Source: an uncultured virus (IMG/VR IMGVR_UViG_3300048018_000259) (lineage: Duplodnaviria; Heunggongvirae; Uroviricota; Caudoviricetes; Crassvirales). Taken from it: a stretch of DNA of 64,000 nucleotides. The number at the start of each line of letters is the position of its first letter. Positions within the stretch are counted from its first letter, which is position 1. Under the pieces are notes generated by a model, which saw only the letters and a program-made list of their open reading frames with translations, was not told the origin of the DNA and searched no databases. The position numbers were made by a program, and so were the translations under genes. The stretch lies in the IMG/VR virus record IMGVR_UViG_3300048018_000259; one strand, 5' to 3'. Of this stretch, positions 1 to 64,000 are shown in pieces.

Positions 1-3000
1 TTCAAAAGCAATATGACCATTAGAGCTAGAGTCATCATCTCGTATATTTAATATAGATTCATTATTAGATGGATTGTTAATATTAACAACATTTAAAGCA
101 TCTAATCTGTTATGAACAATTGTTTTTACAGCTCCTCCATCTAAGGTTAAAGCAGGGTCGCTGCCTTTGTATTTAAAAATTAGATCTCCAGAACCTGATA
201 CTTCTATTATACCGTTATTGTTTCCACCTCCAAAATTTATATCACCAACTACAGATAGCTTAGCACTCGGACTAGTAGTCCCAATCCCGACGTTTCCGCC
301 TCCTGAATTTAAAATTACATTATTTCCAAGTTGATTTATATAAAGAGGTTTTGATGCGTGACTTTGTATCCAACTGTATGTAGTGTTACCTCCTATTTTT
401 AAATTTGTACCTGTTGTTTTTATTTCAACCACACCTGTTCCAGCGGCATCATTAGTTCCTTCTATTACAAGTTTTGTTCCAGGCGAAGTCGTCCCGATAC
501 CAACGTTTTGACTATTGTTTATAAACATAGCTACACTACCTGATGTAGAAAAACTAGTAGCAAATGCTGATTTTATTTGTATATTATTATTAGTATTTTC
601 TATATAAGAATCACCAGAAACACTTCCGTCACAGAATATTTCAAGATAATCCCCGCTATTGCTGTCGTTGCTTCTTATTTTACCTTCAACATCTAGTGGA
701 ACCGCAGGATTAGTCATACCAATCCCGACGTTACCTTCAACAATTAATCCATTAGTTGGTGCTGAAGTTGCTGTATAGCTACTACCTATACTAGCATTGC
801 CGCCAACTGTAAGTCTGCTTCCTAATGTATTTGTAGGCGAAGCTCCAATACCCCAAAAACCAACTTGGTTTGTCATAGTAGAAACACCACCATAAATATT
901 AGTACTATCCAAGTTACGAAGAATAAGCGCGTATCTTGTAGCGGCAGTTCCTTGTGATTGTATTGCTACTCCATAACCATTAGTTGCATCACTGTTTGTG
1001 AAACTTGCAGCGGTTCCACCACTAGAGGTTGTTTGATTTATTTTACCTAATACATCAAGCGCACTGACAGGACTAGTTACTCCAATTCCAAGTCTACCGC
1101 CGTTAGTTAATACCATTTTTATATTACCAGAAGTATTAATTGGATCAGATGAAGTTCTGAAATCTAAACGCCCATTAGCGTTCATAATACAAACACCTTC
1201 TGCAGCTGTGTCAGTTTGAAAAAATAATCTACCGGAGTTTGAACCAGCTGAGGTGTCTTTTTTTAGTATTAATCCATTTGCTCCGCTTGAGCTAATATAT
1301 AGTGAATTTGTTAAAGGCTCATTTGGTCCAGCAGCTAAAGGTAACCAAGGACCTATAGAACTACCAGCCGTACTTTTTACTATAAGACCATTAGCATCTG
1401 TACCTAGTATATGCGTTGGGCTACCTGTGTTATTTGTGCCATTATAAGCGTTGAATTTTACAGATCCAGCATTATTTATATTTAAAACTTCTGTACCTGT
1501 AATAGAATCGTTTAGCATTCTAACACTAAACGATGGAGTTCCATCAGTTCCCGCTCTAAGGCCACCAATAGCAACGCCATAATTGTTAACTGGTGATGTT
1601 CCAAAAAAGATATTTGTAAAACCACCTGAGTTTGTAGTTGTTGTTGGGTGCAATCTTAAAAAAGAATCTCTATCAAATTGAGTTGTTACTTGTGATCTTT
1701 GAATTTCTAGTTTTCCTGTGGGACTAGTCGTCCCGATACCTACGTTGCCAGTTGAGGTGATACGCATTTGTTCGCTAGCGTCTTTTCTAAATACATGATT
1801 GTTACCTATTGCTCCGTATTCAATATTTGCAGTGCTTGAATTATCTCTAAATGAAGCAAAACAGTTAGCGTCTGTGCTTGTAGCATATATAGCTCCATCA
1901 AGAGTTCCTGCTGCAATAGTTAGCATTTGACTATCATAACCTGAGTGACCAATACCAACAGTCCCGCTAGGTCTAATACGCATTTTTTCTGTTAGATTTG
2001 TGTACAACGCGAGAGCATCATTACTTACTGAACCAATTACAACTGCACCTATATTAGTATCAAGTAATCCTGTTCTTGTGCCATCACTCCACTGTAATTT
2101 GTAAGAGGGCGTGCAGTTTATTCCTACGTAGCCTGCAGAAGTGATACGCATTCTTTCTATAGGTGTTCCTGTTAAGGTTGGATTAGTTAATATGCTAAAA
2201 TCTCCACCACCTGATCCGTTTCTTTTGTGTCTTAGTATAGTGCCAAAAGTTCCGGCATTAGTATTACCAGCGATCATTTTTAAATCTACATAATCATTTG
2301 CGGATCCAGATGTTTGGTGTAATTCTAAAGCAACACCACTACCTGCTCTTCTAACATCTAATCTAGAATTAGGATTAGTTGTCATACCAATTCCTAAGTT
2401 ACCACTTGGTATATTAGTATCACCAGTATGATTCCAAAGCTGCAAATATCTAGCATCTGTGTAATTATATAATACAACTCTATCTGCTTCATTGTTAAAC
2501 CCACACAAGTCATTTGCTGTTTTTTGATAACCTTGCAAGAATAATTTTCCAGTTGCTATATCTCCTCCATCAGCATTTATTGCAGATCCAGTATAATCTT
2601 TACCACCAGGGTCAGCCGCGTGTTGATTTGCTTGTATTTGCAGCTTTGACTGAGGACTAGTCGTTCCGATCCCGACGTTGCCGTTGTTTTTAACAAACAT
2701 TGCATTGCTAATAATACCACCAGCATTATTACCTACATCAAATCCTAAACCACCATTATCTACTCCTTGTATTCTAGCTAAAGTTCCTCCAGGGTTTGTA
2801 AATGAAATTAATGAATCTAAACCATCTGTTGAATTATGTAATTTTAGTAAATCTTCAGATGTATTTTCCACTACTAGTCTGTAGCCTGTAGGACTAGTCG
2901 TCCCGATCCCGACGTTGCTGTTTGCAAAGTAAGCATCACCACCACCTCCATTTACAACAAAATCAGTTGATCCAACTCTAAATTGTTCTTGTGGAATTAA

Positions 3001-3561
3001 TATAGTAGAACTTGCAGCTCCAGGATCTGTAGCTGTTGCACCGCTGTTAACCCAAGTACCAGTTGAATTTTCAGCCACATAAAAACTACCATCTCCAGTA
3101 AATTGAGGAAAAAGTACATATAAAGTATAGGCTGTTGCTGAAGTACCTGCTGCATTTGCCACCCATTTTATATTGCCGCCTCCCAACGATCCACTTGGCC
3201 CAGTAGTATAAAAACTACTATCAGCAGCAAAACCATTTGCATCAGTACTACCACCATTAGATGTTTTAAATCTTATGTATACCTCATAGTTTTGACTTAT
3301 GGTTGCATTGTAACCATTGTTTGATACAATTTTTATAAAAATACTCTTACCACCCTGACTTGCTGTAAATGTACCCATATTTCTCCAAGCAGCACCAGAA
3401 CCTACTGTTCCCACAGTATACACTGAGCTAAAACCTGAAAACCAATCTACACCTGTACCAGTAGACCTTAAGATTTTTTGTGACGTACCTGCATCTCCAC
3501 TTGTATCTAAAAACTTATTTAATATTTGAAGCTCTGTGCTTATTTTTTTTATTTCTGCCAT
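1..3561 (-). CDS. Long tail fibre protein, 3'-truncated by the window edge (at least 1187 aa)
   Basis: ATG at 3561 (MAEIKKISTELQ...). The parts I translated stay in frame toward base 1 and contain repeated GNVGIGTTSP modules; probably absent from the ORF track because it has no stop in the window. Confidence 0.85.
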   Translation of the reverse strand, partial: MAEIKKISTELQILNKFLDTSGDAGTSQKILRSTGTGVDWFSGFSSVYTVGTVGSGAAWRNMGTFTASQGGKSIFIKIVSNNGYNATISQNYEVYIRFKTSNGGSTDANGFAADSSFYTTGPSGSLGGGNIKWVANAAGTSATAYTLYVLFPQFTGDGSFYVAENSTGTWVNSGATATDPGAASSTILIPQEQFRVGSTDFVVNGGGGDAYFANSNVGIGTTSPTGYRLVVENTSEDLLKLHNSTDGLDSLISFTNPGGTLARIQGVDNGGLGFDVGNNAGGIISNAMFVKNNGNVGIGTTSPQSKLQIQANQHAADPGGKDYTGSAINADGGDIATGKLFLQGYQKTANDLCGFNNEADRVVLYNYTDARYLQLWNHTGDTNIPSGNLGIGMTTNPNSRLDVRRAGSGVALELHQTSGSANDYVDLKMIAGNTNAGTFGTILRHKRNGSGGGDFSILTNPTLTGTPIERMRITSAGYVGINCTPSYKLQWSDGTRTGLLDTNIGAVVIGSVSNDALALYTNLTEKMRIRPSGTVGIGHSGYDSQMLTIAAGTLDGAIYATSTDANCFASFRDNSSTANIEYGAIGNNHVFRKDASEQMRITSTGNVGIGTTSPTGKLEIQRSQVTTQFDRDSFLRLHPTTTTNSGGFTNIFFGTSPVNNYGVAIGGLRAGTDGTPSFSVRMLNDSITGTEVLNINNAGSVKFNAYNGTNNTGSPTHILGTDANGLIVKSTAGSSIGPWLPLAAGPNEPLTNSLYISSSGANGLILKKDTSAGSNSGRLFFQTDTAAEGVCIMNANGRLDFRTSSDPINTSGNIKMVLTNGGRLGIGVTSPVSALDVLGKINQTTSSGGTAASFTNSDATNGYGVAIQSQGTAATRYALILRNLDSTNIYGGVSTMTNQVGFWGIGASPTNTLGSRLTVGGNASIGSSYTATSAPTNGLIVEGNVGIGMTNPAVPLDVEGKIRSNDSNSGDYLEIFCDGSVSGDSYIENTNNNIQIKSAFATSFSTSGSVAMFINNSQNVGIGTTSPGTKLVIEGTNDAAGTGVVEIKTTGTNLKIGGNTTYSWIQSHASKPLYINQLGNNVILNSGGGNVGIGTTSPSAKLSVVGDINFGGGNNNGIIEVSGSGDLIFKYKGSDPALTLDGGAVKTIVHNRLDALNVVNINNPSNNESILNIRDDDSSSNGHIAFE

Positions 3562-3564
3562 GTC

Positions 3565-6500
3565 TTATGCGTAAGTTGAATTAATTGAATGACCAGTTGC
3601 TTGTACTACAATTCTTGGACTGTATCCTTGGGATCCAGATCTTGTTTTAAATGTAAAAGTTATAGTTGTTCCATCTGCAGAAGCTACAACGTCATAAGTA
3701 TTTGATCCTTCGTCTATCATTTTTCTTGGTCTCCAAGTTGTTGAATCGCAATAACAGCTATATGATATTCTTTGATATTTTCCTGTGCCTCCATAACATT
3801 TAAATTCAAATCCTGCAGAAGCACCATTAAATCCAGCTGTTAACCCAGCCACTGCGTATCCTGTTGTATTTAAACTACCAGCTACTTTACTATATGTAAC
3901 TAAACCACCAGCTTCTATACCGCCTGATACAGTTAATTTATAAGTAGGATTAGTTGTACCAATCCCGACGTTGCCGGAAGTATTAATAGTCATTACCGTA
4001 CCTGTTCCATCTGAATCAGATATTTGTAGGTCTCTACTGCTTTGTACATTTGTAAAAACCCAATTTCCAGTATTAGCTTGCAATGTCAGTGTAGAATTAC
4101 CTGTGTCGCCAGTAGCGGTTATATTTGCACCTGTTGTTACATTTCCAGTAAAAGTTGCGTTTTGTGAAGTGTTTATAGTAAGAGCTCTTGCATTTCCAGC
4201 TTTTAATGAAAACGAATGTGCTGTAGATGTACCTAATGACATATCAGTAGTTGCGTCATCATAACTCCAATCACCAGCAACAGCGCCGCCGCTTCTTTGC
4301 GCTTTATATATTATCTTACTATTTCCTGCTGTGTAGTTAGCGGTTGCTGTTACATCACCTGCAAAAGTTGCGTTAGCAACAAATTCTACATCATTATTAG
4401 TTTTAAGTCTAATTTGATGGACATTGTTTGCACCTAAATAAAGTTCATCTCCAACGGCCGCAAATACTAAACCTGCATTTGTTCCTGCAGTATCAATTCT
4501 TATAGATGTACTTGCATTAGGATTTACAGTTAATTGACCCCCAAAAGTCCCTGCTCCTGCAAAAGTTGCGTTTTGTGAAGAGTCTAAAGTTAAAGCAGTT
4601 AACCCGCTAGCGCCTGTTGCAATAACTAAAGCATTGTTTTCTGTACCATATATAATTCCTAAGTCTCCCTGATTTACATTTGACCAAGTAATACCAGGCC
4701 TTGCTGCTCCAGAGCCTTTAACTGTTAAGCCTGTGTAATTAGAAAGACCATCAATTAAAACTGTTCCTGCAAAAGTTGCGCTTGTATTGCTTGTTAGTGT
4801 TAAATTAGCAGTTGATCCATTACCACCTAATAATAATGGATTGTTTTGGTCATTAGTTATACCGCCTCTAAATCGTGCTAAGCCATTTGAGTACATGCCT
4901 TGCGACGCAGAAACATAAAAATAATTTTGTGATACAACAACCTCACCTGTTCCTTGTATATAAAGCTGTTCTGTATTAGCTGCGCTTGTAACGCTAAGAC
5001 TTTTATCAGAAGCAGCGTTTCCAGGACCTGTTATAATGTTTGTTGTAGATGATTGAGAAAATCTAGAATCAGTTAATGTATTTGAGGTACCAGAACCTGA
5101 CCATAGAGGTAATGTTTGCCCTGTGCCAATTCCATCTAATACAGATGAGTTATCTACTTTTTGCCATCCATCTGTTCCTGCTCCTGCTACAACATATATA
5201 GCCCAATCACCAACTTTCCAATCTGTTATCCCCGATAGGCTAGTGCTACCAGCAACTGATACAATCCAAAACTGACCGTTTTCAGGAGAAGCAGAAGGTG
5301 GATTACCTGTGCTAGCGTCCCATGTTCCTTCAAATCGTAAACCTGCAGGTATTAAAGCTATTTTGTTATTTACATAAGCTGTAGTAGCTATTGTTGTATT
5401 GTTTATTGCGTTAGCTTGTGTAGTTGTTATCCAACCATCTATAAGTGTACCACCTGTAGTTGTTGCTGCACCTACGCTAACAATTCCAGTTTCAAGTTTT
5501 TTAGCTGAATCATAATAAAGTTTTACTGCACCATCTACAATAAATTCAGCCATATTTTCAGTAGTACCTTTGTTTATTTGAACACTTGCACCATTGCTTG
5601 TAATAAGTAAATTACCCGCACCATTATCTTTTATATAACTATCACTTCCGTCGTGGTATATTTCAAGATCTTTGCTGTTACCCATAAAAATCTTTGACTT
5701 ATCTGGGAATATTGTAGCTCCTAATGTATCTGTATTATTTGTATTGGTTCCAGAAAGGTAAAAGTAATTTGCTAAATTACCATCTCCACGATCAGCCTGA
5801 AAATATACGTCATTATTATCTACTTGCTGTCTAATGTAAAGACCACCGGTATCATTATCAAGAAAAGCATTACTTCCACTGTGATATATCTCAAGGTCCG
5901 AACCTGTACCTAAGTTTAATTTAAAAGCATCAGGAAATACAACCCCAGCAACACCAGTCATTGTCCCGCCAGCAAGTGGTAAGAAAGGTCCTGTACCTCC
6001 ACCTGATCCATCTACATATGCTTTAGTTACAAAGTTAGCTGCAGCAACCGGTGTTATACCAGATACTAAGCCTGTGAATAATCCTGTACCTACTACGTGT
6101 AGTTTAGCTGTAGGTGCATTAGTTCCTATCCCAACGTTGCCAGTAACTCCTTGAACCACAAATCTAGTGTTAGTATCTTGTACTAATTTTAACAAAGAAC
6201 CACTTGCGTTAACATCATAAAGTTCTAAATAATCAGTAGGGGTTGTTCCAGCGCTTCCAAAGACAATTTTGCCTTGATTTGGTATTCTAATGTTACCTGC
6301 TACTTCTAGTTTTTGGTCAGGACTAGTCGTGCCAATCCCAACGTTGCCAGTATTAGCAAGATGTAAAGCTAAATTTCCCTGCGCTGTAAAACCAGTTGTA
6401 GTTACTGCTCTATTAGTATAAAAAGACATACCGTTAGTTACAGTGCTTGTAGTACCTATTATTGCTTTATTATCTCCTACTGCAAAAGTTAACTTTTGTT

Positions 6501-7437
6501 CATCTGCTTGTGCACCTGTTGAGGTTTCTATAATAGCTAAACAAGGGACGTCTTGTTGAACAACTTGTACAGTATCAAAGTTTACAAAGGTAGCGTCATT
6601 ACCTGATCTAAATTTAGCTACTTTTCCATTTCCAGATGTATAACCTTTACTTACGTCTAGTCTAAAATCTGGAGATGTTTCCCCAATCCCGACGTTGCCG
6701 CCTTTTAAGGTCATTGTGTCTGTGTAAGAACCATCTGTGAACAACAGCGAATCATTAGAAGCGTCGTGTTGTATTTTAGCTTTTACGCTATCTGCTTCTT
6801 CAAAAAATATGGTAGCATCCGCGTTTGCGGCATTTGCATTTATATATAAATTGGTATTACCAGCATTGGTTATTTTTATATGCCCTCCTGATACTTCAAG
6901 TTTTTCAGCAGGACTAGTCGTACCGATACCAACGTTGCCGCCTTGCTCTATAACAAAAGGATTAGAAAAATCAGTTGGTTTCCACACTCTAAAAACATAA
7001 CTTGAATCTGCACCTATAGCTCCTGAACCTATGTTATTGCTAGATCTACCAAAAAATATTTGAGCACTTGCCCCTCCAGATCTAAACTCTGCGCCGTAAG
7101 TTTGGAGTTTATTAGCTATAGCAACACCTTGCCCAAATTCTTCAGTAACATAAGCATCACCGCTTACTTGAAGTTTTGAACTAGGACTAGTCGCACCGAT
7201 ACCTACGTTGCCTGCGTCTGTCAAAGTCATTTTAACTCCAGTGCCATACGAAGTATTTTCACCTATATAAAGTTTTGCTGAATCAGTAGCAAAAAACCAT
7301 TTAGAATCTGATGCACCGCCTCTAGTTAATTGTAATAACTCTTGTTGCCCTGATATTGTTAGTTTTGAACTAAGGCTATCTGTTCCAATACCTACCTTAC
7401 CGGCGAAATATCCGTTATTTAAAAATTTTAATGCCAT
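3565..7437 (-). CDS. Long tail fibre protein (1290 aa)
   Basis: Gly/Thr/Asn-rich; repeated GNVGIGTTSP, DLEIYHxG and NATFAG motifs typical of phage fibres. Confidence 0.85.
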   Translation of the reverse strand: MALKFLNNGYFAGKVGIGTDSLSSKLTISGQQELLQLTRGGASDSKWFFATDSAKLYIGENTSYGTGVKMTLTDAGNVGIGATSPSSKLQVSGDAYVTEEFGQGVAIANKLQTYGAEFRSGGASAQIFFGRSSNNIGSGAIGADSSYVFRVWKPTDFSNPFVIEQGGNVGIGTTSPAEKLEVSGGHIKITNAGNTNLYINANAANADATIFFEEADSVKAKIQHDASNDSLLFTDGSYTDTMTLKGGNVGIGETSPDFRLDVSKGYTSGNGKVAKFRSGNDATFVNFDTVQVVQQDVPCLAIIETSTGAQADEQKLTFAVGDNKAIIGTTSTVTNGMSFYTNRAVTTTGFTAQGNLALHLANTGNVGIGTTSPDQKLEVAGNIRIPNQGKIVFGSAGTTPTDYLELYDVNASGSLLKLVQDTNTRFVVQGVTGNVGIGTNAPTAKLHVVGTGLFTGLVSGITPVAAANFVTKAYVDGSGGGTGPFLPLAGGTMTGVAGVVFPDAFKLNLGTGSDLEIYHSGSNAFLDNDTGGLYIRQQVDNNDVYFQADRGDGNLANYFYLSGTNTNNTDTLGATIFPDKSKIFMGNSKDLEIYHDGSDSYIKDNGAGNLLITSNGASVQINKGTTENMAEFIVDGAVKLYYDSAKKLETGIVSVGAATTTGGTLIDGWITTTQANAINNTTIATTAYVNNKIALIPAGLRFEGTWDASTGNPPSASPENGQFWIVSVAGSTSLSGITDWKVGDWAIYVVAGAGTDGWQKVDNSSVLDGIGTGQTLPLWSGSGTSNTLTDSRFSQSSTTNIITGPGNAASDKSLSVTSAANTEQLYIQGTGEVVVSQNYFYVSASQGMYSNGLARFRGGITNDQNNPLLLGGNGSTANLTLTSNTSATFAGTVLIDGLSNYTGLTVKGSGAARPGITWSNVNQGDLGIIYGTENNALVIATGASGLTALTLDSSQNATFAGAGTFGGQLTVNPNASTSIRIDTAGTNAGLVFAAVGDELYLGANNVHQIRLKTNNDVEFVANATFAGDVTATANYTAGNSKIIYKAQRSGGAVAGDWSYDDATTDMSLGTSTAHSFSLKAGNARALTINTSQNATFTGNVTTGANITATGDTGNSTLTLQANTGNWVFTNVQSSRDLQISDSDGTGTVMTINTSGNVGIGTTNPTYKLTVSGGIEAGGLVTYSKVAGSLNTTGYAVAGLTAGFNGASAGFEFKCYGGTGKYQRISYSCYCDSTTWRPRKMIDEGSNTYDVVASADGTTITFTFKTRSGSQGYSPRIVVQATGHSINSTYA

Positions 7438-7458
7438 GCATTATAAGTATTAGTTAAT

Positions 7459-8844
7459 CTATACGTGCGAAAGAAGCACTTGGTAAGCGTCGTTTGCTAT
7501 AGAGCCTGTAAATCCTACAGCTAAGCTAGCAGACCCACTTCTTGTAACACAAGCATAAACAGTTTCATAAGGTGCTGCTCCTTCAGTTACTTCAACTTTA
7601 ACGTTTTCCGCTAAAGCACCTGTTCCAAATAAACTAGCAGCCGCTAAGTTTAAAGTAAATGTTGTTACGCCTCCAGATTCCGTTCTTACAGATGGCGCGG
7701 TATTATTTAAAGATTGCTTAGCACCATAAGGGTTTCTTTGAGAATTTAATTGTACCCAACCAGAAGCTGTTACATCAAAGCTAGCTGAATCAAAACCAGC
7801 CACACCTTTTTCAGTTGCACCATCTGTTGCACCAGCGCCTGCTATATTAGCGTCTGCTAAAACAAACGTGTATTGAGTTGACGCTGGGGTTGATGATGCT
7901 GTGATTGATGCATTAGCAAATATAAAATCACCAACTTCTACTGAAACCGTCGTGTCACTAAAAGTTATATCACCATCGTGCGTTACTATAAAATAATCAC
8001 CTTGATCTAAAGCTATATTAGAACCACCACTAATAACTGGAACACCAGGATCAGTAGTAGCATTGTAACCACCTTTAAACACTCCAACACCTGCGACTAG
8101 TAATTCTACTTGACCTAAATTAACCCCATCTGTAGAAGCTGTACCAGTGCCAACATTGGTAAGCTTATTGGTGTTCATGTTAATTGGACTTGCAAAACTA
8201 TTTGTTTCACCTGATTGGCTTTGAGTAATTACACCTCCAACTGTTAAATCATCTACTATTGTAACATCATCTGTTAAATCAACAGTTATAGTGGAAGTTC
8301 CCGCGTTACCAGCTACCTCAACTCTACCGGTTGTACCTACAAAAGTTACAAGATCGCTTGAACCATCTGAACCTGTTAAAGTTATTTTACCTGATTTTGG
8401 ATCAGAAACAGACCCTGCGCTTACAGGTAATGTGTATGTTGTATTGTCTGAAGCAGGTATAGTAATTGTTTTGGTGTTTACCGCTGTTACGTGACCCGTT
8501 GTGTTTGTAGTTATAGAATCAAGAGCTGTAAATGTAGCGCCATAAGCTGGAGCTGCTGTTGATGTAGTATTTGATCTAGTGGTTAAATCGTGATTAACAA
8601 TAGGTATAGGCCCTGTTTGATTTGTAACACTTATATAAGTACCACCTTGTACTTCGGTTATATCACCTGAAATAGATTCCCATGCAGAACCGGTCCATAC
8701 TTTTATAGTATCTAAAGTCGTATTGTAATACAACTGACCATCTACACCAGTTCCAGCCGCCGTGTCGTTTGGTTGCGACTCAATTGCCGCTTTGATTAGT
8801 TGATTCTGATTAAGATCAACCGAGTTTAAAAAATTTATTGCCAT
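7459..8844 (-). CDS. Tail fibre/tail-associated structural protein (461 aa)
   Basis: GQLYYNTT motif, Thr/Gly-rich, adjacent to fibre genes. Confidence 0.65.
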   Translation of the reverse strand: MAINFLNSVDLNQNQLIKAAIESQPNDTAAGTGVDGQLYYNTTLDTIKVWTGSAWESISGDITEVQGGTYISVTNQTGPIPIVNHDLTTRSNTTSTAAPAYGATFTALDSITTNTTGHVTAVNTKTITIPASDNTTYTLPVSAGSVSDPKSGKITLTGSDGSSDLVTFVGTTGRVEVAGNAGTSTITVDLTDDVTIVDDLTVGGVITQSQSGETNSFASPINMNTNKLTNVGTGTASTDGVNLGQVELLVAGVGVFKGGYNATTDPGVPVISGGSNIALDQGDYFIVTHDGDITFSDTTVSVEVGDFIFANASITASSTPASTQYTFVLADANIAGAGATDGATEKGVAGFDSASFDVTASGWVQLNSQRNPYGAKQSLNNTAPSVRTESGGVTTFTLNLAAASLFGTGALAENVKVEVTEGAAPYETVYACVTRSGSASLAVGFTGSIANDAYQVLLSHV

Positions 8845-8850
8845 GTTTTG

Positions 8851-9528
8851 TTAGTTTAAGTATGCTTTGCCAGAGAAGCCAGCAGAAAAGTTTAGTTGTA
8901 CGTTATTGTTGTCTATATATGTTACTTCACCATTTATAACCACATTGTTATTATTGATTACAGACACTGAAGGAAATTTTCCTAAGTTATGTTGTATGTT
9001 CCAAGTAGTAGCAGGTATACCTTGTGTAAATGCAAAGGTGGGCGCACCTTGCGAAGATAAAGTAAATACTGCAAAGTCGTAAACTTTGTCAAGATCTAAA
9101 GCCCCGTTGCCAAAAAGATTTGTTAAATTTAATGTAGCTACATTATTGTTTAAAGTATAGGAGTCTATAGTAAAGTGGCCAAATAAACTTATGTTATTCT
9201 GTTCACTAATAAGTATATTGTTACCTACTAAGTATTGCATGAACTCTACAGTGTTTTGCCCGGACACATCAACGCTGGATATTTGCATTGTAGTTATAGC
9301 CGCTATATTGCTGCCGTCAGCCGGCCCTGTGAAAGCACCGGATTCTATGGCATCTTTATATTTAAATACCATTTGAGCAGATATAGATATCTTACCTTTT
9401 ATGTTGAGGTATTTAGCCACGGCTGCTGCTGTAAAGTTTCTAGTCTGTAGACCGGGAACAGAGGTACCTATCCAGGAGTCTTGGTCGACTACATCGAGGT
9501 CTCTAGGATATGAACTTATTCTAGCCAT
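8851..9528 (-). CDS. Putative tail structural protein (225 aa)
   Basis: C-terminal WNIQHNLGKFPSVSV...FSGKAYLN motif seen in phage tail proteins; context. Confidence 0.55.
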   Translation of the reverse strand: MARISSYPRDLDVVDQDSWIGTSVPGLQTRNFTAAAVAKYLNIKGKISISAQMVFKYKDAIESGAFTGPADGSNIAAITTMQISSVDVSGQNTVEFMQYLVGNNILISEQNNISLFGHFTIDSYTLNNNVATLNLTNLFGNGALDLDKVYDFAVFTLSSQGAPTFAFTQGIPATTWNIQHNLGKFPSVSVINNNNVVINGEVTYIDNNNVQLNFSAGFSGKAYLN

Positions 9529-9534
9529 GTGTTT

Positions 9535-10062
9535 TTATATTACTTGATATCTCACTGTAACTTGCAGAGTTCCGCCTCCAGCTAGTGTAGCAGATGAAAC
9601 GCATCCAAAGTTAATAGGGGAATTCAATGAAGCATCAGCTCCAGATATTGTAAATATTTGAGTAGCATCAGAATCAATGTCCGTGTATGTTGCTGGTAGT
9701 GTACCCTGAGTTACAACACCTACAGCTCCGCTAGTTCCATTACCTAGAGTTAGAGGTTGGTTGAAAGCAAAATTAGCACCCGATGCTGTCCATTTAACAT
9801 GCGCTGTTAATACCTGTACTACTGTTTCTGCACCTTGAGCGGGTACTATTTCTATACTAGCAGTCTTCAGCGCTAACCACTCTGCGTTTGATATTGCTTT
9901 AGTTACTTCTGCATACCCTTGTGTAGCCAGTGTGACAACGTTGCTTATCGAAAAGTTTTTAGTTGTTGCTTTTTCGTTTGTCCCTACTCTTGGCACTGAC
10001 GTACCTAATAGTAAGTCATCCGATTTTGGTGTACCCATTGGGTAACTGTTTGCTATAGCCAT
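9535..10062 (-). CDS. Putative structural protein (175 aa)
   Basis: N-terminus similar to the downstream gene (SYP..D...GTSVP...T.NF); beta-rich. Confidence 0.5.
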   Translation of the reverse strand: MAIANSYPMGTPKSDDLLLGTSVPRVGTNEKATTKNFSISNVVTLATQGYAEVTKAISNAEWLALKTASIEIVPAQGAETVVQVLTAHVKWTASGANFAFNQPLTLGNGTSGAVGVVTQGTLPATYTDIDSDATQIFTISGADASLNSPINFGCVSSATLAGGGTLQVTVRYQVI

Positions 10063-10172
10063 TATTTAGTAGATTTAAACATTAATAAGCTGACGAATGC
10101 ATTCCATCTGCTTTTGAGGTAGTTTTCAAACATTAAAACCTTCTCTCCTATCTTTATAATTAGTTTTCCCAT
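10062..10172 (-). CDS. Small hypothetical protein (36 aa)
   Basis: MGKLIIKIGEKVLMFENYLKSRWNAFVSLLMFKSTK; fills the gap with a TAATG overlap into the next gene. Confidence 0.5.
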   Translation of the reverse strand: MGKLIIKIGEKVLMFENYLKSRWNAFVSLLMFKSTK

Positions 10173-10175
10173 GTG

Positions 10176-10418
10176 TTATGTAAGTTTAGTTCTGTTGGTA
10201 AGTGGATCGTACGTTCGGAGCCTGCCGTCATTGTCACGGTCTAGCGCTCTTTGCTCTGCGGTCATAGCGTTTCTTTGAGCCCCTAAAGCTGTAACGCCAC
10301 CCTGTGGGGTAATAAAGCCGTTTTTAACAGCAAGTGACATGCCTAAGTTAGCATCCCCTACTTGTGCTATCAGTCTAGGGATTAATTCCCCGGTACCCAT
10401 AAACGCTTGTGTCTCCAT
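10176..10418 (-). CDS. Hypothetical protein (80 aa)
   Basis: First ORF after the leftward promoter-like motif. Confidence 0.6.
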   Translation of the reverse strand: METQAFMGTGELIPRLIAQVGDANLGMSLAVKNGFITPQGGVTALGAQRNAMTAEQRALDRDNDGRLRTYDPLTNRTKLT

Positions 10419-10425
10419 ATCTATA

Positions 10426-10454
10426 TATACTTACATATATAAGAGTAAACTTAC
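10426..10454 (-). promoter_or_regulatory. Putative middle/late promoter (class 2 motif)
   Basis: GTAAGT-N14-GTAAGTATA just upstream of ATG 10418. Confidence 0.55.
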
Positions 10455-10470
10455 TATATAGTGCTTGTAT

Positions 10471-10515
10471 GTGACGTTAGCCTACTATTATTATAACTTA
10501 AGTACCTAGTGTCAC
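10471..10515. repeat. Inverted repeat around an AT-rich core (candidate origin/operator)
   Basis: GTGACGTTAG-N25-CTAGTGTCAC; related copy at 15548-15591. Confidence 0.55.
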
Positions 10516-10694
10516 ACTGTGGAAATAAAAAATCGTTACATATTACTGGCAGTTGTGTTGAATTTTACTAAATTTTTAAGTTTTTTTCAGGAAAAATCAA
10601 TTATTTTAGCCATCCCCACGCCTTTTTAGCATAAAGATCGCGTATATATCGGCGTTTTGTTTAATCGATCGCGTTATAAATGTTTACGCTTTTT

Positions 10695-10736
10695 TTACAA
10701 ACGTAATACGATATCGAGCGGATAATATATACGTAA
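10695..10736 (+). promoter_or_regulatory. Putative early promoter, class 1 copy 1
   Basis: TTACAA-N5-ATACGA-N7-CGGATAAT-N5-CGTAA upstream of ATG 10752. Confidence 0.75.
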
Positions 10737-10751
10737 TCAATAATTAATCAC

Positions 10752-10949
10752 ATGACACTACAAGAACTAACTACATTCGACAGAGTATTTCAGAACTATC
10801 TAAACGATAACGACCACGATGAGGAAGCTAGAGACTTGTACATTGAGACGATGGAAGCTCACACTACTCATCTCGAAGTATGGAACGATATCTTTGACTT
10901 CCCAACACTGAAGGACTACGACGAACCGGTTCCTCCTTGTATGAGATGA
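10752..10949 (+). CDS. Early hypothetical acidic protein (65 aa)
   Basis: ORF directly after the class 1 motif. Confidence 0.65.
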   Translation: MTLQELTTFDRVFQNYLNDNDHDEEARDLYIETMEAHTTHLEVWNDIFDFPTLKDYDEPVPPCMR

Positions 10950-11154
10950 CGTAATGTCGTATGTCATACTGTCACTGACACATTGTCATGACACAACACA
11001 TTAACTATAAATTAAACTAATAAACAATTATACACCTATAAACAAAAACTATTATGAGAAAATTCACACACACATTACTATTAAAATTTACACAACTAAA
11101 AACATTTATTAAGAATATTGAAATCGAAGGAATAAGTGAAACAACTTGGAGATA

Positions 11155-11196
11155 GTACAAACAAAATACGACTAACCACGGATAATAATAATATAA
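11155..11196 (+). promoter_or_regulatory. Putative early promoter, class 1 copy 2
   Basis: GTACAA-N5-ATACGA-N7-CGGATAAT-N5-TATAA. Confidence 0.75.
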
Positions 11197-11206
11197 ATAA
11201 ATAACT

Positions 11207-11341
11207 ATGCAATACATACTAACTTGTCAAAACGGTAAACAAATCGATATGTCTCACTACATATTACTTCAACTCGAAGGCGAGATAACTAGAAGCGACG
11301 TACTACAAAGAATAGAATACTATAAGTCTACTAATCTTTAA
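11207..11341 (+). CDS. Early hypothetical protein (44 aa)
   Basis: MQYILTCQNGKQIDMSHY...; AATAACT-ATG start context. Confidence 0.6.
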   Translation: MQYILTCQNGKQIDMSHYILLQLEGEITRSDVLQRIEYYKSTNL

Positions 11342-11391
11342 CAACCAATGGTGACTATCCGAACCAGATTGATACACAAACTGGATAGACA

Positions 11392-11432
11392 AGACATAAT
11401 GGTTGATGTGAGTTCGATTCTCACGATGTCTA
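11392..11432 (+). ncRNA. tRNA minihelix-like element (acceptor stem plus T arm only)
   Basis: AGACAT/ATGTCT stem, perfect T arm GTGAG-TTCGATT-CTCAC, ends A-CTA like the other two RNAs. Confidence 0.55.
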
Positions 11433-11448
11433 CTAAACTTTAATAACT

Positions 11449-11649
11449 ATGACTGAAAAATTCACAGACTATCCAGCTGAGCAAATAAAAGCTAAGCTAA
11501 AACAAATTGACGAGTTCGAAGCTAAGTACGGTCCTAAAGCTACAAGTAAATCTTGGCGCAAATGGTGTACTGACTACAACTACAGAAAACAAGAGTGGCA
11601 ATTTAGACAAAACCTTGCTAAAAGTATGGACTTAAATAAAGTATACTAA
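11449..11649 (+). CDS. Early hypothetical protein (66 aa)
   Basis: ORF with AATAACT-ATG context. Confidence 0.65.
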   Translation: MTEKFTDYPAEQIKAKLKQIDEFEAKYGPKATSKSWRKWCTDYNYRKQEWQFRQNLAKSMDLNKVY

Positions 11650-11810
11650 TGGAAGTAATGATTTTAAATGGTAGAAGATACCTTATCAATACTCAAGTAA
11701 CCGACGGCGGCGACTACCAATGCGAACACTTATTGAAACAATTCCCAGATGATGTTGAAATTGACTGGGACGAAGTAAAGTTATCAGATTTTACAAACAA
11801 GATACGATAA
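11649..11810 (+). CDS. Early hypothetical protein (53 aa)
   Basis: TAATG-coupled ORF MEVMILNGRRY... Confidence 0.55.
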   Translation: MEVMILNGRRYLINTQVTDGGDYQCEHLLKQFPDDVEIDWDEVKLSDFTNKIR

Positions 11811-11832
11811 CAACTGGATAATAACAATGTAA
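11791..11832 (+). promoter_or_regulatory. Putative early promoter, class 1 copy 3
   Basis: TTACAA-N5-ATACGA-N7-TGGATAAT-N5-TGTAA. Confidence 0.75.
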
Positions 11833-11850
11833 CTAATAAATAATAATACT

Positions 11851-12024
11851 ATGCAAAAATTCAAACAACTTAACTCATCAACTATTATCTTAGCCGGTAA
11901 AATATTTAAAGGCTATACAGTTGGCGACTTACCAAAAACATTTGGCTTTATATACAATGAAGACAAAGAACAAGACGGAATCACACAATGGTTCAATTAC
12001 AAAGGCTTAACTTATATTTCTTAA
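11851..12024 (+). CDS. Early hypothetical protein (57 aa)
   Basis: MQKFKQLNSS...; follows the promoter motif. Confidence 0.6.
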   Translation: MQKFKQLNSSTIILAGKIFKGYTVGDLPKTFGFIYNEDKEQDGITQWFNYKGLTYIS

Positions 12025-12025
12025 T

Positions 12026-12232
12026 ATGACTATGAAAGAAGCTTGTAACTATGTAAAACAAGAACAACAAAAACGTGGTCGCGAGCATAGGCGTGCCCAC
12101 TCCCATGAGAAGTGTAGCGGACTGACAGACATTGAGTACAATGCGGTGGTTACACGTCAAAAAAGTACTTTTGCTAAGGGCAAATCATATGCTTACACTT
12201 CAAGATGGCGAGCATTTACTGAAACACTTTAA
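12026..12232 (+). CDS. Early hypothetical basic protein (68 aa)
   Basis: ORF track; tight packing. Confidence 0.6.
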   Translation: MTMKEACNYVKQEQQKRGREHRRAHSHEKCSGLTDIEYNAVVTRQKSTFAKGKSYAYTSRWRAFTETL

Positions 12233-12241
12233 ATTATAACT

Positions 12242-12421
12242 ATGAGTAAAATGAAACAACTAGACGAAATTGCACAAGGTATTGCAGACGTCACAAAAGA
12301 ACTAATGTACGATTCAATTGACTGGCAACTGTCAGACTATAATCTAGATGGCGATGAATACAACCATATTCATTCCCAAGTAATGAAACTTGCGATTGAA
12401 AAAATGTATTTACAAATGTAA
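12242..12421 (+). CDS. Early hypothetical protein (59 aa)
   Basis: MSKMKQLDEIAQGIAD...; ATAACT-ATG context. Confidence 0.6.
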   Translation: MSKMKQLDEIAQGIADVTKELMYDSIDWQLSDYNLDGDEYNHIHSQVMKLAIEKMYLQM

Positions 12422-12451
12422 TACGAACGCAATCGGATAATATAAATGTAA
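12410..12451 (+). promoter_or_regulatory. Putative early promoter, class 1 copy 4
   Basis: TTACAA-N5-ATACGA-N7-CGGATAAT-N5-TGTAA. Confidence 0.75.
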
Positions 12452-12470
12452 CTAATAAAATAAATAAACT

Positions 12471-12659
12471 ATGTATTGTAAATGCGGAAAAAAAGTACAT
12501 CCTGTACGAATTGAACTAGGCTATAAAACTTGTATGCCATGTAGCACAACCCAAACCTATTCATATGTTCCAATCATTGAACATAAAACCGGAAATACAA
12601 TACAAATCGTCAGCCAAGAAGTCAGTGCATCTGTTCACCGTGCTTGGAGACGCAAGTAG
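12471..12659 (+). CDS. C4 zinc-finger protein, DksA/TraR-finger-like (62 aa)
   Basis: CKCG...HPVRIELG...CMPC. Confidence 0.6.
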   Translation: MYCKCGKKVHPVRIELGYKTCMPCSTTQTYSYVPIIEHKTGNTIQIVSQEVSASVHRAWRRK

Positions 12660-12741
12660 CTAGACGAGTAACTTAATTAGGTAAGAAATAGGAAACAACA
12701 GTTACACTAACTTACACATAAGTGAATTGCTAGCTACTAAC

Positions 12742-12819
12742 GGGGGTGACCTGGTATTGACGCGATAGAAAGCCTATATGGAACTATTGCGGAAGACAGT
12801 TCGATTCTGTCCACCTCCA
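12742..12819 (+). ncRNA. Minimal tmRNA-like RNA (tRNA-like domain only)
   Basis: Acceptor GGGGGTG/CACCTCC with G3:U70 and discriminator A; stemless D loop ending TTGAC; helix GCGATAG/CTATTGC; T arm GACAG-TTCGATT-CTGTC. Confidence 0.8.
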
Positions 12820-12834
12820 CTAAAAAATAATAAT

Positions 12835-13092
12835 ATGAATAAAAATTACAACGGCTGGACAAACTATGCCACTTGGCGAGTAAACTTAGAAATACTTGGC
12901 GACATTGAATTTGAAGAACAAGTTTCTGCAGATTATTTAAAAGATTTAACTGAAGAATGCGTTTTTGAAGGCGGAGCAACTCAAAGAATAGCTGATGACT
13001 ACGCACAAGCTTTCCTTTCTGATGTTAATTACTACGAAATTGCTAACCATATCAACGACGATATTAAATTACAAGCAGAATACGACAACTAA
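12835..13092 (+). CDS. Early hypothetical protein, YNGWTNYATW family (85 aa)
   Basis: Start moved to 12835 because the longer ORF overlaps the RNA gene; N-terminal motif common in phage early proteins. Confidence 0.7.
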   Translation: MNKNYNGWTNYATWRVNLEILGDIEFEEQVSADYLKDLTEECVFEGGATQRIADDYAQAFLSDVNYYEIANHINDDIKLQAEYDN

Positions 13093-13110
13093 CGGATAAT
13101 ATTAATGTAA
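13069..13110 (+). promoter_or_regulatory. Putative early promoter, class 1 copy 5
   Basis: TTACAA-N5-ATACGA-N7-CGGATAAT-N5-TGTAA. Confidence 0.75.
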
Positions 13111-13123
13111 CAAATAAAAAACT

Positions 13124-13333
13124 ATGAAAAAAACACTTTACGAAAGAATGAAACCAGAATTTAAACTAAGTGTAGCTAAAAGCTACGAAGGCAGACCACA
13201 CTCTCATGCGGCATTAATTAAAATGCTAAGCGAAACTAGCTATTTCACAGCCGTACCTTACGGCGATGCCTTTGACATTATGAATACATGCGAAATCGAC
13301 TTCCTTGGCGACGCATTTAAAACCTGGGATTAA
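13124..13333 (+). CDS. Early hypothetical protein (69 aa)
   Basis: ORF after the promoter motif. Confidence 0.65.
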   Translation: MKKTLYERMKPEFKLSVAKSYEGRPHSHAALIKMLSETSYFTAVPYGDAFDIMNTCEIDFLGDAFKTWD

Positions 13334-13557
13334 TGGTAATGTGTGAATGGACACTTGCAGATGTTAAGAACAGAGCAAGCAACAAGGCTTTTGCTAAAGT
13401 TACAATGCTAAAACTAGACATTGATGACTACAAGCGAAGCTTAATTGACGGAACTTATGGCGGAATCACTTACGAAGAAGCCGAACAAGTACTTGAAGGC
13501 TACAAAACAGAGCTAAAAGTATGGAATTATATAACAGAATTAATCGAAAAACAATAA
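13333..13557 (+). CDS. Early hypothetical protein (74 aa)
   Basis: TAATG-coupled ORF. Confidence 0.6.
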   Translation: MVMCEWTLADVKNRASNKAFAKVTMLKLDIDDYKRSLIDGTYGGITYEEAEQVLEGYKTELKVWNYITELIEKQ

Positions 13558-13559
13558 TA

Positions 13560-14009
13560 ATGAGTAAAAAACTAATAACAGATGAACTTATCGAACAAAA
13601 AATGATAAGCTATGGCTTCGGCGAAACAGATTCTCACGACGAAGAGTATGTAAGAAAACTAATATTGGAGCATTATGATGCTGAACTAACAGATCAGTGG
13701 CAACAAAATTGCGACTATTACATTTATGAAGAATCTACAGCCGATGGCTACAGTGTATTTGTGGCTTGCTACGACACTAGGTCTATATGTGTTAATGAAG
13801 ATATACACTATTACGATAGCGAACTAAGCGACAGACTGCAAGATGCCATTAAAGACGGCGGCGAAATATATGTTGACGACTATCATCAAGATTTTATTGA
13901 TGACGCTATACAAGAATTATATATTATGCTTGCTGAAAGATTTCACGAACAAGCAATTGACGAGCTTGAAGACGAAGGTTACAAGCAAAATACGGTTGAA
14001 GCCGGATAA
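13560..14009 (+). CDS. Highly acidic early protein (149 aa)
   Basis: Likely start MSKKLITD at 13560; very D/E-rich. Confidence 0.7.
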   Translation: MSKKLITDELIEQKMISYGFGETDSHDEEYVRKLILEHYDAELTDQWQQNCDYYIYEESTADGYSVFVACYDTRSICVNEDIHYYDSELSDRLQDAIKDGGEIYVDDYHQDFIDDAIQELYIMLAERFHEQAIDELEDEGYKQNTVEAG

Positions 14010-14020
14010 TATATATGTAA
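13979..14020 (+). promoter_or_regulatory. Putative early promoter, class 1 copy 6
   Basis: TTACAA-N5-ATACGG-N7-CGGATAAT-N5-TGTAA, ending 3 nt before the tRNA. Confidence 0.75.
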
Positions 14021-14023
14021 AAC

Positions 14024-14096
14024 AGCGCTGTAGAGCAGTGGCCAGCTCGTTGGGCTCATAATCCAAAGGTCGTCGGTTCGAATCCGGCCAGCGCAA
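14024..14096 (+). tRNA. tRNA-Met(CAT), initiator type
   Basis: Cloverleaf; anticodon loop CTCATAA; unpaired 1:72; GGG in the anticodon stem; T arm GTCGG-TTCGAAT-CCGGC; CCA not encoded. Confidence 0.9.
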
Positions 14097-14117
14097 CTAA
14101 CTTTAAATTTAATAACT

Positions 14118-14348
14118 ATGAACAGATTAATTTTACCAATGCAATCCGTAGAAGTAAACTCAACTGCAATTGACACTGCAGAATATGAGTACGACAGCTA
14201 CAGACTGCGACTAACCTTTAAGAATGGCGATGCTTATGATTACACGAAAGTTCCAAACTTTGTATTCGAAGGCTTAAGAACATCTCAATCTAAAGGTAAA
14301 TTCATCAACAAACACGTTTTGTCAACTTACAAATTTAAAAAAGCGTAA
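14118..14348 (+). CDS. KTSC domain protein
   Basis: VNSTAI...Y....L.LTFKNG..Y.Y..VP..VF..L....SKGKFIN pattern. Confidence 0.85.
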   Translation: MNRLILPMQSVEVNSTAIDTAEYEYDSYRLRLTFKNGDAYDYTKVPNFVFEGLRTSQSKGKFINKHVLSTYKFKKA

Positions 14349-14627
14349 ATGACTGAAAGTGAGATGAATAAGCTAGCTGATTTGGTGGTTAGTAAAATTA
14401 TTAACCGCCAAAAAGCTTACGACGAAGAGTTCAAAGCTGAAATACAGGGTATGGTTGACGACAACGAAAACTTAGAATTCGGTACAATAACTGAAGATGA
14501 GATTATCGCTGACGAACTAATCAAACTTAAAAACAGGCTTGACCAACTCGAAGAAAACGAAGACTACGAAGCAGCAAGAATAGTTGCTAACAAAATTAAA
14601 CACTTAAAAAACAAATACAATTTATGA
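14349..14627 (+). CDS. Protein with C-terminal UVR (UvrB/C)-like coiled coil
   Basis: LDQLEENEDYEAARIVANKI. Confidence 0.6.
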   Translation: MTESEMNKLADLVVSKIINRQKAYDEEFKAEIQGMVDDNENLEFGTITEDEIIADELIKLKNRLDQLEENEDYEAARIVANKIKHLKNKYNL

Positions 14628-15454
14628 TTAAACCAATGCTAGCACAAAAAGTTAATACAAAACCTATTGACTGGACTAAAAAAGTCTTTGTGCAACCTAA
14701 GCTTGACGGTGTACGCTGTATCTTTACTAAAGATGGCGCTTACTCACGTACAGGCAAACAATTCAAAAATGTTGATCACTTACAAAATGATTTACAGAAT
14801 TTCTTTACAAAGTTTCCTGAAATTGTTCTCGACGGCGAGCTTTACAATCACGATTTAAAGCACGATTTCGAAAAGATTATATCATTAGTCAGAAAACAAA
14901 AACCGACTGAACAGGATCGCTCTGAAGCATCTGATTTAGTACAGTTTCACGTTTACGACGTTATTACTGAACCTAATTTTACTTATGAATTCAGATACAA
15001 TATGCTTAGATTACAATTGCCTATTGTAACGTCTATGACACTTGTTAAAAACACACTTGTTGAAAGTTATGATGAAGCTGAAATGCTACACAAAGTACAT
15101 CTAGCCCAAGGCTACGAAGGCTCTATCTTGCGTCTTAACGAACCTTACGAGCAAAAACGTTCTTACAACTTACAAAAGTTTAAAGATTTTAGCGACACCG
15201 AAGCTACCATTGTTGGCTATGAAGCTGGCAAAGGCAAGTTTGAAGGTCTTATCGGCAAATTCTTAATGCAAGATGATGACGGTAACAAATTCGGTTGCCC
15301 TATCGGTAAAGGCTATGATTTTGCAGCTAGAAAAAATATACTAAATAACATTCACGATTACATGGGTAAACGTGCTACATTTACTTACTTTCAACGTACA
15401 AATGCTGGCAGCTACAGACACCCATTGTTTAAAACAATTAGAAACTATGAGTAA
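14624..15454 (+). CDS. ATP-dependent DNA ligase
   Basis: Motifs QPKLDGVR, LDGELY, GYEGSILR, KFKDF and C-terminal OB fold (YRHP). Confidence 0.93.
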   Translation: MIKPMLAQKVNTKPIDWTKKVFVQPKLDGVRCIFTKDGAYSRTGKQFKNVDHLQNDLQNFFTKFPEIVLDGELYNHDLKHDFEKIISLVRKQKPTEQDRSEASDLVQFHVYDVITEPNFTYEFRYNMLRLQLPIVTSMTLVKNTLVESYDEAEMLHKVHLAQGYEGSILRLNEPYEQKRSYNLQKFKDFSDTEATIVGYEAGKGKFEGLIGKFLMQDDDGNKFGCPIGKGYDFAARKNILNNIHDYMGKRATFTYFQRTNAGSYRHPLFKTIRNYE

Positions 15455-15547
15455 ACTAATATGGAAATTATATAATGATAACATGATAAGTGAAGAGGTT
15501 GTACATCAACTTCTTGACTGTCATTATAACAGGATTAATAACAAATA

Positions 15548-15591
15548 GCGACACTAGCTATTATAATATAATAATAACAAGCTTATGTCAC
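15548..15591. repeat. Inverted repeat around an AT-rich core, overlapping the start codon at 15585
   Basis: GCGACACTAG-N24-CTTATGTCAC. Confidence 0.55.
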
Positions 15592-16205
15592 ACACCAGAA
15601 ACCTTGATTATCTAGTCAAGAGACGTATTATTTATCGTAGGTCGCCCCTAAACGATCAGCCAACTGAGGTTTTTGATTGGGGTGATTACTACGAAAATGG
15701 TACACACGAATGCTACGAATTGTTTCGAAGTAAAGCTAAAATAACAACGTTTAAGTCACTTAAATGGCACATGTATGTGTTATGGTACTTAAATCCACAG
15801 ATGGACCCAGACGAGTTCGAAAGCTTAGCTAAGTATATATGTAATAAGCGAACAGGTTTTATTACATTTACACCTAGTAATGCTGTGGTTAACTCTATAA
15901 TCTATGATGTTAGCATGATGGATTTAGAAAAGCCACCACCAAACAAGTTGCGTAAAATTATATTTAAAGAGTTCAGCGGTTTAACAACTGAAGAAAAATT
16001 TAAAATAGTTGGCACTATGGTTGGCCGATCAAAGTCTGTTACAGAATCTGACATATACCAATGTATGTTAGAATTGCATGACGAAAACAGACCAATAACT
16101 ATTATGGGTCTATCTAGGATATTAGGTTGTTCTCCGCGTACTATACACAGAAACATGAGTATGGAACTTAAAAAAGAAAAAGAACTTTTAAACAAAGAGA
16201 TATGA
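15585..16205 (+). CDS. DNA-binding protein with C-terminal HTH (candidate replication initiator or regulator)
   Basis: ITIMGLSRILGCSPRTIHRN HTH. Confidence 0.6.
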   Translation: MSHTRNLDYLVKRRIIYRRSPLNDQPTEVFDWGDYYENGTHECYELFRSKAKITTFKSLKWHMYVLWYLNPQMDPDEFESLAKYICNKRTGFITFTPSNAVVNSIIYDVSMMDLEKPPPNKLRKIIFKEFSGLTTEEKFKIVGTMVGRSKSVTESDIYQCMLELHDENRPITIMGLSRILGCSPRTIHRNMSMELKKEKELLNKEI

Positions 16206-16298
16206 AACTAGACTTTAATGAATGGATGGCAAGTATAAAAAATATATATTATGCCGACAATGAAAAAATGTTAAATGCTTTTGAAAAACTAGAGGAAG

Positions 16299-17054
16299 AT
16301 GAAGAAGTATAATGTATCAAACTACGTAAGGTATAAAGAAGATTTAAAAGCATCTATGCCTGACGACAGTAATTATTCTAGTTACACCAGAGATGAGCTT
16401 ATTATTAAGTTTATGCCACTTGTAGAAAACTTAGCACGGAAGTTCTCTACAACACAGCAAGCCTCTGGTGTATTAAGTATTAACGATTTATTACAAATCG
16501 GTAATGAAGGCTTGATTAGAGCTGTAGATAAGCTTGATTGGGAAATGCTAGAAGACTCTGATGATATTGAAAAGACTTTAAAATCTTTTCTTAGCAAAAG
16601 AATCAAAGGCAACATTAGACGTAGGATTGATATGATGCGCGGCGATATAAGAATACCTGAACATAAACTAAATGAAATACGTAACAATCCTAATGACAAG
16701 AAAATGGTTGCTATGTTTTTTAACAGTGTATTTTTAAGTATTGACGCACAGGTAACAAACGATGACGATGAAAATCTTTTGTACCAAGTGCCTGATAAAT
16801 CAGAACCTTATAACATACAATTAATGAATGTATATTTGAAAGGTTTAATGGAAAAGCATCTATCAGGTAATGAATATGAAGTGTTGAGATTGTCGTACGG
16901 TTTAGACTGTGACAAGCACTCAGCTAAAGAAATTGCAAGCATCTTAAATATACAAGGTGTGAGCTCTTATGTAAGAGTATCGGAGCTTAAAAAGCAAGCG
17001 GTACAAAAACTAATTGATAATGTAGATCAGACGCAAGTACTTGATATATTATAG
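16299..17054 (+). CDS. Sigma70-family RNA polymerase sigma factor
   Basis: Region 2 (LIIKFMPLVENLARKF...DLLQIGNEGLIRAVDK), IRIP, and region 4 (LSGNEYEVLRLSYGL...KEIA...RVSELKKQAVQKL). Confidence 0.92.
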   Translation: MKKYNVSNYVRYKEDLKASMPDDSNYSSYTRDELIIKFMPLVENLARKFSTTQQASGVLSINDLLQIGNEGLIRAVDKLDWEMLEDSDDIEKTLKSFLSKRIKGNIRRRIDMMRGDIRIPEHKLNEIRNNPNDKKMVAMFFNSVFLSIDAQVTNDDDENLLYQVPDKSEPYNIQLMNVYLKGLMEKHLSGNEYEVLRLSYGLDCDKHSAKEIASILNIQGVSSYVRVSELKKQAVQKLIDNVDQTQVLDIL

Positions 17055-17062
17055 ATTAGACA

Positions 17063-17091
17063 GTAAATCAATAACTAAATATGTAATTATA
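17063..17091 (+). promoter_or_regulatory. Putative middle/late promoter (class 2 motif)
   Basis: GTAAAT-N14-GTAATTATA between the sigma gene and ERF. Confidence 0.6.
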
Positions 17092-17096
17092 TTATT

Positions 17097-17621
17097 ATGA
17101 CCATAAACGAAAAGTTAGCAACAATTCAGACAAAGTTTAAATCGAAAAAAAGTAGATTTAACTCCTTCGGCAAGTATAACTTCCGGTCAGCCGAAGACAT
17201 CCTAGAAGCTACAAAACCCTTTCTCTTAGAGTTAGGAGTCTCAGTAACAATCAACGAAACACTAAGCGAAGTTGCAGGATTACCTATAATGGAATCTACA
17301 GCTACAGTAAGTGACGGTGAGCATGCAATAACTGCTACATCAATCGTTGGCGTTGACTTAAATCAAAAGGGTATGAATGTACCTCAACAATTTGGTTCAG
17401 CGTCGTCTTATGCTAAAAAATATGCGTTAGGCAATTTGTTCTTAATTGATGACACAGCAGACAGTGATGCAACGAACAACCACGGAAGAGGCAATACCGC
17501 AAAGCCTAAATTAGAAGGAGCGGCATTAACAAAAGCTAAAGCTTTTATCAAATCAGGTGGCACAGTGGACGCTATTAAAAAGAAATATGACGTTCCGGCT
17601 GGTGTATTAAATACTTTATAA
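17097..17621 (+). CDS. ERF-family single-strand annealing protein
   Basis: YNFRSAEDIL...QQFGSASSYAKKYALGNLFLID...DSD. Confidence 0.9.
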   Translation: MTINEKLATIQTKFKSKKSRFNSFGKYNFRSAEDILEATKPFLLELGVSVTINETLSEVAGLPIMESTATVSDGEHAITATSIVGVDLNQKGMNVPQQFGSASSYAKKYALGNLFLIDDTADSDATNNHGRGNTAKPKLEGAALTKAKAFIKSGGTVDAIKKKYDVPAGVLNTL

Positions 17622-18352
17622 TGAAAAGAAAAGAAGAGTTAAATAAGTTGAAAAGCGATGAGCATTACTACGGTAAGTTTGGAAAGCAGTTTCTAAGCAA
17701 CTCAGACATTTCAACGTTATTAACAAATCCTTTAGCGCTTGGCAAACCAATGAAGCCTATCCCAGCATTTTTAGTTGGTGGTTACTTTCACACAGCCATT
17801 CTTGAGCCTCACAAACTTAAAAGCTTTAAGATTGTAGAAGCTACAACAAGGAATACAAAAGCGTACAAAGAGATCTCAAATGGAGAGCTATGTTTATTAC
17901 AACACGAAGTAGATCAAACTGAATTGCTTGTAGACAAAATGATGTCAAACAGCATATGCAAAAGTTTAATCCGTGGTGAAAATGTAGAATATGAAGTACC
18001 TGGCATTGCAGAGATATTTGGAAATCAATGGAAAGGTAAAGCTGATATTATAAATCACGATGAGAAATTAATTATTGATTTAAAAACTACAGCTGACATT
18101 TCAAAATTCAAATACTCAGCTTCAAAGTACAATTATAACAGTCAAGCTTACATATATCAAAAGCTGTTTGGTTATGAAATGATCTTTATGGTTATTGATA
18201 AGAACACACATCAAATTGGCATATATGATTGCTCTGATAAGTTTTTATCATTCGGTGAAGACAAAGTACAAGAAGCAAGCGAAGCTTACAATTTATTTTT
18301 TAAGAATCCGGACTTTAAACCGGAAAATCATTTTATTAACAAAACCCTATAA
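17621..18352 (+). CDS. PD-(D/E)XK exonuclease (exonuclease VIII/RecE-like)
   Basis: G.YFHTAILEP, KGKAD, IIDLKTT, YNSQAYIY. Confidence 0.85.
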   Translation: MKRKEELNKLKSDEHYYGKFGKQFLSNSDISTLLTNPLALGKPMKPIPAFLVGGYFHTAILEPHKLKSFKIVEATTRNTKAYKEISNGELCLLQHEVDQTELLVDKMMSNSICKSLIRGENVEYEVPGIAEIFGNQWKGKADIINHDEKLIIDLKTTADISKFKYSASKYNYNSQAYIYQKLFGYEMIFMVIDKNTHQIGIYDCSDKFLSFGEDKVQEASEAYNLFFKNPDFKPENHFINKTL

Positions 18353-18354
18353 TT

Positions 18355-18663
18355 ATGGCAAGTATTATTAAAGCAAGTATTAACTTGAATGAAATCCCTA
18401 AAGATAAAATCTATGTGGGTAAGAAAGGAAAGTATCTTCCTATCACTATTACAATTAACGATGAGGTTGATGCTTACGGACAGCAAGGTCCAGTTGTTGT
18501 AGAACAAACAAAAGAAGAGCGAGAGGCTAAAGTACCAAAAGTTTATTTGGGAAATGTCAAAATCGTATGGACAAACGGTGATAATGTAGCAGCTGCACCG
18601 AGAGAGGGTCAACCTCAACAAGCAGCAGTTGCACAACCCCAAGATGATGATTTACCATTTTAA
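18355..18663 (+). CDS. Single-stranded DNA-binding protein (putative)
   Basis: C-terminal DDDLPF; located between recombination genes and the primase. Confidence 0.7.
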   Translation: MASIIKASINLNEIPKDKIYVGKKGKYLPITITINDEVDAYGQQGPVVVEQTKEEREAKVPKVYLGNVKIVWTNGDNVAAAPREGQPQQAAVAQPQDDDLPF

Positions 18664-18676
18664 TTAAATTAAATTA

Positions 18677-20386
18677 ATGCAGACAACAGAGATCAATGGA
18701 TTCTTGATTGATGAGTTCAATCAATATAAGCTTGAAGAAGGTAAAAAGCAAGGGACTTGTCCTTTGTGTTCTTCTGATAGACAACCCAAGAAGCAAAAGT
18801 TAAAATGCGCTTCATACGATTGGGAACGTGGTCTCGGTACTTGTCACAATTGTAATACATCATTTCAACTGCATACGTATCAACGTAAAGGTGCTAGTGA
18901 AAAGGTATATGTAAGACCTGAGGAGATCAAACATAATCCTCCAGCTAGCAAAGTAGTTGAATGGTTTAAGACTAGGGGAATATCTCAGAAGACTCTTGCT
19001 GAACTTAAAATCAGTGAGGGTCCTGAGTATATGCCACAGACCGGTAAAACCGAGAACGTTATAAAGTTTAACTATTTTATGGGCGATCAACTTATTAATG
19101 TTAAGTATCGCGATGGAAGAAAGAACTTTAAATTATATAAGGGTGCTGAAAAAGTATTCTATAATATAAACAGTATAATAGGTTATGAGTATTGTGTTAT
19201 AGTTGAAGGCGAAATGGACGTGTTAGCGTTACACGAAGCTGGCATAACGAATGCAATATCAGTGCCAAACGGCGCTACTTTAAATAGCAATAACCTTGAA
19301 TACTTAGATGCTTGTATAGACTATTTTGAAGACAAAGAAAAGATTATACTAGCTGTTGATTCAGACGAAGCAGGACAAGCATTGCAGTCAGAGCTTATTC
19401 GTAGGCTAGGATCTGAGGTGTGTTACTTAGCATCGTTTGATGATTGTAAAGATGCAAATGAATACTTACAAAAACATGGAAAAGACAAACTATCAGAGCG
19501 TATTTCAGGGGCAAGACCAGTACCACTGGAGAATGTTACAACGTTCAGGGATATTGAAGACGAAGTTACGGACTTTGTGCGTAATGGTTTCAAACCTGGA
19601 TTTCAAGTTGGCTTACAAAACTTTGACGATATATTTTCAACTTACACTGGTCAATTCATTACTGTCACTGGTATTCCATCTTCCGGTAAAAGTGATTTTG
19701 TCGACCAAATGGTTGTTGGCTATAACCAAAACTATGGCTGGAAAACGGCGTTTGCTTCACCAGAAAATGTACCAACATATTTACATGCGCATAAGTTGAT
19801 GCGTAAAACTTGGCAAGGTATGCCAACAAGAGATGATATTGGTACTGATCGCTGGAATCAAGTAGCTGATCATTGCAATACTAATTACTTTCATATTGAT
19901 ATGGAACGTTACACTCTTGAATCAGTGCTCAGGAAAGGCGCAGAGCTTGTTAAGCGTAAAGGAATTAAATGTTTAGTTATAGATCCGTATAACAAGGTTA
20001 GAGACGTTGATTGTAAAACAGAAGACGTTAACCGTTATACAATGGAATACTTAACTAAGATTGAAATCTTTGCTAAGAAATATGATGTACTAGTATTTAT
20101 AGTAGCTCACCCTACTAAGATGTATAAAACACAAGACGGTAAAATTGAAGAGCCATCAATGTATAACATTAAAGGCGGCGGTGAATGGTATGATGCTAGT
20201 TATCATGGCTTACTGGTTCACAGAGATTATGAAGCTAAGACCGTTAAAGCTAAGGTCCTTAAAGTTAAGTTTCAAAACCTTGGCGAAAATGGCGCTGAAG
20301 CTCATTTTAAATGGGAACCAAAGTCAGGTTGCTTTATACCACACGAAGAAGTTAATGTGTCGGGTGAAAAAATGCCGTGGGAATAA
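18677..20386 (+). CDS. T7 gp4/Twinkle-like DNA primase-helicase
   Basis: Zn finger CPLC...CHNC; TOPRIM EGEMD...DSDEAG; Walker A GIPSSGKS; IDPYN; VAHP. Confidence 0.93.
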   Translation: MQTTEINGFLIDEFNQYKLEEGKKQGTCPLCSSDRQPKKQKLKCASYDWERGLGTCHNCNTSFQLHTYQRKGASEKVYVRPEEIKHNPPASKVVEWFKTRGISQKTLAELKISEGPEYMPQTGKTENVIKFNYFMGDQLINVKYRDGRKNFKLYKGAEKVFYNINSIIGYEYCVIVEGEMDVLALHEAGITNAISVPNGATLNSNNLEYLDACIDYFEDKEKIILAVDSDEAGQALQSELIRRLGSEVCYLASFDDCKDANEYLQKHGKDKLSERISGARPVPLENVTTFRDIEDEVTDFVRNGFKPGFQVGLQNFDDIFSTYTGQFITVTGIPSSGKSDFVDQMVVGYNQNYGWKTAFASPENVPTYLHAHKLMRKTWQGMPTRDDIGTDRWNQVADHCNTNYFHIDMERYTLESVLRKGAELVKRKGIKCLVIDPYNKVRDVDCKTEDVNRYTMEYLTKIEIFAKKYDVLVFIVAHPTKMYKTQDGKIEEPSMYNIKGGGEWYDASYHGLLVHRDYEAKTVKAKVLKVKFQNLGENGAEAHFKWEPKSGCFIPHEEVNVSGEKMPWE

Positions 20387-20647
20387 ATGGGTAGCGGATT
20401 TAAGGCTAAGAAAGGCCAGGTAAATATGGGTACAACAACAATGGACCCTAAGCTGTGGGAAGCATATAGATGGTGTGTTAGAAATAACATAGCTATATCT
20501 CCTAAAGCTAAATCGCCAACCGCTTGGTATGTAGATATTAAAAACAAAGGTAAAACACATACAAGCCCTGAAACGTATGGCAAAACAGAAATATGGGAAA
20601 AAATATTTGAATATTGTAAATTTTATTATGACAAACATAGAAGATGA
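20387..20647 (+). CDS. Hypothetical protein (86 aa)
   Basis: Packed between the helicase and thyA. Confidence 0.65.
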   Translation: MGSGFKAKKGQVNMGTTTMDPKLWEAYRWCVRNNIAISPKAKSPTAWYVDIKNKGKTHTSPETYGKTEIWEKIFEYCKFYYDKHRR

Positions 20648-21467
20648 ATATAAAAAGCTTATGGAAACAATCCTTTTCGAAGGCCTGGATAAAGCAGATC
20701 GAACAGGCACAGGGACAACCTCTATCTTCGGAGCAACGATTAGACATGATATGTCAATGGGATTCCCTATGCTTACAAGAAAGCGAGTTAGTTTCAAAGC
20801 TGCAAAAACAGAGTTGCTATGGATCTTACAAGGCAGAACAGACCTAAAATACTTAGAGGATAACGGTGTTAAGTATTGGCGGCCAGATTACGAACGATCA
20901 GATAGAACAGATGAAACACTAGGTCCTGTATATGGCAAGCAATGGCGTGATTTCGGAGGTGTAGATCAGCTTTGGCAACTTGTGCACAATATTAAGTGTA
21001 ATCCAAATTCTAGGCGCTTAATGGTTAGTGCATGGAATCCAGCTGAAATGAAGGATATGGTTTTACCACCGTGTCATTACGGCTTTCAAGTTTATATAAA
21101 CAACGGTAAGCTAGACCTTATGTGGCAACAAAGATCAGCAGATGTTTTTCTTGGCCTACCGTACGATATTGCAATGTATGGCTTATTACTCGAGTTATTA
21201 GCTAAAGGCTCTAATATGAAGCCTGGGCAGCTAATAGGGCAGCTTGGTGATTGTCACTTATATAACAATCATTTAGAACAGTCTTTAATATACTTGGACA
21301 GGCCACAGAGAGCATTGCCTGAATTATATATACATGAAGGTATCTATATGTACTCTGAATTGGGTAAACTAGAAAACAAAGTTTTCATACCAGAGTTGAA
21401 TCAAATTAAATTAATAAACTACAATCCTTATCCTGCGATTAAAGCAGAATTAAGTGTTGGCAAATAA
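20628..21467 (+). CDS. thyA: Thymidylate synthase
   Basis: DRTGTGT, LGPVYGKQWR, NSRR, LPPCH, QRSADVFLGLPYD, HLYNNH; likely start MTNIED. Confidence 0.95.
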   Translation: MTNIEDEYKKLMETILFEGLDKADRTGTGTTSIFGATIRHDMSMGFPMLTRKRVSFKAAKTELLWILQGRTDLKYLEDNGVKYWRPDYERSDRTDETLGPVYGKQWRDFGGVDQLWQLVHNIKCNPNSRRLMVSAWNPAEMKDMVLPPCHYGFQVYINNGKLDLMWQQRSADVFLGLPYDIAMYGLLLELLAKGSNMKPGQLIGQLGDCHLYNNHLEQSLIYLDRPQRALPELYIHEGIYMYSELGKLENKVFIPELNQIKLINYNPYPAIKAELSVGK

Positions 21468-21476
21468 ACTAAAATT

Positions 21477-22247
21477 ATGTATTATTTATACCACATACCT
21501 GGTAAAAAGATCGGCGTTACACGTGATCTTAATACACGGGTTACCCTTATACAAGGTTATAAGGAGAATGAGTATGAAGTTCTTGAACAGTCAGACGATA
21601 TAGATTATATATCAGACCGTGAAATAGAGCTTCAAAAGTCTTATGGCTACAAAGTTGATAGGACAAAATATAATAAGTTAAATAAAAAATCTAATCAAAT
21701 GAAAATTAACGCTACAGAGCAGACTAGTACATTTCCTTGTCCGTTAAATAAGCTTAAAGGCCGTTTAATGGACAATATAGGCTTAAGCTGGGAAACATCT
21801 CACGGTGATTTTGAAATTAAAGCTGAATATGTTAACTGGATAGAAGCCAATGCTAAAAGCTCTATGTATAATGACAAACGATGCTACATATACAATAAAG
21901 CTTTTTATGAAGCGTTCTTTAATCCTAAAGATAATGTTTCTTGGAATCAAAACGAAAGATTTGAGCTTATAAGAAAATGGGCAACCGAAAGAGGCATATA
22001 TACTAAAGGTAATTCGCATACACAATATGTTAAACTTATGGAAGAAGCCGGCGAACTTGCTCAAGCATTGCTTAAGAAAGATGCATATGAAGTTAAAGAT
22101 GCTATAGGCGATATGGTTGTAGTTCTTACAAACTTAGCAGCGCTTGAAGGTATGCAAATTGAAAACTGTATTGATGCAGCTTACGGCGAAATAGCAAATC
22201 GTAAAGGTAAAATGATTAATGGAACATTTGTAAAACAAACGCTATGA
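21477..22247 (+). CDS. MazG-like NTP pyrophosphohydrolase with N-terminal GIY-YIG-like extension
   Basis: C-terminal KLMEEAGEL...DAIGD; N-terminal YLY..KIGVT.DL..R...E. Confidence 0.75.
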   Translation: MYYLYHIPGKKIGVTRDLNTRVTLIQGYKENEYEVLEQSDDIDYISDREIELQKSYGYKVDRTKYNKLNKKSNQMKINATEQTSTFPCPLNKLKGRLMDNIGLSWETSHGDFEIKAEYVNWIEANAKSSMYNDKRCYIYNKAFYEAFFNPKDNVSWNQNERFELIRKWATERGIYTKGNSHTQYVKLMEEAGELAQALLKKDAYEVKDAIGDMVVVLTNLAALEGMQIENCIDAAYGEIANRKGKMINGTFVKQTL

Positions 22248-22480
22248 GTAAACAAGAAATAGAATTTAGAGACCCAGTAGTTAAGCGTGTTGTAAACAAA
22301 TTCGTATCAAGATCTGATGTAGGCTTCGCAAAGTATGGCGTAACACTTGACAAAGATCCATCTGAAATGTTTCAATGGCTTAATCATTTACAAGAAGAAC
22401 TTATGGATGCAGTGCTATATTTGCAAAAAGCTAAAGAAGTTTACACAGAAAACTTACAAGATGAAGAGGCAACCTTATAA
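22244..22480 (+). CDS. Small all-alpha nucleotide pyrophosphatase-like phage protein
   Basis: G..KYG.TL...WLNHLQEELMDAVLY. Confidence 0.55.
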   Translation: MSKQEIEFRDPVVKRVVNKFVSRSDVGFAKYGVTLDKDPSEMFQWLNHLQEELMDAVLYLQKAKEVYTENLQDEEATL

Positions 22481-22922
22481 ACGAAAAAGTAAAAAGCGAG
22501 GACCTGTTGTGTCAAGGAAGGTTACCTATGACGGTATCAACTTTGCATCAGGTCTTGAACGCTATATGTATATGGCTTTAAGAAAAGCTAAAATAAAATC
22601 TAAATACGAAGGAGAAACGTTTGTATTACTTAATGGTTTTCATTTTGAAAACGAAGTATACGAACGTCAATCTAACGGCAAAGGTGATTATAAAAATAGA
22701 GGATGCAAACGCATATTACCTATAAAATATACACCGGATTTTATTGGCGAAGACTTTATAATTGAAACTAAAGGTAGAGCAAACGAATCGTTTCCTATGC
22801 GCTGGAAGCTATTTAAACAGCTAATAGTAAGACAATTTCCTGGCTATACATTATACAAACCACAAAATCAAAAAGAATGCGACGAGACCGTAAGCATAAT
22901 CCTTTCGAAGCAAAAAGGATAG
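22461..22922 (+). CDS. T7 endonuclease I-like PD-(D/E)XK nuclease/resolvase
   Basis: FASGLE, YTPDF, IIETKG; likely start MKRQPY. Confidence 0.8.
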   Translation: MKRQPYKRKSKKRGPVVSRKVTYDGINFASGLERYMYMALRKAKIKSKYEGETFVLLNGFHFENEVYERQSNGKGDYKNRGCKRILPIKYTPDFIGEDFIIETKGRANESFPMRWKLFKQLIVRQFPGYTLYKPQNQKECDETVSIILSKQKG

Positions 22923-23186
22923 CAAGACAAAAATACGCTGAGCGTCAAATTGATAAGTTTGTTAAATGGAGCTGGGAAATGCGAGGCAAAGTTAAATATA
23001 AAGAACTAGTAGAATTACAAAAAAAATACGGAATAATATGAAAAAAGAAAATAAAGTAGCTTGGACTATTGAAGTTGGGTTTTATCCCGGCGTGCTACTA
23101 GGTATTAGAACATATGAAGAACCAGAACATACAACGCATGTATTATACATACCGTTTGTGGACTTAGCACTTTGTATTTACAAATA

Positions 23187-24155
23187 ATGGGGTTGTTTGA
23201 TGAGCGCGTAGCGTACAAACCGTTTGAATACCCTGAATATTATACAGAAGGTTGGTTAAAACAAGCTCAAGCATTTTGGTTACACACTGAAATCTCAATG
23301 CAGAGCGATATAAAAGATTGGAATGAAAAACTTAACGAAAAAGAAAAACACCTTGTCGGGAACATACTTCTTGGCTTCGCGCAGACAGAATGCGCGGTAT
23401 CAGACTATTGGACCCAGAACGTCGTATCGTGGTTTCCTAAACACGAAATAAGACAAATGGCTATGATGTTCGGCTCACAGGAAACTGTGCATGCCGTAGC
23501 ATATAGCTACTTAAATGAAACTTTAAAACTAGAGGACTATGAAGCGTTTTTACACGAACCAGCCACGTCTGCAAGATTTGATAATTTGGTTGCTTATAAC
23601 GGCAGCGATTCTATTGGTATTGCGAAAAGCCTGGCTGTATTTTCAGCCTTCGCTGAAGGAGTTAGTTTGTATAGTGCTTTTGCAGTGCTGTATAGTTTTC
23701 AGCTTCGAAATTTACTCAAGGGTATCGGGCAACAAATGAAATGGTCAGTAAGGGATGAATCATTGCACAGTAAGATGGGCTGCAAGCTATATCGCGATAT
23801 GTGCAGTGAAAATGATCAATTACTGCATTTATGTCGAGAAGATATAATTAAAGCTGCCGAAACAATGGTAAAGCTTGAAAGTAGCTATATCGACAAAATG
23901 TTTGAGGCCGGAGATATTGAAGGTATATCAGCTAATGATTTAAAACAATTTATAAAAAAGAGAGCAAATGAAAAACTTGTGGAACTCGGTTATGTTGACC
24001 TTGGATCGTATTTCGCGTATGACACTAAAGCAGCAAGTAATCTTGATTGGTTCTATCATCTTACCGGCGGGGTCACTCATACTGATTTTTTCGCAACTAG
24101 GCCAACTGATTACTCAAAGGCTGGAGAGGGCGAGGACTTCGAAGATATTTGGTAG
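23187..24155 (+). CDS. nrdB: Class I ribonucleotide reductase beta subunit
   Basis: Di-iron ligands ETVH, EGV, DESLH; radical Tyr in AYSY; DFF C-terminus. Confidence 0.95.
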   Translation: MGLFDERVAYKPFEYPEYYTEGWLKQAQAFWLHTEISMQSDIKDWNEKLNEKEKHLVGNILLGFAQTECAVSDYWTQNVVSWFPKHEIRQMAMMFGSQETVHAVAYSYLNETLKLEDYEAFLHEPATSARFDNLVAYNGSDSIGIAKSLAVFSAFAEGVSLYSAFAVLYSFQLRNLLKGIGQQMKWSVRDESLHSKMGCKLYRDMCSENDQLLHLCREDIIKAAETMVKLESSYIDKMFEAGDIEGISANDLKQFIKKRANEKLVELGYVDLGSYFAYDTKAASNLDWFYHLTGGVTHTDFFATRPTDYSKAGEGEDFEDIW

Positions 24156-24232
24156 TATAGATATAACTGAAGAAGAAATATACAAAGATCTTAACTGGAA
24201 TGGTATGAGAGATTTTGTTAAAAAAAACAACA

Positions 24233-24472
24233 ATGAAAGGACAAAAACAAAGTAAAACAGATTTATTAGAAAAAAGACAGCAAGCTCTTATAAAGGTTGT
24301 GCAACAACTGTTAGATGAAAATGCATATCTTAAAGACCTATCAGTAGGTACATTAGAAACAATTAAACAAATGCCAGATTATGAGGATGCAATTGAAAAA
24401 CTTAAAACAAAAGTTGCTGAAGAATCTAGTAAGGCAGAAGAGGCTAAGTCCTTGGAAGCGACTAGCGACTAG
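24233..24472 (+). CDS. Hypothetical coiled-coil protein
   Basis: MKGQKQSK...; located between nrdB and nrdA. Confidence 0.55.
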   Translation: MKGQKQSKTDLLEKRQQALIKVVQQLLDENAYLKDLSVGTLETIKQMPDYEDAIEKLKTKVAEESSKAEEAKSLEATSD

Positions 24473-24647
24473 AGCAGGATATATGGGAGCAGGCTTTTTG
24501 ATAGCAGCTCAATGGACATTAGAACCTAGGCTTTATATCCTAGGTTTTATATGTGTAATGGTGCAAACAGCATCAAGAAAACAATGGAACTTAGTAGCTT
24601 TAAACTTAAACGGTTTAATAGCTTGGATTAAACACTTTATAGCATAA
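24381..24647 (+). CDS. Small membrane protein (start uncertain)
   Basis: About three hydrophobic segments. Confidence 0.55.
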   Translation: MRMQLKNLKQKLLKNLVRQKRLSPWKRLATRAGYMGAGFLIAAQWTLEPRLYILGFICVMVQTASRKQWNLVALNLNGLIAWIKHFIA

Positions 24648-24650
24648 AAT

Positions 24651-26369
24651 ATGTGGGATGAAAATTGGAAAAAAGGAGAAGATTACCCTTCGTGGGGTAA
24701 TACAGACGTATACAAGAAGACTATATCCGGGGGATATTTATACGACGGAGAAACACCTCGTGAAGCATACCAAAGAGTCAGTAAAACGGTTGCTCGTAGA
24801 TTATATAAACCGGAAATGGCCGAAACGTTTTTTAATTATATTTGGAATGGTTGGCTATGTCTTGCTAGCCCTGTGCTTTCAAACACTGGGACTGATCGTG
24901 GGTTACCTATTAGTTGCTTTGGTATTGATGTTGCAGACTCAATACAAGACATAGGACAAAAGAATCTAGAGATGATGCTACTCGCTAAGCACGGCGGTGG
25001 AGTTGGTATCGGTATAAATCAAATAAGACCCGCCGGCGCTAGAATTACAGGCAATGGAACATCAGATGGAGTCGTGCCCTTTTGCAAGATATACGACAGC
25101 ACAATACTTGCAACAAACCAAGGATCAGTCAGAAGAGGTGCTGCTTCCGTTAATATTAACATTGAGCACGAGGATTTTGAAGAGTGGCTTGATATTCGAG
25201 AACCAAAAGGCGATGTCAACAGACAATCACTTAATTTACATCAATGCGCAATCATTGGTGATAAGTTTATGCGAAAGCTTGAACAAGGAGATGCAGAAGC
25301 TAGAAATAAATGGAGCAAACTGCTTAGAAAGCGAAAAGCAACTGGAGAACCGTATATCATGTTTAAAGGAAACGTTAATAAAAAGAATCCAAAAGCATAC
25401 AAAGAAAACGGATTAAAAGTACATATGACAAACATATGTTCAGAAATTGCATTACACACCGATGAGAACCACAGCTTTGTCTGTTGTTTATCGTCATTAA
25501 ACTTAGCAAAATATGATGAATGGAAAAACACTAACCTTATATACGACTCCATATGGTTTCTTGATGGGGTTATGGAGGAATTTATTCAAAGAGCAAAAGG
25601 ACTTAGAGGTTTTGAAAATGCCATTCGTAGTGCTCAGAAAGGACGAGCTCTTGGGCTGGGTGTCTTGGGATGGCACACGTATCTCCAAGAGAAAGGAATA
25701 CCTTTTGAAGGTTTGCTATCTCAGTTTGAAACTAGGAGAATATTTTCGCAGATTAAAATTGAAAGTGAAAGGGCTAGTATGGTTCTTGCAGAAACTTATG
25801 GTGAACCTTTATGGTGCGCTGGAACTGGTATGCGTAATACTCATCTTCGCGCTGTTGCTCCTACCGTTAGCAATAGTAAGCTCAGCGGCAATGTCTCGGC
25901 GGGAATAGAACCCTGGGCAGCTAATGTGTTTACTGAACAATCAGCTAAAGGAACGTTTATACGTAAAAATCCTACGCTTGTTAAATTACTTAGAAAACAT
26001 AAAATAAATACAAATGAAATATGGAATAAGATATTGGCTGATGGTGGGTCTGTCCAAAATATTGTTGAACTTAATGATATTGTTATGGGACACGAAGTCC
26101 CCGCAAAAGAAGTCTTTAAAACGTTTAAGGAAATCAATCAACTAGAATTAGTTAATCAAGCTGGACTGAGACAGCAATATGTAGATCAGTCTGTTAGTTT
26201 AAACTTAGCTTTCCCAAGCGTAGCAACGCCCAAATGGCTTAATAAGGTGCATTTCGAGGCTTGGAAGAAAGGAGTTAAGACTTTATACTATACAAGAACA
26301 GAAAGCGTCTTACGGGGCGATATTGCACAGCAAGCAATGAATGAAGATTGTTTAGCGTGTGATGGTTAA
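24651..26369 (+). CDS. nrdA: Class I ribonucleotide reductase alpha subunit (no ATP cone)
   Basis: ISCF, GGGVG, TNICSEI, APTVS, TLYY, C-terminal CLAC. Confidence 0.95.
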   Translation: MWDENWKKGEDYPSWGNTDVYKKTISGGYLYDGETPREAYQRVSKTVARRLYKPEMAETFFNYIWNGWLCLASPVLSNTGTDRGLPISCFGIDVADSIQDIGQKNLEMMLLAKHGGGVGIGINQIRPAGARITGNGTSDGVVPFCKIYDSTILATNQGSVRRGAASVNINIEHEDFEEWLDIREPKGDVNRQSLNLHQCAIIGDKFMRKLEQGDAEARNKWSKLLRKRKATGEPYIMFKGNVNKKNPKAYKENGLKVHMTNICSEIALHTDENHSFVCCLSSLNLAKYDEWKNTNLIYDSIWFLDGVMEEFIQRAKGLRGFENAIRSAQKGRALGLGVLGWHTYLQEKGIPFEGLLSQFETRRIFSQIKIESERASMVLAETYGEPLWCAGTGMRNTHLRAVAPTVSNSKLSGNVSAGIEPWAANVFTEQSAKGTFIRKNPTLVKLLRKHKINTNEIWNKILADGGSVQNIVELNDIVMGHEVPAKEVFKTFKEINQLELVNQAGLRQQYVDQSVSLNLAFPSVATPKWLNKVHFEAWKKGVKTLYYTRTESVLRGDIAQQAMNEDCLACDG

Positions 26370-26373
26370 AATC

Positions 26374-26404
26374 AAAAAAGGGCTCTCGTAATGAGGGCCC
26401 TTTC
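26374..26404. terminator. Intrinsic terminator at the strand convergence, likely bidirectional
   Basis: AAAAAAGGGCTCTC-GTAAT-GAGGGCCCTTT. Confidence 0.75.
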
Positions 26405-26453
26405 TGGTTACAGGAACTTTTAGGTATGGTACGCCTATTTATCTTGTTCCTTT

Positions 26454-26729
26454 TTATTTTTCACCACATTTTTTACTTGGATTCGCAACTTGTCTCCAAT
26501 CTTGTTTAACCCAATCTTCAAGACTATTTGCAGCAGTTCCGCTAACATTGCTTTTGCTAGACCTTACTCTTTTACCTTTACTTCCTGCAGATTTTTTAGC
26601 ATTAATAACTTTCTTTTTTTCTGCTGCGCTCATACTAGCTATTTTTGCTTTTGGCAAACAGGCTTTAGTAGTTCCGCCGCCTTTTGATCCTTTATGAAAA
26701 GGAGGATTTATATAAAACGCCATTAACAC
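26454..26729 (-). CDS. Small Lys-rich protein (DUF5872-like motifs)
   Basis: CLPKAK...MS and W..QDW...KKCG motifs. Confidence 0.6.
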   Translation of the reverse strand: MLMAFYINPPFHKGSKGGGTTKACLPKAKIASMSAAEKKKVINAKKSAGSKGKRVRSSKSNVSGTAANSLEDWVKQDWRQVANPSKKCGEK

Positions 26730-26971
26730 TTACCTTTACCTTGTTGCTTTGAAGCCCACATATTAGCATAAGCAGATGGATACACATCAAACTTTTTTCT
26801 AGCAGCGGCTTTGCAACTTGCAGTTAATTTTCTTTTTCTTGTTTTTTTAAGCGGGGATTCCATATCGTCAATATGGCTTTCAATTTCTTTTGATTGCTTT
26901 AAGTGCATTTTAGAAGCTCCCGCTAGCTCCTTAACTATTTCAGCTAATCTTCCTTTTTTTAATTTTCCCAT
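26723..26971 (-). CDS. Small basic protein
   Basis: KKFDVYPSAYAN motif common in marine phage small proteins. Confidence 0.6.
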   Translation of the reverse strand: MGKLKKGRLAEIVKELAGASKMHLKQSKEIESHIDDMESPLKKTRKRKLTASCKAAARKKFDVYPSAYANMWASKQQGKGKC

Positions 26972-26975
26972 TTAT

Positions 26976-27401
26976 TTATATATTACAATATTCTTTATTA
27001 GCATCAAAGCACGGACAACTTTTCGCAGCAAATTCATTGTGGCCATGTATTGTTGCACTTGTATGCATTTTTTTTAATGTTTTAAGCAATAATAATAAGC
27101 TTTCTTTTTGCTCAGGTGTTCTAGTGTCTTTAGCAATCCATTTACCATTGTCTCCTCTTTCTTCTTCAACTCCTCCAATATAACAAATGCCTATAGAATT
27201 TTTATTCATTCCTTTAACGTGAGCTCCTGGTTCATATACGCTACGGCCATATTCTATTGTACCGTCTAGCAAAACAACGTAGTGGTAGCCTATGCCTTTC
27301 CAACCTCTTTTTAAATGCCATCGGTTTATTTCAGCAGCATCTAAATGTCTACCTTCCTGTGTAGCGGAGCAATGAACAACTATTTTATCTATGCTTCGCA
27401 T
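26976..27401 (-). CDS. Endolysin, N-acetylmuramoyl-L-alanine amidase (T7 lysozyme-like)
   Basis: IVVHCSAT, GIGYHY, GAHVKG.N..SIGIC, GH...KSCP. Confidence 0.93.
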   Translation of the reverse strand: MRSIDKIVVHCSATQEGRHLDAAEINRWHLKRGWKGIGYHYVVLLDGTIEYGRSVYEPGAHVKGMNKNSIGICYIGGVEEERGDNGKWIAKDTRTPEQKESLLLLLKTLKKMHTSATIHGHNEFAAKSCPCFDANKEYCNI

Positions 27402-27721
27402 TAGTCCGATATTAAAGCTTGTAATGAATAAGTTTTATTATTATACTTAATAGCTGGCCCTTCTATGTTTTTTCTAAAATAGTCGGTTGCTTTTTTAGAA
27501 TCTGTCATATTGCTATAAGTATTTATAGCGTCCATAGCTTGCTTGTATTTAGGATGCTTTACTTTGTCTCCTTCAGGTATTGGGTTGTCGCTCCAGTTAA
27601 CTCTTTTGTTTTTTATTGTTCCTAGGTTAACTTCTGGTAATTTTTCTGTTTTTATTTTTGGATCTATTCCGTTTTTTTTACAAGGGGATCCTATATATTT
27701 TTTATAAAGTCCTGATTCCAT
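27401..27721 (-). CDS. Hypothetical protein
   Basis: Likely start MESGLY rather than the longer track start. Confidence 0.55.
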   Translation of the reverse strand: MESGLYKKYIGSPCKKNGIDPKIKTEKLPEVNLGTIKNKRVNWSDNPIPEGDKVKHPKYKQAMDAINTYSNMTDSKKATDYFRKNIEGPAIKYNNKTYSLQALISD

Positions 27722-27722
27722 A

Positions 27723-28010
27723 TTATTTTTTTTCTTTATGTTTATTACAAAAGCTTTTTGCAGCACCGACGCTTCCAAAACCCCATTTTTTTAAAGCCAT
27801 AGCTTTTCTTGTTGGCTCGCCTTTAGCATCTTTCATAGCGCCTGCCATCCCTGCAAATCTACATGCAAACGATACTCTTCGTTTTCCAGTACCTGATGTT
27901 TGTCTTGACCCTAAAGTTTTACCTGTTTCTTTTTTGTACTTAGATCGCATTTTGCGATTAGACTTTTCATAAGCTTGTTCCTTTATGAAAAGAGGTGAAT
28001 TGTTTTCCAT
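27723..28010 (-). CDS. Small basic protein (DUF6321-like)
   Basis: RRVSFACRF.GM...ALKKWG. Confidence 0.65.
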   Translation of the reverse strand: MENNSPLFIKEQAYEKSNRKMRSKYKKETGKTLGSRQTSGTGKRRVSFACRFAGMAGAMKDAKGEPTRKAMALKKWGFGSVGAAKSFCNKHKEKK

Positions 28011-28165
28011 TACTTTTCTTGTTTAAGTTTAATCCATTTTGTTAAAGTATACCCTATAGTTATTAAGAGTAAAAAAATTTTTAATCCATCTTCTATTTGC
28101 GTAAAAGTGGTTATACTTAATGCTCCTGCATTAATGGCGTATAATTTCATGTCTGATATGCTCAT
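28010..28165 (-). CDS. Small membrane protein, holin-like (51 aa)
   Basis: MSISDMKLYAINAGALSITTFTQIEDGLKIFLLLITIGYTLTKWIKLKQEK; two hydrophobic segments and a basic tail near the amidase. Confidence 0.55.
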   Translation of the reverse strand: MSISDMKLYAINAGALSITTFTQIEDGLKIFLLLITIGYTLTKWIKLKQEK

Positions 28166-28168
28166 TGG

Positions 28169-31100
28169 TTATTTGTTCATAAGTTCTAATATTTTATTTA
28201 CTCGGTTCTTTTCGTATTGCAAAGCTCTTATTTCTTTTTTTGACAATCCAAACTTAAGCAATGTTTTTACTTGATCAGGTTTGTTTTCACCTTTAATAGA
28301 ATCAAACTGTCTTCTAAGTTTTCTTTCCGCACTTTCGTTTTTAGGTTTTATTTTTACTTTTGGCTCTTCTTTAACATCTTCAACTTTAACCTCAGGTTTA
28401 ACCTCTGGCGTAACTTTTGCTTTTTGAAGTTCTATTATTTTTTCAACTCTTGCTTGCTCTTTACCTAAAGCTTTTATTTCTTTTTTAGTAAGCCCTAAAT
28501 CTAAAAGCATATCAACTTGCTCTTTAGTTTTAGTTTCTTTTTTCATTGTAATAACATCTTCTATAGCTTGCTCTTCAGGAGTTAATACTTTTGCAGCATC
28601 AAATCCGCCATAGTATCCTAAACCTACATCCCATGTAGACCAACCTAATCCTAGCGCAACTTTCTGCCAAAGAGCGGATTGTTCGTTTACAATACCTCGC
28701 ATACTATTCAGCTTTTTTATAACTCTATCAAGAGGTATATTAGTAAGTCCAGTTGTTATTTGAGCGCCTGCTAAATAAGCTGGATTGTCTAAACTAAACC
28801 CTTTGCTTTTTATATCTTTCATATTCCAGCTAAAACTTCTAAGTCCGCTATTTATTTTTTGTATCTTAGAACCAAGAGGCGGTGAGAATCCTAATAAATC
28901 AAATACTGCTTCTTCGTATTTAGATCTATCTTTTGCGTGTTGCTTACCTAATTCCATTAAAGCAGTTTTTAAAGCAACTACTGCGGCACCGCCAATACCT
29001 AATCCTTTAAGCTGTGAATCAATCATACCATTTGCTACTCTTGAAATCTTTTCACTTTTCTTAGCATCCATTTCTTCTTCGTCATCTTCGCCAAATCCTA
29101 ATGCAAACACAGCTTGTTGCAGAGCATTGAATATTAAATTCTGTACAGCACCGTAATAAACAATTTTAGATACGTTTGTTTTCCAATCGCCTCTACCGTT
29201 TATAAGATCTTGAGCTGCTCTTTTTTGTATACGAGCATACTGCATAGGTGTGTTTGCCCACGCTAATATTACACGACCCGCACCAGACGCTTGTTGTGCA
29301 CTAATTCTATTTGGATTACTTGATTGCTGGCTTTCTTCTGCTATTTGTCTGAAGTCATCAAACGCTTGCTTTTCTGCAGCTTTTTGATCCATTCCTTTAG
29401 CCACTAAAGCTTTTACTCTGTTTCTATAAAATGTAGAGCCACCTGTTGCAATAGCAAAACTATCCGCAAATCTAGTCATAACAAAACCTTTACTTAATAA
29501 AAATGCTATAGCAGACTTTACTTTGTTTTTAGAATCTCTTACAGCATCTGCTATTTCAGATTCACTTACATTTATTTTAAGTCCGTTTCTACGTTCAACT
29601 AAGTAATCAGAATTCATAAGTGTCATGAAATCACTCCAGAATTGTTTTTGATTAGCAAATGCTAAACCAGCTTTAACAATATTATTATCACCCCAGTTTA
29701 TAAAGTTTACCGATGATATTGTTTGAAGCAACGCAGACCTTGTATTTAAAAACATTACAGCACCTACAGAATTGTTCAACCAATCTAATAATCCATCAGT
29801 AACTCTGTTGCCGCCTGGAGGTCTGTTGCTACCAGATTTCATTCTACGTAAAGAATCTTCCATAGCTTCACGCCATCTAGTTCCGTATGCAGCTTCCATT
29901 TTATTCATATTATCTTCTGAAAATATGATGTCTACATTTTCTCTCCACTCTTGTTGGTACTCTGCTCTGTTTACTTTATTGATACCGTTTATAATATCGC
30001 TAGTTATGTTACCACCCAGCCAATTATTTCCAGGCTTAGGATAAGGTTTGCCTTTTTGAATTTTCATTAATTCATCTGTAAACACACTAAGCTCTGCATT
30101 GTTGTTTACAAAATCATTTAATTCTTTTATATCTTTTTTAGACAAACCTGGAATGCTCATACCTTGCTTAGACCACACAGCAACACGAACAGCATGTGAA
30201 AATGTAAATCCCCCTATACCTGTTGGCTTGCTTAAGCTTTTAGGTAAAGTTTTTAAGTTTTGTTTTAATGCCTTAAAGTCATTTGCTGCCGCTATTTTAG
30301 CTTGTGTTACAGCTGATTCAGCCCTGTCATAAGGATCAAGTAAATTTGTTTTAAGAAATGCCATTTGAGCATCTCCTCTTTTGCCTTTACCTAGCATTTT
30401 ATATAATAATCCTGTAAAATCTTCAGCGGATGCTGGTATAAAGAAATTAAACTTTCCTTTGTTAGCACCAACTGTTTTAGCTCTAGCAGCAGAGTATTGT
30501 TTATAAGTTTCAATACCTGAAGAATCTTCAATCATATCGTTTACGATAATATCAAAAGTTTCGAGCTTACTTTCTTTTGCTAATTGAACTTTAGACTTTA
30601 CATCGATTTGACTAAGTACATTTTTTACAGCTTTTACATTTTTAATTGCATCATCTGCAAAATAAAAATCATTATAACCTTCTGCGGCTTTACCCATTAT
30701 CCAACCAGCTTTTGCTTCAGCTGTTCCATCACTTAAACCTGTTATATTTTTTAAAGGTATATCAATACCATTTGCTTTCATAAAAGCTTTTATAGAGCCA
30801 TCAGCATTTTGAGGTCTTGCTGTAAGTATAAACACATCTTCGGTTCCTCTTGCGTCTGCTATTTTTTGAGCAACTTCAAATAAGGGCCCTTTCTTTCCTT
30901 CAACAACTTTGCTAAATTCTGTAAAATCAAATTCTGCGCCTTGTGATTCAAGATCAGATGCTTGCTGAGCAAATTGAGTTGCGTTTATTTTTTTAGAACT
31001 ACCGTCAGGCATATTAACAATAACCATGCTTTTTGATTTTGCAAGTGTGTCATCAAAATCAAATACTCTAATCTTTTTAACAGGTTGATTTAGTTTTCTA

Positions 31101-34100
31101 GCGTTGTTTAATGCTTTATCAGTTTTTTCTAATGCATTTACAGCTGTTTGTACAGTTATAAGTCTGTCATACTTTATATCATTTGGTATTAAATCACTAT
31201 CAAGCTTTGAAGCCATTGACTTCCCAGGTACTAAAGGTATAGAAGCTTTAATAACTTTTGCTACGTTATAATCAGAATTTTCTATAGTTTCTAGTATAGC
31301 TTCGTTTTGAATACTAGAAGCTTGCACTTTTTCGTTAGCATTATATCCGTCATATATTTTTGGGTCAATACCAAAACCACTTTCTTCAGCAACTGTTTTT
31401 CCTGTATCAGGATTTTTAAGTGTATTTAAATCAATTCCTGCAGCAGCAAGCCTTGTTATAGGATTACTAAATATGCTTTGCCCTTCTACTAACGTAGAAT
31501 CCAATTTAGCTTGATCCAATAAATCATCATCAAATTTAGAAAGCTGCGTTTGATAATAGTTTTCTTTTATAGCTTTCATTGTAGGAGCAGCAGCATTGCT
31601 TTTAATAGCTAAAAGTATAGACGCACCAACTACTGAAGCAGGAGGATTGTGTTCTTCTCTATATTTTTTTCCTTCTCTTTGTTGCTTTTTTGAATTAATA
31701 CCACCATATTTCATTTCGATTGAGCGATATTTAAATTGTGCAGATATTTTTACTAAACCTGCGGTAGCTTGATAACTTTGTATAATAATAGCAGCAGCTA
31801 TATCTAATGACATATTATCTGCAACAGCATCAGTAAGTTGGTTGACCACATGATCTAAAACAACCATGTTATCTTTAGCCCTTTGTGCAGCTAATTCTCT
31901 AACTTTTTTATTTTTAGAGAAAGCTTGAATAGGCGACACTCGCATAGCTTTAGGCCCATTATAAGCCTTAGCACTTTCTATTAGCTTTTTGTAAGCAGGA
32001 TCACTTTTGCCGTAATATAACCTACCAGGTTTAGCAATCCAATTTGTTATGCCTTTAGTATCAATTTCAACAAATTTACCGTCTGTTGTTTTTCCAAACT
32101 TAATAGGTTTTTTTATCCCAGCTTCAGAAGCTTGCTTAGCAGAAGAATACATTTTTCCTCCCTTAATACCATAAAAAGTTTGTTTACCCCCGCTACCCAT
32201 TTTACCAGCTTCTATAACAGCAGTGTCTAACCCATACTTAACAACAGCTTTCTGCATAGCAACTTGCTGAGCTTCTCTGTTGGATTCATTTATAGGTGGG
32301 GACTTAAAACCTAGCTTATTAGCTAATTGTTTTTTGTCTTTTAAGACAGACACCTCTTTAAATGCGGTTTTAATTTTAGGAGGCATAGCATCATAACTTT
32401 CTAGCTTGCTAGCCATAGATGTATTCTTGCCAGCTGCAACATCTTGTTTAGTTTCTAAACTTAAATCTGTATCAGATCGTACAATTTCATTTGTTACAAG
32501 TCTTCCATACAAATTAGCAATACCTTTTAAAGCTTGGGCTTGAGAAGATCTAGCTTTAAACCCTTCTTGTTTCTTGCCATCAACAATACCAAATGCTTCT
32601 AAAAATTTTGCTTTTGTAATTCCTTTATTTAAAACAAATGGCGAAAGCCCAGCACCTTTGCCAAGTCTATCTTTTTTAGTATAAAATGCATCGAGCAATC
32701 CTTTTGGCACGCCCGTAGAGGTGCCTAAGAGCTTCTCTGTTGCAGCTTCTACTACTGCACCTTGTGGTAATATCTTTAATAATTTATCTGCGTTCTTATT
32801 GACAAATTGCTGAATAGCTGTAGCGTCTGCTTTTGATAAATTAGCAGCGGGTACAGTAAGTTTTTTAACCGGTATGCCAATTTCTTCTGCAATAATTTCA
32901 GGAGCTAAATCACCAAGCTTTTTAAACGTTAAATTTTTAGGATCAATGCCTTTAATTTTTTCCTGTATTTGTTCTTTAATTTTAGTTACCGCGTCTTTAG
33001 AAATAAGTGAACTAGGTTTTATTTTTCTAGTAACAGGTTTTGTACTTACTTCGGTAGTTACTTCTTCAGCAGCAATTCCTTTAGCTTCTGTTACATCTGC
33101 AGTAAACTCTTTGCCTAAAATTCTTTGCGAAGCTTCTATAGCTCTAGCGGGTAAAAATTTATTTACATAAGCGGCTAATGGCACGTTTGATTTAGGGTCG
33201 TATTCTTTAATTAAATCTATTATACCGCGTTTGCCTGTTTCAATTTCATCTGTTAATAACTGACGATCAAAATTAGGCGCTTCACTTCTTTTATCTACTA
33301 TTTTATTTACTATGGGTTTGAATTGTTGTATAATATCAAATGCCCCATCAACACCTTTAGCCTCATAAATAGTTTGCACTTTATTACTGGCTTCAATGTT
33401 TGATTCTAATTTGCTTTCTTTTGCAACTATCTTTTTATTTTCAGTTTCAACCTTAGCCAGCTCAGTATCTATTGATTTAATTTCACGAGCTCCTTTAGTT
33501 CTACCGTCAACTTTTTCAACTATTCCATCAACTAATTTGCCTTCCGCTCCTTCTCTAGCTATTTTAAGTTGTGCTTCACTTAATTTTTTACCAGAGTTAA
33601 TTGTATTATTATATTCTCTTAAAAAATTAAAAACATCTAAGCCAGTATTAAATTCAATATTTAGCGGTTGCTTTTTATTAGATTTAAAAACATTAGATAT
33701 TTTATCTTTTAATGCTTCAAAAAAGCTTTTTGTTTTTTCATTATAAACAATATCACCATCTGAAATAGCTTCACTAACCAAAGGAATGACTTCCTCATAG
33801 GTCATTTCAGCTGAGTAGTTTTTATCATCTATATAGTCCTGAAGCCTGGCTCTCATCTTAGCGCCACCTTGGATTTGTTTATTATTTAATATTTCCGTTA
33901 TTAAAGACTTCCCAAATGTTATTGCTAGCTCTGGGTTGTTTTGGAATGTTTGTTTAAAAAATGGGTGTAAAAGCTCGTGTTGATCTGTAGTATACTTCTG
34001 TCTTTCTGCAGCAACTCTATCGTTTATTAATATAATAGTTTCACCATCAAACTCAATAGCCTGTCCATATCCTAATGACTTTTGCACCTTAGCGCCTTTA

Positions 34101-36688
34101 TCTGCAAGTTCTTTAACTCTAGCATCGTAGGATTCTTGTGTGCCGTAATTTTCAAATTTTGCTCCTAATTGTTCTGCTATTAATCTTGCACCTTCTCTAG
34201 TTTTAGAGCCTTCAATGTCGGTAACCCTATCCTGCACAATAAGTTCTTCAATTTGCAATTTTACTTCATCTAATTGCGCTTGATCCCCATTATTATTAGT
34301 AATATCAGAGTCATCTACTTTTTTAATTTTTTCTTGTAATTTATTTCTTTGGATTAAAAGCTTAGCTATAGGTGCTTGGTTTTCAAAATTAACACCAGCT
34401 TCTGATAATATTTTTGCACTATTTTGTGTATTTATAAAATTTTGCTTTATTATATCTGCTTCTCCTTGAGTCATTTCCCCGCGATTAACTTCTGCTTTTA
34501 GCTGCGTATTTAGTAAGCTTAAAGAGCCATTAACGTTTGATATTTTTAAAGAAGTTTCAGACACATTAGAATCCCCAAAGGCGTTGTACATGTAATCAAT
34601 CTTGCCGTCTTCCAATAAGGTATTAACCCTTCTATTAGTTGCTGCTTGGTTCAGATAAGATCTTCCTGCTCCAAGGGCTGTAAGTTTTGACCCAAAAGCA
34701 CCTCCTATTAAAAATGTATCAAATCCTTCTGCAAACTTTTTATTAAAATCTATTTCGTTTCCAGTATATAAATATTCTGCTAATTCATTTAAAACAAATG
34801 TACCTGTTTCTGATCCACCCTCTGAAGCAAAACCTAAACCTATATCTTTAAAATAATTTCCTAAATTTTTAAAAGCATCATCTGCATTTTTTGGCCTAAA
34901 ACCAAAAGCTTTTTTAGCTAACCCTCTAGTTACAATTTCTAGAGCACCCTCAGATACACCAATCATCATAGAATAACCTGTAAGTGCTAGATCTAAATCA
35001 TTACCTTCCATTTGTTTTTCTCTACTAGCAGCAGAAGCCTCACCTACTATTAATAAAGGTATACCCACATAAGGTATTGCAACCTCAATTAAACTAGTAG
35101 CAGAGGTTAAAGCATCAGTAGACAGCCTAGTCATTTGACTTACAAAGCTTCTATCAAAAACCCCCTCTGTAATGGTTTGATCAAATACACGCATAGAGGA
35201 GTTTATTCTGTCTACTTCTCTAAACATTTCATCTGATATGTTTAATAAATAATTAGCAACCATTCCTTGATCACCTCCAGGAGTCATCCCCGCTAGCTTA
35301 TTTATTGCTCTAGCTCTTTGTTCGTAAGGCAAAGCATTTAAAGCTGTTAATGTTTTATCGTCAAGAGTAATAGAAGCTATTGTTTGATTAATATAACTTG
35401 GTATACTTAAAACTTTACCTCCTATACGAATAACTCCTGCTTTAAGACCTTTGCCTAAACGGTCTCCAAATTCTAGACGTTCTGCGTTTTCAGAATTTCG
35501 TTGCATAGTTGATAGCACTACACCAAATTTATCTTGCTCAGCTGTTAGATTATAATCCTCAGCGGTTAATTGCATTACAGAAGTAGCCTTTTTGCCTGTT
35601 CTTGCTTCGTAATTATCAAAAGCCTGTTTGTCGTTTGCTCTAGGAATTTCTTGCTGTTTCCCTTTTCTGTAGAAGCCACCTTCCTCATCGTAAAATGCTT
35701 GCTCAGGGTTATTTTTTAATTTACCATCAGTATCCCTTAAGTTATTCATTTCAGCTATTTCCTGATTTGTAGGGCCTTCCTTTATTTTTTTTGCAAAGTT
35801 ATAATCATCTACTAATTCATTTCTATTTTTTAATAAGTTATTATAAAGAACTGCCTCTTCTTTAGTGTAAATAATAGGTTCTCCTTTATCATTAAAATTA
35901 AAATCAGTAGTAATAATTTCATCATATTTTTCTATTTGAACCTCTAAAGGAACAGGCTTATAACCGGGGGCATATGGGCCTACATAAGGATCTTCTTCTT
36001 TTACAAGCTCTCCTTTTGAGTCCATCTTCCATATATTAGGATCATCTCCTTCTTTAATTGGTTGATTTAAAGGTATAGTAGAGGGTACTAAAGTATTGTT
36101 ATTAAGTTGATTTTGTCTTTCAATAGCTTTAATCCTTCTTTTTTCAGCCTCTTTTTTTCTTTTTTTAAAATCTTTTAGCTGTTTTTCTTGCTCTTCATTT
36201 AAGTGACCTAATTCTCCTGCTATGCTAAAAATAGCAGTGCTATTATTTTCTAATTTCCAATCTTCGGCACCTTCTTTTTTTTGGTAGTACTCTATGTTTC
36301 CTTGCTCATCAACGTTCCATTTAAAATCGTAGCTATTAGCTGTGTACGTTTGATCTTTAGATACAACAGAATTAAGCTTTTCGTTTTGCTTTTCTTGTTT
36401 TTTAAAATCATCTAAAGATACGCCAAATGAATCTTGAAACATATCACTAAATACTCCTGCGTAGTATTTGGATTTTCCACTTCCAAAAGTTGAATTCTCG
36501 GACGCTGCACTGTCTTTCCCTGGTGCAGACACATCCGTCTTTTCCTCCACAACAGGGTCTATCTTTACTTCTTCAACTACTTCTTCCTCAACTTTAGGTT
36601 GGTTTTTCTTTTTCCACTCTTGAACTTTAGCAGATATATCTGTAGCTCCTTGTTCTTGTAGTGACTGTACATATTCTAGTAATGTCAT
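28169..36688 (-). CDS. Giant polyvalent virion/ejection protein (2839 aa) with zincin, sigma-like and HAD domains
   Basis: Third of three genes after the tail genes; HELLH, sigma region-2-like segment and DFDDTL/LTAR/FADD motifs. Confidence 0.75.
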   Translation of the reverse strand: MTLLEYVQSLQEQGATDISAKVQEWKKKNQPKVEEEVVEEVKIDPVVEEKTDVSAPGKDSAASENSTFGSGKSKYYAGVFSDMFQDSFGVSLDDFKKQEKQNEKLNSVVSKDQTYTANSYDFKWNVDEQGNIEYYQKKEGAEDWKLENNSTAIFSIAGELGHLNEEQEKQLKDFKKRKKEAEKRRIKAIERQNQLNNNTLVPSTIPLNQPIKEGDDPNIWKMDSKGELVKEEDPYVGPYAPGYKPVPLEVQIEKYDEIITTDFNFNDKGEPIIYTKEEAVLYNNLLKNRNELVDDYNFAKKIKEGPTNQEIAEMNNLRDTDGKLKNNPEQAFYDEEGGFYRKGKQQEIPRANDKQAFDNYEARTGKKATSVMQLTAEDYNLTAEQDKFGVVLSTMQRNSENAERLEFGDRLGKGLKAGVIRIGGKVLSIPSYINQTIASITLDDKTLTALNALPYEQRARAINKLAGMTPGGDQGMVANYLLNISDEMFREVDRINSSMRVFDQTITEGVFDRSFVSQMTRLSTDALTSATSLIEVAIPYVGIPLLIVGEASAASREKQMEGNDLDLALTGYSMMIGVSEGALEIVTRGLAKKAFGFRPKNADDAFKNLGNYFKDIGLGFASEGGSETGTFVLNELAEYLYTGNEIDFNKKFAEGFDTFLIGGAFGSKLTALGAGRSYLNQAATNRRVNTLLEDGKIDYMYNAFGDSNVSETSLKISNVNGSLSLLNTQLKAEVNRGEMTQGEADIIKQNFINTQNSAKILSEAGVNFENQAPIAKLLIQRNKLQEKIKKVDDSDITNNNGDQAQLDEVKLQIEELIVQDRVTDIEGSKTREGARLIAEQLGAKFENYGTQESYDARVKELADKGAKVQKSLGYGQAIEFDGETIILINDRVAAERQKYTTDQHELLHPFFKQTFQNNPELAITFGKSLITEILNNKQIQGGAKMRARLQDYIDDKNYSAEMTYEEVIPLVSEAISDGDIVYNEKTKSFFEALKDKISNVFKSNKKQPLNIEFNTGLDVFNFLREYNNTINSGKKLSEAQLKIAREGAEGKLVDGIVEKVDGRTKGAREIKSIDTELAKVETENKKIVAKESKLESNIEASNKVQTIYEAKGVDGAFDIIQQFKPIVNKIVDKRSEAPNFDRQLLTDEIETGKRGIIDLIKEYDPKSNVPLAAYVNKFLPARAIEASQRILGKEFTADVTEAKGIAAEEVTTEVSTKPVTRKIKPSSLISKDAVTKIKEQIQEKIKGIDPKNLTFKKLGDLAPEIIAEEIGIPVKKLTVPAANLSKADATAIQQFVNKNADKLLKILPQGAVVEAATEKLLGTSTGVPKGLLDAFYTKKDRLGKGAGLSPFVLNKGITKAKFLEAFGIVDGKKQEGFKARSSQAQALKGIANLYGRLVTNEIVRSDTDLSLETKQDVAAGKNTSMASKLESYDAMPPKIKTAFKEVSVLKDKKQLANKLGFKSPPINESNREAQQVAMQKAVVKYGLDTAVIEAGKMGSGGKQTFYGIKGGKMYSSAKQASEAGIKKPIKFGKTTDGKFVEIDTKGITNWIAKPGRLYYGKSDPAYKKLIESAKAYNGPKAMRVSPIQAFSKNKKVRELAAQRAKDNMVVLDHVVNQLTDAVADNMSLDIAAAIIIQSYQATAGLVKISAQFKYRSIEMKYGGINSKKQQREGKKYREEHNPPASVVGASILLAIKSNAAAPTMKAIKENYYQTQLSKFDDDLLDQAKLDSTLVEGQSIFSNPITRLAAAGIDLNTLKNPDTGKTVAEESGFGIDPKIYDGYNANEKVQASSIQNEAILETIENSDYNVAKVIKASIPLVPGKSMASKLDSDLIPNDIKYDRLITVQTAVNALEKTDKALNNARKLNQPVKKIRVFDFDDTLAKSKSMVIVNMPDGSSKKINATQFAQQASDLESQGAEFDFTEFSKVVEGKKGPLFEVAQKIADARGTEDVFILTARPQNADGSIKAFMKANGIDIPLKNITGLSDGTAEAKAGWIMGKAAEGYNDFYFADDAIKNVKAVKNVLSQIDVKSKVQLAKESKLETFDIIVNDMIEDSSGIETYKQYSAARAKTVGANKGKFNFFIPASAEDFTGLLYKMLGKGKRGDAQMAFLKTNLLDPYDRAESAVTQAKIAAANDFKALKQNLKTLPKSLSKPTGIGGFTFSHAVRVAVWSKQGMSIPGLSKKDIKELNDFVNNNAELSVFTDELMKIQKGKPYPKPGNNWLGGNITSDIINGINKVNRAEYQQEWRENVDIIFSEDNMNKMEAAYGTRWREAMEDSLRRMKSGSNRPPGGNRVTDGLLDWLNNSVGAVMFLNTRSALLQTISSVNFINWGDNNIVKAGLAFANQKQFWSDFMTLMNSDYLVERRNGLKINVSESEIADAVRDSKNKVKSAIAFLLSKGFVMTRFADSFAIATGGSTFYRNRVKALVAKGMDQKAAEKQAFDDFRQIAEESQQSSNPNRISAQQASGAGRVILAWANTPMQYARIQKRAAQDLINGRGDWKTNVSKIVYYGAVQNLIFNALQQAVFALGFGEDDEEEMDAKKSEKISRVANGMIDSQLKGLGIGGAAVVALKTALMELGKQHAKDRSKYEEAVFDLLGFSPPLGSKIQKINSGLRSFSWNMKDIKSKGFSLDNPAYLAGAQITTGLTNIPLDRVIKKLNSMRGIVNEQSALWQKVALGLGWSTWDVGLGYYGGFDAAKVLTPEEQAIEDVITMKKETKTKEQVDMLLDLGLTKKEIKALGKEQARVEKIIELQKAKVTPEVKPEVKVEDVKEEPKVKIKPKNESAERKLRRQFDSIKGENKPDQVKTLLKFGLSKKEIRALQYEKNRVNKILELMNK

Positions 36689-36693
36689 TTAAT

Positions 36694-37845
36694 TTAATTT
36701 AAGTTGTTATCATCCAAAAATTTCTGAGCTTTTGCTTTTTTAGCTTCTTCTAAATCAAATACCGCTGCGTCTTCTTTTACCGTAGGTATTTGGTTTCTAG
36801 TAAATTCATTTAGATAATTATTCATAAAGTATGTTCTGTATTTTATTGAGAAAAGATCTTTTTTGTCTTGGGATAAAGGCAAGTCTAATTCATAGCTCCA
36901 ACTTGAACCTGCTGCGTTTGCATTTTGAACCATCTGATCATCTTCTTCAACACTTGTGTCTTTAGATATATAAACATTCCATGCGGCTACTGCGTCTTGT
37001 TCAGAACTCATTAAACCAGCAACCTCAGCGTTTATAAACGGAGCCACCTTTTGATTAATCTTTTCCATGTCGTACTTAAATACGTTCTTTCCTTTGCCAT
37101 TGCCTAAATCAACAATTTCATAGTCAAAACTGCCGTCTGGATTTTTCATTACAAATTCTTCACTTATTTTAGCATTGCCTTTTAATTCTTTATTTTCATT
37201 AATCATTTCTTGCATAAACAATCCAGTTTCTGGCAGAAGACGTAACATATCCTTACCTATATTTGGTGTTGAAGCAACAAGAGAAGTATCAGAATCTATT
37301 AAAGCTCCTAAAGCGGAACTATTTATAATTAAAGGGTGATCAACTTCCACTTCAATAAAATCACCATCAAAAGGAACTAACTCTCTTTTTTTAAAAGCAG
37401 GACCCACAAACTCAATTTGCTGAGAACCGTCTCTTAGTAAATCTAAATAAGCCTCATAGCCATCTGTTTTAGAAAAACCAGGTTTACCTGTCATTAAACT
37501 ATTAGCTGCAGCGTATCTATAGTCATTGTTGGGGTCAAAGCTGTCCTCTTCCGTTACGCTAAGCTCAGCTACAATTGATCCTAAAAAATCTAAGGAAGCC
37601 TTAGGCGCTTCTTGCAATTGTTTTAATTGGCTTAATTCTACCGCGCAGTGTTCGGATTCACATTTGTTAGATTCTATAGCTATTTTTATTTTAGCATAGT
37701 GCTTACCAGCTAATCTATATGCGTTGTCTAACAGCTGAAACTGAAAGTCACTAGTTTTAGATATAAAGTCTTGATTATAAGCAATAGCATTACTTTCGTT
37801 GAATTGCTTTAAATACAGGTTTTTGAGTATGTTATCGTTTTCCAT
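36694..37845 (-). CDS. Putative internal virion/ejection protein (383 aa)
   Basis: Position between the pilot-like and giant proteins. Confidence 0.5.
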   Translation of the reverse strand: MENDNILKNLYLKQFNESNAIAYNQDFISKTSDFQFQLLDNAYRLAGKHYAKIKIAIESNKCESEHCAVELSQLKQLQEAPKASLDFLGSIVAELSVTEEDSFDPNNDYRYAAANSLMTGKPGFSKTDGYEAYLDLLRDGSQQIEFVGPAFKKRELVPFDGDFIEVEVDHPLIINSSALGALIDSDTSLVASTPNIGKDMLRLLPETGLFMQEMINENKELKGNAKISEEFVMKNPDGSFDYEIVDLGNGKGKNVFKYDMEKINQKVAPFINAEVAGLMSSEQDAVAAWNVYISKDTSVEEDDQMVQNANAAGSSWSYELDLPLSQDKKDLFSIKYRTYFMNNYLNEFTRNQIPTVKEDAAVFDLEEAKKAKAQKFLDDNNLN

Positions 37846-37856
37846 GTGTTATTCTA

Positions 37857-38543
37857 TTATGATGGCGTTGATGGCGGTGTTTTTGGGCCAAATAATCCAG
37901 GTGTTGCTGCTATACTACCTAAAGAATTAAACATACCTCCTATGGCACTTGCTTGGTCTTTATTTGCCTGCGCCTCTGCTGACTTGGCCATACCTAGTTG
38001 AGCAGCTGTTCTGTCCAATTCTGCAACTTGTCTGCCTTCTCTTGTGTTAAACATAAATTGTTCACCAGCAACATCTGCTTGCTGTAACCTTTGTGCCTCA
38101 GCCATTTTTTGTTGCTGCAGCCTAGCTTCACCAGCGGCTCTTTTATCTTCATTTGATTTTTCTTGCGCTTCAATACTAGCTGCTACTCCTTTTTTAGACT
38201 GTAATGCGGCTTGAGCTAATGCTGTGGCTCCGCCTGCACTACCGCCTGTTTGTCGTATAGTGTCTAAAGTATTTGCTAAAGATATATCAGCTTCTTCTAT
38301 TTTCATTTCAGCTGCACCTGTAGCTACAGATAAATTTGCAAAAGGATTGCTTACCATGCTGCTTAAATCAGTTACGCCCTCGTATGGGTTTATTATAGCT
38401 TGACGATTTTTTTCTAAACTATTTAATTTATTATTAAGTCTTCTTCTTTCTCTAGCAGCGGCCCTGGCTCTTTTTTTAGCAGCATTAGAACCAAAGATTC
38501 CGCCTGCTATTGACATAGCGCCACCTATTATTGCTCCTACCAT
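37857..38543 (-). CDS. Putative DNA ejection (pilot) protein (228 aa)
   Basis: Gly/Ala hydrophobic termini and an Ala/Gln-rich helical core. Confidence 0.65.
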   Translation of the reverse strand: MVGAIIGGAMSIAGGIFGSNAAKKRARAAARERRRLNNKLNSLEKNRQAIINPYEGVTDLSSMVSNPFANLSVATGAAEMKIEEADISLANTLDTIRQTGGSAGGATALAQAALQSKKGVAASIEAQEKSNEDKRAAGEARLQQQKMAEAQRLQQADVAGEQFMFNTREGRQVAELDRTAAQLGMAKSAEAQANKDQASAIGGMFNSLGSIAATPGLFGPKTPPSTPS

Positions 38544-38555
38544 ATTTTTATATTT

Positions 38556-40076
38556 TTAATATCCATTGTTCATTGTATATGCGCTTTCTATTGAAAACAA
38601 TTGTTTTTCGCCGCCGTTGTTGGTTGTTTGATCTGTTGCCATAACTCCCGTAACAAAATAACCTTTTATCCCAGAAACAGCTTCTCCAAAAATTATTTCG
38701 CCTGGCATTGGTGCACTAGCATTAATTAAATTAGACACATATCTGTTTTCTTTTCTATTGAATCCTGCATAGTATCTAGGTACAGGAGGGTTTATTGTTC
38801 CAAAACCAGGAGGGTTATTCCCTGTTGCTAAAGCATAATTAGATCTAGGTATAGCAACTCCATTTGTGTTAAAAGCGTATTCACCTTCATAATAGCTGTT
38901 TATGCCACTTGATTGATCAAAATACATTTCTAAAGCTGAATTAGAAGGATTCAAATTTTTACCAGTAGCATCTGATGAAAGAGATAATAATTTCCAGCCG
39001 TTGCTGCCTTCATAGCCTATTGTTTTAAATGTTTTTGATCTAACTGGCTCTGCATTTAATATAAATGTTACATTAGCACCTCCATTCACACTATAAAAAT
39101 TGCCTCTACTAGCTCTAGTATCGTAATGTTTCCATAATTTTAAAACACCACCTGTTGATTGTACAGAATAAAAATTAGCACCTAAGCTAAACATTACTTG
39201 GGGCGCGTAAGAATATCTGCTTGTCCAACCTCGTATGGATTCATCAAATGATAATGTGTTGTACACTTGTGGTATTACTGTCGGCGCGCTGTATTGCTGT
39301 AAAGAAGCAACATATTGATTATTGTATATATCGTATGCACCTAAAACAGACCCCACACCAGCGGTTGTATTCAAATTATTTAGATTATCTCTAAAAAAAT
39401 CTTTCATATTAATAGCAGAAATCTCGTCAATACCTGATCTACTTAATCGTAGTATTGCATTGTTTTCTTTATCTGCAAAATACTTATGATATCCATAAAT
39501 AGCAAAGCTTTCTGGATTTTTACTTATTCCATATTTACCGGCATAAGGTTGTATAACTCCTATAGTTAAATTGCTTGCAGTAACTGCACCTCCGCCTTCA
39601 GCTGCATATATAGCATCTTTGTCTACCAATGCTCTACTAACTTTTCTTTCTTGGAATATTACTAAATTAGTATCCTCAGCATATAGTTTTTGCACAGAAC
39701 CATTAGCTGGGTCCGCACTTTTAGTTATATCGTCTGCTGTAGAAAAAACATTTGTATTATTAATTCCTGTTCTTGAATTAAATATACCTGAGTATATTAA
39801 TGTATTAAATCTTGTTACTGCATTTGGTTCGTCTTCGACTAAATATGCTTTAGCGCCGTAATCAGTAGAAGTATTATTATAACCCCCTCTTATACGTGCT
39901 TCTTCTATAGCCCAATCATTTGGATTGGAACCACCAACTACATTAACCACAGGATAACCACCAGCTACGTTGCTAGGTATACCGTCTGAGCCATTCCACA
40001 TTATATTATTGTCAGCTGTCGCAACCTTCTTTAAAACAAAAGAGTTAAAATACTTTACTTCGACTACTGCTCCCAT
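38556..40076 (-). CDS. Tail stabilisation/nozzle protein, C-terminal part (506 aa)
   Basis: YGISKNPES...YFAD....ILRLS..G..EIS...M..FF motifs of P22 gp10/crAss muzzle-like proteins. Confidence 0.65.
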   Translation of the reverse strand: MGAVVEVKYFNSFVLKKVATADNNIMWNGSDGIPSNVAGGYPVVNVVGGSNPNDWAIEEARIRGGYNNTSTDYGAKAYLVEDEPNAVTRFNTLIYSGIFNSRTGINNTNVFSTADDITKSADPANGSVQKLYAEDTNLVIFQERKVSRALVDKDAIYAAEGGGAVTASNLTIGVIQPYAGKYGISKNPESFAIYGYHKYFADKENNAILRLSRSGIDEISAINMKDFFRDNLNNLNTTAGVGSVLGAYDIYNNQYVASLQQYSAPTVIPQVYNTLSFDESIRGWTSRYSYAPQVMFSLGANFYSVQSTGGVLKLWKHYDTRASRGNFYSVNGGANVTFILNAEPVRSKTFKTIGYEGSNGWKLLSLSSDATGKNLNPSNSALEMYFDQSSGINSYYEGEYAFNTNGVAIPRSNYALATGNNPPGFGTINPPVPRYYAGFNRKENRYVSNLINASAPMPGEIIFGEAVSGIKGYFVTGVMATDQTTNNGGEKQLFSIESAYTMNNGY

Positions 40077-40080
40077 AGGT

Positions 40081-40109
40081 TATTATTACTTATTTTATTA
40101 TACATTTCC
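40081..40109 (-). promoter_or_regulatory. Putative late promoter (class 2 motif)
   Basis: GGAAAT-N14-GTAATAATA in a 34-bp intergenic gap. Confidence 0.55.
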
Positions 40110-40110
40110 A

Positions 40111-43100
40111 TTATACTATTTCAAAGCTATATCCTGTAAAATCCACAGCGGTTTCAGTTGGAGTTGAAAAGTTTGTATTACAATCTGTACAAGGGTGAGT
40201 TGGCCCCGTGCCTGCGTATAAATCATATACAGCACTTTTGGTGGCTTTAAGAAAAGGAGTAGTTTGATTGTTAGGGCAAGTTCCTCCAGTGCTAGTCACA
40301 GCGTCTGTATTATTTATTGTAACTATATTATTACCTGCTGTTAAATTTCCTATGCCTGTAGTAGGAAATAAATAAAAACCATTTTGCCCAACTCCTGCGC
40401 CTTGTATTTCAATTAACACAAAAGGATAACTAAGGGGGCTCCCATCAGTGTCTTGGCATTGTAATTCCCCTGTAACAATACTTGTAGGTGTTACACTTAA
40501 ATCTATTGTAGAAGTGTAGCTTTGCTGCTGCCCTTCTCCGCCAGCATCTCTTGCGACTAAGACAAACGTAAATTTACTGGCTGGCATATTTGGATTTGGT
40601 AATATTTTTATAGCGCCTACTTTTGTATTAGTATTTGCTGGGTCATCATTCTGATCTAGCTGAAAATAACCAGAGCCTAAAACATTTTGACTTCCTGCAG
40701 GAGCGTTTAAATCTGTTAAAGTTGTAAGAGTATAATCAAAGTCATCGGTTCTTAAACTAGTATTGCCTGCTCCGTTATGCGCTTTGACTTCAAAAACAGG
40801 GGATGAAACTTGCGTTCTATTAGCACGAATAGTTGTAGGTACTGATCCCACAACATTTCCATTTACTTTAATTTCTGTTGTTATAGGTGCTATATTAATA
40901 GGGCCCAATGGCGAACTTCCAATAGGCACAATATTCGTAGAAGCTACTCCGTCTATGTCCTTTGTTACGACTGTTAACTCAAAACTAAACAACCTTACCG
41001 CTTGATCTGTGCTAAAAAATATATTATTTATATATTCAGCGGTTGGCTTTATATTAAAGCTACCGTTTGTGCTGTTATATGTTAATGCAAAATATGGACT
41101 AACTGCTTGCACATTTACATTATTCAAATTAAAAACATTGCCGAGAGTTATGCTAGATACCCCTGCTGTTGGACCCGTTGCATCATACACAGGTAAATTA
41201 GTTCCAAAAGCATCAACTAAAAATACAGGTGCATTAAATATATTTTCAGCAGCTGTTATAGTTTCATCCCATTCAGCTACAAAATTGCCAACTCCACCTG
41301 CTGCATCACTAGAATTTAAAATTAAAGTGTTTAAATCGCTTATTATACCTGTAGTCGTAGTTTCCCAAAATATATCTAAAAGACTATCTACAGGCTCTGT
41401 TTCATACACGGATAAATATTGAATTCCGGGAGTTGCTAATTCACGAACACCGCTTGATAGTGCTATGCCAGGAGCAAAATATAAAACATCATTTTCCGAT
41501 AAAACTACACCGTTGTTTAATCGTATTATTGAAAATGCAACACCCGATGTAAAAGAAGTAACATAAGTCCCGTCGGGTATACCTATTCCTGTAACTATTG
41601 CATTGGTTGCTATACTTCCTGAAATATTCTTTATATTTATATCTGTGTTTAATGGATAATTAACAGGGGCAGCACCTGGATCATTTATTTGCGCTTCACC
41701 TGGACTATAATTTAATGTAGATATTTGACCTATTTTATTGTTAGTACTTATTCTAGCAACTAACGGGTTTGAATCTAGTAAATAAAACTGCGGGAAGTAA
41801 TTAGGGCTTGGCCTATTGTTAGGGTTATAATCAAATAAATCTTGAAGAGTTGATATTGTAGAAACTGTATGAGATTGTCTGCCTGGAAAATACTGATCGT
41901 TCATCAATGCGGGTTCTGCTAAATTTGATGTTCCAGCAATAAAAGGAGTAGATCCTAAATCTGTATTTTCAACTCTTCCAAATAGCCTAACTGAACTTCT
42001 AAATTGTTTTTGGTCTGGGCCTACTTCGTTTAAATCTCTAGGTACTTTATTTATATTGTCATTTATTAAAACGGTGTGCGATGTTTTATTTATTTCCAAA
42101 TCAACATCCTGCGGGTATGCGGCCATTATACCAGGCAAATAAACATTGTAGTATTCTTGCTCTGTTTGTTTTACAACAATTTTATAAGAATACCATCCAA
42201 GAGGGTTATAGCTGCTTCCGCCAGCGGTACCGTTGTATATACCAGGAGTTCCTAAGCCTACGTTTCTAGACGAAGATATTACAGAGTTAAACAATACTTT
42301 TAGTGAATTACCCGGAAAAGAGTTTTGTTCAATATTATTATCTAAATAAGGAGAATATATTGTGTCTCCTTGGAAAGCATTGCTTTCTGCTGTTACTAAA
42401 TTTTCATTATTTGAAAGAATAACTGAAGAAGTTCTGCCGTATCTGTCTGACAATACTACGCCTACTTGATATGTTCTGTTTTGTTTTACAGTTGCATTAG
42501 GATACTCTACTATTGAAACCGTATCTTTATCGTCACTAAATGCAGTTACAGTTAAAACTTGACCAGCTGATATATTTGTTATGGTTTTATTTAATGTTAT
42601 GTCTGTTAAGTTAGGTTCAGTCCCAGACACGGCTGTAATTTGTGTTTCTGCTAAAACTCCTGATCCTGAAACAAAGCTACCCACTTCTATGTTACCCTGA
42701 CCAGATCCTTGGTTGGTTGCTATTACAGTTCCTGCGCTATAAGTGCCGGCATTTGTTACTTGAATAGACCCGCCTTGTAGATTAAATGCGCTTTTTTTGC
42801 TAACACCTACATTGTAATCTAATGAAGCTGGAGGCGTGTGTTTATTTTGAAAATTACCATACACAACCCTGTTACTAGCTATTTCTTGAGCAAAAGCACG
42901 AACAGGCACTTTGTCAAAAACTCGAGTAATTGCATCGCTTGGTAATGTTTTTATAGGCTTTTTAGATATATAATTGTATGCAAATACAGTGTCAGTTGCT
43001 GTGCCTTCTGTTAACTTAGCTATAGGTATTGTATCTATAACTTTTACAGCCAAGCCGTCTGACTCCTTATAAAGTATTTCTAATTCTTGTATTTTTAACG

Positions 43101-44382
43101 CATCGCTAAGTTCACTTTTTTGAAAAGGCAATGGTATACGTAAAGTTATATCGTCAACTTTATTTTCCATAAAAGAAACAATTGTACTTCTATACGCTGC
43201 GGTTTGATCATCATCTAATTCTAGCTTAAGTATTTCTGTATCTTTATTGTAAGTAAAATAACCGTCTTGCTTAGGTATAAATGCAGGCTGCGTAAATGGA
43301 GCCATTATAGAATATTCGTTGTCGTCAAATCTATATCTATAGCTAAATCTAACAAATTTGTCTTCTAGGTAAGATGGATCTCCTGCAAAATCTGGGTTAT
43401 AATAGGGGTTTGGATTTAATACTATTTCGGCATTATTTGGAATTTCAAAAGGAAAAGTAGTTATGCCAGAAAGGGTAAGATTCCATTGAGGTGGCGGTGG
43501 AGGAGTTCCTGGGGGATTTGCGGTATAAGAAACTCCAGTAACTGTAGCCCCTGGTATTATTAATATAGTACCGTCAGTTTGAACAACGCCAATTGTGGCA
43601 GCTCCGTAAATCCTTCCGCTTATTGAGTCAAGCGCAGGGTTAGTTCCGTCAGCCGCTATTTGACCAGATACAGAATCAATTTTAACTGGAGCTATTGTTG
43701 CTCCATTAGCATAAACTTGAGTTGAAAATCCAGCGCCTCCATTTGGAAGAAACTTGCTGGTAACATCTTTCATTGTAGTTTCATACTTTCCAGCACCACC
43801 TAAAGTGCTCGCTTGCCATAGCTCTATAGCTTGATAAGGATTATATTTTGCTACACTTATTTGATCTTCCGTTGTATAGTAGGCTGCATTGTCTTCTGCA
43901 TAACCTATGTTTATCTTTCTAGGCTGATTATAATTGTCAGTCCAAAATAAAAAATCCTCTAATATATTTGATGCATATATTCTATAGTCTGTTGAAAAGT
44001 TTAAAAATGCTCCTTCTACTAATATTCTTGTAGCATTAGCCCCTTCACTTGCATTGTTTGTATCAAATTGTATTATATAATTTTTAGCTAATTTTTCATA
44101 TGAAAGAGATTGAAAATTATTAGTTAAAAATAAATAAACATAACCGCTGGACTCATCGACTTGCTGACCTATGCATTCTAAACCTGCAGCTAAGCCAGGC
44201 ATGGTAGCTATATTAAGTACTGGATAATTGCCTAATACGTTTTCTAAAGACCCAACTGAATCTCCTTCAGATTTGTTTACTTGTATATTTACAGCATCTC
44301 TATACTCACCCTGAGGTACTAGCCTAGCGTCTAAATCTTTATTTAATTTGCTTTTTATAAAGGTATTTCTTGCTTGTGCCAT
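40111..44382 (-). CDS. Tail stabilisation/nozzle protein, N-terminal part (1423 aa)
   Basis: NKDLD.RLVP.GEYRDA.N, LFWTD..NQPRKIN, RFSYRY, NRVVYGN motifs. Confidence 0.7.
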   Translation of the reverse strand: MAQARNTFIKSKLNKDLDARLVPQGEYRDAVNIQVNKSEGDSVGSLENVLGNYPVLNIATMPGLAAGLECIGQQVDESSGYVYLFLTNNFQSLSYEKLAKNYIIQFDTNNASEGANATRILVEGAFLNFSTDYRIYASNILEDFLFWTDNYNQPRKINIGYAEDNAAYYTTEDQISVAKYNPYQAIELWQASTLGGAGKYETTMKDVTSKFLPNGGAGFSTQVYANGATIAPVKIDSVSGQIAADGTNPALDSISGRIYGAATIGVVQTDGTILIIPGATVTGVSYTANPPGTPPPPPQWNLTLSGITTFPFEIPNNAEIVLNPNPYYNPDFAGDPSYLEDKFVRFSYRYRFDDNEYSIMAPFTQPAFIPKQDGYFTYNKDTEILKLELDDDQTAAYRSTIVSFMENKVDDITLRIPLPFQKSELSDALKIQELEILYKESDGLAVKVIDTIPIAKLTEGTATDTVFAYNYISKKPIKTLPSDAITRVFDKVPVRAFAQEIASNRVVYGNFQNKHTPPASLDYNVGVSKKSAFNLQGGSIQVTNAGTYSAGTVIATNQGSGQGNIEVGSFVSGSGVLAETQITAVSGTEPNLTDITLNKTITNISAGQVLTVTAFSDDKDTVSIVEYPNATVKQNRTYQVGVVLSDRYGRTSSVILSNNENLVTAESNAFQGDTIYSPYLDNNIEQNSFPGNSLKVLFNSVISSSRNVGLGTPGIYNGTAGGSSYNPLGWYSYKIVVKQTEQEYYNVYLPGIMAAYPQDVDLEINKTSHTVLINDNINKVPRDLNEVGPDQKQFRSSVRLFGRVENTDLGSTPFIAGTSNLAEPALMNDQYFPGRQSHTVSTISTLQDLFDYNPNNRPSPNYFPQFYLLDSNPLVARISTNNKIGQISTLNYSPGEAQINDPGAAPVNYPLNTDINIKNISGSIATNAIVTGIGIPDGTYVTSFTSGVAFSIIRLNNGVVLSENDVLYFAPGIALSSGVRELATPGIQYLSVYETEPVDSLLDIFWETTTTGIISDLNTLILNSSDAAGGVGNFVAEWDETITAAENIFNAPVFLVDAFGTNLPVYDATGPTAGVSSITLGNVFNLNNVNVQAVSPYFALTYNSTNGSFNIKPTAEYINNIFFSTDQAVRLFSFELTVVTKDIDGVASTNIVPIGSSPLGPINIAPITTEIKVNGNVVGSVPTTIRANRTQVSSPVFEVKAHNGAGNTSLRTDDFDYTLTTLTDLNAPAGSQNVLGSGYFQLDQNDDPANTNTKVGAIKILPNPNMPASKFTFVLVARDAGGEGQQQSYTSTIDLSVTPTSIVTGELQCQDTDGSPLSYPFVLIEIQGAGVGQNGFYLFPTTGIGNLTAGNNIVTINNTDAVTSTGGTCPNNQTTPFLKATKSAVYDLYAGTGPTHPCTDCNTNFSTPTETAVDFTGYSFEIV

Positions 44383-44388
44383 TAAATT

Positions 44389-45612
44389 TTAGTGTTTAAT
44401 CCATTTCGATTTACCTCTCATAACCTGAACTATTTCATCAAGTTTAATGTTTGATAATCTTATTTTTGCATTTCTAAGCTTTGCTCTTCTATCTTTTTGA
44501 AGACGTGCAACTAAATACTCTTGCTGTCCTGCCCTTGTAGATATCATAGAATACAATATAGACGCGTATAACGCATCTTCAGCCATCTTAGGTACTTTAG
44601 TATCTGCGTCATACCCTAAGCCATCTGATATATATTCTAATACAATTAGTTTGCCGGCTAAATTACTTGAAAAAGACATTTTGCCGTCACGATCGTCCAT
44701 ATTAAACCAGCCATTCACCTGAGAAGTTTGTGGATCTAACCCGTATTGCCTTCCCCAGTTCCAGCTGCCTTCAATGCCGTAAGCGTTTCTAAAGTCAATA
44801 ACTTCATCTATATCATTTCCCTGCTGGCTGTTTATTATACTATCATTTGCTTTTTTCCATCTTTCCGAAGTAAGAGAAGTTCCTTCAATGTTTTCCCCAA
44901 AGTTGTCTTGCGTCGGCACGCCCGCTTGATCTTGCACAGGCGTTTCAAAAGGAGCTATAGTTAAATTATTTGCAGGGTATATAATTCTTTTTACACCTAA
45001 TTCATCTATCCAAGATACTCTAACATAGTTTACATAGTCCTGAGGCAATATAACGCTTAAACTAGCAGGTATATTTAGCTCTTGTGAATGAATACTTTTT
45101 AAAGTATCATAGCTAAATTCTTGCAAAGATCTTTTTGCAAAAAATAATACATCAGATTTTTTGGCATTTTGTATTAGTTTACCATCCCCTACATAACCAA
45201 CCATAAAGTTGTCTATAGCATCTGTTAACTTTATATATTCATAGCTTCCGTAATTATCTTCTACAGTATCTCCATAAGCTTTTTCAGCTTCTGTTTGACC
45301 ATACTTACCTCCTGTTAAAACTTTTAATTGCACAACAACAAAAGTCCCAGTGGGTAAAGTAGCTGTAATGTCTACAACATTATTTACAACAGCGTAAGCT
45401 AATAAATACTCTGTATAAGTTCCGGGCAAACCATTTGCGCTAGTATATACTTTAAAATTATTTAAAGCATAATTAGCATTAGCTGGGTTCCAATCACCAA
45501 ATACTAAATCTGTATCAAATGTAGTTGAATATACTTGATTGTTTGCTCCAGTAGATAAAAATCCCTGAGCACCTTGATAGTATTGTTTATTTGTTTCAGT
45601 TATTAATCCCAT
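44389..45612 (-). CDS. Putative tail ring/adaptor protein (407 aa)
   Basis: LPQDYVNYVR and LEYISDG motifs; position after the capsid genes. Confidence 0.6.
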   Translation of the reverse strand: MGLITETNKQYYQGAQGFLSTGANNQVYSTTFDTDLVFGDWNPANANYALNNFKVYTSANGLPGTYTEYLLAYAVVNNVVDITATLPTGTFVVVQLKVLTGGKYGQTEAEKAYGDTVEDNYGSYEYIKLTDAIDNFMVGYVGDGKLIQNAKKSDVLFFAKRSLQEFSYDTLKSIHSQELNIPASLSVILPQDYVNYVRVSWIDELGVKRIIYPANNLTIAPFETPVQDQAGVPTQDNFGENIEGTSLTSERWKKANDSIINSQQGNDIDEVIDFRNAYGIEGSWNWGRQYGLDPQTSQVNGWFNMDDRDGKMSFSSNLAGKLIVLEYISDGLGYDADTKVPKMAEDALYASILYSMISTRAGQQEYLVARLQKDRRAKLRNAKIRLSNIKLDEIVQVMRGKSKWIKH

Positions 45613-45618
45613 TTGTTA

Positions 45619-46395
45619 CTATGATTTTTCGTTAATTGATGTTTGTTGGGCTTCTTGAGAAGCTACTTGTATTATAGTAGGATCATTTATTATTACTCCA
45701 GCGTATTTTAATATGTTAATTATTAAATTATTTTTTTCAGATATATCTAATTCAAAATCTACAGACGGACCAGAAGCACTAGCGTCATATAAGTATTGTC
45801 CTTGTGTACCAATATTAAATCCCCAATTAGGAACAGTTGGTGCAAAAAGACAATTTATGTTTAATGTCATATTTGTAGCAAAAGGAGTTACCTTAACAAG
45901 AAGTTGTTGCGCTGTAGATGGAGCAACTAATGTAGTTGTTTGAGTTGTTACCGCTAATGGATATTGAACGGTTGGAATTGTTAGCTTGGATCTTATAATT
46001 TTATTAAAGTCCGATTGGCTAACTAATTCTGTTACAGAATTGTAAGTAGGATTTCCAGGATAGGTTGATATTATATCTCCTATTTTATATATAACGCCAG
46101 CTCCTGAGTATATAAAACCAAGGTTTGTTGTGTTATAAGTAAAGGTGGCATTTCTTTCGAACGGAAAAAGTTTATAAGCAGTGTCTTTAAACATGTTAAA
46201 AAACTCTGTATCGTTTTGAGTATTTTTTTGGTTTTGACGATTTAATTGATTACCGTCTGGAAAGTAAGACATAAATATTTCGCTTTGTACTTGAGTCGCT
46301 AAACTATTAAACTCAGCTGGAGGTATATACCCTCTCTGTTCTTTGTTTAATATGTACAAGACTGTTTGATATACTGTGTTTATACTTACTGCCAT
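45619..46395 (-). CDS. Putative tail tubular/adaptor protein (258 aa)
   Basis: NKEQRGYI.P.EFN..A..VQ N-terminus; context. Confidence 0.6.
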   Translation of the reverse strand: MAVSINTVYQTVLYILNKEQRGYIPPAEFNSLATQVQSEIFMSYFPDGNQLNRQNQKNTQNDTEFFNMFKDTAYKLFPFERNATFTYNTTNLGFIYSGAGVIYKIGDIISTYPGNPTYNSVTELVSQSDFNKIIRSKLTIPTVQYPLAVTTQTTTLVAPSTAQQLLVKVTPFATNMTLNINCLFAPTVPNWGFNIGTQGQYLYDASASGPSVDFELDISEKNNLIINILKYAGVIINDPTIIQVASQEAQQTSINEKS

Positions 46396-46414
46396 TTGTT
46401 TATTTTTATATACT

Positions 46415-46436
46415 AAAAAGGCGGCCGAAACCGCCT
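46415..46436 (-). terminator. Intrinsic terminator
   Basis: AGGCGG-TTTCGG-CCGCCT followed by a T tract on the - strand. Confidence 0.65.
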
Positions 46437-46441
46437 ATATA

Positions 46442-46470
46442 TAGTATCACTTGTTTTTATAGTTTTTTAT
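46442..46470 (-). promoter_or_regulatory. Putative late promoter (class 2 motif, weaker match)
   Basis: ATAAAA-N14-GTGATACTA. Confidence 0.4.
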
Positions 46471-47281
46471 CTATAGATTTATAGATTTCAACACCTTCGT
46501 CTGTTTTTAAGAAAGCCGCAAATGCTGAATAAGGATTTTCATCAAAAGGTACGTTCATTAATTTTCTATCATTTGATCCCCAACTAAAAGTTCGTTGATC
46601 TTGCGATAACTTAATAATACCCATTTCCTGTGCTCTAATAGAAAAGTTTCTTAATTGCACATTTTCATCATTAGCTAAACTTAAAAATAGTTCAGGATTG
46701 CTTCTTGCAAATAATAATAAATCTCTTTTTAATTCTTTTGAGCTCATATCATTTACTTTAGACCCTATTTCTACTCTTAAAATAGCTTCTCCAAAATCTA
46801 CGTCCATTGCTCTAGCTGCGTTTAAAGCATCAATTTGAAGATCTAAAATGTTTAAATCATCTGAAGCTTCTGCTACAGCGCTAAATTCTTCGTACATTTT
46901 ACCTTTTAAAGGGTGGTATAAAGATAATAGCTTTTGTAAATTTTGTTGTTCTTTTTTGACAGTTAAACTGCCTTTTAAAAATCTTATATGTCCCATTGTA
47001 ACTTCACCTTTTTGTTCATCTACAAGAGGTGAATCTTGATTGGTAGCATATCTTATTTCTCTTTGTTTTCCAGTTTTTTCGTCAAAGAATAATAAAGCGT
47101 GCTTTCGCGTGTGTTTACCCGGTAATGTTAATGTTAAAGGATTTTTATTTCCTTTTAAATAATATACTCTATCTTTAATTTCCCACTCTGGTTTTGTGGG
47201 CTTTACTGGAGTAGCAACTTTTGTTACCACTTCTTTTTGAGGCGCAACCTCAATAGTTTCTGCTTTAGCTTGTTTAGCCAT
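46457..47281 (-). CDS. Head-associated hypothetical protein (274 aa)
   Basis: Immediately downstream of the major capsid gene. Confidence 0.55.
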   Translation of the reverse strand: MAKQAKAETIEVAPQKEVVTKVATPVKPTKPEWEIKDRVYYLKGNKNPLTLTLPGKHTRKHALLFFDEKTGKQREIRYATNQDSPLVDEQKGEVTMGHIRFLKGSLTVKKEQQNLQKLLSLYHPLKGKMYEEFSAVAEASDDLNILDLQIDALNAARAMDVDFGEAILRVEIGSKVNDMSSKELKRDLLLFARSNPELFLSLANDENVQLRNFSIRAQEMGIIKLSQDQRTFSWGSNDRKLMNVPFDENPYSAFAAFLKTDEGVEIYKSIDKKL

Positions 47282-47309
47282 AATATAATAAAATTAAATA
47301 GTTATAAGA

Positions 47310-47350
47310 GTAATAATTACCCCCGTCAGTTCAACGAGGGTAAAAATTAC
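47310..47350 (-). terminator. Hairpin after the capsid gene (terminator/attenuator)
   Basis: Imperfect inverted repeat GTAATAATTACCCCCGT...ACGAGGGTAAAAATTAC. Confidence 0.5.
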
Positions 47351-47366
47351 ATTAATGTTGAATCAA

Positions 47367-48842
47367 TTAGATTCCTTTGAATAATACAAAGTTGTTAGCA
47401 GCTTGTGTTACTAAACATCTTTCAGATAGGAAGTTTACTTCCATAGCATCTAAAGTAGATGTAAATGCACCACCGGCAGAACCAGTTAACCAAGATTTCA
47501 TTCTTCTATCATCAGCTTGTGAAGCTCTATATCTTACGTGTAAGAAAGGTCTTCTAATGTTAGTTCCTAATACTTGATCGTATACTGTTGAAGTTCCAGC
47601 AGGTACTAATACTCCTTCTACTGAATTGATACCTACAATTCCACCTCTTGTAGAAGCGTCATTTAAGTATTTCCAATCTGTTTTGTAAAAGTCGTAAGAA
47701 CCTCTTCTAAATCCTGAAAATCCAAGATTTAAAGCCATTTCTTCTGAATTTTCGAACAATCCGAAAGCAGTACCTCCTTGAGATCCTCCTGAGATTGCAG
47801 CTAGCATATCATCAAAATCCAAAGCAGTTTGTCTTTGTAAAAATAACATGTTTTCTTCAATAGCTCCTTGAGTATCTAAGTTTTTAAGAATTGCATCAAA
47901 TTCGTCAAGTCCAGCAGCAGCAGTAAATCCTACTTCTACATTACCACGAGATTGAATAGCAGCAAATAATCCTTCAGATCCAGGCATAGTACCGTTAGCA
48001 TAACCTGCACCACCTGCACCACCTGCGCCTATTTGGCTAAATTCACTTTCGATCATACTCATTTCTAAGTAATCTTCAAAACGCAATCTTGTTTCAGATT
48101 CAGCTTTTAAATACCATAAGTATCCAGATGTTCCGTCTTCAGTTGCAACTTCTACCCATCCAATTTGAGCCATATCAGATCCAGATACTACGTACTGGCT
48201 TCTTAGGATAATTGGTGAATTAGAATATTGTGTAAACTGAGGTTCTACGCTTAGTCTTGTAGATGAATTACCAACTCCAGTACCTATTGTAGTTCCTTTT
48301 GTGTAAGAAGAACCATATACAAATACTTTAATTGATCCTGAAGTTAAAGCAGCACCTCCAACAAGGGCAGCTCCACCAAAAGCAGATACAGCAATTGTTC
48401 CGTTAGCACCACCAGCAACTGCTTGTACAGAAGCGGTAACAATACCTTTTTGCTCAGCACCTGTTGTAGTATCCAAAAGAACAACTGTATCATTTACTGA
48501 TATAACATTTTGTACTCCTGGAAGACCAGCAGCTGGTGCTACTGTGATAAGTCCACCACCGAAAGTACAGTTATCATAAGATATGTGTAATCTATTTTGT
48601 TCTGACCAAATTACTTGATCACTTGTCATTGGCATTTCAGCGCCAACCATTCTTAAGAAGCCAGATAACGTACGGTTTCCGTAACGCTCTACTTCAGCTT
48701 CATATACTTCTGGCAAATACTGCTGAGCGAAAGAATTTGAATCACCCACGTTAGCACCGCCGTTAAATTGTAGATAGTTGCTATTTAATAGCTCCTGTCT
48801 AGAGGAAGGGATTAAGCTTCCAAATTGTGGAGTTAAAGCCAT
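47367..48842 (-). CDS. Major capsid protein (491 aa)
   Basis: terL-portal-scaffold-MCP synteny; biased codon use; size. Confidence 0.85.
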   Translation of the reverse strand: MALTPQFGSLIPSSRQELLNSNYLQFNGGANVGDSNSFAQQYLPEVYEAEVERYGNRTLSGFLRMVGAEMPMTSDQVIWSEQNRLHISYDNCTFGGGLITVAPAAGLPGVQNVISVNDTVVLLDTTTGAEQKGIVTASVQAVAGGANGTIAVSAFGGAALVGGAALTSGSIKVFVYGSSYTKGTTIGTGVGNSSTRLSVEPQFTQYSNSPIILRSQYVVSGSDMAQIGWVEVATEDGTSGYLWYLKAESETRLRFEDYLEMSMIESEFSQIGAGGAGGAGYANGTMPGSEGLFAAIQSRGNVEVGFTAAAGLDEFDAILKNLDTQGAIEENMLFLQRQTALDFDDMLAAISGGSQGGTAFGLFENSEEMALNLGFSGFRRGSYDFYKTDWKYLNDASTRGGIVGINSVEGVLVPAGTSTVYDQVLGTNIRRPFLHVRYRASQADDRRMKSWLTGSAGGAFTSTLDAMEVNFLSERCLVTQAANNFVLFKGI

Positions 48843-48856
48843 AATTTTTTAGTTTT

Positions 48857-50053
48857 TTAGTTAAATTTTTTTGTTTTAATTCGTAAGCTTTTGGAATCAG
48901 CACCGCTTATAGCTTTTACCTTAAGTCCATTTATAAACACATCTCCTTGAGTAGACCTAGCTTTAGTGCTACTTAAGTTTTTAGAACTGTTTACAACTTC
49001 CTTTACAGCATCCGCTTTTCCTTGCTCATAAAAATGAGCCGCGATCTTATCCACGTTGTCAGCCGCATACATAGCTTTGTGATAACCTTTTGCATCAGTA
49101 ACATTACCTTCAGCGTCTAGGAACTTCCCGACAAGGTTTTTAATGTTTGATTGGTTTTCTGCAACTTTATCACGATTTTGAATATTGTACTTATAGTTCT
49201 TTTCTCCAACCTTAATATCGAAACCTTCGAAATTGTCATTAAAAAGTTGTTTAGTACTTTCTTTAAATTGTGCATGCTGTTGCTCCGCTTGTTCTTGCTG
49301 CTCGTTATATCGGTTAAAAAAGTCCATAGCTTTTTGTTGATCTTGAGTAACGCCCGGTCTCAACTTGATCTCGTCGTAATACTTACTCTTGGTTTCTTCC
49401 AAATAGTTTTTGGCTTTTGCAACTTCTTCTTTAAACGCAATTTTCTTTTTGCGCATATCTTTTTCCTCATCAACATCTTCGTCATAAACAAAGTCTTCTA
49501 AGATGAGATCTATATCTTCGCCTTCTAAATAAGGCTTTTCTTTTTTGTAATATTCTTTTAACAATGTAACATCATCCACTTTTGAATAGTCTGCATTTAG
49601 TCTAGCATAGTCCTCTATTGTCCCACCTGTATCTTCCATAAAAGAAACAAGCTTTTCAATATTTTTTGGCAATTCCTTACCAAGAATTTTTTTGTCTTGC
49701 TTAGCTTTTTCAACTTCAGCTTTTACTTCTTCTACGTTATCTACTTTGACTTCTTTGATTGGAGAAAACCCTTCAATATTCTCGTTGGGCTTTTGTACAG
49801 GTTCTCCCATCTTTGCGCTATCTCCGGATGGTTCTTCCACAGATACCTTCTCTGCTTCTCCGATTTGAATGGCATCTTCTTTTTGTTTAGGTATTATTAC
49901 TTTTTTAACGTCTGGCTCTAATTCAACTAAGGGTTCTTTAATATTAACCTTAACTGGCTCTTCGCTCACGTTTGTTAATTTTTTAGGAGTTTTCTTTTTA
50001 ATTTTAAACTCACCTTCCTGTTTAACAGGTTCATTTGTTTTTGTTTCTGACAT
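48857..50053 (-). CDS. Putative capsid scaffolding protein (398 aa)
   Basis: E/K-rich coiled coil between portal and MCP; FYEQGKADA motif. Confidence 0.7.
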   Translation of the reverse strand: MSETKTNEPVKQEGEFKIKKKTPKKLTNVSEEPVKVNIKEPLVELEPDVKKVIIPKQKEDAIQIGEAEKVSVEEPSGDSAKMGEPVQKPNENIEGFSPIKEVKVDNVEEVKAEVEKAKQDKKILGKELPKNIEKLVSFMEDTGGTIEDYARLNADYSKVDDVTLLKEYYKKEKPYLEGEDIDLILEDFVYDEDVDEEKDMRKKKIAFKEEVAKAKNYLEETKSKYYDEIKLRPGVTQDQQKAMDFFNRYNEQQEQAEQQHAQFKESTKQLFNDNFEGFDIKVGEKNYKYNIQNRDKVAENQSNIKNLVGKFLDAEGNVTDAKGYHKAMYAADNVDKIAAHFYEQGKADAVKEVVNSSKNLSSTKARSTQGDVFINGLKVKAISGADSKSLRIKTKKFN

Positions 50054-50083
50054 AATATAATATAATTAAATAGTTGTTACTTT

Positions 50084-52471
50084 CTATATGAAAGCTTGCA
50101 TGCCTTGTTCAGGCTGATTTTCAAAGTCTATTGGTAAGCCGTCATTTTTTCTTTGACTTATTAATTCACTTTGTTGTGTAGCTTCCATTTTGCTACGTTT
50201 ATCTTTACGATCTTCAATTGCTCCTTCTTTTTGCTGGATTGTTTGAACATCTAATTGTTTAAGTTGCATATCGTATTGGAATTTTGATTGCATTTTTTGC
50301 GCTTCTAATTGCGCTGCTATTTCCATACGTTGTATTTCCATTTGATTTTTTGATTGCTCAAATTGAACATTAGCTCCCATTATAGCTTCTTGCTTTTGTA
50401 CTTCAGCCATTGCTGTTTTTTCTGCAGTATCAGCTTGTGCTTGCCCTTGAGCTGCAATATTGGCTTGCTGGTTAGCTTGATCTTGTTTAGCTTTTGCTTT
50501 ACGCTTTATTTTAAGCATTTGATTTGCTAGCTTAAGATTTTTTATTTGTCTTAAGTCTATAGCATCTTCCAAATTCAAACTACCTTGTTGTAATGAAACT
50601 TGAATATTTGCTTCAAGCTGTGCTAGCTCTTCGTCATCTGGCTCTAGTTCTAAGAATATGCCAAAGTCATGCAGGTTTAAATTTATAACCTCGTCTAAAG
50701 TTTTTATATTAAACGTTGATATAGAATTTTGTAATGCACTTCTTGTGAGTGGAAATTCTAAAGCATCTGCTATTTTAAGAGCAATGTTTTCAGCTAGTTT
50801 AAGCGTTATATAAAGACTAGACTGATTAATATGCCTAGTAGCAACATTGGACGCATTAGCAGCCATCTTTTGCAGTCCTACGAGAGAATTTTTATCCATT
50901 GCCGTGCCGTCTCTTGCTTCGTTTAAACCCGTTACATCACGTATCATTTGTAAATAATATTGATACGTTTGTATAAGTGCTGCAATTTTAGCTTGACCGC
51001 TTGAACTATTAAGTTCTTGGATAGGTACTTTACCAGCATTCATATCACCGTCTTGTGTAAGTGATCTACCTACAATAGAACCTGTTTGGAAATACATATT
51101 AAGTGCTTCCGCAGGATTGTAGTTTGTGCCATTACCTAAATCAACTTCCGCAAGCCCGTCCATATCTAAGTATACACCGTCTGGTACCATACGAGATAAA
51201 ACTTGCTGCAGCTTTAAATGAGTTAATTGAATCATATCAGCAAAACCAATACATTTGCTTACAATAGATTCAATTCTTCCTTTGTACATTCTAGGTGCAC
51301 ATATAGCATAATTCATTTCAACCTTAGTTGTATCTGCTACAGGCCTTGACATATTTTCTGCCAACTCCCATTTAAGCATATCATTATTGCCTAATACTTT
51401 TGCCCCTGTATATAATACTTCAATAGATCTTGATACTCTTTCAAAATTATCATTTTCAGGTGGGTTAAATGTATCTGGCTTTTCTAAAGCTTTCATTAAC
51501 CCTTGTTCTGTTTGCTTTATTTTAAATACTTGATTATGATATGTTTTATATTCAAAGTATAAAACTTGTACAGTATTTTTATCGTAATTACCCCATCCTG
51601 TTACATATTGACTGTTGCCTGGCATTTTTTGAATTCTTTCAAGCTCCTCTTCTGATATGTTAGGAAATTCTTTTTTAAGTTCAGGTATTGTTATAGACTT
51701 TACTTCGCCTACATAATATATGTCATCAAAGTTTGGATCTTCTGTATAAGAATAAACAGCATAAGCTGGATCTACATAATCAACTGTTACACCTTCTGCA
51801 GTATTAAAGCCTGTTTTAGCAATAGCAATCCCTAGAACAGTTAAATCCATGTTTAATCTTTTCCTAGTAAGATCGTATTTGTTTTGAGCAAGTACAGACG
51901 ATATAGCTTCTTCTTCTGCTATTTCAATTGATTGCTTGTAGCTTAGTTGCATATGAAGTTCAAGCTCTTCTTTAGACTCTGGTATTGTATCTATATTAGG
52001 TGTTTGGTATAAATCAATTCCTAATGTTTGTTTTAAACTATCTAAATACTCTTTAGCTACCATATCCTCATAAAGCATAGAAGCATAATCTGTTCTTTTC
52101 TTTATTGATTGAGGATCTTGTGCATATGCTTTTATATCATAAGACTTAGATGAAATACCATTAACCACTATATCTACAAATTTAGATAATATGGGCACAG
52201 GTTTCCAGTCTAAGTTTAAATAAGACAAATCGCCATTAATTGACAGCTCATCTTTATACTTTTGTATTGATTGCTCTCCTCGAGCATATAATCTTAATTG
52301 GTGAAATTGATTCCAACTAGTTAAATATCTATTACCGTTAGTTCGACCTTGACCAAACCATTCGTATTCAATAGCCTGCCCAACTTGCGTACCATATTCC
52401 AAACTTGCTTTTTCTGCGTCACTTACTACCTGACTTGGAAAAGCGCTGTTTGTGTTAGTATATATACTCAT
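50084..52471 (-). CDS. Portal protein (795 aa)
   Basis: Follows terL; helical with VTGLNEARDG and a Gln-rich C-terminal barrel. Confidence 0.85.
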   Translation of the reverse strand: MSIYTNTNSAFPSQVVSDAEKASLEYGTQVGQAIEYEWFGQGRTNGNRYLTSWNQFHQLRLYARGEQSIQKYKDELSINGDLSYLNLDWKPVPILSKFVDIVVNGISSKSYDIKAYAQDPQSIKKRTDYASMLYEDMVAKEYLDSLKQTLGIDLYQTPNIDTIPESKEELELHMQLSYKQSIEIAEEEAISSVLAQNKYDLTRKRLNMDLTVLGIAIAKTGFNTAEGVTVDYVDPAYAVYSYTEDPNFDDIYYVGEVKSITIPELKKEFPNISEEELERIQKMPGNSQYVTGWGNYDKNTVQVLYFEYKTYHNQVFKIKQTEQGLMKALEKPDTFNPPENDNFERVSRSIEVLYTGAKVLGNNDMLKWELAENMSRPVADTTKVEMNYAICAPRMYKGRIESIVSKCIGFADMIQLTHLKLQQVLSRMVPDGVYLDMDGLAEVDLGNGTNYNPAEALNMYFQTGSIVGRSLTQDGDMNAGKVPIQELNSSSGQAKIAALIQTYQYYLQMIRDVTGLNEARDGTAMDKNSLVGLQKMAANASNVATRHINQSSLYITLKLAENIALKIADALEFPLTRSALQNSISTFNIKTLDEVINLNLHDFGIFLELEPDDEELAQLEANIQVSLQQGSLNLEDAIDLRQIKNLKLANQMLKIKRKAKAKQDQANQQANIAAQGQAQADTAEKTAMAEVQKQEAIMGANVQFEQSKNQMEIQRMEIAAQLEAQKMQSKFQYDMQLKQLDVQTIQQKEGAIEDRKDKRSKMEATQQSELISQRKNDGLPIDFENQPEQGMQAFI

Positions 52472-54685
52472 TTAACTTATTATTTTTGATATTGAACCTT
52501 TGTTGTCGTATTTTTTAATTCCTAAATCAACTGGCAATGGCCTTTCTCTTTTAGGACCTGGCGTGTATCTATGTTTGTTACATGCCATTAATGCTAAGCC
52601 GGAGCTTATAGATGCATCGTGTTTTGTTCTATTATTAATATTAAACTTTGCCCAATCTTCTAATGTTCTTTGAAAGTATACGTCGCCGTATCCTGTTTCT
52701 TTTAGCCCTACAAATTCATTTATATATGTTTCTATAGCGGCTGCGTGAGCTTGTTTTATATCTTCACTTGAGTTTGGTATACCACCTAACTCTCTTTCTG
52801 TTACTGATAATTTGTTATATTTTCTATCCGGTCTATTAATTGAATAGCCTCTATAGCCTCTTCGTTTGAAATGATATAACAATCTTGGTTTGTTATTTTC
52901 TGCTAGTATGGGCATTCCGTAAAAAACACATGCCATAAGCACATCTTCAAAAAATATTTCAGCTGTTTGTGGTCTAGCTATATATTCTAAAAAGAAATGA
53001 TTAGGAGGCACATCTTCCATGCTAAACTTCGTTAAACCGTGAAGAGCGCCTTTCGACCCCCTACCGTCCACAGTGCCTGATATATCATATGGATCACAAC
53101 CAAATGCTCCACAATGCTCATTGCCAGGATAATTAGTACCATTTTTTATATATCTTTTATTTTGCAAGTTTGCCGGCGGAACCCAAGTTACTAAAAATCT
53201 ACCATCATTATTTGGAACAAATATTACTTTAGTATCTTTTTCTCCGTGCTCCCATTGAAAACTTCCTCTTGTTACGTTGATTGAGTTTTTAAGATCTTCA
53301 TTAAAATCTATTTGTTGATATATCTTAGTTAGATTAAATAAGGATTGTTTTGATTCATCTCTAAATGCGTGCTTAGTTGTACGCGGAAATTGTCTGTAAA
53401 ATTCATTTAAACTATCTTGATCTGATTTTAAACCTTCTACTTCATTTTCCCAGTACTCTATTACGCCTTGTGTTATTTTTGTTCCGTGTGGATCTGTAAC
53501 TTCTTTTTTTGGTGTGTTGAATACAGGTAAGCCATAAGAATCAATGTATCCTTCGTAGTTCCATTCCATAGGTATGAACAAAGAATAGAGTCCTGAGCGA
53601 GTCTGTCCGTTGGCGTTTCTTTGTGTAACATCTGAATCATTATAAAGCTTTTTAAAATTATCGCCGCCTTTATCTAATGAGTTTGACGTTGATCCCATCA
53701 TACATTTACCTATTACTCTACTACCTAATCTAAGGGTGGTTTTCGTAACACGCCAGTTGTTGAGGATGTTGTTGGGCCTTTCCCATTTCCCCGATTCATC
53801 GTGGACGAGGAGTTTGAGTTTCTCCCCATCATAGGCGTTGTCGCCGGTGTTCTTCCAGTCGATGGTGGTGTCCAAACCGGTAATTTCTTGTATTTTTTCG
53901 TTGGCTTCAAGCTTTCTACGGGTAAATTTGGAGGCAGGGACTCTGTAGGCGAGCTCGGTCTTTGGCCTGTCCATACCGTCCTGGATCGGTTTGAAAAAGA
54001 AGGGATAGTTGACGGAAATAGGTACGACCTTATCTGTGAACATCTTTTTAGCATCGGCACCAGATTTGGACAATATGCCAAACCGTGAATCCGTTGATAT
54101 TGTAGCAAGGTTGACCGATTCAGCTGAGGACATAAATGAAAATCCGCTTCGACGGTTTTTAAGATAACACATTCCATATGACCTGGTATCGGATTTGCAT
54201 GCCTCCCAAAATATGTAGAATAATCTATTCGATTCCCTAAAGTCTGGTTGCCCGACGTCAATCTTACTCCACTGCAAGTACATATAATAAGTGCCAGTAA
54301 TGTAAGTAGGAATACCTTTGCTAATGAACCAAAAGCCTTCTTCACGTCGTATAAATTCTTCATCAATATAGTCATACCATTTTTCTTTAAAATCTAACGG
54401 GTATTCTTCCCAGTCAAATACAGATTTAATTTTTTTTAATTCTTTTGGGTATTCAGAATAAGTCCATTTATCATTTTCAAATTCAACTACATTAGCTTTT
54501 TTAGGCAAAGCTATTTTTAAGTTTTGTATTTCGTATATTTCTCCTATCTCACCTGTTTTACTTATAACGACAAGATCGTGCTCTTCGTTATAGCCATATT
54601 CCCATTTTTTATACCTATTCATTCTTTTAAGAACTTGAGGCTTTACATGGTCTTTTAATACTTTATATAAAGTTTGTTCGTACAT
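52472..54685 (-). CDS. terL: Terminase large subunit (737 aa)
   Basis: KNRRSGFS (Walker A variant), LVHDESGKW (Walker B), GST, nuclease GCDPY...HDA. Confidence 0.9.
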   Translation of the reverse strand: MYEQTLYKVLKDHVKPQVLKRMNRYKKWEYGYNEEHDLVVISKTGEIGEIYEIQNLKIALPKKANVVEFENDKWTYSEYPKELKKIKSVFDWEEYPLDFKEKWYDYIDEEFIRREEGFWFISKGIPTYITGTYYMYLQWSKIDVGQPDFRESNRLFYIFWEACKSDTRSYGMCYLKNRRSGFSFMSSAESVNLATISTDSRFGILSKSGADAKKMFTDKVVPISVNYPFFFKPIQDGMDRPKTELAYRVPASKFTRRKLEANEKIQEITGLDTTIDWKNTGDNAYDGEKLKLLVHDESGKWERPNNILNNWRVTKTTLRLGSRVIGKCMMGSTSNSLDKGGDNFKKLYNDSDVTQRNANGQTRSGLYSLFIPMEWNYEGYIDSYGLPVFNTPKKEVTDPHGTKITQGVIEYWENEVEGLKSDQDSLNEFYRQFPRTTKHAFRDESKQSLFNLTKIYQQIDFNEDLKNSINVTRGSFQWEHGEKDTKVIFVPNNDGRFLVTWVPPANLQNKRYIKNGTNYPGNEHCGAFGCDPYDISGTVDGRGSKGALHGLTKFSMEDVPPNHFFLEYIARPQTAEIFFEDVLMACVFYGMPILAENNKPRLLYHFKRRGYRGYSINRPDRKYNKLSVTERELGGIPNSSEDIKQAHAAAIETYINEFVGLKETGYGDVYFQRTLEDWAKFNINNRTKHDASISSGLALMACNKHRYTPGPKRERPLPVDLGIKKYDNKGSISKIIS

Positions 54686-54960
54686 TACTTAGATCTACCT
54701 TCAGCAAAACCTCTAAAAGACTTTTCTTCTTTTATTTCTTTAGGCTTTTCATTTAACAAATCTTCTTCAGCTTCAATGCGATTAAGTATTTCAAAGCAAT
54801 CAAATATTGCTAGCTTTTTTGTGGCTGCAGCATTTTTAAGTCTATCTGCTGATATGTCATCATCAGAATCAACAATAGGTTCTTTTGCTACCTTTATTAA
54901 TTCTTCAACAGCTATTTGACCAGCTAGGATTATATTCTTCTTCGTTTCCTTTGTGTTCAT
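54685..54960 (-). CDS. Small helical protein, possible terminase small subunit (91 aa)
   Basis: TAATG-coupled immediately upstream of terL. Confidence 0.45.
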   Translation of the reverse strand: MNTKETKKNIILAGQIAVEELIKVAKEPIVDSDDDISADRLKNAAATKKLAIFDCFEILNRIEAEEDLLNEKPKEIKEEKSFRGFAEGRSK

Positions 54961-55510
54961 ACTTAATTACAATATCATTTGATTTCATACAATATAAACG
55001 CTTACCTTCAATTAAAAATTCCCATTCACCATTAGGTTTGTAACCTACTAGGTCGCCTGGGTTAATATTAAGCGCTTTTAAGAAGCTATTGCCGTATTTT
55101 AATATACCAATAAGACTTTGCTCTTTTTCCAATGTTAAAGACTCTTTGTCTTTTATCGGTGTTATAAAACATCTGTCATTAAACGAATTCCAACCTGTTT
55201 TATTTTTATATAAATATATTTGGTCTGCAGCACAAAAATATAAGTTATCTTTAAACCAAGATCTACTTTTTTTCTTATCACCTTTCATATCATAAAATGT
55301 TCTAAACACATTTTGATGAATGACAATTGTATCGCCTGCTTTAATCCCTGTGCTAAAAGCTTTGGGGGTTTCTAAAACTTTAGCTAACCTATTTACAAAT
55401 TTAAAATCTTCTATACCTGTGTTTACGATTAGCTGCTTGTTACCAACTTTAATTTTATTACTGTACTCATCGCCTAGCGGTTCTACAATAAAGTCGTATA
55501 TACTTTTCAA
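54905..55510 (-). CDS. Tandem GroES-like co-chaperonin (201 aa)
   Basis: Two GroES-like units: IVEP...IKAGDTIV and DRCFITP...INPGDLV...IEGKRLYCMKSNDIV. Confidence 0.6.
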   Translation of the reverse strand: MKSIYDFIVEPLGDEYSNKIKVGNKQLIVNTGIEDFKFVNRLAKVLETPKAFSTGIKAGDTIVIHQNVFRTFYDMKGDKKKSRSWFKDNLYFCAADQIYLYKNKTGWNSFNDRCFITPIKDKESLTLEKEQSLIGILKYGNSFLKALNINPGDLVGYKPNGEWEFLIEGKRLYCMKSNDIVIKYEHKGNEEEYNPSWSNSC

Positions 55511-55734
55511 TACTCCAAGTCATACTCAACAGAGATTGCCATGTTAGAATTAAACTTCTTCCATGGCATAACCTCGTTGTTTTTTTTAATGTGAATATTA
55601 TAAGAACCGTCAGATTCATTTAATAAAATATGCGATATTTCGTGCCCACCATAAACTTGCTGACCAACCGAGTAATGCATTGCATCATTTTTATAATCAG
55701 AACCTATACTGATTTTTCTTATATTATTCTGCAT
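55507..55734 (-). CDS. Hypothetical protein (75 aa)
   Basis: IRKISIG.DYK..AMHY.VGQ; coupled to its neighbours. Confidence 0.65.
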   Translation of the reverse strand: MQNNIRKISIGSDYKNDAMHYSVGQQVYGGHEISHILLNESDGSYNIHIKKNNEVMPWKKFNSNMAISVEYDLEY

Positions 55735-55987
55735 CTTCTTTTTCGATATCAGTATAAGAACCGTCGGTTAAGTCAATATTTATTTGACCGTACTCTTCTT
55801 CAAGCTCTTTTTTAGTATCTTCGATTTCTTTAGATAACTCAGTTATTTGACCGTGAACATTTTGTTTTTGAACATCTAGTACCCCTAAAGTTCTTAAGCC
55901 TTCAGTTAACTTTCCTTGCTGCTCTTGAAGCAATTTTAATTGCTCTTCGGTTATCATTGCTTTTACCATTTCTTTTACTTTACTCAT
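55724..55987 (-). CDS. Coiled-coil hypothetical protein (87 aa)
   Basis: Coiled coil ending YGQINIDLTDG. Confidence 0.65.
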   Translation of the reverse strand: MSKVKEMVKAMITEEQLKLLQEQQGKLTEGLRTLGVLDVQKQNVHGQITELSKEIEDTKKELEEEYGQINIDLTDGSYTDIEKEDAE

Positions 55988-56017
55988 AATTTGATTTTAT
56001 TTAATTGTTTATATTAA

Positions 56018-56045
56018 TATAGTTACTTATATATTAGTTATTTAC
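56018..56045 (-). promoter_or_regulatory. Putative late promoter (class 2 motif)
   Basis: GTAAAT-N13-GTAACTATA. Confidence 0.55.
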
Positions 56046-56604
56046 ATATAACTATGTCTGCGTCTGTTATTGTTGTAAACCCTGTTATGTAATCTACTGC
56101 TATTGGCAATACACTTCCAGCTACTACTTTAAATTCTACACTTTGAGCAGCAATTGGAATTCCAGCATTTACAGCCGTAATAGTAAACCTGCCATTTGCC
56201 CCGCCTGTTTGAACTACAGTAACTATATCCCCCACGTTATAGCCAGATCCCGCAGAATTTCCTATAACAGCAGTGTCAATAACACCACCGGTTTCAGTAA
56301 TAGTTAATGTTAAGCCTTGAGCCATATTGTTAGAACACGTTGTTGGTAGATTTGCTAAAGCGGAATAACCAGTGCCTGCATTTAACTTGCTTAATGTACT
56401 TACAGAACTTAAGCTAGTACCAGCAGGTATAACATTTATTGAACCATTAACCCCGCACCATACAATAGAGCTATTTAATAAGGTTCCTAAATCACCTGTT
56501 TGATTTTCAAAAACCCAAGCTGGCTTACCGTCTGGAGTTCCTGTTTTACCTACAGCTCGCATTCCTTTGCCAAGCACTCCGGCATTAATTACATATTGTC
56601 CCAT
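56038..56604 (-). CDS. Putative structural protein (188 aa)
   Basis: GTGY and GSGYNVGD motifs typical of virion proteins. Confidence 0.55.
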   Translation of the reverse strand: MGQYVINAGVLGKGMRAVGKTGTPDGKPAWVFENQTGDLGTLLNSSIVWCGVNGSINVIPAGTSLSSVSTLSKLNAGTGYSALANLPTTCSNNMAQGLTLTITETGGVIDTAVIGNSAGSGYNVGDIVTVVQTGGANGRFTITAVNAGIPIAAQSVEFKVVAGSVLPIAVDYITGFTTITDADIVICK

Positions 56605-56607
56605 TTT

Positions 56608-57006
56608 TTATTTATTACTTATTGATTTATACTTTTCAAAACCACGTGAGCCAAAATATGCTACATACACGGTTGTTAATAATTGTTTTAATAATTCTAT
56701 CCATTCCTGTTCTACAGTAAATGAAATTTCGTGATGACTATCAACCCATATAAAGGCTATAGCCATAAACGATAAGAATATGAGCGCCATAGGGCGCGTG
56801 TTTTTACTAAGCCACGAATCGGATGTCATATCTGATTCCCAGCGTTTTGTTATTTGGTCTTCTGCATTAGCTGCGGCTTTTTCAACTATGACTTGAATTT
56901 CTTTTTTAATCTGAAGCTTTTCTTCGTCTGTAGTTGTAAGCTTGTCAATAACGTCACCAACATCTTTGATAACGTTACCGCTTAGCCATTCCCAAATTTT
57001 TTTCAA
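56608..57006 (-). CDS. Holin (3TM/GTA-holin-like)
   Basis: D..SDSWLSKNTRP, hydrophobic helices, YFGSRGFEK. Confidence 0.8.
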   Translation of the reverse strand: MKKIWEWLSGNVIKDVGDVIDKLTTTDEEKLQIKKEIQVIVEKAAANAEDQITKRWESDMTSDSWLSKNTRPMALIFLSFMAIAFIWVDSHHEISFTVEQEWIELLKQLLTTVYVAYFGSRGFEKYKSISNK

Positions 57007-57009
57007 ATT

Positions 57010-57354
57010 TTATTCTTTTTTAGTAAGCTCAATTATTCCGTGAAAATCACCGCTGAATTCACAAATAATAGTTTTTTTGTTTTTTAATCTATACTTTATA
57101 ATTACCTCATATCCATTTCTAGGATTATAACATTCAGTTGTAAATGTATAATCATCTTGATGTAAAATAGTTTCTTTAATATAGTTGTCAAATTTAAAGC
57201 TAAAATTAAACACCTGTAGCACAGCATAGTCGCTTGCTATAATAGTAGTTACATATGATGATGTGTCTGTAACCCATTCGCCCTCAAATTGCTTTTGTGC
57301 TTGAGTTGTTAAAAATGTTAATACGCTAAATAGTGTAATAAATAATTTTTTCAT
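57010..57354 (-). CDS. Secreted protein with signal peptide (114 aa)
   Basis: MKKLFITLFSVLTFLTTQA-Q, a Bacteroidota-style SPI cleavage before Gln. Confidence 0.65.
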   Translation of the reverse strand: MKKLFITLFSVLTFLTTQAQKQFEGEWVTDTSSYVTTIIASDYAVLQVFNFSFKFDNYIKETILHQDDYTFTTECYNPRNGYEVIIKYRLKNKKTIICEFSGDFHGIIELTKKE

Positions 57355-57380
57355 AATATTAAATTTAAGTGTTATATTAA

Positions 57381-57409
57381 TATTATTACATAAATTATTA
57401 ATGTTTTAA
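57381..57409 (-). promoter_or_regulatory. Putative late promoter (class 2 motif)
   Basis: TTAAAA-N14-GTAATAATA. Confidence 0.5.
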
Positions 57410-58164
57410 AATAACTCGCCGCCTCTTGTATCGAAGTAATTATCTTTTAAAGGTAGTCTAGCACGCTTCCCAAAATAATCTCTATAATAGTCAGCTTCGT
57501 CTTGAGCAATTCCTGATTCTCTTCTTAGGTTGTTATATGCAGTAATCATTGCTGCATTTTTATAAGCAGGGTGATTGCTTCTTTCTATTCCAGGGGCATT
57601 TGGATTTGTGCCCAATGTTTTAGGTCCGCTGTATGTTGCATCTATTGCATCGAATATTGCATCACTCATTTCATTTTCTGTAGGGTTTGAGAATCTTGCT
57701 TCTCGTAATTTATCTCCTATTTTTGAGGATGCTTTTGCAGCTTTCTCATACTCTTTTAATATTTCTGGATTACCTCTTATACCTCTTGTGTTTCGCGATT
57801 GCTGAATAACTCTTTCTTCTCTTCTTTTTGAAGGTGGTGTATAGCCGCCGTTAGTATCATTAAAATCGTTAAAATCTTTTAACTCTGGGTTTATTAAGGT
57901 TTGAGATGATAAATATGGGTATTTTCTAGACGGATTAATGTCTTCCATTCCACGAGGATCAAAATAAGAATTAGTTATTTTAGTTTTAGCGCTTCGTAAA
58001 TTTTTTTGGAAAGCGTTTTTACCTCTAAATGAAAATTGAGGTAAATCTAACTCACCCCCAACAATATCAGGGTCATTGCTTTTCAATTGCTCTTCATTAA
58101 ATTTATCCTTCATTCTTCTAAAAGTAGTAGAGTCAAATGAGTTGTGTCCTGGTCTGTGTGCCAT
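57406..58164 (-). CDS. Hypothetical protein (252 aa)
   Basis: Likely start MAHRPG just after the upstream stop. Confidence 0.6.
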   Translation of the reverse strand: MAHRPGHNSFDSTTFRRMKDKFNEEQLKSNDPDIVGGELDLPQFSFRGKNAFQKNLRSAKTKITNSYFDPRGMEDINPSRKYPYLSSQTLINPELKDFNDFNDTNGGYTPPSKRREERVIQQSRNTRGIRGNPEILKEYEKAAKASSKIGDKLREARFSNPTENEMSDAIFDAIDATYSGPKTLGTNPNAPGIERSNHPAYKNAAMITAYNNLRRESGIAQDEADYYRDYFGKRARLPLKDNYFDTRGGELF

Positions 58165-58165
58165 A

Positions 58166-58474
58166 TTATGAGTTTTTATAAGCTTCGTTTTCCCAAGGCA
58201 AATTTTTTGCCCCTTCTTCCATATCAGCTCTTGAATATTTTTTACCCTTCCAATATACGTTGTCATCATCGTAATCTAAATCACCACGCTTCATTTGATT
58301 TATATGAACCATTTCATGATTAATTACATCCTGACATTGAGAAGGATCTAAGTCTTTGTTTAATATTATAGTACCATTATTGTTAGCTTTTCCCATAACA
58401 CCATCTTCCATAGGTACATTGTAAATTGGAGTATTGTCTGTTTTATACGGGGCGTTAGTGAGTTTAAAAGCCAT
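58166..58474 (-). CDS. Small zincin-like metallopeptidase (102 aa)
   Basis: HEMVH followed by PWENEAY. Confidence 0.75.
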   Translation of the reverse strand: MAFKLTNAPYKTDNTPIYNVPMEDGVMGKANNNGTIILNKDLDPSQCQDVINHEMVHINQMKRGDLDYDDDNVYWKGKKYSRADMEEGAKNLPWENEAYKNS

Positions 58475-58477
58475 CTG

Positions 58478-58633
58478 TTATTGTTTGTAAGGAAATATTT
58501 TATTTAACACTCCTTTTCTGGCTTCACAACCGCAAGGGAGGTTTAATCCCTTGCTCATTGTGTCAACCATTGTTTTGATACCAGTAGCTTTAGTAAACTT
58601 TTCTACGCTGTCTCCTAAACCTTTTGATTTCAT
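58478..58633 (-). CDS. Small protein, GLGD...CGC family (51 aa)
   Basis: MKSKGLGDSVEKFTKATGIK...PCGCEARKGVLNKIFPYKQ. Confidence 0.7.
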   Translation of the reverse strand: MKSKGLGDSVEKFTKATGIKTMVDTMSKGLNLPCGCEARKGVLNKIFPYKQ

Positions 58634-58638
58634 AAATA

Positions 58639-59019
58639 TTAACTAAAAGCTGCAGCAGTGTAAGTTACAAAAGTAGCTGGCGCTGTTATTAATATTTTTC
58701 CTTGTTGCCCTGATTGAGCTGCTGGTACTTGTGCAGTTTTTATAGGTGATCCAAGTGTAGATGTAATTCCTCCTGGGTTTGCAGTTAAAGCAGAATTAAA
58801 AGCAGCTAAAACATCTCCAGCTACTAAAGCAGCAGTGTGAGTTACTTCTACAACATCAAAAGCTGCAGCAGCGTTTAATAAAATTCTAGTTTTAGTTGTT
58901 GGATTTGCTCCAGGTCCAGCTACATCTCCAGGTATTACTGATACTACTTGGTCAATTGCTATTAATTGTTCTGGTGTATTAGCCACTCCAGTTAGTGGGA
59001 TCTTTAAAAATTTTGCCAT
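58639..59019 (-). CDS. Putative virion protein (126 aa)
   Basis: Ala/Thr-rich with capsid-like codon bias. Confidence 0.6.
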   Translation of the reverse strand: MAKFLKIPLTGVANTPEQLIAIDQVVSVIPGDVAGPGANPTTKTRILLNAAAAFDVVEVTHTAALVAGDVLAAFNSALTANPGGITSTLGSPIKTAQVPAAQSGQQGKILITAPATFVTYTAAAFS

Positions 59020-59024
59020 TTTTT

Positions 59025-59057
59025 GTTAGTGTTAGTGTTAGTGTTAGTGTTAGTGTT
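59025..59057 (-). repeat. Tandem hexamer (ACTAAC) x5.5
   Basis: GTTAGT repeated on +, 5 nt upstream of ATG 59019. Confidence 0.9.
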
Positions 59058-59086
59058 TGGCTGAGGTTTGTACAGTCCTCTCTGTT

Positions 59087-59407
59087 TTACATATAATCTT
59101 TTTTAGACTTTGAATCGTCTCCTTTTTTACCGCCATACATTTTAGCTGGAGATTCAGGAGCAGCTTCAATAGCTTTTTTTAGTCCTTCTGGTAAATTCTT
59201 TTGCCCTCCTACTAATTCTTTCTCCATTGGAGATTCCATTTTAGGTGCCATACCATGTGCTTTACCCATAGATAGGGGACTTACATGTTTTGACATCCAT
59301 GATCCCCCGCTTGCAACTTTTGCTACCGGGTTGTCTTTAAGTAAATCTTTTTTTTCTTGTGCTGCGTAACCTTTATTTTGGTTTTTCAGCGGTGCTCCGT
59401 ATCCCAT
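59087..59407 (-). CDS. Small protein with repeated SP motifs (106 aa)
   Basis: VSPLSM, ESPMEK, ESPAKM. Confidence 0.65.
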   Translation of the reverse strand: MGYGAPLKNQNKGYAAQEKKDLLKDNPVAKVASGGSWMSKHVSPLSMGKAHGMAPKMESPMEKELVGGQKNLPEGLKKAIEAAPESPAKMYGGKKGDDSKSKKDYM

Positions 59408-59434
59408 TGTTTTTTTATTTATTTGGTTTAATAT

Positions 59435-59794
59435 TTATCCTTCGTTATAATCGTAGTAATAAGAATTTTTATTACTCAAATCGTTGTAATATCCTGGCTT
59501 TGGCTTAAGCTTACCTTCTTTTTGGCTTTTGCTATGAGAATGCGCAATCACGTGTTTTGCAGGGGAGTCATGCTTTTTTTCATCATATTTCAAATCTCCA
59601 GCTAATTTTGAAATGTGCTTTTCATCAGCTGTCATGTTTTCATCGCTATGTCCATGCTTGTCATCATATTTAATATCTTGCTTAAGATAATCCATATGTG
59701 CTTCGTCATCTCGTTTTGTAGCTCCCATATTGGAATCTGTAACTTTTGACCATTTTGCGTTTCCGCTGTATTCTCCGTAATGTCCTTTATGCAT
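59435..59794 (-). CDS. His/Asp/Lys-rich small protein (119 aa)
   Basis: Internal repeat DE.H...L..D.KYD.K. Confidence 0.65.
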   Translation of the reverse strand: MHKGHYGEYSGNAKWSKVTDSNMGATKRDDEAHMDYLKQDIKYDDKHGHSDENMTADEKHISKLAGDLKYDEKKHDSPAKHVIAHSHSKSQKEGKLKPKPGYYNDLSNKNSYYYDYNEG

Positions 59795-59805
59795 AATTAA
59801 TTTTT

Positions 59806-60252
59806 TTAACCTAAATCAGGTAGTTCTACGTCAAATCTAGTTGTATAAGGTGATTCGTATCCTTTTCCCATATAATATGGATTTGTTTTGTTTGATTTTT
59901 TATAGTCTGAAAGAGAAGTCATTTGCCCCTCAAAAGGTTTTTTACCTGTAACATTTTCAAACGAGCCCGTATTATCTGAGTCTTTATCGTCATTACTCTG
60001 TTCAGCACATTTTGCTTTCAATACTTTATAAGCTCCTTCTTTTATTGTTCCTTCTGATAATTTTTGTTCTAAATTACTACAAGAATTAGTTTTTGGTGCG
60101 TAAGCCTTAGCTACATTAGCAGCTATACCATCTTGAAACTTTTGGTGTACATCATCGTAAGAAACTGTAACCATACCACCTGCGCCTGAGCTATATGCTC
60201 CTTGCAGAGGTGATTTTTTAAAAAACGGCGATGAAAATTTAGAGCTGCTCAT
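59806..60252 (-). CDS. Hypothetical protein (148 aa)
   Basis: ORF track; operon packing. Confidence 0.6.
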   Translation of the reverse strand: MSSSKFSSPFFKKSPLQGAYSSGAGGMVTVSYDDVHQKFQDGIAANVAKAYAPKTNSCSNLEQKLSEGTIKEGAYKVLKAKCAEQSNDDKDSDNTGSFENVTGKKPFEGQMTSLSDYKKSNKTNPYYMGKGYESPYTTRFDVELPDLG

Positions 60253-60455
60253 TATTTATAAGCTTTAGCCAGCTGAGTAATGGGTCCAGCTTTATATTCA
60301 CAAGGGTACTTAGATACTTGCATACCTGTTATACCAGAGCTTGATCCTACACCCATTGGAAATCCTTTTTTACTTAACGGTCCGTCCCATACAGCGTTTT
60401 CCCCAACTTGCCCGTCAAGTTTAGGATTGTTTATTATTGCTTTATCTTTATCCAT
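60252..60455 (-). CDS. Hypothetical protein (67 aa)
   Basis: ORF track; operon packing. Confidence 0.6.
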   Translation of the reverse strand: MDKDKAIINNPKLDGQVGENAVWDGPLSKKGFPMGVGSSSGITGMQVSKYPCEYKAGPITQLAKAYK

Positions 60456-60457
60456 AA

Positions 60458-60646
60458 TTATTTATTTTGTGGCATTATATTATTAAAAGATTGAGTAGGT
60501 TGAGGCTGACCAAACATATTTGGCATTTGAGATTGCATACCACCTAATGCTGTTGGATTAATCAAACTTTGTGGCATTTGATTAGGCTGAACAGGCATCC
60601 CGGTTATTGGATCTATTGCTTGCATCATTTTATTTGGTGTTTCCAT
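60458..60646 (-). CDS. Low-complexity Met/Gln/Pro protein (62 aa)
   Basis: ORF track; operon packing. Confidence 0.55.
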   Translation of the reverse strand: METPNKMMQAIDPITGMPVQPNQMPQSLINPTALGGMQSQMPNMFGQPQPTQSFNNIMPQNK

Positions 60647-60647
60647 A

Positions 60648-61094
60648 TTATCTTTCTTTATCTTTGTTTACATTTTTAATTGAAGTAATAAGAACTTTAT
60701 CTGTATATGTTCTACCCTTCATAATACTGTTTCTGTGGGTGCTTACAGGCAAATCATCTTCTCCTAGTATAATTCTATACATATACTTTATAAGATGTTT
60801 GCATTTAAACGATGTCTTGTATATGTGATACTTCTGCGTTGTTCTATTACGCTTTCTCCACACCACAATCCAACCTTCCTTAAGCAATCGATTCCACCGG
60901 CGGTTATCCCAGCTATAGGAATAGCTACCGGCTTCGAAATCTTTTTTTGTAAACATATCCATACAATCTAAATAGATAAGTAATTCTATGTCCGCATCAT
61001 TTAAGTTATTGTTTCTGCAAGCCCACTTACGTATTATACGCCAGTGTTTAAACAGATTCATTTCCTTAAGATCATCTGCGTTTAGCCTTCTCAT
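60648..61094 (-). CDS. Basic protein, possible winged-HTH (148 aa)
   Basis: LNDADIELLIYL...RLLKEGWIV pattern. Confidence 0.5.
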   Translation of the reverse strand: MRRLNADDLKEMNLFKHWRIIRKWACRNNNLNDADIELLIYLDCMDMFTKKDFEAGSYSYSWDNRRWNRLLKEGWIVVWRKRNRTTQKYHIYKTSFKCKHLIKYMYRIILGEDDLPVSTHRNSIMKGRTYTDKVLITSIKNVNKDKER

Positions 61095-61354
61095 AAAACA
61101 ACAACTACATCCTGCGCTTTAATTACGTGATATGTTTGTTTATTTATTTCTATTTTATGCCCCGCGTGCCGATCAAAAAAGATTTTGTCTTTTTCTTTTA
61201 ACCCTTCTACTTGTTCGCCTAGTGATAATACTGTGGCTTGTGTATAACGAATGTCGTCACGTTGGTTTTCTGCAAGAAGTAAACCACCTTTTGTTTTAGT
61301 TGTTCCTTCTTTTAACTTTTCTATTATTATATTTCTACCTATCGCTTTCATCAA
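61091..61354 (-). CDS. groES: Co-chaperonin GroES
   Basis: Mobile loop KTKGGLLL; adjacent to groEL. Confidence 0.85.
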   Translation of the reverse strand: MMKAIGRNIIIEKLKEGTTKTKGGLLLAENQRDDIRYTQATVLSLGEQVEGLKEKDKIFFDRHAGHKIEINKQTYHVIKAQDVVVVL

Positions 61355-62888
61355 TTCTTAAATTATTGATTACACAATCAGTTGATAATATCGTTGTTGC
61401 TACTGAAGCTGCGTTCTGAAGAGCGCTTTTGGTGACTAACAAAGGATCTATAATACCTGTTTTAATCATATTTACCATTTTTCCTGTAACCACATTTAAT
61501 CCTCGTCCTTTAGCTTTTGGTAATTCCGCTTCCGTTATACCGGCATTTTCTAATATAGTCTTAAAAGGTGCTTTAATGGCTTCTAGGAGCACTTCTTCAC
61601 CTTTTGTTTTACTTACTATACTTGTTGATGCATTTAATAAAGCAATTCCACCTCCAGGCACTATACCTTCTTTAATCGCAGCTTTTGTAGCACAAATAGC
61701 ATCTTCAACCCTATCTGTTTTTTCTTTTAATTCGATATCAGAATTAGCGCCTACTTTTACAATAGCTATTCTAGCCGCAAGCATTGCTAATCTTTTTTCT
61801 AATTTTATTACTTTATGAGCCGGATTGTCTTTCGACAACTCTTCTTTTAATTCAGCTATAATGTTTAAAACTTCTTCTGTAGGTTCGTTAAACTGCAATA
61901 TAGTTTCTTGATGCGTTGTAACGCTTTTTAAACAAAAGCCTAAATGCTCAACTTGAATCAAATCTAAATCATCGCCTAAGTCTTCATTTATAATTGTAGC
62001 TCCTGTTAACAAAGCTAAATCATCAAGCATTTCTTTTTTGCTTATACCATAAGTAGGAGCATTAATAACATTTACTTTAATGTTTCCTTTCTTTTTATTC
62101 ATAGCTAAAGCAGATAAAACACCTTGTTCTAAGTCGCCGATAATCAGCAAAGGTTTGTTGTTTTTTATTACATACTCTAGCACTGTTTGAATTTGCCTAA
62201 TTGTATCAACTGGTGATTCAACTAGCAATACTAATGCGTTTTCTAATTCAGCTGATTTGCTTTGAGCGTTTGTTATAAAGTGTGAATTAGTAAGACCTTT
62301 GTCATACTGAACACCATCTACAACTTCAACTTCTGTTTTGCCATCAGCTGCTGTTTCCAGCATTACAATCCCCGTGTTATCTACGGATCTAAAAGCGTCA
62401 GCTATAATGCTTCCTAGCTTTGGATCGTTATTGGTTGATATGGTTGCTATTTGATCAATCATATCGCCTTCAACCGGTACTGATACAGATTCTAAGTATT
62501 TGATTACTTTTTCAACTGCATTGTTAATACCTTCTTTTAACTCTCTCGAGTTTGTTTTGTCCGCTACTTTATAAGCTTCGGTTAATATTGAGTGAGCTAA
62601 GACAGTTGCGGTAGTTGTACCATCACCGGCTTCTCTCACCGTTTTTCTTGCTGCTTCTTTTAAAAGTGTTGCACCCATATTTTCAACTGGGTCTCGCAAG
62701 ATAATCGAGTCTGCTACTGTTACACCGTCTTTTGTTATTACTGGATTACCGGTGTGATCTTCCAGCATTACACATTTGCCGCTAGCCCCTAAAGTGGAGC
62801 TAACAGCTTTTGTGAGTTTTTCTATTCCTTTAAATACATTAACTCTGGCTTCGTTGCCGAAGTTAAGATTTTTGACAATTGCGTCCAT
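61335..62888 (-). CDS. groEL: Chaperonin GroEL (517 aa)
   Basis: ITKDGVTVA, AGDGTTTATVLA, GIVPGGG, GIIDP; no GGM tail. Confidence 0.96.
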   Translation of the reverse strand: MDAIVKNLNFGNEARVNVFKGIEKLTKAVSSTLGASGKCVMLEDHTGNPVITKDGVTVADSIILRDPVENMGATLLKEAARKTVREAGDGTTTATVLAHSILTEAYKVADKTNSRELKEGINNAVEKVIKYLESVSVPVEGDMIDQIATISTNNDPKLGSIIADAFRSVDNTGIVMLETAADGKTEVEVVDGVQYDKGLTNSHFITNAQSKSAELENALVLLVESPVDTIRQIQTVLEYVIKNNKPLLIIGDLEQGVLSALAMNKKKGNIKVNVINAPTYGISKKEMLDDLALLTGATIINEDLGDDLDLIQVEHLGFCLKSVTTHQETILQFNEPTEEVLNIIAELKEELSKDNPAHKVIKLEKRLAMLAARIAIVKVGANSDIELKEKTDRVEDAICATKAAIKEGIVPGGGIALLNASTSIVSKTKGEEVLLEAIKAPFKTILENAGITEAELPKAKGRGLNVVTGKMVNMIKTGIIDPLLVTKSALQNAASVATTILSTDCVINNLRIDESDR

Positions 62889-62918
62889 ATTTGATTTGAT
62901 TTAATTAAAGTGGTTTGG

Positions 62919-63236
62919 TTATTTAAAGGTTTTTACTACTTTAGGTCCGTTTAAAAATTCAACTTTCTTTTGGTAGTGTTCCACGGAACTATCTATTGCC
63001 ATTTCAGCACCTTCAATAGTTTCGCGTCTGGTTACATCAATCCAGTTTTCGCAGCACGTATCCTTTTCAGGATTACATTCGCATTTTGGATCTTTGTATT
63101 CGGTTTGGTAAAAACCGTTTACTAATTGTACAATACGCCAATTCTTTTTTTCGGCTACGTGCTTCCAAAGATTTATGGTTTCTTGCGTTACTTGTGGTTG
63201 ACTAGTCCACGAATTAGTCTGGTAAAATAGTGTCAT
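62919..63236 (-). CDS. Hypothetical protein (105 aa)
   Basis: ORF track; first gene after a class 2 motif. Confidence 0.65.
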   Translation of the reverse strand: MTLFYQTNSWTSQPQVTQETINLWKHVAEKKNWRIVQLVNGFYQTEYKDPKCECNPEKDTCCENWIDVTRRETIEGAEMAIDSSVEHYQKKVEFLNGPKVVKTFK

Positions 63237-63285
63237 TGGTTTTGGTTTAAGTTTGACATTGGTTATATGCTTGATAGCATATTGC

Positions 63286-63314
63286 TATTATTACCTGTTT
63301 TACTCAATATTTAC
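63286..63314 (-). promoter_or_regulatory. Putative late promoter (class 2 motif)
   Basis: GTAAAT-N14-GTAATAATA. Confidence 0.6.
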
Positions 63315-63695
63315 CTATTCTTCTTCGTCCTCTACTACTGGCGGTACCGGCGGTACTGGATTTTGCCATGTAAAATACAAATCTTCATTTACTGGTGTAA
63401 TTTCAGATTGAATAGCTGCAGCTATGCTAGCTTGCATTGCAGGTACGTCTAACGATCCTTCTAACCATCCGATAACTACATTTTCAAAAGCTTCTGTGTC
63501 TTCGTAAGGTACAAAAGGATCTCCTGCTACATACGTGTAACTTTGTGTTCCAATGTTTGTTGATGAATAAGTTTCGCCTCCTGATTCTTCAGAACCTGTG
63601 TATCTGTAATGTACCGTGTAGATCACATTGTCTTCACCTTCTGCTTGAATGTGAGCGTTCATTTGCGGGATATCCCATTTGTAAATAATTGCCAT
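63315..63695 (-). CDS. Tail-fibre-associated acidic protein (126 aa)
   Basis: W.I..M...VIYTVHY...FVPYED...VIGWL family that typically follows fibre genes. Confidence 0.65.
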   Translation of the reverse strand: MAIIYKWDIPQMNAHIQAEGEDNVIYTVHYRYTGSEESGGETYSSTNIGTQSYTYVAGDPFVPYEDTEAFENVVIGWLEGSLDVPAMQASIAAAIQSEITPVNEDLYFTWQNPVPPVPPVVEDEEE

Positions 63696-63699
63696 AATT

Positions 63700-64000
63700 T
63701 TAGTTTTCTAATTTAGTTATTCTTGTTTTTAAATCTTCTATTATTTCTTGCTGTTCTTTTATTGCGTTTATTAATACAGCTGTTAACTCTGAGTAGGCTA
63801 CAGATTTAAGTCCGTCTTCTGGTGACTCTATTATAAGCTCTGGTAAGACAGCTTCAACGTCTTGAGCTATAACACCTACTTTTGTAGCTTCTGTGTTAAA
63901 ATCAGTTCTATTATAGTAAACACCTTTCATTGCTTGAACCTTACTAATACAATCACTTATTTCAACAACGTTTTCCTTAACTCTTGCATCGGAGTTTTGT
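63700..64000 (-). CDS. C-terminus of a tail fibre: intramolecular chaperone (peptidase S74) domain, 5'-truncated
   Basis: Frame extends to the window edge: NSDARVKENV...GVIAQDVE...SVAYSEL...AIKEQQ. Confidence 0.88.
   Translation of the reverse strand, partial: QNSDARVKENVVEISDCISKVQAMKGVYYNRTDFNTEATKVGVIAQDVEAVLPELIIESPEDGLKSVAYSELTAVLINAIKEQQEIIEDLKTRITKLEN

Follow-up and report, generated by a model that had tools for sequence, protein, structure and literature searches.

Six copies of a 42-bp motif, all on the plus strand, mark the early region of an uncultured phage, and several of their features support the view that they act as promoters. The DNA analysed here, called the window, is a stretch of 64,000 nucleotides. 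The phage is a ~69-kb marine podophage, probably infecting Flavobacteriia. Most likely the motif is read by a phage-encoded specificity factor. We lean towards a model, somewhat better than even, in which host core polymerase reads the six sites with a phage sigma factor encoded downstream (16299–17054), and a feed-forward loop is formed.

Six promoter-like sites in the early region

The initial annotation had listed six identically spaced copies, and both number and spacing hold (6/6 copies). When up to 3 mismatches are allowed, the full pattern is found 6 times in the window, each time with 0–2 mismatches; no match is expected by chance, and none was found in 100 shuffles. The core ATACG-N9-GGATAAT is exact at the six sites only. 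At 2 mismatches 11 cores are found vs 5.75 expected, and the 5 extra matches are within chance.

All copies feature the −10-like hexamer GATAAT, with A at −11 and T at −7. In putative promoter copy 1 (10695–10736) the hexamer spans 10721–10726, the predicted start is at 10733 and the next ATG at 10752. The corresponding positions are 11181–11186, 11193 and 11207 in copy 2 (11155–11196), 11817–11822, 11829 and 11851 in copy 3 (11791–11832), 12436–12441, 12448 and 12471 in copy 4 (12410–12451), and 13095–13100, 13107 and 13124 in copy 5 (13069–13110). Copy 6 (13979–14020; hexamer 14005–14010) has its predicted start at 14017, 7 nt 5' of a tRNA-Met (CAT; 14024–14097, plus strand) which it is proposed to drive. 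Motif ends are separated from the ATG by 15, 10, 18, 19 and 13 nt in copies 1 to 5, and from the tRNA by 3 nt, in agreement with the range of 3–19 nt given earlier. Copies 3 to 6 overlap the 3' ends of upstream ORFs, as had also been observed; these terminate at 11810 (ORF 11649–11810), 12421, 13092 and 14009. A tRNA-fragment-like element (~11350–11432) resides within the copy 2 unit, and a mini-tmRNA (12742–12822) within the copy 4 unit.

The terminal TTACA and TGTAA had been viewed as an inverted pair. The pair is present here, but relatives do not conserve it as a unit, exact TGTAA being found in only 9/60 related copies, and it makes no stable fold (the six copies, folded as DNA, have an MFE of 0 to −3.5 kcal/mol and z values of −1.6 to +1.0).

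The sites are promoter-like because they lie on a single strand, adjoin genes or a tRNA, and carry a −10-like hexamer and a purine at the expected start. Five whole related records contain 5–9 clustered copies each, vs 0–1 in the reversed control. GATAAT is intact in 40/40 matches of these records with 2 mismatches allowed; this is the unbiased figure, since anchoring by itself produces part of the hexamer invariance seen in the sigma-selected survey. A purine occupies position 7 past the hexamer in 112/116 unique sites (G 62, A 50). At 9 sites, belonging to 4 N-terminal types, the leaderless ATG of a long ORF falls exactly at position 7, and no long-ORF ATG is found at distances 1, 3, 4, 5, 7 or 9–11. 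Controls have an ATG at the leaderless distance in 3/257 and 19/1235 cases (1.2–1.5%). From these patterns, transcription is predicted to start ~7 nt 3' of GATAAT, at the G of TGTAA, in all six sites. Four sites preceding the MTxxE... gene family count against the proposed reading, since their ATG, 0 or 2 nt past the hexamer, comes before the predicted start. Across 30 loci with sigma, 60 class-A cores share the strand of the sigma gene, and the opposite strand has 0.

The phage sigma factor and conservation of the motif

The window encodes a single sigma-like protein, a 251-aa factor of the sigma-70 family with regions 2 and 4 (16299–17054, plus strand). The gene resides in the early/replication arm, 2.3 kb 3' of the last motif copy. 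The protein is a genuine sigma, passing the superfamily model TIGR02937 (49.6 bits, cut-off 42.9). The best solved relative is FliA (1rp3, E 2e-8), with which it has in common the RIKGAI of a FliA-like region 2.4. Membership of the FliA/WhiG subfamily is rejected (TIGR02479, 40.2 bits vs a cut-off of 189.6). More than 8000 sigma homologues were found.

The sigma gene is present in 24/28 motif-selected contigs of at least 50 kb (5/5 and 19/23), and in 19/20 of those at least 90% complete. Sources selected by sigma carry at least 3 sites in 25/31 cases, and the remaining 6 have less than 4.8 kb upstream of the gene. Two relatives that have no sigma, MW202828.1 and elemoA_7-9A, also lack the motif. 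In the sequences surveyed, a sigma-70-family gene thus seems to accompany the motif wherever a contig reaches far enough. All motif carriers form one clade, so that co-occurrence is confounded by common descent. In loci L164 and L165 a motif copy is found 8 nt before the sigma ATG.

A comparison of ~60 uncultured phage contigs related to ours shows the motif to be clade-wide. In IMG/VR its core has 131 exact matches, and 60/131 carry the upstream block. The block is held in fixed register, is uniform inside each genome, and differs by lineage (TTACAAAC, CACGGACTT, TCGAAWT, ATATAAGTTT). Every lineage has a conserved block at the −35 place, 16–18 bp upstream, its sequence being lineage-specific. 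A (G/A)AC core 18 nt 5' of the hexamer is common to classes A, B, D and F and to the class II element described below; classes E, G and H are without it. Helix YVRVSELKKQ of sigma region 4.2 is nearly invariant among lineages with differing upstream blocks. No covariation of block and sigma4 was found across lineages, as follows from a variable block paired with a near-invariant region 4.2, and this counts against sigma as the reader.

A 206-aa phage-only protein with a C-terminal helix-turn-helix is usually encoded just 5' of sigma (15585–16205, plus strand). Lineage G, of which one record is 97% complete, keeps the motif without this protein; the protein is therefore not required for the motif. 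A second conserved element, class II (GCGACA...AT-rich...AGCTTATGTCAC), is palindromic, and its copies precede the sigma operon and head the arms. One copy (15548–15591, plus strand) is directly 5' of the 206-aa/sigma operon, the second (10471–10515, minus strand) heads the leftward (tail-fibre/late) arm.

Candidate readers of the sites

In the model that we prefer, six sigma-70-type promoters would launch the rightward early arm, each with a −10 GATAAT, a start ~7 nt downstream and a lineage-specific upstream block. Host core RNA polymerase would carry the phage sigma to all six. No terminator-like site was found on the plus strand between 10695 and 17762; any first transcript would therefore make sigma, and sigma would then fire all six promoters, closing the loop. 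The motif with its conservation and geometry, its deviation from the host box and its co-occurrence with sigma are observed; we infer transcription from the six sites, sigma as their reader, and the loop. Sigma is encoded downstream of the promoters it would read, so it can be available at time zero only if it is packaged or if a different enzyme acts before it. Among host-type promoters, none able to make the first transcript was found in the window.

It is rather unlikely that the six sites are read by host holoenzyme, with sigma-A or another host sigma, the phage sigma serving a later gene class. This would follow the classical phage order, host sigma early and phage sigma thereafter, and no bootstrap would be needed. 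Uniformity within a genome would then result from duplication of promoter cassettes, like the repeated strong early cassettes of T4 type, and an upstream block varying while sigma4 is unchanged is expected if the individual bases of the block are not read. A study on F. psychrophilum (PMC9723704) places the sigma-A box, TAnnTTTG, at −12 to −5 and gives as sigma factors sigma-A, one sigma-54 and 7 ECF only, FliA being absent from these presumed hosts. The six sites share with this box A−11 and T−7, which favours a host reader, but T−12, T−8, T−6 and G−5 are found in none. Mismatch to the Bacteroidota consensus had been claimed from the start, and the Flavobacteriia box (TAnnTTTG, TTG near −33) is indeed found in 0/6 copies. 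Host-type matches in the window are 5 vs 3.8 expected with a strict pattern, 11 vs 8.3 with a relaxed one, and a window-wide pattern search identified none before any gene. A real flavobacterial phage has clear sites of this type: in Cellulophaga phage phi14:2, TTG...TAnnTTTG precedes 6/10 genes inspected. In favour of a host reader, a preprint on phi14:2 (10.1101/2020.03.07.982082) describes middle promoters with two blocks resembling −35/−10 elements, transcribed in vitro by E. coli sigma-70 holoenzyme, hence such promoter types can be cross-read. Against a host reader, neither of the two relatives examined that lack sigma has the motif, and no distinct late motif for the phage sigma was found in the leftward arm, the excess of ATATGTAA (13 vs 6.3 expected) being weak.

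The initial annotation had assigned the sites to a phage factor, specified as a virion sigma-like module. A phage factor is the most likely reader; the module is not borne out, no sigma or polymerase signature having been found in the virion genes. Delivery with the virion of a factor reading the sites at time zero, either a packaged sigma or a polymerase domain in the 2839-aa giant ejection-type protein (28169–36688), is doubtful. N4 and crAss-like phages provide the analogy, and in the latter the virion polymerase is encoded by the last giant gene. The idea gains by elimination, since the window has no sensibly placed host-type promoter and something must start transcription. Gene order in the structural module resembles that of crAss-like phages, one domain just reaches the crAss_MUZ_C cut-off (27 bits), and a T7 gp14-like protein is encoded 5' of the giant gene (E 1.9e-4, below cut-off). 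Against this, none of the 46 virion-arm ORFs matches a sigma or RNA-polymerase family. No polymerase match was found in Pfam, PHROG, NCBIfam or PDB for the window, ~5 kb of the genome lying outside it, and the catalytic motif [DN][FYW]DxD is absent from all ORF stretches of more than 150 aa. The giant protein is without a PDB sequence match, aligns to a sigma profile with an hhalign probability of 0.16%, and its single T7-motif-B-like stretch is not conserved in the giant protein of MW202828.1. A PF00940 search in 5 relatives gave no match, and neither did its control. The sigma gene is located in the early arm, not amid virion genes, and the promoters are built like those of a sigma-70-family holoenzyme and have no hairpin.

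With still lower probability, the clade may do without host sigma-A throughout, the FliA-like sigma reading every promoter, and sigma or another starter being ejected from the virion. To our knowledge, no phage has been described with such a "virion sigma" strategy. In one variant, the class II element would be the true time-zero promoter, read by an unrecognised ejected enzyme.

Very improbably, the sites are not promoters but operators bound by a phage regulator, RNA-processing sites or cassettes recombining small early genes: conservation, notably of ATACGA inside the spacer, exceeds the usual needs of a sigma, a helix-turn-helix protein is encoded beside sigma and the TTACA/TGTAA pair exists in this genome, but strand bias is strict, distance to gene starts is fixed, purines and leaderless ATGs peak exactly 7 nt after GATAAT, the pair is neither conserved nor stably folded, and lineage G keeps the motif without the helix-turn-helix protein.

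Known systems and significance

Promoters of sigma-28 (FliA, group 3) feature a −35 TCTAAAG and a −10 GCCGATAA at −15 to −8 (PMC12784957). The −10 is close to the phage CGGATAAT, C-G-GATAAT occupying here the same register; both have G-A-T-A-A at −12 to −8 with a C/G-rich dinucleotide in front. GC of the sigma-28 −10 is replaced by CG or TG in the phage sites, and the −35 TCTAAAG corresponds to ACAAACT (3/7 by our own alignment). The phage spacer has, in addition, the extra conserved block ATACGA.

T4 early promoters match the host consensus, and in T4 middle promoters a conserved MotA box near −30 replaces the normal −35. As in T4, many near-identical extended promoters precede small early ORFs; unlike T4, they do not match the host consensus. 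A relative of MotA/AsiA has not been identified here, and one lineage does without the helix-turn-helix protein encoded next to sigma. Phage sigmas redirect host core polymerase in phiEco32 (gp36), T4 (gp55) and SPO1 (gp28, gp33/34; PMC13401047), where early genes use host sigma and the phage sigma acts later. Our phage resembles these systems in having a sigma-family protein with a promoter consensus of its own that recurs along a block of genes, and differs in that phage-type promoters head the earliest genes, upstream of sigma, and no host-type promoters are seen.

Promoters of the N4 virion polymerase are short hairpins with a 5–7 bp stem and a 3-nt loop; a promoter of this type is rejected here, as the six copies have no stable fold. 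Similarities to N4 and to crAss-like phi14:2 (gp66) are early genes that would be read independently of host sigma, as in the model of the initial annotation, and a giant ejection protein ending the structural module; the difference is that no polymerase signature is found in the virion genes of this phage. Early transcripts of phi14:2 are reported to have no common upstream motif (10.1101/2020.03.07.982082).

Near-identical DNA was found in 14 metagenome runs (10 studies), possibly including the source itself, and related strains occur in four RNA libraries as assembled contigs, which show no transcript starts. The Flavobacteriia housekeeping sigma is unusual, and known flavobacterial phages, such as phi14:2, use host-type promoters for host-dependent genes. 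In this very abundant uncultured marine clade no host-type promoters are seen; it has instead a FliA-like sigma of its own, with promoters to match at the very start of infection. A clear bootstrap problem is thereby posed: what makes the first transcript? The proposed sigma/promoter pair may be an orthogonal one for Bacteroidota, where genetic tools are scarce, and the lineage-specific upstream blocks make a natural series for studies of promoter evolution.

Genome organization and the early region

The window covers most of a podophage genome. Its sigma-70-family protein (hereafter sigma; 251 aa, 16299-17054, plus strand) is also encoded on a 68,870-bp contig, and about 5 kb of the genome therefore lie beyond the window. 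The large terminase (52472-54685, minus) matches 87 phage records; the hosts are Flavobacterium, Cellulophaga, Tenacibaculum or Maribacter in all but one, an uncultured virus, and the best match (63%) is the uncultured MW202828.1. Start codons are not preceded by Shine-Dalgarno sequences, as is typical of Bacteroidetes (PMC6847099). Near-identical DNA was found in 14 metagenome or virome runs from 10 studies, and one of the runs is possibly the source of the window.

Genes are arranged in a leftward arm coding for tail fibres (~10418 to 1), a rightward arm (10695-26369) and a second leftward block (64000 to 28169). The rightward arm carries small ORFs, tRNA-Met, ligase, a phage-only helix-turn-helix protein of 206 aa (15585-16205, plus), sigma, Erf, exonuclease, primase-helicase, ThyA, MazG and RNR. 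The second leftward block encodes GroEL/ES, terminase, portal, structural proteins, a T7 gp14-like protein and a giant protein of 2839 aa. This structural module resembles that of the crAss-like phage phi14:2 in gene order (GroEL, terminase, portal, capsid and so on, with a giant last gene), and a 506-aa protein (38556-40076, minus) matches the crAss muzzle C-terminal domain at 27 bits, exactly the cut-off. A 45-nt repeat occurs 13 times inside two tail-fibre genes (1-7437, minus), as repeated protein modules, and five ACACTA units in tandem, in the minus reading, mark the intergenic segment 59020-59086 before ORF 58639-59019.

When up to 3 mismatches are allowed, the pattern TTACAA-N5-ATACGA-N7-CGGATAAT-N5-TGTAA has six matches in the 64-kb window, at 10695, 11155, 11791, 12410, 13069 and 13979, all on the plus strand and with 0-2 mismatches; 100 shuffles yielded no match. 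The exact core ATACG-N9-GGATAAT is confined to these sites, which make up the sole multi-copy non-coding repeat family of the window. An ATG lies 10-19 nt past the end of the motif, or, at copy 6, tRNA-Met (14024-14097) 3 nt past it, and upstream ORFs end within copies 3-6. The initial annotation had described the sites correctly in position, strand, spacing to starts and ORF overlap. No stable fold was found for the six copies, and a literature search returned no paper on the motif or on sigma.

Two small RNA-like elements lie among the units. A mini-tmRNA of 81 nt (12742-12822, plus), inside promoter unit 4, matches both ends of the Rfam tmRNA model (61.9 bits, gathering score 47); 11 nt replace the 304-nt mRNA-like middle, leaving the tRNA-like domain only. 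At ~11350-11432 (plus), a T-arm-like GTGAGTTCGATTCTCAC is followed by a 3' tail resembling the tail of the mini-tmRNA (repeat family D19); this element was called neither by ARAGORN nor by Rfam, and its fold z-score is -0.1. Four RNA libraries, made up of short assembled contigs of related strains lacking starts, ends or strand, do not bear on transcription; one of their contigs skips 11326-11427.

Conservation of the motif and geometry of the predicted starts

The motif is clade-wide. Exact ATACGA-N7-CGGATAAT occurs at 129 or more loci in IMG/VR, and among the matches listed the upstream block TTACAAACTAA (at least 8 of 11 bases) accompanies 60 of 131. The TTACA/TGTAA inverted pair, to which attention had been drawn earlier, is present in the window but is not a conserved unit, since only 9 of these 60 block-bearing copies, among the matches listed, have an exact TGTAA. 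Five whole records of 56-67 kb contain 5-9 clustered copies each (0-1 in the reversed control), 38 of them on the dominant strand against 2 on the opposite one, and GATAAT is intact in all 40 matches found with two mismatches allowed.

GATAAT-anchored sites from 30 loci, fetched via the sigma protein, were grouped by upstream sequence. With the window counted, 3-10 sites were found in 25 of 31 sources, that is, in every source with enough upstream DNA; in the remaining six, the sequence ahead of sigma is shorter than 4.8 kb. Throughout, the upstream block stays in a single register, and its sequence is lineage-specific: TTACAAAC..AATACGA in class A, which includes the window, TTACAAACAAAATAMW in class B, CACGGACTTA in class D, TCTTACAGT..AACACGA in class E, GTTGCAGA..AATACGT in class F, TCGAAWT.TAATACGA in class G and ATATAAGTTTGACACGA in class H. 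The one element in common between differing blocks, shared by classes A, B, D and F, is a (G/A)AC core 18 nt ahead of the hexamer; the ATACGA block sits within the promoter spacer.

Across 116 unique sites, the seventh base past the hexamer is G in 62 and A in 50, and at the sixth T occurs 75 times, A 30 times and C 11 times. For the first ATG that opens an ORF of 30 codons or more, the distance past the hexamer shows a sharp spike at 6 nt (9 sites of 4 N-terminal types), a smaller peak at 8 nt (3 sites) and a broad hump at 12-30; no ATG occurs at distances 1, 3, 4, 5, 7 and 9-11. In the controls, distance 6 was found at 3 of 257 non-cluster GATAAT sites and 19 of 1235 HATAAT sites. Exceptions are four sites, all preceding a single gene family (distance 0 in three, distance 2 in one), where the start would fall inside the ORF. 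The spike at 6 nt is what leaderless mRNAs begun 7 nt past a -10 hexamer would look like. From the geometry of the 116 sites, starts in the window were therefore placed at the G of TGTAA, at 10733, 11193, 11829, 12448, 13107 and 14017 (plus). The six units would then have leaders of 14-23 nt, or 7 nt ahead of the tRNA; in F. psychrophilum, 5' UTRs have a median length of 24 nt (PMC9723704). There is a strong case that the six sites are promoters.

They are not promoters of the host type. The mismatch to the Bacteroidota housekeeping consensus, already pointed out in the initial annotation, holds: the copies agree with the F. psychrophilum sigma-A box, reported as TAnnTTTG at -12 to -5 (PMC9723704), only at A-11 and T-7. 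The same source lists sigma-A, one sigma-54 and seven ECF sigmas in that genome. TTTG-N17-21-TAnnTTTG occurs 5 times in the window (3.8 expected) and the relaxed TTG-N17-21-TAnnTTTG 11 times (8.3 expected, sd 2.8); only two of the 11 are on the coding strand, both within long ORFs. As a positive control, a clear TTG...TAnnTTTG was read upstream of 6 of 10 genes (g070, g075, g108, g110, g092, g093) of Cellulophaga phage phi14:2. These middle promoters are reported to be used by the host polymerase, and the early, gp66-dependent transcripts to have no common motif (10.1101/2020.03.07.982082). A host-type promoter able to start the programme was not found in the window. A late-promoter search of the leftward arm revealed a weak excess only of ATATGTAA (13 vs 6.3 expected).

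Candidate readers of the sites

Host core polymerase carrying the phage FliA-like sigma is the most likely reader, a reading we favour by a modest measure. The protein matches Sigma70_r2 (E 3.5e-5), Sigma70_r4 (E 8e-4) and phrog_351, and scores above the cut-off of TIGR02937. With a profile of 25 homologues, its best solved relative is FliA (1rp3, E 2e-8), and the alignment reveals RIKGAI in region 2.4 of both. Sigma-28 promoters have GCCGATAA at -15 to -8 (PMC12784957); in the phage sites, the G-A-T-A-A of CGGATAAT falls in the same register. Of 28 motif-selected contigs measuring 50 kb or more, 24 encode sigma; the other four carry the motif on the minus strand in the first ~4.8 kb of the contig (1-4845), and it therefore points off the contig end. 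The motif is absent from two sigma-less relatives, MW202828.1 and elemoA_7-9A, and the early arm of the latter has no multi-copy motif; tblastn of sigma against 50,697 phage records gave no match. All carriers are one clade, so this co-occurrence, seen in either direction, is not independent evidence. In two related loci (L164/L165) one copy lies 8 nt before the sigma ATG, and the plus strand from the six promoters through the sigma gene has no terminator-like site. Against sigma as reader, its gene is downstream of its proposed promoters. Covariation of region 4.2 with the upstream block was not observed either: in a comparison of sigmas other than that of the window, the helix is almost invariant across lineages with differing blocks.

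A starter delivered from the virion could read the sites at time zero. The initial annotation had assigned this role to a virion sigma-like module, which is not supported: virion ORFs match no sigma or polymerase family and contain no DFDxD-type motif, and the sigma profile hits the giant protein (28169-36688, minus) with a probability of 0.16%. Virion delivery has no positive support and is improbable, being kept in consideration because no host-type start was found. A T7-motif-B-like stretch, RGDWK...YYG, was noted by eye in the giant protein; it is not conserved in the giant protein of MW202828.1, and a polymerase role is not supported. Neither a family nor a PDB entry matches the giant protein, and Atlas yields unnamed clusters only. 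Its translation features, by eye, HExxH (HELLH) and HAD-like DxDxT (FDFDDT) motifs, and there is a weak NCBIfam match to DNA 3'-phosphatase (E 0.04). In MW202828.1 (43733-49891), 11 copies of the perfect palindrome GTGTCGTTAACGACAC precede early genes, most ~20 nt before the starts and two inside annotated genes. Their hairpin style is reminiscent of N4 early promoters; the giant protein of this phage (3859 aa) has no family match.

The 206-aa protein, whose gene usually lies just before sigma, forms two clades which roughly track presence or absence of the ACGA block, locus L146 being the exception. It is ruled out as required reader of the block or of ATACGA because lineage G keeps the block and lacks the protein in 3 of 3 records, one of them 97% complete. 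Its predicted fold (pLDDT 87) found nothing in the PDB with E <0.7 by Foldseek, and in the VIA wide search only residues 151-206 matched, to generic helix-turn-helix domains (Z 5-6.6). A complex prediction with sigma (score 0.01, mark 0.32) is uninformative either way. AATACGA resembles the T7 promoter, but a reading on this basis was dropped because no single-subunit polymerase was found in the window, and an ECF-type reading (AAC...CGT) fails on spacing, which, judged from the sequence, is far too short.

The class II element and its possible role in the onset of expression

A second conserved element, class II, GTGACAnnAGCC...AT-rich...AGGCTAATGTCAC (GTGACA..AGCC..AT-rich..GGCTAATGTCAC), precedes the operon of the 206-aa protein and sigma in 21 loci (15548-15591, plus, in the window). 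It also heads the leftward or rightward arm in six places, at 10471-10515 (minus) in the window and at L139:866, L141:332, L147:1394 (minus), L152:1278 (minus) and L154:2599 (minus) in related loci. All 27 sequences compared share GAC, AG, TA and CT.A.G unchanged. The ends are palindromic, forming an inverted repeat; RNAalifold supports 4 inner base pairs only, 2 with compensatory changes (-0.63 kcal/mol), and covariation is weak. TGACA lies 17-18 nt ahead of a (A/T)A(A/T)A(A/G)T hexamer. The class II element may serve as promoter for the sigma operon and is a candidate time-zero site.

Phage sigmas with cognate promoters are a known kind of system. What is unusual here is the place of these promoters, in front of the earliest genes, and the absence of host-type promoters.

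What the first reader, a model, noticed from the sequence alone, without database searches (positions are those of the whole stretch)
12742..12822. A 78-nt tmRNA with no message: tRNA-like domain only
Seen: an alanine-identity acceptor stem (G3:U70, discriminator A), a stemless D loop ACCTGGTATTGAC, a 7-bp helix GCGATAG/CTATTGC closed by a 15-nt loop, a GGAA linker and a perfect T arm. Known: these are hallmarks of the SmpB-binding tRNA-like domain of tmRNA, which normally encloses roughly 250-300 nt of pseudoknots and tag ORF. All helices here are intact, so it does not look decayed. Inference: it could be an SmpB/AlaRS decoy that blocks trans-translation, or it could rescue ribosomes without tagging proteins for degradation.
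Basis: partly seen in the sequence, partly recalled or inferred. Interest (0 to 1): 0.85.

Follow-up and report, generated by a model that had tools for sequence, protein, structure and literature searches.

The report
Phage tag-less mini-tmRNA gene
This marine phage carries a real 78-base RNA gene that copies only the alanine-accepting, tRNA-like end of the bacterial ribosome-rescue RNA (tmRNA); one such RNA is already published, and it most likely competes with the host's rescue-and-tag system.

Summary
Window 12742-12822 (+) matches Rfam tmRNA (RF00023) at 61.9 bits (cut-off 47, E 9e-22). Both ends of the model are matched, and 304 internal model positions are replaced by 11 nt.

A degenerate pattern found 57 similar stretches in IMG/VR. 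Of the 50 contigs tested, 50 pass the Rfam cut-off as 76-89 nt genes. On 39 distinct sequences, 97.2% of cells pair (45-52% when slid), and 12 of 20 pairs show compensatory changes. The G3:U70 pair and discriminator A are present in 58 of 58 loci, although the search pattern did not require them.

An attP origin is rejected:
- 0 of 50 contigs encode an integrase, and 0 of 50 encode SmpB.
- None of the 73 window ORFs hits either family.

The kind is already published. Mycobacteriophage DS6A has a 'TLD only' tmRNA, and a similar molecule inhibits tmRNA in E. coli (PMC4131195, PMC11915505). DS6A's copy shares the same apical module. This scan has also reported such genes on other DNA.

Verdict: a new member of a known kind. 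Most likely it competes with host tmRNA for host SmpB, which is an inference. Expression, CCA addition, charging and SmpB binding are not shown.

The parts
12742..12819 (+). Predicted mature TLD-only tmRNA, 78 nt from G1 to discriminator A
   Evidence: RF00023 61.9 bits, model 1-374. MFE fold. Family covariation.
12742..12748 (+). Acceptor stem 5' strand (GGGGGTG). G3 pairs with U70 at 12816.
   Evidence: G3:U70 in 58 of 58 family loci. Pair 5:68 covaries as GC/AU/CG.
12749..12760 (+). Stemless D-loop analogue with the TGG and GA(C) motifs of tmRNA
   Evidence: Aligned with high posterior probability to RF00023 positions 8-20.
12761..12791 (+). Helix-2-like hairpin. It comprises an 8-bp stem (12761-68 with 12784-91), an A-rich 4-nt bulge AAAG (12769-72), a 2-bp CC/GG stem (12773-74 with 12780-81), a 5-nt loop, and AA (12782-83).
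   Evidence: 7 of the 8 stem pairs show compensatory changes across 39 sequences. The same module is present in DS6A.
12795..12811 (+). T arm (5-bp stem, loop TTCGATT)
   Evidence: 4 of 5 stem pairs covary.
12812..12822 (+). Acceptor 3' strand CACCTCC, discriminator A (12819), then CTA (CCA not encoded)
   Evidence: The phage's own tRNA-Met is also followed by A-CTA.
12471..12659 (+). Upstream 62-aa Cys-rich (zinc-ribbon-like) ORF, syntenic in close relatives. Not shown to be a functional partner.
   Evidence: 68-90% aa identity in 6 of 7 related loci, always just upstream of the RNA gene. No Pfam or PHROG hit.
12835..13092 (+). Downstream 85-aa ORF (DUF7249), starting 13 nt after the RNA
14024..14096 (+). 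Phage tRNA-Met(CAU), the only other tRNA-type gene in the window

Best explanation
Window 12742-12819 is a functional gene for a message-less ('TLD-only') tmRNA. It belongs to a lytic podovirus-like phage of marine Flavobacteriia.

Proposed mechanism, in order:
1. The gene lies on the same strand as the early/middle small genes. It is probably transcribed with them and matured like a tRNA: RNase P at G1, 3' trimming, and completion of CCA by the host enzyme.
2. The RNA keeps what host factors recognise on tmRNA. These are the G3:U70/A73 alanine identity, the T arm, the stemless D loop that forms the SmpB-binding elbow, and a short helix 2.
3. It therefore binds host SmpB, since the phage encodes none. 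It is probably charged with alanine and carried by EF-Tu.
4. Because it has no resume codon, tag frame or stop codon, it cannot complete trans-translation. It competes with host tmRNA for SmpB and for stalled ribosomes.
5. This lowers SsrA tagging, and the linked proteolysis and RNase R decay, of products made during infection.

Shown here: identity, structure, selection, phage specificity, and the absence of a phage SmpB or integrase.
Inferred: expression, maturation, SmpB binding, charging and the effect on the host.
For: Identity:
- RF00023 scores 61.9 bits (cut-off 47), with both ends of the model matched and 304 model positions replaced by 11 nt.

Selection on the RNA:
- In 7 close relatives the flanks are unalignable while the 81 nt are conserved. 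Neighbouring proteins are only 24-90% identical.
- Across 39 distinct family sequences, 97.2% of cells pair, against 45-52% when slid. The covariation score is 0.655 against at most 0.137, and 0 of 500 shuffles reach it.
- U70 and A73 are present in 58 of 58 loci, although the search pattern stopped before them.

Family:
- 57 IMG/VR stretches were found.
- 50 of the 50 contigs tested pass the Rfam cut-off, at 53.1-79.5 bits.
- The cultured Streptomyces phages LuckySocke and Shaeky carry unannotated copies inside tRNA arrays, at 57.1 and 59.3 bits.
- tRNA genes lie within 300 nt in 11 of 57 loci.

Dependence on host factors:
- SmpB is found in 0 of 50 contigs and in 0 of 73 window ORFs.
- No protein neighbour is shared across lineages.

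Published support (passages read):
- SmpB binds the TLD elbow, and G3:U70 plus A73 are the AlaRS keys (PMC3968760).
Against: - Nothing here shows the RNA is made, matured, charged or bound by SmpB.
- The RNA-library contigs that cover it could derive from DNA, and they give no ends.
- CCA is not encoded: the window has CTA, and only 11 of 58 loci encode CCA.
- If titrating SmpB were the whole function, charging would not be needed (per PMC4131195). Yet the alanine identity elements are invariant in 58 of 58 loci, which fits a role on the ribosome at least as well as a pure sponge.
- The inhibition experiment used a similar molecule in E. coli, not this RNA or its host, and I could not read the primary paper.
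- The two nearest cultured relatives lack the gene, so it is dispensable for this phage type.
- I could not obtain a Flavobacteriia tmRNA or SmpB to compare.
Confidence: 0.55

Rival explanations
1. Tag-free ribosome rescue. The RNA is alanylated, enters stalled ribosomes with host SmpB and EF-Tu, and accepts the nascent chain. The peptidyl-RNA is then released (drop-off with peptidyl-tRNA hydrolase, or an alternative release factor). Ribosomes are recycled during infection, and phage proteins are not marked for degradation.
For: - G3:U70 and A73 are invariant in 58 of 58 loci. G1-C72, G2-C71 and G4-C69 are nearly so, while other stems covary freely. That is what is expected if charging matters.
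- The acceptor and T arms are intact.
- The gene often sits in tRNA arrays (11 of 57 loci; Streptomyces phages).
- CDS-less tmRNAs are kept together with SmpB in mitochondria and some plastids (PMC11915505 passage).
Against: - There is no stop codon or any message, so canonical termination is impossible.
- The published similar molecule inhibited tmRNA rather than replacing it (PMC4131195).
- No release step is known.
- Nothing was tested here.
Confidence: 0.25
2. A tRNA-like decoy or processing element unrelated to trans-translation. Examples: a sponge for host defence enzymes that attack tRNA acceptor or CCA ends, or an RNase P/Z 'punctuation' site that cuts the polycistronic early transcript.
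For: - It is embedded between small ORFs on one strand, with no recognisable promoter or terminator of its own. The promoter scan gave 19 sites against 19.2 expected.
- It is matured like tRNAs by position in arrays.
- In one Poribacteria MAG, two copies lie beside hsdR and between cas6 and cas1.
Against: - Any tRNA would serve for punctuation or as an acceptor-end sponge.
- Here it is specifically the tmRNA features that are conserved across distant phage lineages: the stemless D loop, the GAC/GGA junction, helix 2 and G3:U70.
Confidence: 0.12
3. A remnant or attP copy of host ssrA ends, left by integration or excision at the tmRNA gene, with no RNA function.
For: tmRNA genes are common integration sites, and phages can carry ssrA fragments (PMC9004378 and PMC10865867 passages).
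Against: - Tyrosine integrase is found in 0 of 50 contigs (10 of them at least 90% complete) and in 0 of 73 window ORFs.
- Both halves are present and covary with each other. An attP needs only the 3' part.
- The same pattern hits only 6 stretches in 185,579 species' genomes, all in MAGs, and one of these is a false positive.
- DS6A integrates at tRNA-Lys, not at tmRNA (PMC10865867 table).
Confidence: 0.02

Closest known systems
'TLD only' / CDS-less tmRNA of Mycobacterium phage DS6A (JN698994.1 28478-28560; PMC4131195, PMC11915505; Mao et al. 2009, not read)
   Same: - Phage-encoded and about 80 nt.
- Acceptor stem with G3:U70, discriminator A then CTA, stemless D loop and T arm.
- The same apical module: an A-rich bulge, then a 3-bp CCG/CGG stem with a 4-nt loop (compared).
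- No tag frame.
   Different: - The host phylum differs (Actinobacteria against a Flavobacteriia-type phage here), and DS6A is temperate.
- DS6A scores 43.2 bits, below the Rfam cut-off, while the window scores 61.9.
- The sequences are not alignable by BLAST.
Canonical bacterial tmRNA (SsrA, Rfam RF00023)
   Same: The complete tRNA-like domain and the base of helix 2. Model positions 1-29 and 334-374 are matched.
   Different: It lacks the pseudoknots, resume codon, tag reading frame and stop codon. 304 model positions are replaced by 11 nt.
CDS-less tmRNAs of jakobid/oomycete mitochondria and of Mallomonadaceae plastids (PMC11915505 passage; PMC3590771, listing only)
   Same: Reduced to the tRNA-like domain with no tag frame, and retained together with SmpB.
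   Different: - Those are organellar, mostly permuted two-piece genes with their own Rfam model (RF02544).
- The window hit only RF00023 in a scan of all 4227 families.
- Here SmpB must come from the infected host.
Full-length phage tmRNAs (mycobacteriophage Bxz1 group, Bacillus phage G, two-piece ssrA of Melnitz and pelagiphages; PMC4131195, PMC9004378)
   Same: A phage-borne member of the tmRNA family, often near tRNA genes or early promoters.
   Different: Those keep a tag reading frame. This one has none.
tRNA-Ala
   Same: G3:U70, A73, T arm and 7-bp acceptor stem.
   Different: It has no D stem and no anticodon arm. ARAGORN does not call it, and the tmRNA model beats the tRNA model within the Rfam clan.

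Membership tests
tmRNA (RF00023) | Scores above the curated Rfam gathering threshold | tested here: met
   61.9 bits against 47. tRNA-sized background hits reach at most 41.9 bits.
tmRNA (RF00023) | tRNA-like domain: acceptor stem with G3:U70 and discriminator A, T arm, reduced D loop without a stem | tested here: met
   Features as defined in the PMC3968760 passages.
tmRNA (RF00023) | mRNA-like domain with resume codon, tag reading frame and stop codon | tested here: not met
   Only 11 nt stand in place of 304 model positions. ARAGORN finds no tag peptide.
tmRNA (RF00023) | Pseudoknots PK1-PK4 | tested here: not met
   There is no sequence between the helix-2 strands beyond a 15-nt cap.
tmRNA (RF00023) | Binds SmpB and is charged by AlaRS | not testable with these tools
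   The determinants are present in the sequence. No biochemical test was possible.
Phage TLD-only tmRNA (DS6A kind) | Phage-encoded, about 65-90 nt, consisting of the TLD plus a short capped helix 2 with no tag frame | tested here: met
   Phage gene content. Length 78-81 nt. 50 of 50 family contigs give 76-89 nt hits.
Phage TLD-only tmRNA (DS6A kind) | Shares the apical module of DS6A (A-rich bulge plus a short CCN/NGG stem-loop) | tested here: met
   By inspection. About 30 of 39 family sequences show it (my count by eye).
Phage TLD-only tmRNA (DS6A kind) | Inhibits host tmRNA activity | not testable with these tools
   Known only for a similar molecule in E. coli (PMC4131195).
attP / ssrA integration remnant | Adjacent integrase, and only the 3' part of ssrA carried | tested here: not met
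   Integrase in 0 of 50 contigs and 0 of 73 window ORFs. Both halves are present and covary.
tRNA (RF00005) | Cloverleaf with D stem and anticodon arm | tested here: not met
   ARAGORN makes no call. The fold has no anticodon arm.

The most novel reading that the evidence does not exclude
The mini-tmRNA is not merely an SmpB sponge. It is an alanine-charged, ribosome-entering RNA with which phages rewire trans-translation: stalled ribosomes are freed, but products receive only one alanine and no degradation tag.

On this reading the conserved apical module has a function of its own on the ribosome or with SmpB. That module is an A-rich bulge plus a 3-bp stem, and it is shared from Flavobacteriia-type phages to actinophages and DS6A.

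The invariance of the alanine identity elements (58 of 58 loci) is the observation that a pure sponge does not explain.
Probability: 0.25. Interest if true: 0.7.

Novelty: new member of a known kind. Interest (0 to 1): 0.38.

Why it matters
Trans-translation is a universal bacterial quality-control pathway and a drug target, yet very few natural inhibitors or viral manipulations of it are known.

This gene adds a marine Flavobacteriia-phage member to a class known in print from a single mycobacteriophage. The work here shows three further things:
- The class is widespread: 57 IMG/VR loci were found from one restrictive pattern, spanning contexts typical of different host phyla.
- It is under strong structural selection.
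- It is present but unannotated in cultured Streptomyces phages (LuckySocke, Shaeky), where its function could be tested directly.

Standard annotation misses it, because ARAGORN does not call these genes.

Tried and rejected
Searches that gave nothing or little:
- Close relatives among 50,697 cultured phage records: none for the window's 1-kb region or its 81 nt, and none for the L014 variant. The L012 variant hit only the T arm and acceptor of full-length actinophage tmRNAs.
- The nearest cultured relatives by terminase, MW202828 and Flavobacterium phage elemoA_7-9A, were both searched and neither has the gene (0 of 2).
- No whole genome is held for the window.
- I could not obtain a Flavobacteriia host tmRNA for comparison.

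Signals and partners:
- The sigma-70 promoter and terminator scan around the gene is at chance level (19 found against 19.2 expected). It does not cover Bacteroidota promoters.
- A search for a conserved protein partner across 25 loci found only lineage-specific neighbours: a Zn-ribbon ORF, an exonuclease, and WhiB.

Expression:
- Of 4 RNA-library runs laid, 2 hold contigs across the element. X17 has a 151-nt contig covering 12730-12880 with 0 differences. X15 holds contigs of relatives.
- These are contigs without ends or strand, and DNA carry-over is possible. Nothing can be said about expression, 5'/3' ends or CCA addition.

Other points:
- The missing CCA was considered as evidence for a non-chargeable decoy and rejected. 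The full-length host tmRNA of MAG G052 also ends ACTA, and the phage's own tRNA-Met is also followed by A-CTA.
- Mao et al. 2009 could not be read.
- The AcrIIIA1 paper (PMC11662646) concerns fragments of host tRNA and tmRNA and is not relevant.

Full report
**1. The observation**

- A 7-bp acceptor stem, 12742-48 with 12812-18, with G3 opposite U70. Discriminator A is at 12819.
- A 12-nt D-loop analogue without a stem.
- A helix, 7 bp as described and 8 bp in the MFE and consensus folds, capped by 15 nt.
- A short GAA/GGAA linker.
- A perfect T arm.

The next three bases are CTA, so CCA is not encoded.

Rfam's tmRNA model RF00023 hits 12742-12822 (+) at 61.9 bits. The gathering score is 47 and the E-value is 9.4e-22 for the 64-kb window. 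The alignment matches model positions 1-29 and 334-374 with high posterior probability and replaces the 304 positions between them by 11 nt.

tRNA-sized sequences in three bacterial genomes reach at most 41.9 bits on the same model, so the score is well above tRNA background. ARAGORN calls neither a tRNA nor a tmRNA here. The MFE fold (-28.4 kcal/mol, z -2.8, 4 of 200 shuffles as good) is the expected three-helix structure.

**2. What the window is**

The ORFs identify a tailed phage. They include tail fibres, portal, large terminase, crAss-like muzzle and internal virion protein signatures. They also include a 2839-aa ORF, GroEL/GroES, a sigma factor, ligase, Erf, exonuclease, primase-helicase, thymidylate synthase, MazG and ribonucleotide reductase.
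- None of the 33 (PHROGs) or 73 (Pfam) ORFs hits an integrase, a repressor or SmpB.
- The terminase is closest to an uncultured podovirus (63%). Next come podoviruses of Flavobacterium, Cellulophaga, Tenacibaculum and Maribacter (44%). The host is therefore most likely a member of Flavobacteriia, which is an inference.
- Related contigs rated 100% complete are 64.6-71.5 kb, so the 64-kb window holds nearly the whole genome.
- 14 DNA runs hold at least half of the sampled words. All 14 are labelled seawater metagenome, viral metagenome or metagenome.

**3. Relatives and selection**

*Close relatives.* An exact 21-mer from the T arm and acceptor found 7 IMG/VR loci. Six of the 7 pass RF00023's cut-off at 64.7-66.1 bits. 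The seventh holds the same RNA abutting a tRNA, and its contig passes. In the alignment the flanks cannot be aligned while the 81 nt are conserved. Three helix pairs change on both sides. The neighbouring proteins are only 24-90% identical.

*The wider family.* A degenerate pattern found 57 stretches in IMG/VR. It fixed only the 5' GGGG, parts of the D loop, the GAC/GGA junction and the T loop, and allowed 20-50 nt between. With the window this gives 58 loci and 41 distinct sequences of 77-90 nt.
- Of the 57 loci, I submitted 50 contigs to Rfam.
- 50 of 50 pass the cut-off (53.1-79.5 bits), each as a 76-89 nt hit spanning the whole model.
- None also has a full-length tmRNA.

*Covariation.* On 39 distinct sequences, RNAalifold returns the same three helices, and 12 of 20 pairs have compensatory changes.

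| Measure | Observed | Control |
|---|---|---|
| Cells forming standard pairs | 97.2% | 45-52% with partners slid |
| Cells with changes on both sides | 186 | 20-39 with partners slid |
| Covariation score | 0.655 | at most 0.137 with partners slid |
| Shuffles reaching the observed values | 0 of 500 | - |

Caveats:
- The columns fixed by the pattern are invariant by construction.
- 22 of the 57 loci are at least 81% identical to the window's RNA, so the rows are not independent.

The 3' acceptor strand and the discriminator lay outside the pattern. Even so, U70 and A73 are present in 58 of 58 loci.

*The apical module.* The cap of the helix is not random. In about 30 of the 39 sequences (my count by eye) it has a 4-nt A-rich bulge, a 2-4 bp CCN/NGG stem and a 4-5 nt loop. 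One or two A follow on the 3' side.

**4. Rival origins**

The attP/ssrA-remnant idea fails on four counts:
- Tyrosine integrase is found in 0 of 50 contigs, 10 of them at least 90% complete, and none in the window.
- Both halves are present and covary.
- The same pattern hits only 6 stretches in one genome each of 185,579 species. All 6 are in MAGs, and one lies inside a full-length tmRNA and is a false positive.
- DS6A itself integrates at tRNA-Lys (PMC10865867 table).

SmpB is encoded by 0 of 50 contigs, so any SmpB partner must be the host's.

No protein neighbour is shared between lineages. The window's group has a 62-aa Cys-rich ORF upstream (5 loci). Another group has an exonuclease (5 loci). 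An actinophage-like group has WhiB (4 loci).

tRNA genes lie within 300 nt in 11 of 57 loci.

**5. What is known**

The tmRNA database papers were read as passages:
- They list 'Mycobacterium phage DS6A (TLD only)'.
- The 2025 paper adds ~65-bp CDS-less plastid forms and notes that mitochondrial tmRNAs lack a tag frame.
- I could not read Mao et al. 2009.

I located the DS6A gene at JN698994.1 28478-28560, scoring 43.2 bits, which is below the cut-off. Its sequence shows the same architecture, including the A-rich bulge, a CCG/CGG stem with a 4-nt loop, and ACTA at the 3' end. The window's RNA therefore belongs to the same kind.

Five literature searches found no paper describing the wide distribution of this form in phages. 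A Sphingobium phage paper does suggest that phage tmRNA counteracts host tagging (PMC5648845 passage).

Earlier notes of this scan, on other DNA, reached the same verdict. I re-derived it independently.

*New here.* A variant of the family matches cultured Streptomyces phages over at least 83% of its length. Rfam confirms unannotated 81-82 nt TLD-only genes in LuckySocke (57.1 bits) and Shaeky (59.3 bits). Each lies in a gap of a tRNA array, and Shaeky's array also contains a normal tRNA-Ala.

**6. Mechanism**

Established knowledge (PMC3968760 passages):
- SmpB binds the TLD elbow formed by the D and T loops.
- Helix 2 mimics a long variable arm.
- G3:U70 plus A73 suffice for AlaRS.

All of these determinants are present, and everything needed to resume and terminate translation is absent.

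The best-supported reading is a competitor of host tmRNA for SmpB, and probably for AlaRS, EF-Tu and stalled ribosomes. It would suppress tagging during infection (confidence 0.55).

The invariance of the alanine identity elements is not required for a pure sponge. It keeps tag-free rescue alive as a rival (0.25). A generic tRNA-like decoy or processing role is less likely (0.12), and an attP remnant is essentially excluded (0.02).

The missing CCA is not evidence against charging:
- The full-length host tmRNA of one MAG also ends ACTA.
- The phage's own tRNA-Met is also followed by A-CTA.
- Only 11 of 58 family loci encode CCA.

Expression was not shown. Two of the four RNA libraries laid hold contigs across the element, but contigs give no ends, and DNA carry-over cannot be excluded.

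**7. Verdict**

This is a real, selected gene whose structure was correctly read by the first stage. It is a new member of a known kind, not a new kind.

Its value lies in three things. It extends the class to phages of Flavobacteriia. It shows how common and well conserved the class is. It points to cultured phages in which the open question, sponge or tag-free rescuer, can be settled.

Noticed in passing
window 14024-14096 (+): The phage tRNA-Met(CAU) has an A1/A72 mismatch at the top of the acceptor stem, flagged as non-standard in the Rfam alignment. Like the mini-tmRNA, it is followed by A-CTA. A 1:72 mismatch is an initiator-tRNA trait (recalled), but the anticodon stem has only two G-C pairs plus a G-U.
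   Followed up: partly
window 28169-36688 (-): A 2839-aa ORF in the virion gene block has no Pfam hit at E <= 0.001. It may be a giant internal or ejected virion protein, such as a virion RNA polymerase. It was not examined.
   Followed up: no
window 61091-62888 (-) and 54905-55510 (-): The phage encodes its own GroEL (517 aa) and Cpn10/GroES (87 aa). A second ORF matches a PHROG annotated as co-chaperonin GroES.
   Followed up: no
L079 (G051:C1:846310-846395) and L082 (G051:C1:1999836-1999921): A 7-Mb Candidatus Poribacteria MAG chromosome carries two 86-nt mini-tmRNAs (70.1 and 57.6 bits) besides its full-length tmRNA (197.6 bits). One lies next to a YgjP-like peptidase and a type I restriction R subunit. 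The other lies between cas6 and cas1. The two copies share a 253-nt inverted flank at 98.8% identity, as if part of a small repeated cassette.
   Followed up: partly
L104 1491-1571 (OR725497.1, Streptomyces phage LuckySocke) and L105 1491-1572 (MT701595.1, Streptomyces phage Shaeky): Cultured Streptomyces phages hold unannotated TLD-only tmRNA genes inside their tRNA arrays, at 57.1 and 59.3 bits on RF00023. GiJojo, Alone3 and pSt2308 gave similar BLAST matches that were not checked with Rfam.
   Followed up: partly
L080, L086, L087, L095: In four GC-rich (actinophage-like) loci a WhiB-family gene lies directly beside the mini-tmRNA, in varying orientation.
   Followed up: partly
window 12653-12741: A contig in the RNA library X15 comes from a relative in which the 89-nt spacer upstream of the RNA gene is replaced by 10 other letters, while the RNA gene itself is kept (tables 5 and 5c).
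   Followed up: no
L073 / L077 (G053:C93:1142-1500): The family pattern can fire inside a normal full-length tmRNA. In this Kiritimatiellia MAG an internal stretch resembles a T arm. Pattern hits therefore need confirmation with the covariance model.
   Followed up: yes
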